Shown here: piece after piece, positions 1-64,000 of the stretch | Position numbering within the stretch: the stretch's first letter is position 1 | Layout of the letters: each line of letters starts with the position of its first letter | DNA from: Hormiphora californensis | Lineage: Eukaryota > Animalia > Ctenophora | NCBI GenBank assembly: GCA_020137815.1 | Contig: CM035355.1 | Coordinates: 7,254,001 to 7,318,000, forward strand | Reading direction: 5' to 3' | DNA length: 64,000 bases | Notes under the pieces: model-generated | Told to the model about the DNA's origin: nothing | Seen by the model: only the letters and a program-made list of their open reading frames with translations | The model's database searches: none | Translations under genes and position numbers: made by a program

Positions 1-249
1 TCCCGTACTATGATTTCCGGTATGAACCAATTAGGCTTCCCTATCTGTAGAGCGGAGAGCCCTCCTGTCATCAGCTAGATAGACTCTGCATTACCACGTG
101 TTCTCTATTACACACCGATACATCACGAGATTATTAGGACATACCACATATTTAAGAGGTTCTGATCCTGGTTCTCGGCTCTTGTTTTTAACACAGTCGA
201 CTGTAAAATCATTACATGTGTTCATGTGTATCTAGAAAGTTTGATAGGA

Positions 250-285
250 AGAGAGAGGGAGAGAGGGGAGAGAGAGAGACCGAGG

Positions 286-355
<70 letters not shown>

Positions 356-459
356 TCGCTCGATCTCGCTCGCTCTCTCTCTACTCTCTCTATACTCTCT
401 CTCTATATATCGCGCTCGCTCTCTATGCGCTCTCTGTATATCTCTCTCTCTCTCTCTGC

Positions 460-531
<72 letters not shown>
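250..531. repeat. Inverted (GA)n/(TC)n microsatellite pair; further (GA)n/(TC)n tracts near 3720, 6360, 7680-8070, 38010, 47645, 48870, 63930
   Basis: Directly visible. Confidence 0.95.
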
Positions 532-536
<5 letters not shown>

Positions 537-813
537 TTTTCTTTTTTTTCTGTGTATGTGTACTTGCTTCATGATGTGGAGTCGGCACACTGCTTACTAA
601 CAGAACACACAGGCAGCACGACCTCACGTACTAGCAGTTCTCACAACTCACGTGTACAATAACTTTACAATACTGACGTCATCAATAAGTTTTAATAACT
701 CTCACGTGGTGGGGGCTAGTGGAGGGGGCTAGTGCTGGTAGCCGGAGACTTGGAAAATGTGGAATCGAGTAGAATAGAGTAGAACCCCTGCAGAACAAAA
801 CAAAATATTCTAG

Positions 814-14756
<13,943 letters not shown>

Positions 14757-15990
14757 CAACATACGGGGTAAAACAAGTCAGAGACAATGTATATCAAGCT
14801 GGGACCTTTCCGTATCTTGGAGCTTTTAGCAGTCAGAGAAAGTCCGCTTTCCCGGTACATTTTGATAAACGTTAAAAACAATATCGCAGTCACTGAAGCA
14901 TTCTCTCCTGCTGCTAAGGCTCTCAGGTGGGGACAGGTCGGTGGACAATTTCAGGTTTTTAACCCTTTCCCTTTCGGACAAATATATATTGGCTGTATGT
15001 TCGTTCTTGGCTATTGGTTCATCCAGAGAGAGAGAGTTACTGTTGAATCCTAGGTGAATTTCGTAGGGCGTACCTTGCAGAGAGAGAGAAAGAGAGAGAA
15101 AGAGAGAGAAAGAATGGTGAACAGTTTGATGGAAAGAGACAGATCTTACAACAGACTTCATGACAGATATATAAACTTGATTTTATAAAGAATTAAGAAA
15201 GTTGTGGGATGATGGGTCCCCCCCCCCCCCCAAAGATAGACAGTTCGCTTTCCCTTGAGCATGTGATAGAGAGAAAGGTAGGCATGGTTATTTTTATCAG
15301 TACTTTAGATCAGTAGATTAAAGTTTGGCCAGTTGTGAAATTAGTTATTTCCGCGGTCTGCACGTTTGAGATTTCGAACTGGGTGCTCAGTTTTCCTAAG
15401 AAACCATTGATTCGCCCCTTCTCACTCTCACAAGAACCTGTTCAGATTTGTCAGGCCAATGCTCTGACCACAGTTCTCGTGCGCTCCGAGAATAGGGTCA
15501 GGCCAATGCTCTGACAGGTTCAGGTTGTTACAGGAGCGGAAAGGGGCGAATTCCTTTGTGTTTATGTTTATGTGTCTTGCGTGAAAAGAAAAGTACTTTT
15601 TGTTTTTCTGTACCTAGATTCTACAAAATGTCACCGGCAAATAATCGTTTTTGTCTGTACCGAAGAAAATACGAGAGAAACTTTAAAAATCAAGTTTTTT
15701 GTCTTTATGTTTTTTGAAAGTAATGGGGCGCCTGCTGCTTTCAACTGCTTACAAATGCGGCATGTTGGTGGTTCGAGGTGCACCAGATAAAAATTAATTA
15801 TGTTCATTTAGATTCTAAAATTCTAACTTATGATCTACAAACTTCTTTTGAAAGAAATGTGTTGGCAATTTCCTGCCCCTCTCCCCCGACGTAGTCCAGA
15901 CACCCCCCCCCCCCATTCTACACATAATTTTACCACTTTTATATACTAAAATGATCACCATAATCTAATCACCATTGTTCCCATAGCAAC

Positions 15991-18967
15991 ATGGCAGTTA
16001 ACTGGTTACCCTTTCTTGGTTACCTCTCCATCTCCTTTGGACCCTCGGTTACCCTATTTTCCCTGGTGGCTGCATCAGAAGCCCAGGCCGTTATCCTTTG
16101 GATCACCTCGGCCTTCTTTTGGCTCCTCTCCCTCCTCCTCACATCACTCCTCTGGCTCGCTGTGGTTCCTCTCAAGGATTATGTCGTGTTTACTCTCTTT
16201 TTCTCCGTCTTCTTTCAGGTTCGTAAAACTAGCCAATCATGTGTCGAGTAATGACTGGATTTGTATTTGTAATGACTGGATGAATCATGCAATTGCGTTG
16301 AAAATCCTTTAGAAATTAAAATATATGCTAAATACATGCGGTTTTCACAAGTAACATAATCCATAAAGTCTATAAATAGCTCTAATAGAACAATTTATAG
16401 ACTTTCTGCACTGGATTTATGTAACTCGTCAAAGCACCTCTTTTTGGGAAAAAAACACATTCCTGAGTCCTGACCATGACAATAACTTTGCGCAGGAAGG
16501 ATTCCGTGTATTATTTATTATGATGGTACGAGTGGCGAACACAGCTCTCAGCAGGATATCCCGGGACACTGCTGACCTTTTCCATGGACCCCGGTACTCT
16601 CTTATTGCAGGTACACTACTGATATTTGTTATGTTCTAACCCTCACAGTCTAGCCAGGCTTACTGATATTAGGTTAGCTCATTCCTTACATGTTACCGCT
16701 GATACCTTGTTATCCTTTTGTCACCACACCAAATGGGGCCCTTTTGTCACCACACCAAATGGGGCCCTTTTGTCACCACACCAAATGGGGCCCTTTTGTC
16801 ACCACTGACCACTGACCACTGACCCCACAAGGCGGTCAAAGGGGAAAGTGCCATTACACCATCCACACTATCACCCAATTTGTCAGCCTCGAACAGCTCA
16901 AGAGAGCACGTGTTCAGAGGGATGCATGGCAGCAATCAGAAATTCGTAATGAGCTCCGTTCATTTTTCATTCATAAACTATTTACATGACACATGTAGTT
17001 ATCGAGTAAAATATAATATTTCTCTGCAGGACTTGGTTACGGAGCTATGAGTGCTATGTTCATGTATGTCAACGTTCTCTCAGAGGCCAGTGGACCAGGT
17101 ACAATCTACTGTAAGTGTAACTTAAAGTCCGTTTCAAGCGACTTGACCTGTAATTCTTGGAATTTGGCGCATTGCGCGTGTATTTACAAAGGGGAAATCC
17201 TGAATTTCCAGGAATCTCAGGTCAAGTCGTTTGAAACGCACTTTAGGAGAATAGAACTAGATCACTGCGCTGACAAGCGCTTAGCGCAAAGGTGGCCATT
17301 ATCAAATTATTTCATAAAATCCGTCAGCACCCACCGGGCGAGCAAGATGGGGATCCGTATTTCTAATACTGACCGGGGGGGGGGGGGGGGACATGTTAAT
17401 TGTTAATAAATCACCTCTTTTTTTCGATTTTGTTAATTAACGTTAATTAACAAAATTAACAAAATTAACAAATGCTAAAAGACTGTTCTTATTGGTTAAT
17501 AATACGACTTTAACTGGTTTAATTTTATAGATTAATGAATTATCTAACACATATATACCCAAACAAGGCCTTTTCCGATAACCAAAGTCCGACATACAGG
17601 TTTTTTGGCTCAAAATCGATAAAATTCCAAAAGTTACAAATATTTCAATTTAGCGTATAAAATCTCACTTTAACGTAATTTTTAAATTGGTAATCGATTC
17701 TTTGGACGTAAAAAGATGATGTACAATGTTTCTGTTGAAAAAAGAAATAAAATTTTCCCAAAATCAATTTTTTGGTCAAGGATTGAAAATTTGCTTCGCT
17801 ACAAATCCTTGTGTTTTTTTTAGAAAAATTGATTTTTGGGATATTTTTCGTTTTAAGGTAAATTCATGAGTCTTATTTAGTTTTTAAGGTGCGAAAATGT
17901 GGATTAGTGTCATTTGACTTCAATTGCGGTTTAGTTTGGCTAGTATTTATTAACATTTACAAAATGGAATAAATCGCTGTAGAAAAGCCGTAATAGAGGT
18001 AGTAGGGGTATGTAAATCGTACAGAATGAACAACTTTGCTCGCAGAACAAGTGTTAAATACTAAAAATACGTGCTAAAGGGGATTTAGATGACATAAATG
18101 GCATTTGTTAACGTTTGTTAACTTTTTGTTAATTTGTTAATAAATCACCTGTTTTCTCGATGTTAATATTAACAAAGTTAACAAAATTAACATGTCCCCC
18201 CCCCCTACTGACCCCAAACTCGACTGCAAGATTTCCGAATTCTCCCACCACTAACCCACTGCATCCCCTTTCAGCGGATGGGAAACCGTCCCTTCCAATA
18301 TTCCTAACCGGGGCCCTGCTTGCCAGCGCTATGACAGGCCTCCATGTGTGTTGGGGAGTTCTCAGCTCGGAGGCAGTTGAAACACGGAACTGGCGATTGG
18401 GGCTGATTGTTATTCTCTCTCATTTGGTGGGTATATTGGTTTGTTTGTGTTTGCCCGGTATTTAGTATCAATAATATGTAGCAATATTATACTTGATTTT
18501 GAAAATGGAATGGGTGTTTTTAATGAAAAGTCGAGACAATTGACTTTTGGTAACAATTGCTTTCAAGAACCTTTCTGTAAATACCCCGCCGCGTCAACTA
18601 CTTAGAACGAGGCCACTTCGCCTCAAGAATTTAATTTAATCTCGACCTTGATTGTATCCAATTTGATAACTAACTAACCAGTGGTTAGTTATCAATCTTT
18701 CTACCACTTTAATCTCCTTCTATTTATATCTCTCCGTATTGACCTGGTTATCATGTTAAGATATCAGAGGGTTATATAATATGGTTATTGGTTATTAACC
18801 AACCCCTCTCTCTCCGCCAGTTCGCATCAAGTATGACTGTAATGAACGAGTACAAGATCTCCCCAATCTACTCAATCCTGTCGACCTATGCCACCCTTGG
18901 TGTTGTCGGAGCCTTCACCTTCCACCGAGCAAAGGGACACATCCAGCCTTTCTTTAAACTTAGATGA
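15991..18967 (+). CDS. APH1: Gamma-secretase subunit APH-1. Exons: 15991-16218, 16496-16610, 17030-17110, 18275-18426, 18821-18967
   Basis: Spliced product has SFGPS..AFFWLLSLLLTSLLW..SVFFQEGFR, the GxxxG-type motif AGLGYGAMS, NVLSEASGPG, and the conserved His in GLHVCWG and LSHL. Phases are consistent and the stop is TGA at 18965-18967. Confidence 0.93.
17375..18205. mobile_element. Non-autonomous DNA transposon with poly-G/poly-C termini and 8-bp TSD
   Basis: G(n)ACATGTTAATT...AATTAACATGTC(n) flanked by TACTGACC on both sides; in APH-1 intron 3. Confidence 0.8.
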
Positions 18968-19127
18968 ACAATGAACAATTAGTTTGATGTGTCTGGACAC
19001 ACTCATTTTATATGTTTGGCTTGAGAAATGTTTGGGGAAACATTAGAGTGAGATTTAATTGTCAGATATAGGTAGTTTGATTGTTACTCATTTACCTCTC
19101 ATATTTGGGCTTATAAGAAGTATAGTA

Positions 19128-20001
19128 CCGTGTGCGGCAAAAAAAATCCCCCCCTAGACCACCATAGTTGCCGATGTGGTGGAGAGCTGTAACTTGGCAG
19201 GGTTGCTCCACTATGTCTATCTTGATCCTGACAGAAAAATCAGAGCTCTAGCTCAAAATTCATTTTCATGAACGGAATGAACATTGTCATTCATTCCAGG
19301 AAAAAATATTTTCCGGTCCAAAATTTAACTAATTATGTTTGGCTATCGATTTGCTTTCCAATGTGACCAAGATCAGCTAAATTGGACAACCACAAGAGAC
19401 ACAGTGTCATGTTGCTTTAAGTTAGTCAGGTCATGTGATCTTCACCGAATCGTTGAGTTTCCGGGATTGCTAATCGGGCCAATGGGCAAAGGAATCTCGT
19501 ATCATGGCCGCTAATTGGGTATGTGTACCAATACAGGGTGATGTGATTCGAGGAAAGAGGACATTTATCAAAGAGCTACAGATCTGATGACCAATCAGCA
19601 TCGTCATCCCTCATTAGCAGATGTGATACGTGATTCTCTACCACTTAGACCAATTCGTAATACTGAACACGATCAACGATTCAGTGAAGATCACATGACC
19701 TGACTAACTTTAAGAAACATGACACTGTGTCTCTTGTGGTTGTCCAATTTAGCTGATCTTGGTCACATTGGAAAGCTAATCGATAGCCAAACATAATTAG
19801 TTAAATTTTGGACCGGAAAATATTTTTTCCTGGAATGAATGACAATGTTCATTCCGTTCATGAAAATGAATTTTGAGCTAGAGCTCTGATTTTTCTGTCA
19901 GGATCAAGATAGACATAGTGGAGCAACCCTGCCAAGTTACAGCTCTCCACCACATCGGCAACTATGGTGGTCTAGGGGGGGATTTTTTTTGCCGCACACG
20001 G
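19128..20001. mobile_element. Long-TIR (~330 bp) MITE with TA TSD (Tc1/mariner-pogo type)
   Basis: TA|CCGTGTGCGGCAAAA...TTTTGCCGCACACGG|TA. Confidence 0.85.
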
Positions 20002-20209
20002 TACATACATACAACAATATTCGTATGTTTAAATCTGTTAAAGAAGTTTAAAATCCTAGGGTACTCTACTAATAATTTCCCTATACATATTAGTTGCACA
20101 TATTTCCCCATATTGTAATATTATTTTCCCGTATATTATTTACAGTTATCTAGTTCTATGGTAACGTCTGAATACTGCAAACCATTACACGTTAGGAGCT
20201 TATATAACA

Positions 20210-20658
20210 TCCTTATTATAATTTGCAAATGCGTGGCGTGGTGATGGTGTAGTATCATCACGTGCAAATAGAGGGGGGTTGCCAAGGAGGTGGCTTGGAA
20301 GCTGGGTATTGGAGGGGGATACTGCACGTGCATGTTGTTGGTTGGTTGTTTGTTGCGTGTTCCTGTGTTGTTCCTGTGGTGTTTTGGGATCTACTGCTGG
20401 GACCTCCATGATTGCCAAAGCCTTTCTACCTACGCACCCCGGTGATTCTCTACACATGTCTACAATTCTACGGATCTTTATCACCTAATTCTACATGTTA
20501 TTCAGCGGGATTTCCCTTGATGTTTATCACCAGCATTCTACCACTACCAACCTCTTTACCCCGACATGGAGAGACGAAGAGTAAGAGGGGGAGAGAAACA
20601 TGGGGACGGGTGGGGGGGGGGGGGGGGGGCTATCGTAGGACTTCAATGGGCTTTCTAG
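20210..20658 (+). mobile_element. Solo non-autonomous Helitron-like element (449 bp)
   Basis: A|TCCTTATTAT...GGGCTTTCTAG|T. Nearly identical to unit 9023-9468. Confidence 0.78.
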
Positions 20659-20714
20659 TGTTAAATATTATCATAAACGCAAGCTCTTGTGAGGTGACAA
20701 TTGAATATGTAATG

Positions 20715-22919
20715 ATCTGTCTGGCCCCGCGACCCCATCTGAAAATCAAATTGGGGTATGGCGCCGCCATACAGGTAATGATGAATTCTACGAGCTCTAG
20801 CTCTAATAGCAGGCCGTAAAATTTTGTTAAATTATAAACAAAAGTCTTGCTTTTGACAGCTTTGTAGTTGAATATCCATCAAATTCAACGAAATATTAAG
20901 AGCCGTCAGTAGCAAATTGGGCTAGACATGACAACTCACTTTTTGTTATGTTCTAACACGTGCGTGGAGGTCTGTCACGCATGAGCACCTCCCGATCCCG
21001 AGTTATCACTTGCCCTCTCTCAAATCACAAGCTCTGTCAGCGCAGCCAATCAAATTGCTGCATTTATGGTCACTTTCATTAGATCAAATGATCTTATGCT
21101 ACAGTTACCCCAAGAAAATTAATTGGTATTTGTCCATTGTTTCTTGCTTAAATTATTTTTTTATATTTACGAGAATTTTCATCTACACCACCATTATTAT
21201 ATCTAGCTTGCGAATGAGCCTTAAGGGTACACCTGGCGTTTTTCATCATCGAGTGCCCAACCAAATGACTTCACCAGGGTTTAGGTCATACAAAATGGAC
21301 CTCAAATATGCAATTTTAGCCCTAAAGTCGAATTCATATTTTTGCTACAGCCTATTTTCAAAGTGGCGTTTTTTCAACTTTTGTTGGAATTTTTAACCTC
21401 AGGACCACTTTTTTTGAGATAGAAACATTAAATTCTTGGAATTTGAAGAGAATATAAAGGTGAATAAGCCCAAAGAAGGATTTTTGAAATGGAGCTTATT
21501 TCTGGTCATGAGAACGGTTTACTTTTTTGCTTCTTTGACACGCTGGCTGAGAATGTTCCCATGCTTCATTAGAGATGAAAATCTGGAAATAGTTGCTCAA
21601 AACGATTATCTATGTGGCCCAAAAATTTTGGAACTTTCCCGCCAAAGATGTGGTGTACAGAGTTTGTTTTGTGAAGCCCGTCTTTTTGAAATAGAGGGAA
21701 ATTCCCTGTATCTCAAAAACGGATGATTGTAGAGACCTGCGACCAAGCTTAATCGATTCAGAAGGTCCGATTTTGGGGGGGTCTTCTGAGAGACATTTTG
21801 CTCCTACTCCAACCGTTTTTGCTGTAATTACAAAAATCAATTCTATGAAAAGGGGGAACAACTCTATTCCAGTAGCCTGCTTCGGGCTGATTTCCCCCTT
21901 ACTTGCTGATACCTTTTTCGCAATTACAGCAAAAACGGTTGGAGTAGGAGCAAAATGTCTCTCAGAAGACCCCCCCAAAATCGGACCTTCTGAATCGATT
22001 AAGCTTGGTCGCAGGTTTCTACAATCATCCGTTTTTGAGATACAGGGAATTTCCCTCTTTTTCAAAAAGACGGGTTTCACAAAACAAGCTCTGTACACCA
22101 CATCTTTGGCAGGAAAGTTCCAAAATTTTTGGGCCACATAGATAATTGTTTTGAGCAACTATTTCCAGATTTTCATCTCTAATGAAGCATGGGAACATTC
22201 TCAGCCAGCGTGTCAAAGAAGCAAAAAAGTAAACCGTTCTCATGACCAGAAATAAGCTCCATTTCAAATTTCCTTCTTTGGGCTTATTCACCTTTATATT
22301 CTCTTCAAATTCCAAGAATTTAATGTTTCTATCTCAAAAAAAGTGGTCCTGAGGTTAAAAATTCTAACAAAAATTGAAAAAACGCCACTTTGAAAATAGG
22401 CTGTAGCAAAAATATGAATTCGATTTTAGGGCTAAAATTGCATATTTGAGGTCCATTTTGTATGACCTAAACCCTGGTGAAGTCATTTGGTTGGGCACTC
22501 GATGATGAAAAACGCCAGGTGTACCCTTAACTAGCTAAAGTTACTGAGAAGAATTAAGTTTTACGATCTAGAAGTATGATTTCATATTCTTTCACCGATG
22601 ACAGACCCCCGACAGACAAAAGACGATCTGGTGGTGATTCCGAAAGGATGATCCGGCACTATGCTGTCTCGCCTGTTTGGCGAGACTTGGCTGTGTGACT
22701 GTTTACAGTCCCAGATGAGCGGTTCAAACCAAACCAAACCAAACCCCTGAGAAACCACCACCCTCCCGGCCTTGGGAAACTCGCTTTGTGTCAGTTGTCA
22801 CAATAATTCTTATAATGTCCCTCAAATATAAATATTTTATTTCCCTCAAAGGGATACTGTATGGCGGTGCCATACCCCATTTGACAGTGCGCTCTGATGG
22901 GTCGCGGCGCCAGACAGAT
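20715..22919. mobile_element. Degenerate TIR element hosting the 21225-22526 insertion
   Basis: ATCTGTCTGGCCCCGCGACCCCATC ... GATGGGTCGCGGCGCCAGACAGAT, plus mirrored GGGGTATGGCGCCGCCATACAG subterminal motifs. Related end sequences occur near 27270-27350 and 40497-40520. Confidence 0.55.
21225..22526. mobile_element. Palindromic non-autonomous transposon, ~600-bp TIRs, TTAA TSD (Kolobok/Sola3-like termini)
   Basis: TTAA|GGGTACACCTGGC...GCCAGGTGTACCC|TTAA with a short central spacer. Confidence 0.9.
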
Positions 22920-23192
22920 ACCTATTTTATCTCACTTAAATTGTTGCTTCAGAGCTGCGTGCTTATACAGTGTGATCAAGTTTTTTTGATATTATCGATC
23001 AGATTATTTTCAATTTGGCAAAGACAGTCTTTGTCAATGTGTCTAAACAAGAACGACCAGTCCCTTTCTTTCACTCTCGCTAATTGTTTCTGTCAGAGCA
23101 TTGGCCTGACAGCTATAATAATAATGTTTGTTCTTGTTTCAATTACTTCAACCTTGATTATCTACCCCGGCGGTGATTAATCTGAATCATTA

Positions 23193-26100
23193 TTAATTGA
23201 ATGGTGGTAAGTTTGGACCTTTCCCGTGATAATACCACTCGGCGAAGGGGTTGTCTTTGGCGGAATCGTGGTACCGGTTATCTGAAGAGAGTTCAGGGAA
23301 TTATAGTAATCGTGCTATGTTAAATGTACACGAATGGAATCACGTACATGATACAAAATGTACATTGTACTGTTATTGGTAGTACAATTTTCAAAATTTG
23401 TACATTCTACACATGGCGTGGGAAATTCCGCACGCGCGCGTTGTATTCCGAATGCCAGTTGACCCACTTACACTGGATATGATACATCGCGCCCTCCAGA
23501 ATTAAAAATTACTCACCCAAAGCTTCAAGGACATGTCCCGCCATTGTACAGGATGTCTTCTGTGGATTATCCTCAACAGTCAGATATTTTACAATCCCAT
23601 TCTCCAAAATCATCGCGAATCTTTTCGACCTGATACCTGCAGGGCGTCATGCAAGGTGTGTTTCATATTAAACTTACCTTACTCTCGTTAATTAAGCTCG
23701 CATATTTCAAGAAACTTTTAAATAAGAAACTTTTTTTCTAGGAAACTACAGGTGTAAGCAATCCAAAAACAAATAGAATTTCTCCTTGATCAAGAAACTA
23801 AACAAGTTAGGGGTGTTCTATTTTATTGTGGTGGCTCTGAATTGAGTGATTTACATTTGAAAAGTTTCTTATAAAAAAGTTTCTTACTAAAGCGTTTCTT
23901 AAAAAACGAGAGTAAGGTATTCTAGTTAGTACAGTCGGACCCCGATTTAACAATTAACGGCACCCTCGGAGAAAAGGGTTTTGTCGGATAAATCGGGGTG
24001 TCCGCTAAATCGGGGTCAAATACTATACTGTTAATTTCCTATATCGGGGAAGATTATCCGTTAAATAGGGGTTCGACTGCAGTAGTTCTATTGGGAAAGT
24101 GGCAAATCGTCGACTTGATCGAAAGGAACCGGTCACTAACAGTTAAAAAACTCTTTGACACCGTCGTCAGAGACTGATAAAGATAAGGTGACATATTCAA
24201 GGACATAACTATTACTGAAAGTGGGACTTTCGAAAAAAAGAAACTTTGATCCAAAGAAGCTCCATGAACTATTTGATGGTCTGCATTTGTCTTTGAGACC
24301 ATCAACATTTGTAACGACGTAACGTCTGGAAACGGAGAGACAAACGAGTCACGAGAATTAGGGACTCCCTTAGGTAGGTCCGTTATTACAGTTTTCTGCT
24401 CTCCATTTTTTCGAACCGTTTATTTTATAAAATTCGTACCGTCGTGAGGCAAGGCGAGTTCTACCGAATCCTCTCATATCCTGTATTAGCTAAACAATGT
24501 ATGTATGTATAATACCGCGTGGGCCAATAAAAAGGGAGGGTCTTAAATCTTCGATTTCTCGGGCAGCTTAATTCCAATGGTTCTGAAATTTTGACACAAT
24601 GTTGTTGAGCTTATGCCAGGTAGATATATGTATAGGTAATGTTCCATGTCAGTAGACCGCTTCTTGAGCGGAACGTCTCTGTAGTCGGCAGTGGGCTTTG
24701 AATTGGGCAATGGGCATTCATGGGCACTCAGGCTATGACCTCTCCAAGTCCTACACGTTGTTAGAATGTTAGTTCTAATCAGCTGCTGTGTTTGACTATC
24801 CAGATTATTAATCGGGATCATGATAATTCCAGGAAACACGATCCCCACTGCAATTAGCTAATTAAATAATTAGCAATTGACTAATTAAATAATTAGCTGT
24901 ACCCACCTCCGAGTTGAGCATACATGTTTGTATCCAGTCCAATACTTTTAGTAAATTCACAAAGCACATCCGCCAATACTTTCACCTAGGGAATTAAATA
25001 TACGGGTCATCAAAACATCGAAGATATAATGTATTTTTTCGTTGGAATTATCTATTGCGTGGCAATATATCACTTCTTATAAATATGTATCATTACTTCC
25101 TTGACTTGTCAGTTTGGGTATGTCGTGTGGTGTTCTAAGTACACCATTTATTTTCGATTCTATGGAACTTCAAAACCGAGAAGCAATGCATGAATTTTAA
25201 GATATGAAATTTGTTCTCGCTATTGCAAGCAGCTTAGTCAAATTAAACGAAGACCAAATTCTTATATATAATCTTTACACTGCACAGCTGCATACACACG
25301 TTATTCAATAACGTCCTAGTGTTGATAAAGCAAAATACAATCAAGAAATTAACGCTGAAATGCTCCCCCAATCAGCATCCCGGTAAATCGGGGTCCGACA
25401 GTACATAATAGGTAGGTGTGTAGTTTATCATAACCATGGACACAGAACGGCCCAAAAAGAACATTTATTTTGTCCCTACATACATGTTCCTTAAGTACTT
25501 AATATTATTAATATTTGCAAATCGCATATATATGACCACTTTTCTAAAGAAGAATATAGGACGTAGATAGGTCCCTTGATAAACACAGATAGATAGGTAG
25601 ATAGGTAGATAGAATATTGGCTCCATTGCAACCTATTCTCGCTCCGCGAAGAATAGGCTCCCGCCCTGTGGACAGCAAGAACTCACATGTGCGCGATGTA
25701 AAGCACGTTTTTCAGCAAATCCCGTGCGACAGACTGTTTTGGGAGACCTTTTTAGCTGACCTAGCACTACTCAAACGTCAATTACCGCCTCATTTCGCAT
25801 CGTGCTGAATCGGCGGGTATTTTCCCATGCTCACAAGGCCATGACGATTCACCCAGTACCTGCAGATTGTCCCAGGACCGAGTAGGAGCTTGCAGCCAGG
25901 TCTTTAAAGAATTGCCCATGTTTAGAGTCAATTTTGACCCACTATTCCTCAAATGCTGATACTCGCGGGTATTTTCCGTAAAACTAGAGACAATTATCTG
26001 CCAGTGGCAACAAACGAGATGCAAATCGGTTCAGTAGTTCCTTGCAGCCAGGTCTTTGAAAAAGTTTGCTCTAAAATCAATAACAGGGCGGAGGCCTGTA

Positions 26101-28594
26101 TCATACAGTGTATGTGAGATCGATCTCTGTCGCGCGCGACGTCGATCTCACTCAGGTATCAATGTGGCCAAGATAGAATATACTTTTAGTATCAGTATGT
26201 GATCAGGACAATGTGGTCGCGTTAAATATATTTAAATAAGAGTACCATTGTTTGTTTTGTTCGAACGAGGCAAACCATTGTACTGTAACGCGAGCTTTAT
26301 GCTCTGAGAACTACTTAGCAACTTAAAATACTTGTTCTCCCTATTTAGTCTATAAAATAATGATCTTTGTTGCACCTTGTTCTCCCTATTTAGTCTATAA
26401 AATAATGATCTTTGTTGCACCTTGTTTGTTGCATTTTGATAATAACCCCATGCAGTCGCCACATAGGGATCATTCACCGTCACACAGGCAATAACGTCAA
26501 CCCCACGGTGCTTGAATTTGTCAAAGTCCTTCAGAAAACTTGGCAGATGGTTCTGAAACGTGTTAAATGTCTGAGAATCAAATTGAGGTTTGGCACCGCC
26601 AGACAGTAGTTATATTATTGATACTTATAGAAATCGAATTGCTGTAGCGTCCTGTGTCTAATACTAAATTTGGATTAATGTTTAAAATCCAGCTCGGCAA
26701 CTTACCGTGGAACAGACAGGTGTAAATGCGCCTGGTAATCCAAAGAGAATACCAAGACGTGCATTAACAAACAGATCCCTGATGTTCACGGGTATGGGAG
26801 GAGCACAGTTTTCATAAAGGATGATTGGCGGCAGGGAATGTCCAATTTTTATCTGATTTGGATTGTGATCTGTTGCTGTCTTCAAATGTGGCATTTCATG
26901 TCCATCCATGGGACTCTGTAGGAGTGAAAAATTATTGTGCGTGGTGAATAGTATTATAATAGTACAGTCGGACCCCGATTTAGGGACACCCTCGGGGGAA
27001 AGGCTCTTGTCCACTAAATCGGGGTGTCCACTAAATCGGGGTCAAAAAAGGTTAATTTCCTATATCGGGGGGAAAAAATCATGTCCCTAAATCGGGGTGC
27101 CACTAAATCGGGGGCCCCTAAATCGGGGTCCGACTGTACTGCTATATGCAGTCGGACCCCGATTTACCGGGATAATCTGGGCAAAGTGTTTTGACTGGTA
27201 AATAGGGGTGAATTTGTCCGGTAAATCGGGGCCCGGTAAATAGGGGTTCCGGCAAATCGGAGTCCGGGCTGTATGGCGGCGCCATACCCAAATTTGACTC
27301 TCAATCTGAGCTCGCGACAGTGCACTCAGATGGGGTTGCGGTGCCGGACAGAATCCGGGTGCAATTGTGTGCAAACTTTACTCATACTCAAAGTGCCCAC
27401 AATGTGAGGAGGTAATGGTTGTATAAAAAGTTGAAAATTCTCAAATTTGTGTCTCCAATGTGTCCATAAAGTGTCTCCAATGTCTCTCCAATGTCTCTCC
27501 AATGTCTCCCCAATGTCTCCCCAATATGTCCGTAATGTTTCCTCATAGTGTCCCAATGCCTCCCCAATGTGTCAATGTGTTCCCATTGTGTCCTCAATGT
27601 GTCCCCTAAGTCTCCACAAGGTGTCCCCATTGTGCAGTGTCCTCATTGAGGGTGTGCTATTTCAAATTTTTTTCGACTAGGCCATTCAGTATCTAGCTAA
27701 TGTGAAACTATGGACAATTCTCTATCACATCAGCGAAACAGAATCGAGATAGTGTTTGTCAGTTACGTTGGCATCGCGATTTAAAAAGTGTAGTTTTTAA
27801 CCGAAAAATGGTAAAAACAGAGAAATATGTGTGGTTTTCACCAGTTTTTGACATGTTCTTGATATCAACTTTTTATGTTCAGGATCGTGTTCAGCACCTC
27901 GAAACTGACAAGAATTGATATGCATCATTAAATGATGCTAAAGTTCATTTTTGAGCTAAAAATGTTCATTTTTGACAAAAAATGTTCATTTTGGACATGT
28001 TCTTAAATTTTGAGAGCTTTTTCATGAACGGGATCGTGTTCCGCAGGCCAAAATTAGTCGATTACAACCGAAATTTGCTTTCCACCAAGAAAAAACTTAA
28101 AAAAATTAAAATTCGTCCCCACGATTCTGCAAGTTGGTAAAATTAGCAAGAAAAAAGGGAGAAAATTTTTTATTTTTGTTCATAAAGTGGATATCTGAAG
28201 ACTCAAACTGAAAGTAACAGTTGTATAAGTTGTCACGAGACGATTTATATATGTGTTTTGTTCGAAATCACGCCCTAAAACAGACTTTTTGAAATGAATA
28301 TGCCCATATATGGGCATAGCTCGTGCCAACGTAATTGGGCCATGGTAGAGCCAAAACTTTGTGATAAAATGTTTTAGAATGATCGTAGGAGCTCATTTAA
28401 CCCGATACCAAGTGAAATTTTGAATTAAATTAGGCATTTGAAAAAATAGCACACCCTCAATGTGTGTCCTCTAGCGTTCCGTAGACAGTATGTGTCATTC
28501 TATACCCCAAACATACCGGTTGGCGGTCCCTTAATCTAATCATATTAATATAATACCTTTGTAGGAAACCTTTGAATTGATGAACAATTTTCAT
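23193..28594 (-). CDS. PRDX5: Peroxiredoxin-5 (atypical 2-Cys). Exons: 28594-28517 (probable first), 26915-26706, 26552-26421, 24985-24907, 23636-23517, 23281-23193
   Basis: GILFGLPGAFTPVCSTNHLPSF (peroxidatic Cys), GVDVIACVTVNDPYV..AWG, KVKVLAD..CEFTK, RSKRFAMILENGIVKYLTVE..TSC (resolving Cys). The first exon (MKIVHQFKGFLQRYYINMIRLRDRQP) is inferred from an open frame plus GT donor and is less certain. Confidence 0.92.
23677..23917. mobile_element. MITE with TA TSD
   Basis: TA|CCTTACTCTCGTT...AACGAGAGTAAGG|TA. Confidence 0.7.
25617..26171 (+). mobile_element. TTGG..CCAA element with 9-bp TSD (MULE-like); other copies 45890-46409, 51333-51402, partial inverted near 43880-43977
   Basis: TSDs GATAGAATA (25617 copy), CACCTGTGC (45890 copy), ATAAAACAA (51333 copy). 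Internal sequence is shared between the two long copies. Confidence 0.85.
27648..28458. mobile_element. Short-TIR element with GAG..CTC ends
   Basis: GAGGGTGTGCTATTT...AAATAGCACACCCTC inserted in a GTGTCCYCAAT tandem repeat; TSD unclear. Confidence 0.55.
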
Positions 28595-29164
28595 AGGCCA
28601 TAGTGCATTACCAAGTACTTGGTAATGCACTATGGCCTTGCACTATGGACTTTTGATTTGATAAGAGCGGTTGCCATGGGCGTGAACTCCTGTAATTGGG
28701 GACCCTACGCACAGGGCCAATCACTTAGTGATACCAGCACCGCTAATGCACTATGGACTTGCAAGTGCATTAAATGTTATTCCAAGAAGTTATCGGTCAA
28801 CGTGTTTCGATTTCACAGAATATAAATCAATTTTCTTTTCCCAGACACAGTTACGTAACATATTCTTAAAGAATTTTTGGACGGTCTTAGTTTTAATAAA
28901 ACTCTCAGACAGTTTCCATATTAAATGTTTTACTTATTCCAACGGGTGAAGCAATGCTTGTTAAAATTCTAAACAGTCTCCGATTTGCGTTCCCACAAAA
29001 AGCTTCACACTTAGTCTGCGGATTAAGTATGTCTGAATTTGAACAGAGTACACTGTCCATCGCAGCGTCTCTGTGAAATTTAGCGAAGCGAATTCTGTGA
29101 GGAACATGGTTAACTAATACAGGGTGTCCCATATATATTCTGTGGGTCGGCTAACTAATATATG

Positions 29165-29199
<35 letters not shown>

Positions 29200-29457
29200 T
29201 TTACAACAACTGAGCCCGGTATATATATGTGCTATAACACCGGTGTGTATCTGTATATTGCGCCCCGCGCGGGGCGCGATATGCCCGCATATCGGCCCCT
29301 TGCGGAGCAAGGGGACGATATGCAATATATCGCCCCGAACGCAGTGAGGGCGATATATTGATACACATAAGGTGTTATAGCATATAACGCCCACTGCAAG
29401 CAAGGAGAGAACAACACTAATCCCCTTTCAAGTTTTTCAACTCAATTTGACAAATTA

Positions 29458-30125
29458 CCTTATTACCGATATATAACGGAACCTTCTATTAGCGTAACTT
29501 TAATTAACGTACCTTCAATTAACGAAAATCGGTTTGGGTGAGCAAATTTTGACAAAAAGCACAAATACTGGGTTAAAATGGTAATTATGTTCCTATTGAA
29601 TTATCAAGAATAATTTTCTTTGCAATTGAGCACGGTTGTGAATTTGAGGCAGTTTTTCAAGACCCTCATGCATTTCAGTCACCATTGGTTCAGGTAGGGT
29701 TGGAAATTAAGGTCCTTGTTTACTGTAAATGGACAGAACATAAACATGGGCTTGCCTCATTACAAACTATGATTACTGAAAAGTATTGTTTTAAGACCCG
29801 TTACATGGTCGAGGATTTTGAATCTCTTCTTAGAATGATTCAAGATTTTTTCCCACGAATGATTCTGATTCAGATAATGAACTAATATCTCAAATTGAAA
29901 ATGTTGAAGCTATTGATGATGTTGAATAGGAAGACTAAGAGAACCAAAAGTAGAAATGTTAACATTATATTCGATGTCTTGTTTTTGTTTTTTAACCCTA
30001 AAAACAGCATTTTTTTTATTAAAGGAACATTAATTTAGCGGAACCCTAAATTAACGATACCTAAAATTAACGAAATTTTTACCGATTTCGTTAATTAGAG
30101 GTTCCGTTATATATCGGTAATAAGG
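29458..30125. mobile_element. MITE with TA TSD
   Basis: TA|CCTTATTACCGATATATAACGGAACC...GGTTCCGTTATATATCGGTAATAAGG|TA. Confidence 0.8.
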
Positions 30126-30280
30126 TATTCAACATCATCAAAGTTTCACAGTTCAACAACAAATGATTACACACAGAGAGAGAGGCAACACAACTCATGT
30201 CAGTCCTTCAAATATGTTCCCTTTTCAACTCCAGACATGTCTAGACACGGTGTCCTGGAAGGAGGTTTTACCTCGCCTAG

Positions 30281-33200
30281 TAGTTAGGGGATTAAAGGCA
30301 GATTTAGGCCCTGACTGGGAAAAAATTTGCAACAAGCTAATTCCTTCACTAATGTGTTCCTAAGGGTCTCCACTAAGCCCCCAGAAAAGTGTAACGCGGT
30401 GCGAGGGGTGCAACATGGTCATTTCCGGTTGGGCGTGGCCGCGCATGGTGAAGATTGACACTTTCGTTCCTTTTGGGTTAAATAGTAAAATGAGGACATT
30501 AAAATGTGCAGAATCGACGGGTTAGTGGGGGTAGAACATGGCAAAATTAAAATTCCACGATTATTTTATGAGATAATTGCATAATTAGCATAATTAGTGC
30601 TCGCGCAAGGTAAATTCGATGGTTAATGGGGTAGGATGGGTTTGGACCCGGAAAAAGATTTACTCCGACCGAAAACATCGTGTTAGTAGGGGTAGAGCAT
30701 GTCAGATTTTTAATTAAACCATTTTCTAATGAGATAATTGCATAATTAGTAGACTAATTATCGAAAAAGTTTAAAAATTGGAACTTTGGATCCGGAAAAA
30801 GATCTACCCCGACCAAAAACAGCGTGTTAGTGGGGGTAGAGCATGTCAAAATTACCCTCAAACCATTTGCTAATGATATGACCCTTCCAGATATCCCTAA
30901 GACCTTACTGGATACCTCTCTGACCCTCTCAAATACCCCTCAGACCCTAACTGATACCTCTCTGACCATCCCAGATACCCTCAGATCCTACCTGATACCC
31001 ATCTGATCCTCCCAGATATCCCTCAGAGCCTACCTGATACCCTTCTAACCCTCTTAAATACTCCTCAGACCCTACCTGATACCTCACTGACCATCCTAGA
31101 TACCCCTCATATCCTACAAGATAGCCCTTAGACCGTGCTAGGTACCTCTCAGACCCTAAGAGATACCTCTCTGGCCCTCCAAGATACCCCTCAGACCCTG
31201 CTAGGTACCCCTCTGACCCTCCCAGATAGCCCTTAGACCGTGATAAATACCTCTGACTTCTGAGCGAGTGTTATACAGAAAATCTGAGTGGTTTCTAGCA
31301 TGCTTTGAGAGGTATTTAGCACGGTGTTAGACCCTCTGACCATGCTAGATACCCCTTTGAGCACGGTCTGGGGGGAATCAAGTCAAAGGGCTATCTAGTT
31401 GGATCTTAGGGGTATCAGTTAGGGTCTTAGGGGTAACTAGTAGGGTCTGAGGAGTTTCAGATAGGGTCTGACGGGTATCTAGCACGGCCTGAGCGGTATC
31501 TGGGATGGTCAGAGGGGTATCAGGTATGGTCTGAGGGGTATCTAGGACGGTCAGAGGGGTATCAGGAAGGGTCTGACGGGTATCTGGGATGGTCAGAGAG
31601 GTATCTAGTAGGGTCTGCGGGATATCTAGCACGGCCTGAGGGGTATCTGGGACGGTCAGAGGGGTATCAGGTATAGTCTGAGGGGTATCTAGCACGGTCT
31701 CAGGGCTATCTAGGACGGTCAGAGGGGTATCAGGTAGGGTCTGAGGGGTATCTGGGATGGTCAGAGAGGTGTCTAGTAGGGTATGCGGGATATCTAGCAC
31801 GGTCTAAGGGCTATCTGGGATGGTCAGAGGGGTATCAGGTAGGGTCTGAGGGGTATCTGGCCTCTGGGAGGATCAGAGGGGTATCAGGTAGGGTCTGAGG
31901 GGTATCTGGGAGGGTCAGAGAGGTGTCTAGTAGGGTCTGCGGGATATCTAGCACGGCGTGAGGGGTATCTAGGACGGTCAGAGGGGTATCAGGTGGGGTC
32001 TCAGGGGTATCTGGAATGGTCAGAGAGGTATCTAGTAGGGTCTGCGGGATATCTAGCACGGTCTAAGGGCTATCTGGGATGGTCAGAGGGGTATCAGGTA
32101 GGGTCTGAGGGGTATCTGTTAGGATCAGAGGGGTATCAGGTAGGGTCTGAGGGGTATCTGGGAGGGTCATATCATTAGCAAATGGTTTGAGGGTAATTTT
32201 GACATGCTCTACCCCCACTAACACGCTGTTTTTGGTCGGGGTAGATCTTTTTCCGGATCCAAAGTTCCAATTTTTAAACTTTTTCGATAATTAGTCTACT
32301 AATTATGCAATTATCTCATTATAAAATGGTTCAATTAAAAGTCTGACATGCTCTACCCCTACTAACACGATGTTTTCGATCGGAGTAGATCTTTTTCTGG
32401 GTCCAAACCCATCTTACCCCATTAACCATAACATTTAGCTTGCGCGAGCACTAATTATGCTAATTATGCAATTATCTCATAAAATAATCAAGGAATTTTA
32501 ATTTTGACATGTTCTACCCCCACTAACTCGTCGATTCTGCACATTTTAGTGTCCTCATTTTACTATTTAAGGGTACACCTGGCTTTTTTCATCATCGAGT
32601 GCCCAACCAAATGACTTCACCAGGGTTTAGGCCATACAAAATGGACCTCAAATATGCAATTTTAGCCCTAAAGTCGAATTCATATTTTTGCTACAGCCTA
32701 TTTTCAAAGTGGCGTTTTTTCAATTTTTGTTGAAATTTTTAACCTCAGGACCACTTTTTTTGAGATAGAAACATTAAATTCTTGGAATTTGAAGAGAATA
32801 TAAAGGTGAATAAGCCCAAAGAAGGATTTTTGAAATGGAGCTTATTTCTGGCCATGAGAACGGTTTACTTTTTTGCTTCTTTGACACGCTGGCTGAGAAT
32901 GTTCCCATGCTTCATTAGAGATGAAAATCTGGAAATAGTTGCTCAAAACGATTATCTATGTGGCCCAAAAATTTTGGAACTTTCCCGCCAAAGATGTGGT
33001 GTACAGAGCTTTTTTTGTGAAACCTGTCTTTTTGAAAAAGAGGGAAATTCCCTGTATCTCAAAAACGGATGATCGTAGAGACCTGGGACCGAGCTTAATC
33101 GATTCAGAAGGTTCGATTTTGGGGGGGTCTTCTGAGAGACATTTTGCTCCTACTCCAACCGTTTTTGCTGTAATTGCGAAAAAGGTATCAGCAAGTAAGG

Positions 33201-34064
33201 GGGAAATCAGCCCGAAGCAGGCTACTGGAATAGAGTTGTTTCCCCTTTTCATAGAATTGGTTTTTTGCAATTACAGCAAAATCGGTTGGAGTAGGAGCAA
33301 AATGTCTCTCAGAAGACCCCCCCAAAATCGAACCTTCTGAATCGATTAAGCTCGGTCCCAGGTCTCTACGATCATCCGTTTTTGAGATACAGGGAATTTC
33401 CCTCTTTTTCAAAAAGACAGGTTTCACAAAAAAAGCTCTGTACACCACATCTTTGGCGGGAAAGTTCCAAAATTTTTGGGCCACATAGATAATCGTTTTG
33501 AGCAACTATTTCCAGATTTTCATCTCTAATGAAGCATGGGAACATTCTCAGCCAGCGTGTCAAAGAAGCAAAAAAGTAAACCGTTCTCATGGCCAGAAAT
33601 AAGCTCCATTTCAAAAATCCTTCTTTGGGCTTATTCACCTTTATATTCTCTTCAAATTCCAAGAATTTAATGTTTCTATCTCAAAAAAAGTGGTCCTGAG
33701 GTTAAAAATTTCAACAAAAATTGAAAAAACGCCACTTTGAAAATAGGCTGTAGCAAAAATATGAATTCGACTTTAGGGCTAAAATTGCATATTTGAGGTC
33801 CATTTTGTATGGCCTAAACCCTGGTGAAGTCATTTGGTTGGGCACTCGATGATGAAAAAAGCCAGGTGTACCCTTAACCCAAAAGGAACGAAAGTGTCAA
33901 TCTTCACCATGCGCGGCCACGCCCAACCGGAAATGACCATGTTGCACCCCTCGCACCGCGTTACACTTTTCTGGGGGCTTAGTGGAGACCCTTAGGAACA
34001 CATTAGTGAAGGAATTAGCTTGTTGCAAATTTTTTCCCATTCATGAGCCTTTGTCCCCTAACTA
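30281..34064. mobile_element. Foldback element with TAG..CTA ends, 3-bp TSD TAG (Academ-like termini), ~600-bp TIRs and inverted 21-bp minisatellite arrays
   Basis: TAG|TAGTTAGGGGA...TCCCCTAACTA|TAG. The internal unit (approx. ACCCTCCCAGATACCCCTCAG) runs 30880-31255 and inverted 31370-32168. Confidence 0.8.
32571..33873. mobile_element. Second copy of the TTAA palindromic family, nested in the right TIR of 30281-34064
   Basis: Same termini, TTAA at 32567-32570 and 33874-33877. The uninterrupted target is visible in the host's left TIR near 30470-30495. Confidence 0.9.
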
Positions 34065-35873
34065 TAGAGTAACCCGAGAAGTTACGGACCCTACCCCACG
34101 TATTTTTTGACGTAGAATCCGAAAAACATAAAATTAAAATCCGGTCATGTGCCGTTTTTGCGTAAAACGGCAAAAACTGTTATTTTTAGCAATTTTCGAC
34201 TTTTTTCGTATTTCAGAGGTTCTAGTAAATCCCCCTTACAAGATACGGTCTTGAGAATTTTCACCAATAAAATATAATCAATTTGCTACAGATTGGTCTT
34301 GGGTTTGTGTGATTTGGTCAAAAACTATCGTTGCAGTGGCCCCTTAAAGATGTCTAATCTGCAAATACGTTTTTGGCTCCTGTGGCCTCAGTTGTGGACC
34401 AAAATAAGATTTATTATACACCAAAATTTGCGTCTTCTCAAGGCGAGCAACCTGGTTTTTACGGCATTCCATTTCATGCAGGCGTTGAGGAGTGACAGCT
34501 GAAAAATTGCTACAGTGGATTTTGGAAATACCCCTACTTCATCAAACTCTAACCCGGCCCTACTAAAATATAAATTTTTATACATGAAAATGAAGCTCAG
34601 ACAAATGCCAACAAGATGCAAAAAACGGGAAGTGTCTAACTTATTTCGTTCAGAAGTTATAGTCAAAATAAAAGTGCTTATATTTGCCTTTAAAATACAC
34701 TCTAAAACCATACTTTTAGACAATTTCTGACAACTTCAAACAGATTTTGTCCACAGGGGGCTAAGTTGGTGCACTGGAGGTGAAATTTTATTCGTATTGC
34801 ATTTTTAGACAGATTTGCTGATTTTCAGGGCTTTCAAAGGGTGTTTTTAAAGGCAAATATAAGCACTTTTATTTTGACTATAACTTCTGAACGAAATAAG
34901 TTAGACACTTCCCGTTTTTTGCATCTTGTTGGCATTTGTCTGAGCTTCATTTTCATGTATAAAAATTTATATTTTTCGAAATCTTTTCCGGGTTAGAGTT
35001 TGATAAAGTAGGGGTATTTCCAAAATCCACTGTAGCAGTTTTTCAGCTGTCACTCCTCAACGCCTGCATGAAATGGAATGCCGTAAAAACCAGGTTGCTC
35101 GCCTTGAGAAGACGCAAATTTTGGTGTATAATAAATCTTATTTTGGTCCACAACTGAGGCCACAGGAGCCAAAAACGTATTTGCAGATTAGACATCTTTA
35201 AGGGGCCACTGCAACGATAGTTTTTGACCAAATCACACAAACCCAAGACCAATCTGTAGCAAATTGATTATATTTTATTGGTGAAAATTCTCAAGACCGT
35301 ATCTTGTAAGGGGGATTTACTAGAACCTCTGAAATACGAAAAAAGTCGAAAATTGCTAAAAATAACAGTTTTTGCCGTTTTACGCAAAAACGGCACATGA
35401 CCGGATTTTAATTTTATGTTTTTCGGATTCTACGTCAAAAAATACGTGGGGTAGGGTCCGTAACTTCTCGGGTTACTCTAGGCGAGGTAAAACCTCCTTC
35501 CAGGACACCGTGTAGACACTCACACACACACAAGCGAACTATTGGGTGCTAATTAAATAGAGAGAGATAAAGATTACCAATGTCTCTCTTGTCTCTCTCT
35601 CTTGTCGCCATTCTGCCGCCCCTTGTTGTGTTAATCTCTCTTTTTCTTTGCAACAGTGTGTACACAACAGTACACACAAACAAAAGAAAGAGTCTTCACA
35701 CCTTTTTGGATTAATTCTTGCGTGTACTAAATTGCACTTTTAGAGTGGGCGTTATGAGATTTATCAATTTGGATGCAGTCATATCAGCCCGCTACCGCGC
35801 GGGTGTTATTTCTCCAAAAAATGCGCAGTGGGCGTTATATATACCGGGCTCAGTTGTTGTAAAATTTGCTTAC

Positions 35874-35939
35874 CTGGATTGAAGAACGCTTTGGGTGTTG
35901 ATCAGCCGGAGGAATTCCCTTTTTAAACGTTGGGTGGCT
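35874..35939 (-). other. Possible additional upstream exon of PRDX5 (66 nt, SHPTFKKGIPPADQHPKRSSIQ)
   Basis: Flanked by a TTTTTCAG acceptor and a GTAAGC donor on the minus strand. Open in phase 0 and compatible with exon 26915-26706. No start codon identified. Confidence 0.35.
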
Positions 35940-37151
35940 CTGAAAAATGCTACTTAGTTATATGTAATTGTTTGGCTTATGAAATGATACAGCCAAGTCT
36001 AATTCAGTCTTATTCAGTCAAATTTCGTGATTAGCTAGTTCGGCTTCGCGACTCTGATCGTGCTTATAGTATCGTCCAATATATCAATTTCTAAATTAGA
36101 CTGTGTGTGTGTGACACTTCAGAGGCATTTCACCTGTGGCCCCGTTGTAAGTTACACTTGATGTATCTCGCTATATACATATTAGGTAATTACAGAAATT
36201 CGTTAAATGACATTGTTTGTCTTTGACCGATAAAAGGGAGAACCTGTCAGAGCATTGGCCTGACCCTATTCCTACTTCCCTCAAATAGCGGAGCGTGAGA
36301 ACTGTGATCAGATCATTGGCCTGCAGACAGGGGAGAACCGTTTCATTCTTCCCCATAACACCGGTCTAGTTCCATGTTGAGTCGCCTGACACTGCGTTCG
36401 TGAATAAAAAAATATGAACAATTCAAGTTCCATGTACTAATGTCTACATTCTAACTTCCACTATTATAGGTATTTGTATGTTGTCGAGGCTTTCTCTCCG
36501 ATATAATATGGGCTCTACTCAACTACCCCCAGCTTGTTGAGTTGAGAGTTACTCAACAACCCGTAGCTTGCCTTTCAATTCACTAAATTCCCCTACCTCC
36601 TTGATTGGCACCTCTTTGATTAGCAAGCCAATATTGTAGTCTCGCCATTCCTGCTATTTGGCCACTTACAATACCAAGTAAATCTATAACTTTATACCAA
36701 GCCACTTACAATAAATCTATATAACTTTATAACCGTCTGGGAAGCGTCAAACAAAAATGACTTTTATAATTTATACGCATGAAATGCAGTTTTTATGTAG
36801 GTATATTTTATGTATATTTATGTATATTTTATGCGAAAGGAATTCAGGTCATCCAGGACATTGCACATGGTTGATCTGGATGGCTACTGTTAAACTGTTA
36901 TAGCATAACTTAAACAACGCGTTAATATGGGTACCGACACATGACCATTATTTCCCTCTTGAGAGTTGATTTGTATTTTGTAAAAAAGATATATTGCATC
37001 TACAGGTGTTAGTACTGATTAAAACAGTGAACAGGCGTTGTTTCCCTTGCTGTTGAGGTAACACATTTGCGTGATATTGATTAACTTAAACACAGGTCGC
37101 TCTGAATGCACACACAGTTTTCAGTTTTCACCCCCGTTGAATTGTTCATAC

Positions 37152-37335
37152 TTGACATAGTGTCAAGCGAATCAATCTCCCCGTTTATTTCGAGTCGTAT
37201 CGTACGTCGCGTGGTGGTGTTGATATTTCCTACAACACCACCTCGTACGATACGACTCGAAATAAACGGGGAGATTGATTCGCTTGACACTATGTCAAAT
37301 TTTCGTGAACTTGTAGTACAAGTTCACGAAAATTT
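37152..37335. repeat. Two adjacent hairpin/MITE-like palindromes (37152-37298 and 37297-37335)
   Basis: ~55-bp arms TTGACATAGTGTCAAGCG...CGCTTGACACTATGTCAA, then AAATTTTCGTGAACTTGTA-G-TACAAGTTCACGAAAATTT. Confidence 0.75.
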
Positions 37336-38020
37336 GACTATAAAACTATAGAGGTGACTTTATCTTTGTGCGTTGGCAGAAGACATTTCGTTTAAGGTTT
37401 AGAACTGCCTATTTAAAGTGAGAGTGGACAGAATCAGAATTGGACAAGTTTGATGGAGGTTGTAGAGATTAGTTCTATGAGCATTTTGCCTTTTTGCTGC
37501 TTAAAATCGACCCATCCATCACTGAGATATTTTTGTTACTCGCTAGTCGCCTTTGAATTTGATAAGTTAGGCAAATGTAGACAGTTTTTCATGTAGATTT
37601 TTTTAGTTACAGTATTTCTAAACCAACTTATTTCATCAAAAAATTAGCTTCGGTCGTAATGGTTCCTCTGTCAATGGTGTTTAATTACAAAACACTAGCA
37701 TGATTACGAACAAAACTTGCCTTGTTCGATAAAACAAAACTAACCTGGTGCTCGTCAGCAAATGTTACAATTGAATGCTTCGATTTGTCCTTCTTTTTCT
37801 TTTTCTCTCCCATATTTAATCACAGCTAAAAAGAAGAAACTATGGTTAAAAAGGTCCACTCGGACGATGCTTTTGTATCATTCGGGGTGATAAAACGGTA
37901 CAATACATACACAGACGCCTCAACAAAAATACAGACATAGAGAAGCAAACAAACAAGGGGAGACTTTAGAGCAGAGTATTCGTTAAACTGAGGCTCACTA
38001 AGTGAGCAGAGAGGGAGAGA

Positions 38021-38080
<60 letters not shown>

Positions 38081-38162
38081 TTGAGAGAGAGATACAGACA
38101 AAGTAAAGAGACTTCTAAAAACTTACAAACAATAACCACACATTTCCAATAGCCAAACTATC

Positions 38163-39236
38163 ATGTTCGACTACATCCCCGGAAAGATTACGATGCAGAA
38201 CGGCACAACTCGTGACGAACTTCCAACAGATCGCTGGGAAATAGCCCTTATCCAGGCGTGGCTCATCCTATTGGTCGTCACAAACCTTCTTGGAAATACC
38301 TACATATTCCTTTCCAGCGTCATGTACAAGAGTCTCCGACTTGACCTTGTCTCGGAGACGATCATCCAAAACATTGCCCTTTGTGATCTGATGGTCGCTC
38401 TATCAGCCATGATCCCCGCTCTTGTCTACATGAGGAAGGGCATTGTCGGGGTTCTGGAGGAAAACGTTGCTGCCGGGTTTCTCTGTTACATCCTTGGACA
38501 CATTCAGCTGTTCTTCTACTACAGTTCCATACTGCTGATAACAGCTCTGACTGTCAGCAAACTGATGACAGTTGAACGGCCACTTCGAATCAGACTCCGG
38601 ACCCACAAGCAAGGAATCACGATATGCATGCTCTGCTACCTTACACCCTTCTTCATATTGATCATCAACATGATCAAGAAAACCCGGTACTATCTAGATC
38701 TACAGATATACATCTGCCTACCCGTGGGTAGGATCGAGGGTGTCTGGCTGCATGCCAAATCCTTCATATCAGCTCCGGTCATCGTATCTCCCCTGGCGGT
38801 CCTCCTCACCACACTGGTCCTCCTGATCCGGGTCAAGATGTTAAACAGGAGGGTTAACACCCAAGGAGCTGTGGTTGCGATCATTGTGGCAGCGTGTTAT
38901 CTCATCAGTAGTGGACCAATCACAATCGCCATTGCCCTCAACACCGGGGAATGGAAGTGGTTTATGGTGATGGTGATGAGCACTAAAACTCAAACTGCCA
39001 TAACCGATGCTCTTCTCACTCCGAGAATGATTTTAGGCTGCAAAATGCTCAGTTACCTAAATGGTAGCATCAATTTTGCCCTTTACTACGCTTCCTTGAA
39101 CAGCTTCCGGTTGTTTTTTAAAAGTCGGATGTTCCTGCTCAAACGAAGTCTAAACTCGTCTGGAAATTACATCAATGGAGCGGCCCTGGAAATGCAACAT
39201 ATGACACGGAGAAAAACGAACGAACATAATACATAG
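38163..39236 (+). CDS. Intronless rhodopsin-like (class A) 7TM GPCR, 357 aa, orphan
   Basis: N-terminal NGT sequon, TM1 LLGN, TM2 IALCDL, Cys at the top of TM3 and in ECL2 (YICLP), SKL at the DRY position, TM7 NGSINFALY (NPxxY variant), helix-8 FR. Confidence 0.9.
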   Translation: MFDYIPGKITMQNGTTRDELPTDRWEIALIQAWLILLVVTNLLGNTYIFLSSVMYKSLRLDLVSETIIQNIALCDLMVALSAMIPALVYMRKGIVGVLEENVAAGFLCYILGHIQLFFYYSSILLITALTVSKLMTVERPLRIRLRTHKQGITICMLCYLTPFFILIINMIKKTRYYLDLQIYICLPVGRIEGVWLHAKSFISAPVIVSPLAVLLTTLVLLIRVKMLNRRVNTQGAVVAIIVAACYLISSGPITIAIALNTGEWKWFMVMVMSTKTQTAITDALLTPRMILGCKMLSYLNGSINFALYYASLNSFRLFFKSRMFLLKRSLNSSGNYINGAALEMQHMTRRKTNEHNT

Positions 39237-39244
39237 GATTCTAG

Positions 39245-39360
39245 CAGGAATGGACCGACACAAGTAAACAACCAATCGGCAATCAGAACTCGTTATTTAG
39301 GTCACGTGACTGGTTATCAGCCAATCAGGGACCAGTATTTCCTAATTCGGTCGGTTCCTG
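39245..39360. mobile_element. hAT-type MITE (116 bp) with 8-bp TSD, immediately after the GPCR stop codon
   Basis: GATTCTAG|CAGGAA...TTCCTG|GATTCTAG. Confidence 0.85.
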
Positions 39361-39803
39361 GATTCTAGGAAACCTTCCATGTCAGAAGTCAGATAAGATT
39401 ATGAGGGTGATTTTCAATAAACTTGTTCCTGCATTTTCCATTTTAAAATTCAGAAAAGTGAAGAGGATGTTCGCTGTTTTTGTAATAATAAATGTTAAGT
39501 TGTTGCTTTTAAAAATTTTATTAATATAAAACAACAAAAGAACACACGTTTTGCTACGTTTTCAATGTTTTGTGCTGTTTTGTGTTAATACAGATTATTA
39601 AAATCCTTGTTATGTTCTAACCCTCCTTTACAAATTTGTAATGCGGGTGGAAAGAGGGTGGAAAGAGGGTCAGGCAAGGCAATAAAATCCTACATACCTA
39701 CGTGGCTACTTATTATTACCTAAATTGCTAAATTTCCTAAATGGTTAAATGTTCTACAAAGCATATATTATTGCCTAAAAAGCTAAACTACATTTTAAAA
39801 AAT

Positions 39804-42407
39804 CTAAAAGTCTTCCAAAACTAACGAGTTGTCTATAACTTTACTACCTAACCCAGTCGAATTGAAAAATACATTACTAGCTTCCTTTCTGGATTTAGTT
39901 TGTTTGCGGTTATGGATATGACGAAGGCAAGTCAGGAATGCGATAAAGAAGAGGAAAACTCCAGTTGCACCAGCCAAAATCTTCAGCGCTGAAAACAGAA
40001 CACCTGGAAATACATAAAGATTAATACGATGATGAGGGATTTGGGAATAAATAAAATACGCTATCTGATCACCACTCACTTTTCTTCGATCATCTGATCA
40101 CGACTCAAAATTCTTTGATCATCAGATCACGACTCACTTTTCTTTGCTGCTTGTGCGTCCCCCTCGTAGAGAAGGTCACAAAACGGGAAGTCGCTTTCCC
40201 AAGTTCCATTCAAAGAACATCGGACGTTAGAATTCCCAACCAAGAACGTTCTGAATAGATTTCAAAACTATATTTTCGTAAGATTTGTCATAAAATAACA
40301 TTACGCTCCAGTTACAAAATTGAAACCGGACATCAGTTTCTCTGGACAGCTGGGACACTCATAGTGAACCATGCCGTACGCGACATTTTCGATCACGTGA
40401 TCGATGTGAATTGCATTGAAAGTAGCGTGTCAGCACTCCAAAGAGAAACTGACACCAGTTTTCACTGAAAACTGATACCAGGTTTCAATTTTGTAACTGT
40501 ATGGCGGTGCGGGGCTCTGTTGACAGTTGAATAAATTATTGGCTTATTTAACAATCAATAAAGCCCTGCCACTCGCCTGCCAGAAGATTTCGCCAAAATG
40601 GATGCACGACTGAGTATCCTTGTCATCCTTGAGTATATTTACATAGATTAATCTAGATACTGATACATAACCAACATACTTAGAGGAAGGACACGAAAAT
40701 GTGGCACTCTCTCCAGACCAAAAGGTTTTCTTTCCGCCAACTTCAGTTAAAGTTGCGTTTGTCTGGTTCTCCGTCACAGAACACCCTGGAATAAACTCGA
40801 TTTATACGTGAATCTTATTTCATGAATAACTATTACAGTCGGACCCCGATTTACCGGACCCCGATTTACCGGGAGGATAATTTTCCTCCCATATAGGAAC
40901 AAAATCCTTTCCCCAAGCATCCCGGTAAATCATTGGTGGCTTCGTTTTGGCGCGCTACGCATGCGAGTTGTAAGGGTGACTGCGTCACCAAGGTAAATCG
41001 GGGTCCGACTGTATGTACCTTTCCGACAAGATGGAATGTGATGATCACGATTATCCCAAAAACCGGGTTGAATGGGTTCACTTTTATTCCCCCTACAGGA
41101 AAACGAAACCAGATTGCGATGTAAGTTGATATGTTGGGTTACATGTTAGCTCTGCTTTGCTACCTTCCCACCTATCCCCATCGTATCTCACAGAGCCATT
41201 TTTCAAAGCAATCTGTTCACATCCTGCAGATAAATATGTGTATCAGAATATCTGAATATGTATACATATATGTTTTAACCTCTTGGAAAGATTCGGTTAA
41301 TATCTTTTTCGAAAAATTCAAATATTCATTAAAAATCTGGTCTCATTAAAGTGAGAAAAGCTTAACTATAACTAACTAAGATGTTATTAATGATACAAAT
41401 AGCTTACTCTTTTTGCAAACAAGCTGTTTTCCACTCCAAGTTCCATCTTCTTGACAAGATCTAGACATATCACCTGAGTATTTTTCATATCCTTTGCGAC
41501 ACATCTGAAAATACAGAACATGATATAGGTATGATGTGCAATGTTCATTGCCCATTGCGCAATCAAAAGTAAAAAGCAGTAAACGAGTCTTGTCCAATTT
41601 TCCATTATAAAGATTCCATAACTAATGGCGTCCTCAAACAAAAACAACAGCATAACCAACCTGAACTGATGTACTTCCTAGCTGGCACTGGAGGGGAGAC
41701 TGGTTGTACCAGGCCGCTGTGTTCTTGTCAGCACTATCGTGAATCCAATCTTCACATCGACCTGGGCAAACTGCCAAAACAAGAGTATCAATCTTAAATA
41801 TCAATATCATCTGTCTATTTATCGATATTATCTATCAGCATGAGAGTAATAATTTATCATTATCATGCTGCTAATAAGACAATAAGTAAATATGTATAAC
41901 AATATGTATAACAACCACGAACGTCGAACCACTGGAACAATGATTAACGCAGGTCGCCAGGTCGCCCAGCATATAGTTGAGAACACACCGTGAATCAGTT
42001 TCCAGAGGTGGTATAAACAGCTGTCAGTTTCTTACGTTTAGTGCATGCTGGCCAGGGTTTACTCCACTTTCCTTTGTAATTACAGGATAGCACCATTCTC
42101 TTTGAGAGCTTTTCAATTCCAAACCCGTTGTTGCACGTAACTGTGGCTAAACTTCCCACCGCGAACAGTGTAATCGAAGGACTCAGGACAGCGTTGGATA
42201 TTGGTCCGGGGGAGCAGAAGGTTATTGGAGAAACTAATGAAATATCTGAAAAGTGTACTTGTTTATTCAAACGAAACTGCACCTTTTATTTGCCAGTAAA
42301 ACACATGTGCACGTGTATCAATCTAGTATGCAGCTTCATTATTTGGGGGATGAGGTAAACTCACCACAAACAAAATAGAGAACTGCCAATACAGAGACTA
42401 GCAACAT
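39804..42407 (-). CDS. Type-I membrane protein: signal peptide, four CCP/sushi domains, TM, short tail; 1-nt frameshift in CCP3. Exons: 42407-42365, 42245-42036, 41770-41661, 41504-41408, 41223-41019, 40785-40680, 40250-40138, 40003-39804
   Basis: Signal peptide MLLVSVLAVLYFVC. CCP signatures: TVTCNNGF..SCNYKGKWSKPWPAC, CRKGY..RSCQEDGTWSGKQLVC, LTCNPTYQL..SC..GFW..IPSC, FSCPSSKTFLVGNSNVRCSLNGTWESDFPFC. TM segment ILAGATGVFLFFIAFLTCL followed by basic residues. Confidence 0.85.
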
Positions 42408-43208
42408 AACAAGCCAATACTAAATACAATTCAGTGCGTCACAATTGCAACAGGCGAGGGCCGGGCGAGGCATCGGACTATCAGTTCTCATGTTGCTAAG
42501 AACCAACGACGTATAACCAACTTTAGATAACAATGAAACCACAGAATTGACATGTATATACTTTGTACAAAGATAAAAATACGGCATAAATTATAAAAGT
42601 TTATCAGGCCATCTGCCCTACATACATGACACTACCGGTCTGAACTATGTAAAATGATTATAATTAATCGCAATTCGCATGCCATTTCTGTAAAATATTC
42701 TCAGAACTGCATATAATTAGGTTATGTAGTCCTCTTTCTAAAGAGGCCTACATAACCTAATTATTGAACAGCTCGGGTATGGCTCCACTTTTATCACACA
42801 TTTCACGTGATTCCCTAACCGCTAGCGGTAATTATAGGTCACTACTAAAAAGTATGAATACATATGTATTCTCAGCAGTCTAGCAGAGTCGGGTTATACA
42901 CATTTAGGAATTGCAGACTTGCAGAGCTGACAGAGGGACATGTCAACGTACTTAACGTTTACGCAGTCTTTCCATTCGGCGAGTGCGTAGCATGGCAAGT
43001 GGATCTGCCACTGGATCTGGTCCTACACTGTTATAGGCCCTACAGCTGGAACAGTGGAACAATGGGTCTCCCCTAAAACTATGGTGCCGTACTTTCAAAA
43101 TTCAAGTGTAGTTGGAACAAAAAGAATCTCGCCGGGCTTTTGATAAGTTTTGGTGGCGGTGGGCCGGTGGCTGACGCCAACAATTATTGTATCCTTGGAT
43201 TATTATTA

Positions 43209-43363
43209 CAGTCGGACCCCGATTTACCGGGCCCCGATTTACCGGAACCCCGATTTACCGGGAGGATAAACTTCCCCAGATACAGGAAATTAACGGTATT
43301 TGACCCCGATATACCAGGCAAAACCCTTTCTCCCGAGCATCCCGGTAAATCGGGGTTCGACTG
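43209..43363. mobile_element. CAGTCGGACCCCGATTTA MITE family (pogo/Tigger-like, TA TSD); other copies at 6686-6753, 23932-24079, 26965-27136, 27149-27271, 40836-41011, partial near 25380 and 51467
   Basis: TA|CAGTCGGACCCCGATTTA...TAAATCGGGGT(C/T)CGACTG|TA with internal CCGATTTACCGG repeats. Confidence 0.85.
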
Positions 43364-44058
43364 TATTATCTAAAAAAGCATTTTTTTCGGCGATTTTTTT
43401 AGACAAGTTGTCATTTTACTTGTCAAGTTTACGTCAAAATTTTGCTCGCGCGGCGGGCGTTTTACTTTGAGCTGCACTGCAGCTTTTGAGCTCACTTTGA
43501 CTTCTTTTGATTCTCATTTCTTTGTTTTGTATCCAAATCCTCCAAAGCAAAATTTAACAGCCTTCAATTTTTAATCATTTTTGCATAATGTCATATTAGC
43601 ATAAATGTGTTTTGTTACGCGCAAATATAACGCCGCGCATAAATCTCTGCTGCGCGGCATACCGCCGCGCGCTTGATCAATTGAATTGCGCGAAATAAAA
43701 AATGCAAACGGGGAACTTTTTGAAACTGATCGCACTTCCCCTTGAAATCGTTGAGAAGTGCTGCCTTATCCCGCGCTGCAGCAGCGTTTGCCGACGCCCC
43801 AGACGCTCCTGGGCAAAATTAAAATCTGGGTGCTTTTCATTGCTAACATTAACAATTCGTTTGCTAACAATTCATTTGCTAAAAACGTGCTTTACATGGC
43901 ATGCACGTGAGTTTTTGCTAGCAACGGAGCGGGAGCCTATTCTTCGCGGAGCGAGAATAGGTTGCAATGGAGCCAAGTTATTAAGGATACTTTTATAACC
44001 GAATTTCCCCCGCATCCATAGCCCCCTGTAAATGCGTGTTTTTAACCGTCTTGATTAG

Positions 44059-44721
44059 ATGATTGAAGAAATCAAGTCGCAGACCCACTATGAGGCTCTT
44101 ATTGACAGTAACAAGGCGGAAAAGATCATGGTTGTTTTGTTCTACGCAAACTGGTAAGTTGAAAAGCCTTTTTATCCCCAAATTAAATAAGTATATGGGT
44201 TTTATATTTGTATTTCCCTATCAGGTGTGGACCATACAAAAGCTCCATAAAGAATGTTAACCGGCTAGCTGATGATTTGGTTGAAAAATGTTTGTTTTAC
44301 AAGGTACCACCACGAAGAAACTCATTTCAGACACCGGCCCACGCCACCTCACGCCCCACCCCACCACTCACTAGCGTTCCATTTCAGTTAAATGTTACAG
44401 AGCACGATGATGTGACAAGACTCTGCCAAATAATTGTCCTCCCAACATATCTTATCTATGCAGATGCCAAGGTGTGTTTCATTGTTTCATAAATTCGAAA
44501 CTACATTATCTCATTGTTCTCATATACAATTCATTATGTTATTAAATACTACTTAGGTCATTGATATTGTTGTGGCGCCGGGATTGGAAAAATTGAGGAA
44601 CAAAGTGGAGTTCCATCAGAAACAACACCGCCGACATTACTTCCATAAACAGAAAATTCTGAGGAAAAGTTTGGATTTCAATGCATTGCCAGAGTTACAG
44701 AACAGTTCACAATTGCAATGA
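44059..44721 (+). CDS. Thioredoxin-fold protein with atypical WCGPY active site and basic C-terminal extension. Exons: 44059-44153, 44225-44303, 44388-44471, 44557-44721
   Basis: MIEEIKSQTHYEALIDSNKAEKIMVVLFYANWCGPYKSSIKNVNRLADDLVEKCLFYKLNVTEHDDVTRLCQIIVLPTYLIYADAKVIDIVVAPGLEKLRNKVEFH... aligns by eye to canonical Trx (VVDFxAxWCGPC, FxKVDVD, cis-Pro-Thr-Phe). An AG immediately precedes the ATG, so an upstream exon is possible. Confidence 0.85.
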
Positions 44722-44890
44722 TCCGCGGGTGATTGGCCCGTAGAGCACGTGTAAGCAGGAAGCCGCGACATTCATTCTGAATATATGTAAGTGTAACAAG
44801 AGTATATATTTGTGTAAAATGACTGTGTAGACACTGTTTGCAGCAACATACTGATCATGCAGTGTAAAATTGAGGATTCCTTTCCAGTAA

Positions 44891-45618
44891 ACCAGCTGCT
44901 GGTAGAAATTAGGGTCCAATTCTTAAAACTCTCTGAATTTCCAAGTTTAAACTATCAGGAAAATATGAACAACTATTTTGATTATCAAAAGTTTGAATTG
45001 TAAGTTGAATCTTTCTTCAATCATTGTCTGAACTATGTTCTAAATGGTCAACCTACTGTCTTTGTTTCTACTTCTACAAACTGAGAACCGTCAGGATGTG
45101 TTATTATTCATTCGGTTCGTTTGATGATATGCTTGCATAAATGCTCGCTTTTTCAAAATGGCTCACATATCCTAAAATGTCGGAATTCAGTAGAGGGTTA
45201 CGTTTCTACTTCCCCTTGACCTATCCCCGGACTCTATAAAGATAAAATGTCTCTCTAACTAATTTCTACCAGCTGCTGGTAGAAATTAGGGTCCAACTTA
45301 AAACTCTCTGAATTTCCAAGTTTAAACTATCAGGGAAATAAATACAACTATTTTGATTATCAAAAGTTTGAATTGTAGTTGAATCCTCCTTCAATCATTG
45401 CCTGAACTATTGTATGTTCTAAATGATCAACCTATACTGTCTTTGTTTCTACTTCTATAAACTGAGAACCGTCAGGATGTGTTATTATTCATTCGGTTCG
45501 TTTGATGATATGCTTGCATAAATGCTCGCTTTTTCAAAATGGCTCACATATCCTAGAATTTCGGAATTCAGTAGAGCGTTACGTTTCTACTTCCCCTTGA
45601 CCTATCCCCGGACTCTAA
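44891..45618. repeat. Tandem duplication, period ~377 bp
   Basis: ACCAGCTGCTGGTAGAAATTAGGGTCCAA at 44891 and 45268; both copies end CCTATCCCCGGACTCTA. Confidence 0.85.
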
Positions 45619-47640
45619 CTCTCTTCCTGGCTGTTCATTGTCTCACACAACATATGTCTCGGTAGGGGGTTGGACTCCAATCACTCTAGTTTCAATGTGC
45701 ACGATATCTGTGGTAAGGTGTCCAGCAACACGAACGAGCAATGATGGCATGCTACACATGTGTAATGTGTATTACTGCAGCAGGACGAGGAGATCCGAGA
45801 TGGGAACCGTGAAGCAGAACTCACGATATACTATCATGACAATTCATATACCTAACTGGGGTCCCCTTACAGATTAGGTACACCTGTGCTTGGATCCATC
45901 GCATCCTATTCTCGCTCCGCGAATAATAGGATCCCGGTCCGTTGAGAGCAAGAACTCACGTGCGCGCGATATAAAGCACATTTTCAGCAGATCGCGCGTG
46001 ACAGACCGTTTTTGGAGACCTTTTTAGCTGACCTAGCACTACTCAAACGTCAATTATCGCCTCATTTCGCATCGTGATGAATCGGCGGGTATTTTCCCAT
46101 ACTCACAAGGCCATGACGATTCACCCAGTACCCGCAGATTGTCTCAGGACCGAGTAGGAGCTTGCAGCCAGGTCTTTAAAGAATTGCTCATGTTTAGGGT
46201 CAATTTTGACCCACTATTCGTCAAATGCTGATACTCGCGGGTATTTTCCGTAAAACTAGAGACAATTATATGCCAGGAGCAACAAACGAGATGCAAATCG
46301 GTTCAGTAGTTCCTTGCAGCCAGGTCTTTGAAAAAGTTTGCTCTAAAATCAATAACAGGCCGGAGACCTGTATGTGAGATCGATCTCACTCAGGTATCAA
46401 TGTGACCAACACCTGTGCTACACCGTCTACTCTTCTCCCAGTTTCCACCCCGTCATGTTACTTTGCCAACTTTCCACAGTTTCCACGTTACAAGGAAGTT
46501 CGGTCAAGTTGCATGGATTATTACAACTGAATTTATACACAATATGTTTGTCTCCTTCCTTATTAGATTAAACTACCAATAAAATACTCAGTACGCATTC
46601 ACGCAATTTGAATCAAACATATGGATACATCGTATTTTAGTAGGTCATCACTAGGTGTGGTGTAACATCAGCTGCTGCACGATCCTGAGCTCTGTATGAT
46701 GTGTGATAAGATTAAATCGGTCCACTTCGCTAGACAAGCATGAATTAGACCAGGATTAGAACAGAGTTAGACCATGAATTAGACCAGGATCCTCTCTCTC
46801 TCTCTCTCTCTCATATTTTCATTTGATTAGGTGTAATTTGGGATACATATCTATGGTGTGAAGTCTAAAGGAGCTGTAAGCCGTGTCTAAAACCTACCAT
46901 GGTTTGAACTTGTCATTGCCAAGGCATAACTTTGTAACTTATATGTAGGTGTATAACATATAATTGGGCATGGGAATTGGGAATTATCCCTTTTTTAATT
47001 GGGTTAAATCACTATCAACCGGGATGTGGTGGGTGTCTCCAGTTTGGTGTAATGCGTGGTCAATTATAGGAGAATTTAATGAGACACAAAGTGACATGAT
47101 CATCTGTCATTACAATTGTGACTGTGTTTAACACAATTAAAAAAGAGATGATATCTGCATTCTCAATATCTTAGAACTACAAAGTTACACAGATATGATC
47201 AGCTGATAATTCCACCAAACTGCAGAAGATTGTACCACTATATTGATCTGTAGAAATGAAAACTCCTTCCGGCTATAATCGATGTGGTCAAAAGAAATCG
47301 TAGTGATTTAATCTTTCAGCTATCATTTCGAATTCTACAGATTATCATCATGCGGCAATTATCAGATGCTCATAGTATATTGGTTAATGGTTAGTCATGA
47401 AGTTTTCTGAGGGTGAAAAAAATGAAACACACATCTGAACTCGTCAACTTTTCCAGTCAGAACAGGGCTAGCTTCCTGGCAGACATGCGTCAAGAAGTCT
47501 GGGGAGGGCGATGAAAAATCTCACGGAAAGGCGAGATGAGAGTACATATGAGAAGTTGGGGGAAGATAGTTATATTGAAGAAGAAAAAATATTTAGATGG
47601 GAGATGGACACAAGTATCTACGGTGTGTTGACAGAAGACC

Positions 47641-47723
<83 letters not shown>

Positions 47724-48861
47724 GAGAAAAGTCGTGTGCCAACTGGTGTGAGAGAAGGTGGCAAGCTTGAGCTTCAAAGTTTCATAAATATGTTTACATT
47801 CTCAGCTCCAGCACTTCATACTCAATTCACTAGAAATTCATTTAACATTTAATTTTATCCATCGGTGGGAAGTTGGATAGTATGATGTAGTAGCAGGGGT
47901 AGCAGCATACTTGAATTCGGTAAATATATTGGTGGTCGATGTATAGATACAAACTTTGTAAATTGTAGTTGTATGATATATCACATAACAAGCCATTAGA
48001 AATTGCTGTCGACACCTACCAGTACTGCTACCAGCTAAAAACATATTCCACACTCACAATTGGGCATTTTGTAGCTACCAGGGGACTCTCTCTCTCTCAC
48101 ACAAACGTTATTCAAGGTCTCTCCTCAAGCCATTAGGTTCCACTTGGGAACATAAAGTATAAAAGTAGAGGAAAAAGGAACGGAAATAGTCAAACTTCAT
48201 GAAACTTTCATGAAACAAAAACATATCCAGTTTGCTGCTTGATTCCTGAAACCCTTCATTGATTTTACACCGATGCAGTCAACTATGATTTCCCCGGCCC
48301 AACAACGGCCGAGTGTAATCAACATTACGGCCCTCACTTCTCATCTGTGTCATTTGGGAATGACACATGTAAATCATGCGGGCGCCCAGAGTTACACAAG
48401 TGACACCCATATTTCATATTGCAAGCTACATTTACATAATAAATTGGGCTAGCTTGCGTCTAATAAGGATAAGTGATTTTATCTCTGTCAGTTGGTCGCC
48501 ATGGAATGCTGCTCTTCCCCGGAACCTACATTATACATATACATCCCTGTTGAATAAAATCCCGGCCTTGATGATTCCAATAAAATTAAACCGCTGTAGC
48601 TAGTATCATGGTAACAGACAGCTGAAGATTTGGCGTATTTCATCTCTTGTAATTTCAATCTCCATGTATCTTTGATAGCAATCTCGTTATATGATGAGAT
48701 AAGATATTTGTGTTCTGCACCACTCAAATTTGATAGCTTCCGTGATGATATTAAACGGTGCACTTCGCCAAATTTTGGGTACAATATCATCTCTCTGTGT
48801 CTCTCTGTATCTCTCTCTTATCTACTGATCCTCTCTCTCTACTACTCTCTCTTCTCTTTTT

Positions 48862-48898
<37 letters not shown>

Positions 48899-50523
48899 CA
48901 TCTCTCTCGCTCGTCTCTCTCTCTCGTAACACTTCTCTGTACTGCTGCTCTTAGCACACAATCCGTGTGTCATTAGCATATCACGTGTCTTATTTAAAGA
49001 TTAAAGTGTCTTTGGTTTGGACCAGTTCATGTGTGCACAGCTGTAAATCGTCTAGCACAAAACACAAACAACAATACGATCCCAACACAAGATTTATCTC
49101 ATTACGTTCTTCTTGTACAAGTAAAACAAGAATTAAGTTCCTCATGTAGGAATTCTAGGGAACAGGGATATAGGGTTGCTCTTATCCCTGATTAGTGATT
49201 AGGCATGTATTATTATGCGCTATTTAAACCTAAAAGAAATGCTAAAATAGCAGTGGGATAGAGAATTACCAATTATTGAAATAGGGAAGGAAGGGGCATC
49301 GGTGGGTAATTGTGTAAAGAATTCTGTACAATCTAGACCATCACGATGCCCCCCCCCCTACGTACTTCCCTAGTTCACTAATTGGTAATTCCCTTTCACA
49401 TTTCAGTTGTCATTCTACAGAATCATATGGAAATTTATTTCACAATTACCCAATACCCGAGCAAGCTTGTTCAAGGAGGGAAACTACCCATACAAATACA
49501 ACAGTGCAGTTGTCACCCTAAAATCACTTATGAGCGTTTCTATTAGTTCCAATTTTAGTTAAAGTTCCCGGTTCCGGACTCCAGAATGCAGTGTTTACTA
49601 AACTTTAGTTACTAAACTAAACACTGTTTAGTGTCAACGATTGACATGTTCCTTGTCTGTCGGCTCTCACACCAGGCCGAAGGCCCGGTGTGAGCTTACG
49701 CGAGGCGCTTAAAGTGCCGAGGAGAGGCGCTTAAAGTGCCGAATGGAGAGACTGCGTAGCATGGCAAGTCAACGACGGAGAGTTGAGTTTTACAGTAGAA
49801 AATGCAAAAATCTGCTGGTATACAACCCTTCTATGTAGTCTAGTTATTTGGTAGCCGGGTATTTAGAAAACCTGAAAGCCTATTTTCATGACATGGATCG
49901 TTACACTGAGAACCAATGGCGCGCGCGAAGCGTGTTTACTAAAGAAAGTCAACTATTGTCATTTCAAAATAATACAGCATGTGCGCGGCGTTTAACGTTG
50001 ACTCAGACCAGTGCTGCTGAGCTCAGTCAGTTATATTAGTGACTAGCCGGGACGGCCGGTGTAACACCGGCGGTGATGTAACAAATTTAGAACGACAATT
50101 TCGTGTCTGGTGGTAAATAAATAAAGGAATACGGACAGAGAACCAAACAGTGAACAAGCACTTAGCACTAGCAGTAGCAGCTGCAGAATGAAGACGCACC
50201 AACATGCAGTACTTTACTAAATCAATATCACACCCTTTCTCATTCTGCTAAGATCTATCGGTAGACAAGACGTCTGAGAGATATACATACTCAGAGTATA
50301 ATGGTAACGACGTTGTTACCAGATTTGAACTCTGGAGCAAGCTAGTTGTAACACACAAACTGATGTGAATATCATAAACAATCAAGGTTTCTAGCTTCGA
50401 ACATAAGCTCATAAACTCTAAACAAAAACTAAACAAACTATTTACATGTTTAAACAATAAAACCGTCAAAAAATATATCCTATTTCCGAGCTCTTACGAG
50501 AACGCTCACAACGACTCTAACTA

Positions 50524-52191
50524 CTATACTTCAAGTATCACTGCAAAAGTTCTTGATGAGATCCGGCGTTTTTCTGTTTCTTTTTCTCTTCAGCCCTTGT
50601 CATTGCCTGTCCAGTCTTGCTCTCTCTAAACTGAACCTCCTTCGCCAGTTCAATAGCCTTCACCGCTCTCGCTTCTTCATCATTCCTGGGAGGTAAAGGT
50701 GTATTACGATTTTAGGTATAATAGACAGAATCAGCTTGAATTTGTCAGAGGATTGAGAATACAAGCCCAATTCAAAACGAAGAAGTGGTCACTTTACCTC
50801 ATTTTTTGAGCAACCCGTGCCTTTGCCTTGTCCATTTTCTTCCTTCTCTCCTTTGCTGCCACCTTATTTCTCTCCCTCTCTTGTTCCTGGATTTGGCGGG
50901 CCGTGGGACGACTGCTCTGTACTGTTGCTGGTCGAACAGCACCCCCGCTACTGTCCCTGATTGCTCCGTTGAAGGACACTGTCACTCGAGATGCTGGAGC
51001 TACTGACCGTCCACCTGAGAGGGAAGTTGGGGATAGTGTGAGGGTTGCTGGGGGACTTTATACTTAGAGAAACCTGAGGGGAGTTGGGGATAGTGTGAGG
51101 GTAGAGACTCACTGTTACCTGTCAGTTGGGGATCAGATAACAGATGGGGATCAGATAACAGTTACTAAAACCAATATTGTAAAAACATTCTTACCTGGAG
51201 CAGCAGATTTGCTTCTAAGTGGGCGGGATTGTGGGGACACTTTGGAGGCAGTCGCTTTACCAGCATGCTTCCAATACGCTGAAAACAAAGCGAGAAATAT
51301 TTTTACACATAAATCACACGGGCATAAAACAATTGGATCCATTGCAGCCTATTCTCGCTCCGCGATGTGAGATCGATCTCACTGAGGTATCAATGTGGCC
51401 AAATAAAACAAGGGGATTGGGAAACTGATGAAGACTGGGAAACTGATGAAGACTGGGTAATTTTTACAGTCGGACCCCTATTTACGAGCCCCCTCCCCCC
51501 ATTTATTGAACCCCTAATTTACCGTGAGGATAAATTTCCAGCGAAATTTCCCCCCAAAATGTTAGATTGAAGTACCTGGTTTGACAGATACTGGCACATT
51601 CTGATCCTCCTCCCCATCTTCCTCCTTGAAACGGGGGTGATCCGGAACACCCAGAATGTCATCAAACTTCCCCTCAGTTAATCCAACTCCAGAGATGTAC
51701 CCCGGTATCACTGAAATCATAGTTTATTTTTAGCAACCGGCGGAGGGGGAGGGGAGGGGAGGGGACCTTGTATAATGTCTTGCTCCAAACTCTCTTGCTG
51801 TACCCCGCAAGTAATGGGGGTTTAAAAGAATATTTGACTCCTAGAACCGAGACGTTATGTAATTCATGAGACATCTGTTTTCGATTTTACTATTTGCCTG
51901 GCTAGACTGGCGCCCCGCCCCCGAATCACATAGCAAATTTACAAATGTAAAGGGAGGGTTAGAACATAGCAATTTTCGATTTATTCCGAGAAAGAATGGT
52001 ATATTTCTTCTCTACTAAATAATCTCCCAAACCTTTTGAAGTTGGGGCACTATCCTCTTCGTCACGTAATCTCAGCTCACTTAGAGTCGTCTGGATTGTC
52101 TCTCTATCACTGTCGTCATCATCGTCTTGGAATTGGGGACGGTCTACAGGTGTTATTCCTGGGATTTCTGCAACAATAGCTTTTGGGACTC
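50524..52191 (-). CDS. Uncharacterised charged, low-complexity protein with a probable C-terminal coiled coil (5'-incomplete). Exons approx.: 52191-52033, 51710-51576, 51278-51195, 51014-50798, 50686-50524
   Basis: Five phase-compatible GT-AG exons with an open frame (GVPKAIVAEIPG..DDDDDSDRE.., ..QEQERERNKVAAKERR..AQKMRNDEEARAVKAIELAKEV..). No family recognised and the start exon was not found. Confidence 0.6.
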
Positions 52192-52574
52192 CTGCAATAT
52201 TTATAAGGGATGGTTAGAGATAGCAAGAAAAAGCATGAGTGGGGTTGAATTGCTCGAAGCGCAGCCACCTATCAGAGCATTGGCGGAGCACGCAAGAACT
52301 GTGGTCAGAGCATTGGCTTGGTGACGCGGCCACCCCTACACTGGCCGCGCGAAGCGCGGCAAAACGAAGCCCACGAAGCGGGCTGAGTGTAACATAATAA
52401 GGATTTCATAACATAATAAGGATTTCATAATAAGGATTTCATAACATAATAGGGGATTTCATCACCAAAGCATTGGCCTGACAGGCGGCCACAATGACAG
52501 GCGAATCAAGAGTGGGGATATTACAGTCCGTCATACACATTTCCACCTGGAATTTCTTGCTCGTATTTTTTTTG

Positions 52575-52919
52575 GAGGACCTCCTCCAGATGAACAACGC
52601 GACATTGTATGGTATCGGGAAACTCCCTATTCTCAGCACCAAGATCGCTGAAAGGAGACTCAGACTCGCCGGCCATGCTGCACGTCATCCGGAACTAACG
52701 CTCAACAAAGTGTTACTTTGGGAGCCTCTCCACGGACACTCCAGACGAGGGCGACCAAAACAGACCTTTGTGGATGTACTGCGGCGGGACACGGGACTCA
52801 GGGAAACCTCCGAAATAGCTTCTTTGATGGCTGATCGTGTAGAGTGGAGCAATGTTATCCATGGAGTTCGGAAATACCACACGTGGAATCCGCCCTAAGT
52901 CAAGTAAGTCAGTAAGTCA
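52575..52919 (+). mobile_element. 3' fragment of a non-LTR retrotransposon (RTE-like)
   Basis: RRLRLAGHAARH..VLLWEP.HG..RRGRPKQTFVD is a typical ORF2 C-terminus, followed by a short-repeat tail TAAGTCAAGTAAGTCAGTAAGTCA. Confidence 0.8.
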
Positions 52920-53198
52920 TATAAAGAAAATATCCCGGCTGGCTCCTATTGACAGAATGCCAATATAACAGAGCGCTTACACCTCATGTAACTTTCTTTT
53001 TTTTTCGACGTCAGCGCGGCTAAACCTCATGTAAACTTCAAGTGTCCTAGTGTGTTTAATATCACGCTTCATCGTTCTTATTCCCCAACTTTCTAATTTC
53101 CTACTCCCTCTCCGGTCTCTCTCCTATAGACAATGATAGTACACGTGCTACTCCATAGCAATAACTGCTCTCTTATAGACTCTAGATAGATATATGAT

Positions 53199-53405
53199 AC
53201 TAGTACCAAAAACCAATCAAATTGGTTTGGATGACCCGGGGCCCAAAGGCGGCAGGCGCTGGTTTACCAGATCGAGTAGTCTTTCTTGGCACATTTTTAG
53301 ACTTTCCTGTACAAGTCTTAATCCTTTTTAGCACCAACATATTGCATCCTGACGCCTTTGGGCCCCGGGTCATCCAAACCAATTTGATTGGTTTTTGGTA
53401 CTAGT
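53199..53405. repeat. MITE-like inverted repeat with ~53-bp arms
   Basis: ACTAGTACCAAAAACCAATCAAATTGG...CCAATTTGATTGGTTTTTGGTACTAGT. Confidence 0.8.
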
Positions 53406-55094
53406 TTCTATTCTTTTTGGTATGATGTTTCTCCCCTTTTGGTAAATCCCCCTATACCTCGACCTTTCTACGTCTACAATACCAAGTTTCTAGAATAAAC
53501 AATTCAGTGATGTAGTTTAAATGTTGAATCATAAATATGTGAATAAATCCAGAAGGGTGCGAGATACGACTTTTTGTTTGGGGTACGACCCCCCATAAAT
53601 CGACCTTTCCGGTTTAGATGTGTTATGAAAGAACTCTCTCCGACCAGCCAGTCAGGAGATATTCAAAATATGCATAAAATCATAAATATGTGAATAAATC
53701 CAGAATGGTGCGAGATACGACATTTTGTTCGGGGAACGACCCCCCATAAATCGACCTTTCCGGTTCAGATTAGCTAAAAAAGAAGTCTCTCCGACCATCG
53801 TGTTCGGAGATAAGTGGGAAATGCATATTTAATTAGGGCATAATTAGGTCTTAATTAAGGTTGTATGAAACGAAAAATATCCTATTACACGCACCCTATC
53901 TAGTACTATCACTCCACAAAATTTCAACTTTGAAGCTTTAATCGTTTTCTAGAGCTAAGCTCCCGGGATTTTGGTGGTATATATATCTATATATAGACGA
54001 CACTTTTATACCCGGATTTGACACCACTACCGTTTCGGTATCTTAGATCCAATCAGTCTGTAACTTTGGATTCCAGCAGTGATAGTAAAAGGAAGGCTGG
54101 ATACCAAGTTTCAAAACTCTAGCTCAACTGCATGCTTGTGTAATTTGATCCTAAAATCCGGTCTCATCGCGTTCGTATGGTACTGCACTGGCCGGGGAGT
54201 CAAGGGGGACTGTGCACTTTAGAGGCTTCGTGCTCCCTACTTTGCACACACACATTCGTCATTCTTTATTATTCTTTCTTACTCGTTCTCCCTCGCATCT
54301 TTCTTTGAGGGGGGTGGAAGGGAGGGGGGGGGGGGGTGGATGGGCCCCGGGGCACTTGCCAGTGCAGTGATGAGTTATCTCAACAGTTTTCAGTTTGTTG
54401 CCCAACTCTCAAACATCAGTTGGCAGCACGTGTGCCATCATTATATGCTCGGAGCTATTTTAGATACGAGAGAGTGTGATCATCTGCCTTTTAGCTTTGC
54501 TGAAACGTGTCCTTGTCTTGCTGTATAATGTGAAATAATATATATATATTTCTTCCTGTCCTAGATTTCCATGAATATAATTTTGACATTTCTCGGCTTG
54601 TGCATTGTAAGTGGAGTCTATGGAGATTACACGACAAAGGGAACATCCACGGAGATAAGAGACGATGCATCTGCAGTGGCAGCCTGTAACTCAGGAGACC
54701 GGGTAGGTTATACTGGGATCGTTGGTTACGAAATAACCCCTCAAGGTCGCTTCGCGTGCCGACAAGGGAGGGGTAACAAAGCTTCGTTACCACTTGGGAC
54801 GGACCATGCTGGAAACCCCTTCAAAATGCTTGTTAGCTCTTTTTATTTCGACGCCAATTCCAATTTTCCTGACTGATATTTATGATTTTCAGGCTATAAG
54901 ATGTAGCTGTCCTTACGCAATTAGTTTCGTCCTGGATGGTCTAGTCATCTCCTCCGACCGATGCACTTGTTATATGTCGGGTAGCAGTACCCACTACATC
55001 ACTGTCACTACTACTTGTGCCACACCTCGCAGTTGTAAAACTGGACCTACTGCGGAATACATCTACCCTTTAACAGGGTTCACAGAGGGTAACT

Positions 55095-55627
55095 TTGTGG
55101 GAAGTTGGGTCTGGAATTTTAAATTTGACTTGCTGATATGATTAGGGACTCTATAAAAAGTCCAAAGTACCATCCCACAGGTCTCTACCACCCCCGGTTC
55201 ACTAATTAGTCGTAATTATGTGATTTATGACGTTTATATCGCCAATTAGCACTAATAATACCAGTTCCTGGTCACTTAGAGCTTAGATTTTGACACCAGC
55301 TGATAGAGTATCACTAGATTAGTGGGCATTCAAATTTTGAGGTCGATCGGAGTTATGGTCGAGGAGTTATAACCGTTTTTCCGTTTGGCTGGCGGTTGGC
55401 TGGCACCACGTGGGATTACGGGTTTAGGTCGTCGTAGGAGGTCGTCATTAGTCGGGTTCGATCGGGCTCGATGAGGTGATCAAAACCTAGTGGGGCCAGA
55501 CCTTGGCCCCACCCCGTTCTTGGGTTATTAGGCTTTTTCGGTTTTGGCGGGAAACCGAAAAAGCCCAATAGAGTCCCTAATCATATCAGCAAGTCAAATT
55601 TAAAATTCCAGACCCAACTTCCCACAA
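55095..55627. mobile_element. ~58-bp-TIR element at the exon 2 donor region of the Cys-rich gene
   Basis: TTGTGGGAAGTTGGGTCTGG...CCAGACCCAACTTCCCACAA; no TSD evident. Confidence 0.7.
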
Positions 55628-56380
55628 CCGACCCTACTATGTAAGTAATACGTACCCTGACTGAATTCATGGACATTGTGTCTCGACTCAAGTTGATAAT
55701 ATAGCCTAGCAGTTAGGGATTTTCTTCCCTATTTTAATTCTTGCTCAGATCTCTTTATTCATCCCAGATGACAAGACACTAGAATGTGAAGAAGGGTACA
55801 CGATGCTTCGCTGCTATTTTAAGACGTAAGTCAATAATTGATACTATAATAATTGATACTAAATCTCTATTATAAGTTGGAGATGAACGACGTGGTGGCC
55901 GTTGATTCAGCGGTATCTATGCGACAGTCTGCTCCTTCATAAAACACTTTATATGACGAAAGCTGTAAAGGTGTTGCTCGCACTTTGTTAATATTTTCGA
56001 ATGACTTTTAATATGCCAGTCCCCATAGTTATCAATTCAGTTGCCATGGCAACCGTGTTGTTGAAAGGGGTGAAAAGAACCATCCGGCAAAGCCGGATGG
56101 GTTATCAAAAAACCCTTACTTGAGGTGCACCCGATGGGTGCGCTAGTAATAATCATAATATACTTTCTACATGTTATTTTACCACGAATACCTTTGAATT
56201 TCATTTGCAGCCTATGGCCTGCATCCAATATGCCATCTACCCAAGGGACAAGGGTTGGGTGCAGGGGCTTCCCTCCTAGTCGGTGTGCCATCATAATTTA
56301 GATCCGGTCGCCCATTACCCCGGGGTTCGGTAGAAACAAGGTAGTGGAGATGAGGTAGAGAAGTGACGACACACGGATTT

Positions 56381-56423
56381 TAGGAAAGTACTTTCGTAGA
56401 TAAAGTCTACATCATCAGTCCTA
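56381..56423 (-). ncRNA. Minimal type-I hammerhead ribozyme, mirror copy
   Basis: Reverse complement of 59142-59184. Confidence 0.85.
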
Positions 56424-56725
56424 TAAAAATATGTAATGTTAGAGCACACACTCTCAGGAGATAAAAATATATAAATATAAATCGAGGAAAAAATTGAACG
56501 GAGCTATCCAAAACAACAAAGGAGAACCACTAACTAACTAAAAAACTAAGCACGCTCGCGAAATCAGGGATTCTGAATGAGATGTCAATGTATGCAGAGG
56601 GCGCCGCGCACAGCTAAACACAGAAACACGGCGCCAAGGGCCACACAGGTGCGACACCGCGCGTTACAACTCGCACACACTGTCACCTCAAACCAGACAT
56701 CCCTGTGTCTAAACAATAAGAAACA

Positions 56726-57841
56726 CTATCTCACGACTAAAATTCTGTTGAGTCCGAATAATTTTGTCCGATAATTGTCTATTAATTTACTTTCAGCCCT
56801 ATCCAATCCCACTGCCGATACCTGCTTAACTAAGCCTAATTTAAAAATATTAAGGTCCATAGCGTCTCTGTGTTTCTCCCAACAATGTTGTGCCAATGCA
56901 CTGCCCTGGTGTTCGAGTTCCGAGAATTTAGCACGGTGACCGTTGATTCTCTTATGAAAAGGTTGCATTGTCTGCCCCACATAGGTATCCTCTTTCCGGT
57001 TGCCCTGCGCCCTTGTACAGATTGAGCATTGTGCAACATATATTACATTTTTGCTCTTGCAGTTTAGGTGGGGGTTCAATTTTAGGCGTTTTCCATTCAC
57101 CGAGAGACATGGAGATGGTGACATTAGAGGGCAAGTTTTGCAGCCTCTTCCCCCACATTTCTGGTTGAATTCCCCCTCCTCCTCCTGAGTTTCCACCTCC
57201 ATGTTGGACTCACTGAGTTTTCTATTTCTCACTACTGTATTGCCGATTGATTTTAGCTTTCGTAGTGCTAGAACCACCTTCACGTCACCCGCTACCGCCC
57301 GAATGTCTTCCTCCAAGTTCCTCAAGAAGGTTCGGAGATCATCCACCCCTTCAAAGTAGTTGGTGGCGAATATCAGTTGGGTAGTGGGATTCTGTTGTGT
57401 TGGGGGTAACTCCTGTTCCAACTGTAGTCTCTCCAGGGCCTTCGGCTGTAGGTTATCAAGGTCCCTTTCCAGATGTCCGCTCTTGAGTAAGTCCACCCTG
57501 AGTTCTTCTAGATCCTGCACTCGCGTGCTCTCTCTAGAGTTCCTCTTAATTACCCTGAGCATTTGACTGAAGATGACGGATTTAAACACGTGTCTTGGGT
57601 GGAACGATTCCGTCCGTAGGTACATCCTTGCGTCTGTCGGTTTCCTATACAACTTGTGTTCCAAGTTCCCTTCTTCTAGAGATACTGTTACATCTAGGAA
57701 GTTAACCGAGTCCCCAAACTGTTGGTCCCCAAAATTTATCCCATAACTTTTAGTGGCCCTATTCAACCTGGCTATAAAGGTGGTCAGCTGCCTCTCGGTT
57801 CCCCTCCAAATCCCAAACACGTCGTCGATGAACCTCCTCCA
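56726..57841 (-). CDS. Penelope-like RT (from the catalytic FIDD motif) plus GIY-YIG endonuclease, 5'-truncated
   Basis: WRRFIDDVFGIW, VNFLDV, LYRKPTD..YL..S.HP, KCGGRGCKTCP, NVIYVAQCSIC..YVGQT..RINGH..LAQH..E..LI..FGLN. Confidence 0.93.
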   Translation of the reverse strand, partial: WRRFIDDVFGIWRGTERQLTTFIARLNRATKSYGINFGDQQFGDSVNFLDVTVSLEEGNLEHKLYRKPTDARMYLRTESFHPRHVFKSVIFSQMLRVIKRNSRESTRVQDLEELRVDLLKSGHLERDLDNLQPKALERLQLEQELPPTQQNPTTQLIFATNYFEGVDDLRTFLRNLEEDIRAVAGDVKVVLALRKLKSIGNTVVRNRKLSESNMEVETQEEEGEFNQKCGGRGCKTCPLMSPSPCLSVNGKRLKLNPHLNCKSKNVIYVAQCSICTRAQGNRKEDTYVGQTMQPFHKRINGHRAKFSELEHQGSALAQHCWEKHRDAMDLNIFKLGLVKQVSAVGLDRAESKLIDNYRTKLFGLNRILVVR

Positions 57842-57843
57842 AA

Positions 57844-58839
57844 CAGTTTGGGGACTCGGTTAACTTCCTAGATGTAACAGTATCTCTAGAAGAAGGGAAC
57901 TTGGAACACAAGTTGTATAGGAAACCGACAGACGCAAGGATGTACCTACGGACGGAATCGTTCCACCCAAGACACGTGTTTAAATCCGTCATCTTCAGTC
58001 AAATGCTCAGGGTAATTAAGAGGAACTCTAGAGAGAGCACGCGAGTGCAGGATCTAGAAGAACTCAGGGTGGACTTACTCAAGAGCGGACATCTGGAAAG
58101 GGACCTTGATAACCTACAGCCGAAGGCCCTGGAGAGACTACAGTTGGAACAGGAGTTACCCCCAACACAACAGAATCCCACTACCCAACTGATATTCGCC
58201 ACCAACTACTTTGAAGGGGTGGATGATCTCCGAACCTTCTTGAGGAACTTGGAGGAAGACATTCGGGCGGTAGCGGGTGACGTGAAGGTGGTTCTAGCAC
58301 TACGAAAGCTAAAATCAATCGGCAATACAGTAGTGAGAAATAGAAAACTCAGTGAGTCCAACATGGAGGTGGAAACTCAGGAGGAGGAGGGGGAATTCAA
58401 CCAGAAATGTGGGGGAAGAGGCTGCAAAACTTGCCCTCTAATGTCACCATCTCCATGTCTCTCGGTGAATGGAAAACGCCTAAAATTGAACCCCCACCTA
58501 AACTGCAAGAGCAAAAATGTAATATATGTTGCACAATGCTCAATCTGTACAAGGGCGCAGGGCAACCGGAAAGAGGATACCTATGTGGGGCAGACAATGC
58601 AACCTTTTCATAAGAGAATCAACGGTCACCGTGCTAAATTCTCGGAACTCGAACACCAGGGCAGTGCATTGGCACAACATTGTTGGGAGAAACACAGAGA
58701 CGCTATGGACCTTAATATTTTTAAATTAGGCTTAGTTAAGCAGGTATCGGCAGTGGGATTGGATAGGGCTGAAAGTAAATTAATAGACAATTATCGGACA
58801 AAATTATTCGGACTCAACAGAATTTTAGTCGTGAGATAG
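57844..58839 (+). CDS. Second, more truncated copy of the Penelope-like RT C-terminus plus GIY-YIG
   Basis: Reverse-complement mirror of the minus-strand copy, starting at QFGDSVNFLDV. The two translations in the ORF track are identical where they overlap. Confidence 0.92.
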   Translation, partial: QFGDSVNFLDVTVSLEEGNLEHKLYRKPTDARMYLRTESFHPRHVFKSVIFSQMLRVIKRNSRESTRVQDLEELRVDLLKSGHLERDLDNLQPKALERLQLEQELPPTQQNPTTQLIFATNYFEGVDDLRTFLRNLEEDIRAVAGDVKVVLALRKLKSIGNTVVRNRKLSESNMEVETQEEEGEFNQKCGGRGCKTCPLMSPSPCLSVNGKRLKLNPHLNCKSKNVIYVAQCSICTRAQGNRKEDTYVGQTMQPFHKRINGHRAKFSELEHQGSALAQHCWEKHRDAMDLNIFKLGLVKQVSAVGLDRAESKLIDNYRTKLFGLNRILVVR

Positions 58840-59141
58840 TGTTTCTTATTGTTTAGACACAGGGATGTCTGGTTTGAGGTGACAGTGTGTGCGAGTTGTA
58901 ACGCGCGGTGTCGCACCTGTGTGGCCCTTGGCGCCGTGTTTCTGTGTTTAGCTGTGCGCGGCGCCCTCTGCATACATTGACATCTCATTCAGAATCCCTG
59001 ATTTCGCGAGCGTGCTTAGTTTTTTAGTTAGTTAGTGGTTCTCCTTTGTTGTTTTGGATAGCTCCGTTCAATTTTTTCCTCGATTTATATTTATATATTT
59101 TTATCTCCTGAGAGTGTGTGCTCTAACATTACATATTTTTA

Positions 59142-59184
59142 TAGGACTGATGATGTAGACTTTATCTACGAAAGTACTTTCCTA
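59142..59184 (+). ncRNA. Minimal type-I hammerhead ribozyme in the PLE 3' region (pseudo-LTR)
   Basis: TAGGA-CTGATGA-T-GTAGA-cttta-TCTAC-GAAA-GTAC-TT-TCCTA. Stem I TAGGA/TCCTA, core CUGAUGA, stem II GTAGA/TCTAC, GAAA, palindromic vestigial stem III (AAAGTACTTT). Confidence 0.85.
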
Positions 59185-59952
59185 AAATCCGTGTGTCGTC
59201 ACTTCTCTACCTCATCTCCACTACCTTGTATCTACCCAAGGGGAAGTGACTATTTCTGATGGAAAGTGTTCTGTAACAAGCAGCCCTGTTAAATTCGAAC
59301 TCACTGCGGTTTGCAAGATAACACCGTGAGTGCAGTGAGAAAATGAAAATGTATTAATAATATATAATAATTAACCCCCTCCTATGTTAGTCTAGTTTGG
59401 ACTCTCGTTAAAACAACTTTTGCTAACACACACACTGTAACTTTCAGAGAGTATTGGAGTGAAAAGTGTGGTAAGAATCTGTTTAGAGCACTTTAATCCC
59501 TGATGCTACAAACTTTCAGCTGGTGTTTGAATAATCATTAAATTATACACTCTTGCTAATCAGAAATGTCATATATGTATAACCATATATCGTCCGTTGT
59601 GATCCCTGCTTATCAACCTCTTTTAAATATCCCCTGAGTGTATAAGCAAGATGCCCCAAAAACAAAATTCTTTATAATTACAGTCAAAAAATTCAACTCA
59701 GATATCGTGTGTCTATAACAGCTAAAAGACCATTCCTTCTCACACACCTGCTGCATCCCTCTTAAAATTCTTTTTTTCAAATTGGTCGTTCTGTAATACC
59801 TCTCAGACCTAGTCTTTAGTCTATCTCGATCGTCTCCCTCCCTCCCACCATTATAGTCTACCTCTCCCCTTTCCTCGCCTAACATTCTCTCCCACAGCTT
59901 TTCAGTGTCTACCACCCCCCCCTTCCCTACTTCCCCCTACTTCTCCCCTGGC

Positions 59953-60052
59953 ACCTTAAAGTATGATTCTTTCACTTTAATAATTCCAATCTCGTCATCA
60001 TATATGATGACGAGATTGGAATTATTAAAGTGAAAGAATCATACTTTAAGGT
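59953..60052. repeat. 100-bp perfect palindrome with no spacer (TTAA-flanked 86-bp core)
   Basis: ACCTTAAAGTATGATTC...CATCATA|TATGATG...GAATCATACTTTAAGGT, centre between 60002 and 60003. Confidence 0.85.
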
Positions 60053-60351
60053 TGAGAAATGAGAGAGAAAGGAAATAGTGGGTGAGCCGTGAGAACGGAG
60101 AGGGAAAGAGAAAGGGTGGAAACTAGACAATCAATATCCAAAGATTACATCTTTCTATTTATAGACCTCGCTGGCTCAAATAGACGTGCGGCTTGCTCAA
60201 ACAATTTGCACTGGTCTATTGGGCCGTGCACTGCCGTGAGTTTGTGTCTCGATAGACGCACGCCCTCTGACAGATGTGTGTAAAGATCACAAAGAATCAC
60301 TGGAAACACGATTAAATTCGGAGAGAGTGAGAGACAATCGTATAACGTTAA

Positions 60352-61740
60352 GGGTACGCTAACCAAAAATTTTTTTCGAGTGCAGGGAAATCTCTCACCG
60401 TAGGGTTGTAGGCCATGCCAAGGAGACCTCAAATATGCAATTTTAGCTCTCAAGGCGAATTCATATTTTTGCTACAGCTGCTTGAAAAATGAACTGAAAA
60501 CAAGTTTTTGGCATCTTAAAAAATTTTTTTTAAAGATAGAAGCATGAAAATTTGGGGATTTGAAGAGGACATGAAGGGGAATAACCACAAAAACTTTTTT
60601 TTCAATCCGAGCTGATTTCCGGTCCTGAGATGGATTTCTTTTTTTCCACTTTAACGCCCTATTTGGCAAAGTTCCGAAAATATGTGAAAGCTGTAAATTG
60701 GTGAAAAGTTGCGTCTAACGATTATCTAAGTGGCCATAAATTTTGGGCGTGTCCTTATTTGAAATAAGATGTACAGAGTTTTTTTTGTGAAAGCCGTCAT
60801 TTCAGAAATAAATAAATTCCCTGTATCTCAAAAACGGCTGATCGTAGAGACCTGAGACTATGCTTAAACGATTCAGAAGGTCCGATTTTGGGGGGGTCTT
60901 CTGAGAGACATTTTGCTCCTACTTCAACCGTTTTTGCTGTAATTGCGAAAAACAAATTCTATGGAAAGGGCAAAAGCTAAACTCCAATATCCTGTAATTA
61001 GGGAATTTTGGCTAAGAAAGGACCGAAACTATGGAAAAATGTGTAACAAGCTAATTCCTTCATTATTTGGTCCATATGGGTCCCTATAATCATCAAAAAC
61101 AAAATCACAAAAAATCCACGATGGCGAAGATGGGTTTTTGTTTTTCGCAATTACAGCAAAAACGGTTGAAGTAGGAGCAAAATGTCTCTCAGAAGACCCC
61201 CCCAAAATCGGACCTTCTGAATCGTTTAAGCATAGTCTCAGGTCTCTACGATCAGCCGTTTTTGAGATACAGGGAATTTATTTATTTCTGAAATGACGGC
61301 TTTCACAAAAAAAACTCTGTACATCTTATTTCAAATAAGGACACGCCCAAAATTTATGGCCACTTAGATAATCGTTAGACGCAACTTTTCACCAATTTAC
61401 AGCTTTCACATATTTTCGGAACTTTGCCAAATAGGGCGTTAAAGTGGAAAAAAAGAAATCCATTTCAGGACCGGAAATCAGCTCGGATTGCAAAAAATTT
61501 TTTTGTGGTTATTCCCCTTTATGTTCTCTTCAAATCTCCAAATTTTCATGCTTCTATCTTTTAAAAAAATTTTTAAGATGCCAAAAACTTATTTTCAGTT
61601 AATTTTTCAAGCAGCTGTAGCAAAAATATGAATTCGGCTTGAGAGCTCAAATTGCATATTTGAGGTCTCCTTGGCATGGCCTACAACCCTACGGTGAGAG
61701 ATTTCCCTGCACTCGAAAAAAAATTTTGGTTAGCGTACCC
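60352..61740. mobile_element. Related TTAA palindromic family member
   Basis: TTAA|GGGTACGCTAACC...GGTTAGCGTACCC|TTAA. Shares GACCTCAAATATGCAATTTT and ATTCCCTGTATCTCAAAAACGG blocks with the 21225 family. Confidence 0.88.
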
Positions 61741-62256
61741 TTAATGTGCGTCTCTCTCTCTTTAATCTCGCACGTGAATATGAGCCACGGCGCGGCGCAT
61801 CTGCACGTGCGGTTCTTCCAGATAGAAATTCCAAATAGAAATTCCAGATAGAAATTCCAAATAGAAATGTGTATGACGCCGTGAAAAGATGTGGAGTTGA
61901 AGTGATAAAGATAAGCGAGTTGATCTGAAGACATCCAGGAGTTGTCTGGCGGCGCCGACCCGATCTGAGCACAAAACAAAACGGGGTCTGGCGCCATCAG
62001 ACATTCCAGGAGGTTATAACAAAAGTGAACCTATATCGTGTGTACCTTTTCCACAGACATCAGCTGAGCGAGGTCCATTGTTTCTACTCGTGATATACTC
62101 TCCCAAACTATTGGGTCGGGTCACACTAGGCTCTGAGATCTTGTACACCTCGATCGCTTCCACCGAGGATTTCCTGCAAAAACGGGTCTGAATTCGTCTT
62201 TATCCTAAAATAATCCAACTTGAACAACTTTCCAAAAAAAAAGAAGAATAACTTAC

Positions 62257-62607
62257 GGATTTGGAACGACTCGGAGCTCAGTGACCATTCTATTGTAGAC
62301 AGAGGGTGGGATCCAGAGGGCGGTACCAGCACGACACATGACAGTCAGGCCACTGTATAATACAACCATCACATCCCCTGCAGTTTTAGGAGTGAACACG
62401 ATTTCTATAATATGTTCTCATAGCAGGTTTGACTGCTTAGTTTGACTGCTTAGTTTTTTACCGAAATATCGAGAGTAATTGTAAATTAATTACAATATGT
62501 ACCTGCAACCCCGTTGTAGTTCGTTCCCCGTTTAGTATCTTCACCTCTAACCACGTTTCCGGGTTCGTAAGGTCCTCCCGCTCGTAGTGGAGCTAAAACG
62601 TGGTCAC
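62257..62607 (-). CDS. DUF4537 (C11orf16/VWA3B-like) protein, partial. Exons 62607-62503 and 62377-62257; further probable exons down to about 59613
   Basis: GDHVLAPLRAGGPYEPGNVVRGED..VMVVLYSGLTVMCRAGTALWIPPSVYNRMVTEL resembles, from memory, the DUF4537 pattern GDxVLAP..YxPGxV..AxWIPxxxY. Gene ends are not resolved. Confidence 0.6.
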
Positions 62608-63172
62608 CTGCGGGAGCGGTAATGGGTTAGCTTGGAGTCGGGTGATATATTGTGTGGGATATATGAATACTGAATAGCGAGGGATCGATTTTGGCCAAAA
62701 TTAAATCTGGTCAGGGTGAAACTTGCCCTGTATGTTGCAATCCTTGGAGCACATAGGTGCAATATTTCTCCCCACAAAAATATATAGATTTCCCAGGGTT
62801 ATACATACGGTTAATAAAACGGTGGAGAGGGGTTAGACCATTTAACGCGCCAGAATAGCCGCAAATTACAAAATATTAGACAGATTTATTGGGAAGAACT
62901 GCTCCACAAAGTCACGTGACTGAGGGGCAGCTTACAACATGACGGATTGATTAAACGGGTGGGGGCAGTATAAAAGTTAGGGAGAGGGGAACGAACCCCA
63001 TCGAATACCATTGCATAATTTTGCTGTTTGACGAGAGAATTTTTTACAGCCTCTCTCTCAGTACGCATTTTGAAAGTTTTTAATTCGAATAAAGATTATT
63101 AATTATTTGATATTTTCTAGAGAAAGGAATAAAGATGATTGATTTTTTTTGATATTTTCTAGAGAAAGGATC

Positions 63173-63624
63173 ATGGTCCAGCTGAAACTAGCTATTCTGC
63201 TGGCCCTGATGACGGCAGTTGTTATTGGAAACTCTGCATACGACAACACGGTGAGTTAATTAGCTGTCTAGTTACGACCGACTGACTTCTCAGCACGGCA
63301 TTATTTGTGTAGGTCACACCGCATTTTATTTCTATTTGAGTGTTCGGTAGAGCAAGGGCCAAGGCATTTTATGTTCTAAAGTCCTTCTTTCCCCACCCTA
63401 AACCAACATATCCACCTCCATTTCCGCACCCTAAACACCAATATACTCCAATATCATATCCACCAATATTATATCCACCAATATTATATCCAACCCAGAA
63501 TAACGAGGAAGCGTCGGTATCGGAGGATGCTGATGGAATACTGATTGGATATCCCCGAACTATTATTAACAACCGACACCGGCCAAAGCTTGGGAACGTT
63601 GAAAACAAGCAGACATGGTGGTAG
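63173..63624 (+). CDS. Small secreted 67-aa prepropeptide (neuropeptide-like). Exons 63173-63250, 63499-63624
   Basis: MVQLKLAILLALMTAVVIG signal peptide, GTGAGT donor, phase-0 CAG acceptor, then NNEEASVSEDADGILIGYPRTIINNRHRPKLGNVENKQTWW*. Confidence 0.7.
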
Positions 63625-63949
63625 ATGAAGACACTTGGAAGAAAGAGAGAGGGATGGAGAGATAGAGGGAGAGAGAGGGAAAGATGAGGGAGAGAAAGAG
63701 AGAAAGAGGAAGAAAGAGAAAGATAGAGAGAGAGGGAGAGAGATGCAAGTAAAGTCGAGAGAGATACAGAGTTTGATTAAATTTCTCACCATGTGCACCT
63801 GTGCACTATGTTTATATTAGGGCTTGTTTCTTATTACATCTGTATTGTCATCAGTCTTGTCATAAAGTCACATATTCATACTTGCATTCACAGAACAAGC
63901 CAGAGTGAGATAGAGTAAGATATACTGATACAGAGATAGAGAGATAGAT

Positions 63950-64000
<51 letters not shown>

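What the first reader, a model, noticed from the sequence alone, without database searches (positions are those of the whole stretch)
56235..59242. Tail-out inverted dimer of a hammerhead-bearing Penelope-like element inside one 13-bp TSD
Seen: two 5'-truncated copies of the same Neptune-type PLE are joined head-to-head with both 3' ends facing the target. The arms are 1388 bp and look identical, the spacer is 118 bp, one copy has an 88-bp longer 3' end, and one TSD brackets the whole. The right junction falls where the element sequence (TTCTACC, visible in the longer arm) matches the target (ATCTACC), i.e. microhomology. Known: PLEs make inverted pseudo-LTR structures and carry minimal hammerheads. 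Inference: both nicks of one staggered cut each primed reverse transcription on a 3' end (two templates, unlike L1 twin priming) and the cDNAs were then joined. Read-through from the host gene would give a ~1.4-kb dsRNA stem, with the sense-strand hammerhead near its 3' base, a possible small-RNA source.
Basis: partly seen in the sequence, partly recalled or inferred. Interest (0 to 1): 0.8.

Follow-up and report, generated by a model that had tools for sequence, protein, structure and literature searches.

The report
Long head-to-head Penelope retrotransposon insertion
Two back-to-back partial copies of a Penelope-type jumping gene sit inside one 13-base target duplication, in a predicted coding exon of a likely comb-jelly gene; the layout is already known for these elements, but both outer ends stop at the same short motif, which suggests that each cut DNA strand primed its own copy.

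Summary
The arms are identical, one 13-bp TSD brackets the unit, and the empty site is present in contigs of three other individuals. The element is a C-terminal GIY-YIG Penelope-like element (Neptune/Nematis-type linker) with a minimal hammerhead; its closest named relatives are from ctenophores. An inverted 5'-truncated copy, a tail at one end and one TSD is the described insertion form of these elements, and siRNA from such inverted copies is published. This scan noted the same layout before in several other genomes, in shorter form. New here: the two outer ends follow the only two CCTTGT hexamers in the copy and match the family's two 3'-end clusters. That favours priming at both nicks (0.55) over cDNA fold-back (0.33). 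'Two RNA templates' is not shown. The insert splits the predicted last exon of a small secreted protein (no RNA or homologue support). No read of the inserted allele itself was seen. Verdict: real, known kind, useful mechanistic example; interest 0.35.

The parts
56235..56247 (+). Left target-site duplication, 13 bp
   Evidence: single copy in the empty allele of X1, X3, X6
56248..57843 (-). Left 5'-truncated PLE copy, 1596 nt (57842-57843 shared with the right copy)
   Evidence: parent contigs match up to 57843
56248..56335 (-). 88-nt 'tail', on the left copy only; ends at family end cluster A (56247-56248) right after a CCTTGT (56253-56248)
56336..57723 (-). Left arm of the perfect inverted repeat
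56381..56423 (-). Minimal type-I hammerhead motif in the left copy (mirror of 59142-59184)
56726..57841 (-). ORF fragment, 371 aa: RT catalytic motif, thumb, Cx4CxxC linker, GIY-YIG endonuclease with CCHH
57724..57841 (-). 118-nt unpaired centre = extra 5' ORF sequence of the left copy, not a spacer
57842..59229 (+). Right 5'-truncated PLE copy, 1388 nt, without tail; ends right after CCTTGT (59224-59229), at family end cluster B
57842..58839 (+). ORF fragment of the right copy (thumb, linker, GIY-YIG, stop)
59142..59184 (+). Minimal type-I hammerhead: helix I 5 bp, CUGAUGA, extra U, helix II 5 bp with G10.1-C11.1, GAAA, palindromic helix III, predicted cut after U17 at 59179
   Evidence: features as in PMC4209133; no Rfam hit at gathering score
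59230..59242 (+). Right target-site duplication; bases 2-7 match the element just beyond end B
54571..54702 (+). Predicted host exon 1 (signal-peptide-like start)
   Evidence: model only
54893..55088 (+). Predicted host exon 2
   Evidence: in-frame 6-nt insertion in X5
55768..55825 (+). Predicted host exon 3
56211..56247 (+). Predicted last host exon, part before the insertion
59243..59330 (+). Predicted last host exon, part after the insertion (28 codons and stop)

Best explanation
This is a single, likely recent insertion of an endonuclease-bearing Penelope-like retrotransposon, made of two identical 5'-truncated copies joined head to head inside one 13-bp duplication, and it was likely built when both strands of one staggered cut each primed reverse transcription of the element's RNA. 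Shown: the geometry, the TSD, the empty site in other individuals, two family 3'-end clusters 88 nt apart, a CCTTGT motif at both ends, and a 2-nt overlap at the centre. Inferred: the GIY-YIG domain left 13-nt 3' overhangs; the top-strand end primed at start site A (tail end, about 1.6 kb copied) and the bottom-strand end at start site B (about 1.4 kb), perhaps helped by pairing of the overhang with UCUACC just beyond B; the two cDNA 3' ends were then joined through 2 nt and filled in. Whether one RNA (tandem units or strand displacement) or two RNAs served as template is open. The insert likely truncates a small secreted host protein, and read-through would give a 1.4-kb hairpin RNA.
For: CCTTGT occurs twice in the 1597-nt left copy, and each outer end lies directly after one. 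Of the 10 listed loose-end rows on the element's 3' side, 3 rows (4 contigs; X1, X5, X6; X5 and X6 are one sample) with unrelated flanks lie at 56338-56340, 2-4 nt from the right arm's end. Six of the 32 listed pieces begin at 56247-56248, where summed depth jumps (X1 140 to 1265, X3 91 to 971). A 90-nt contig in X1 joins a tail arm (56247-56287) to sense-strand sequence starting at 56366 (26/30 identical): a second head-to-head junction whose arms do not overlap, which fold-back alone cannot make. PMC11167929: a purified PLE protein cuts and extends both target strands, starts at two internal RNA sites that delimit the tail, and is predicted to be a dimer. [quoted passage not shown]
Against: The two 5' ends lie only 118 nt apart; independent truncation gives this in 2.7-7.1% of cases under three assumed length distributions. 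The right copy is nested in the left at both ends, as fold-back requires. A 6-nt or longer target match next to site B occurs for 467 of 60,888 window 13-mers (0.8%); that fits DNA end-joining as well as priming, and the primer's last base would be mismatched. The step in depth at B is clear in X1 (598 to 1110 to 1871), weak in X3 and absent in X5 and X6. The X1 contig is one short diverged record, shown for 30 of its 47 loose letters, and could be a hairpin that lost its centre. PMC3846280 reads head-to-head junctions as self-priming. No read of the inserted allele was seen.
Confidence: 0.55

Rival explanations
1. Fold-back. One cDNA was primed at site A from the top-strand nick and stopped at 57843. 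Its 3' end paired with itself 118 nt back through 2 nt (4 with a bulge) and copied itself into the second arm, which was then joined to the bottom-strand overhang at the TCTACC microhomology or cut at site B by the endonuclease.
For: Nested arms, a centre made only of element sequence, 2-nt overlap, 100% arm identity; close 5' ends are unlikely by chance; 6-nt target match at the right junction. Self-priming is proposed for PLE head-to-head junctions (PMC3846280). Self-annealing with 2-bp microhomology makes inverted duplications of genomic DNA at L1 sites (10.1101/2024.12.14.628481).
Against: It needs the join to fall exactly on the second CCTTGT and on end cluster B, although two other 6-nt target matches lie within 70 nt. 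It does not explain the non-overlapping head-to-head contig in X1, nor tails at either end.
Confidence: 0.33
2. An assembly or read artefact (fold-back read, or a collapsed longer tandem/inverted array) made or shortened the palindrome, or polishing made the arms identical.
For: The arms are 100% identical; no listed contig from the 5 runs laid shows the central or outer junctions; no genome or reads of the source were available.
Against: A fold-back read would not rejoin the true right flank with a 13-bp duplication at a family end motif. The empty site is intact in three other individuals. Other long inverted repeats in the window keep arm differences (88-98% identity), so the assembly does not erase them in general.
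Confidence: 0.07
3. Two separate events (a second insertion at the first, or recombination or central deletion in a longer inverted array) produced the present centre.
For: Long palindromes tend to lose their centres (recalled, not from a call); this would explain the close 5' ends.
Against: One TSD only, no second duplication, identical arms that share variants at which the other individuals' contigs mostly differ (56358, 56467, 56495, 57110). A later central deletion is compatible with the best explanation rather than opposed to it.
Confidence: 0.05

Closest known systems
Inverted insertion unit of EN+ Penelope-like elements (Drosophila virilis Penelope, Adineta Pen2/Pen2a, Neptune, Naiad; PMC3846280, PMC8557442)
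   Same: 5'-truncated copy plus adjacent inverted 5'-truncated copy, tail at one end only, one TSD around the whole, hammerhead in the terminal repeat.
   Different: Both arms reach about 1 kb into the ORF and there is no full-length or tandem body; the tail is 88 nt rather than 30-40 nt; the target is a predicted coding exon, not AT-rich or microsatellite DNA.
PAc (Poseidon of Anolis) in vitro reaction (PMC11167929)
   Same: Two RT start sites that delimit the tail; both target strands cut and extended.
   Different: PAc starts without homology to the target, in an AC-rich stem-loop; here both ends follow CCTTGT and one has a 6-nt target match. That paper does not discuss inverted insertions. 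Different clade.
L1 twin priming (definition recalled; mentioned in passages)
   Same: Both nicks prime; the element's 3' sides face outward; microhomology at the second priming site and at the centre.
   Different: L1 products are non-overlapping or slightly overlapping pieces of one RNA with a poly(A) end (recalled); here 1388 nt are duplicated, there is no poly(A), and both ends are fixed family start sites.
Inverted Penelope copies as siRNA sources in transformed Drosophila melanogaster (PMC3681739)
   Same: Long inverted repeats of Penelope sequence that could form dsRNA.
   Different: There siRNAs were mapped to the inverted regions; here no RNA data exist.

Membership tests
EN+ Penelope-like elements (C-terminal EN) | RT followed by a C-terminal GIY-YIG endonuclease in one ORF | tested here: met
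   One open frame from the RT catalytic motif to the EN end. The fragment itself has no Pfam hit, nor do P0001, P0003, P0008; relatives P0029 and P0033 (E 2e-27, 9e-23) carry RVT_1 and GIY-YIG and align over the motifs.
EN+ Penelope-like elements (C-terminal EN) | CCHH motif with two Cys between GIY and YIG; conserved R, H, E, N | tested here: met
   VIYVAQCSIC...YVGQT...RINGH...QH...E...LN; definition.
EN+ Penelope-like elements (C-terminal EN) | DKG motif upstream of the RT core | tested here: inconclusive
   This region is truncated in the window; 36 of 40 homologues carry DKG.
EN+ Penelope-like elements (C-terminal EN) | Minimal type-I hammerhead in the terminal repeat (extra nucleotide after A9, G10.1-C11.1, palindromic helix III) | tested here: met
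   All three present. Cleavage not tested; the triplet is CUU; Rfam has no hit; no covariation data.
EN+ Penelope-like elements (C-terminal EN) | Inverted 5'-truncated copy, one-sided tail, one TSD | tested here: met
   The tail is 88 nt, longer than the 30-40 nt described.
EN+ Penelope-like elements (C-terminal EN) | Partial tandem / direct pLTR upstream of the ORF | not testable with these tools
   Absent at this locus; no genome held.
Neptune clade | CX2-5CxxC linker between RT and EN (shared with Nematis; absent in Penelope/Poseidon; CxCX5C in Hydra) | tested here: met
   Cx4CxxC; definition.
Neptune clade | Placement with Neptune rather than Nematis in an RT tree | not tested
   No named reference sequences were returned; Neptune is paraphyletic in PMC8557442.
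L1-type twin priming | Two non-overlapping segments of one poly(A) RNA | tested here: not met
   Segments overlap by 1388 nt and there is no poly(A). It works like twin priming but is not that product. Definition recalled.

The most novel reading that the evidence does not exclude
A dimeric Penelope-like protein primes both strands of one cut at once, starting at two sequence-defined sites (each just after CCUUGU, 88 nt apart) and copying kilobase lengths in step before the cDNAs are fused. The tail, the inverted copy and the TSD of PLE insertions would then all come from one reaction, and one landing could knock out a host exon while creating a 1.4-kb dsRNA source against the element.
Probability: 0.4. 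Interest if true: 0.55.

Novelty: new member of a known kind. Interest (0 to 1): 0.35.

Why it matters
How Penelope-like elements make their inverted copies and one-sided tails is unsettled: self-priming and endonuclease resolution are proposed in print, and both-strand extension is shown in vitro without a link to inverted insertions. My two searches for that link found no paper on it (3 listings, none on the topic by title; only PMC11167929). This locus has an empty allele, base-exact junctions and a shared end motif, so it yields a countable prediction for any long-read genome of this animal. The layout itself is ordinary and the scan has met it repeatedly, which limits the interest.

Tried and rejected
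No genome was held, so copies could not be counted genome-wide. Rfam: 0 hits in the window. No other copy of the element in the window. Metagenome contigs: 45 stretches matched a peptide pattern, none was a relative; the tail pattern had 0 matches. No RNA holder listed, and the guessed RNA run X17 laid 0 records; neither is evidence on expression. Host gene: no homologue among longer or near-length proteins, no Pfam family for three exon pieces beyond one weak DUF at E 0.08, no Atlas result, and the sensitive search was still queued and never collected. My first host models (donor 54607, an extra exon at 55877) were dropped: the extra exon has an in-frame stop, the first acceptor tried for exon 3 broke the frame, and the donor reads GC in X1 and X3. 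A suspected internal repeat in the host protein was not significant (632 of 2000 shuffles scored as high). Purifying selection was not seen: 18 nonsynonymous to 4 synonymous codon changes, although none is a stop and none hits a Cys (only 40 of 86 variant sites were displayed). The fold of the element's 3' 191 nt is not better than shuffles (z -1.15). PMC9977147 passages had nothing on inverted PLE insertions. Contig depth was not used as copy number.
Full report
Observation. The window carries a perfect inverted repeat of 1388 nt (56336-57723 and 57842-59229). The 13-mer at 56235-56247 recurs at 59230-59242 and nowhere else in the 64 kb; such a repeat appeared in 10 of 20,000 random draws. 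The insert is 2982 nt. The 118 nt between the arms continue the minus-strand frame of the left copy into the RT catalytic motif. Contigs of the parent element in three public runs match the window up to 57843 and then run on upstream (X1 record 8, X3 record 16 of 2868 nt, X5 record 24). So the left copy is 56248-57843, the right copy 57842-59229, they share 2 nt, and the right copy lies inside the left at both ends.

Element. The 371-aa fragment found 40 relatives among longer proteins, the best at 64% identity. The two named close clusters come from ctenophores, Pleurobrachia bachei and Bolinopsis microptera, so the window is likely a ctenophore (inference). The fragment has no Pfam hit of its own; 2 of the 5 relatives scanned carry RVT_1 and GIY-YIG. 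It shows a Cx4CxxC linker and a GIY-YIG domain with the CCHH residues. By the definitions in PMC8557442 (passages) this is a C-terminal EN+ PLE of Neptune/Nematis type; the clade was not fixed by a tree. The 3' region holds a minimal type-I hammerhead with the three marks listed in PMC4209133 (passages): an extra nucleotide after A9, a G10.1-C11.1 pair and a palindromic helix III. Rfam does not detect it and activity is untested.

Empty site and age. Fifteen runs hold part of the region, six of them more than half of the words, all labelled organism A. I laid 5 of the 17 listed runs. In X1, X3 and X6 (three samples, two studies) contigs leave the window at 56247 and continue with the right flank, at 26/29, 30/30 and 27/30 identity to 59243 onward. 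The target therefore holds one copy of the 13-mer. These individuals differ from the window at many flank positions, so they are not its source. No listed piece or joint shows the inserted allele (24 of 5599 and 32 of 151 pieces displayed). The allele is thus likely rare and young, and it is known only from the assembly. Other long inverted repeats in the window keep 88-98% arm identity, which argues against general collapsing of arms.

Two family ends. In one search, 6 of the 32 listed pieces start at 56247-56248, and summed depth jumps there in all four runs. Ten loose-end rows lie on the element's 3' side (24 of 32 loose-end rows shown in all). Three rows (four contigs) with unrelated flanks lie at 56338-56340, two at 56246 and 56251, four at 56258 or 56266 with shared letters (one locus or one continuation), and one at 56379 is a diverged variant of the element. 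The right arm ends at the equivalent of 56336. CCTTGT occurs twice in the left copy, and each of the two outer ends directly follows one. The step in depth at the second site is clear only in X1. One 90-nt contig of X1 joins 41 nt of tail to sense-strand sequence from 56366 (26/30): a second, short head-to-head junction with non-overlapping arms.

Mechanism. The orientation requires 13-nt 3' overhangs, with the top-strand end facing site A and the bottom-strand end facing site B. PMC11167929 (parts 1-2 of 4, holding the main text) reports that a purified PLE protein cuts and extends both strands, starts at two internal sites that delimit the tail, and is modelled as a dimer; it does not discuss inverted insertions. 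Together with the shared end motif, the end clusters and the non-overlapping contig, this makes priming at both nicks the best reading (0.55). Against it, the 5' ends are only 118 nt apart (2.7-7.1% if independent), the arms are nested, and the right junction has a 6-nt target match expected for 0.8% of targets. These favour fold-back of one cDNA (0.33), in line with the self-priming view of PMC3846280 (passages) and with 2-bp self-annealing at L1 sites (10.1101/2024.12.14.628481, passages). The arms share variants at which the other individuals' contigs mostly differ, which shows one source copy, not one molecule.

Host gene. With the insert removed in a script, the site lies in an open exon between a TTGCAG acceptor (56210) and a stop at about 59328. 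Four exons with GT-AG sites join in phase to 169 aa with a signal-peptide-like start and 12 Cys; the insertion would keep 141 residues and replace the last 28, two of them Cys, by 17 others. Support is modest. The splice sites were chosen after the fact. Among 22 variant codons none is a stop or hits a Cys, and 13 of 15 listed indels and joints are intronic; of the two that start in exon 2, one is an in-frame 6-nt insertion and the other, read by eye, carries a like insertion and keeps the donor. But 18 of the 22 changes are nonsynonymous, no homologue was found and no RNA holder is listed. I put the gene at about 0.7. The plus strand has no AATAAA in 56211-59800 and one ATTAAA at 59537, so a transcript could cross both arms and form a 1.4-kb stem. 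The hammerhead would then be paired with the earlier arm (-87.8 against -9.3 kcal/mol) and likely inactive. siRNAs from inverted Penelope copies are already reported (PMC3681739, passages).

Comparison and verdict. An inverted 5'-truncated copy, a tail at one end and one TSD is the typical PLE insertion. Unchecked notes of this scan describe the same layout, and the same two-nick idea, for short stubs in other genomes; they are not independent support. None was found for this sequence or this genome. What differs here is the arm length (about 1 kb of ORF in each), the 88-nt tail, the shared CCTTGT end motif, a documented empty allele and a probable exonic target.

Noticed in passing
window 21221-22530, 32567-33877, 60345-61747: Three related fold-back elements of 1.3-1.4 kb with ends TTAA-GGGTA...TACCC-TTAA and arms 95-98% alike; TTAA sites with RR...YY ends recall Kolobok-type DNA transposons (recalled label, not tested).
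   Followed up: partly
window 59953-60052: Perfect 100-bp palindrome with no spacer, with TTAA near both ends, 700 bp right of the insertion.
   Followed up: no
window 10028-13971, 19120-20008, 30312-34043, 34065-35480: More long inverted-repeat elements, some filled with a 32-bp-type minisatellite; the region is rich in fold-back DNA.
   Followed up: no
window 55095-55627 and about 55845-56165: Two high-copy elements in the introns of the predicted host gene (the first with 60-bp perfect terminal inverted repeats); contigs of other individuals skip them.
   Followed up: partly
window 56247-56390 in runs X5 and X6: The last 140 nt of the element have summed contig depth in the thousands to tens of thousands, against a few hundred over the ORF, and many diverged variants: a large population of short end-only copies is likely.
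   Followed up: partly
window 56258-56266 in runs X1, X3, X5, X6: The same loose sequence leaves the tail here in all three individuals; it may be a fixed older insertion or the element's continuation beyond the tail.
   Followed up: no
window 56596-56746 in runs X1 and X3: A variant of the element replaces 149 nt around the ORF end with 13 other letters.
   Followed up: no
window 56242-56254: The last 6 nt of the TSD (CAAGGG) recur 7 nt further on inside the tail end, so the top-strand overhang is complementary to the RNA just inside start site A, yet those bases were kept.
   Followed up: partly
window 54893-55088: Predicted host exon 2 differs between individuals at many nonsynonymous sites in a cluster at codons 73-79, while Cys residues are unchanged.
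   Followed up: partly
window 17017-17406, 26232-26609, 38136-39236, 63176-63250: Neighbouring host genes: an Aph-1 exon, a redoxin-family exon, a single-exon rhodopsin-family GPCR and another signal-peptide-like first exon (read by eye).
   Followed up: no
window 52482-52898: 138-aa ORF that reads by eye like the C-terminal end of a LINE ORF2; no Pfam hit.
   Followed up: no
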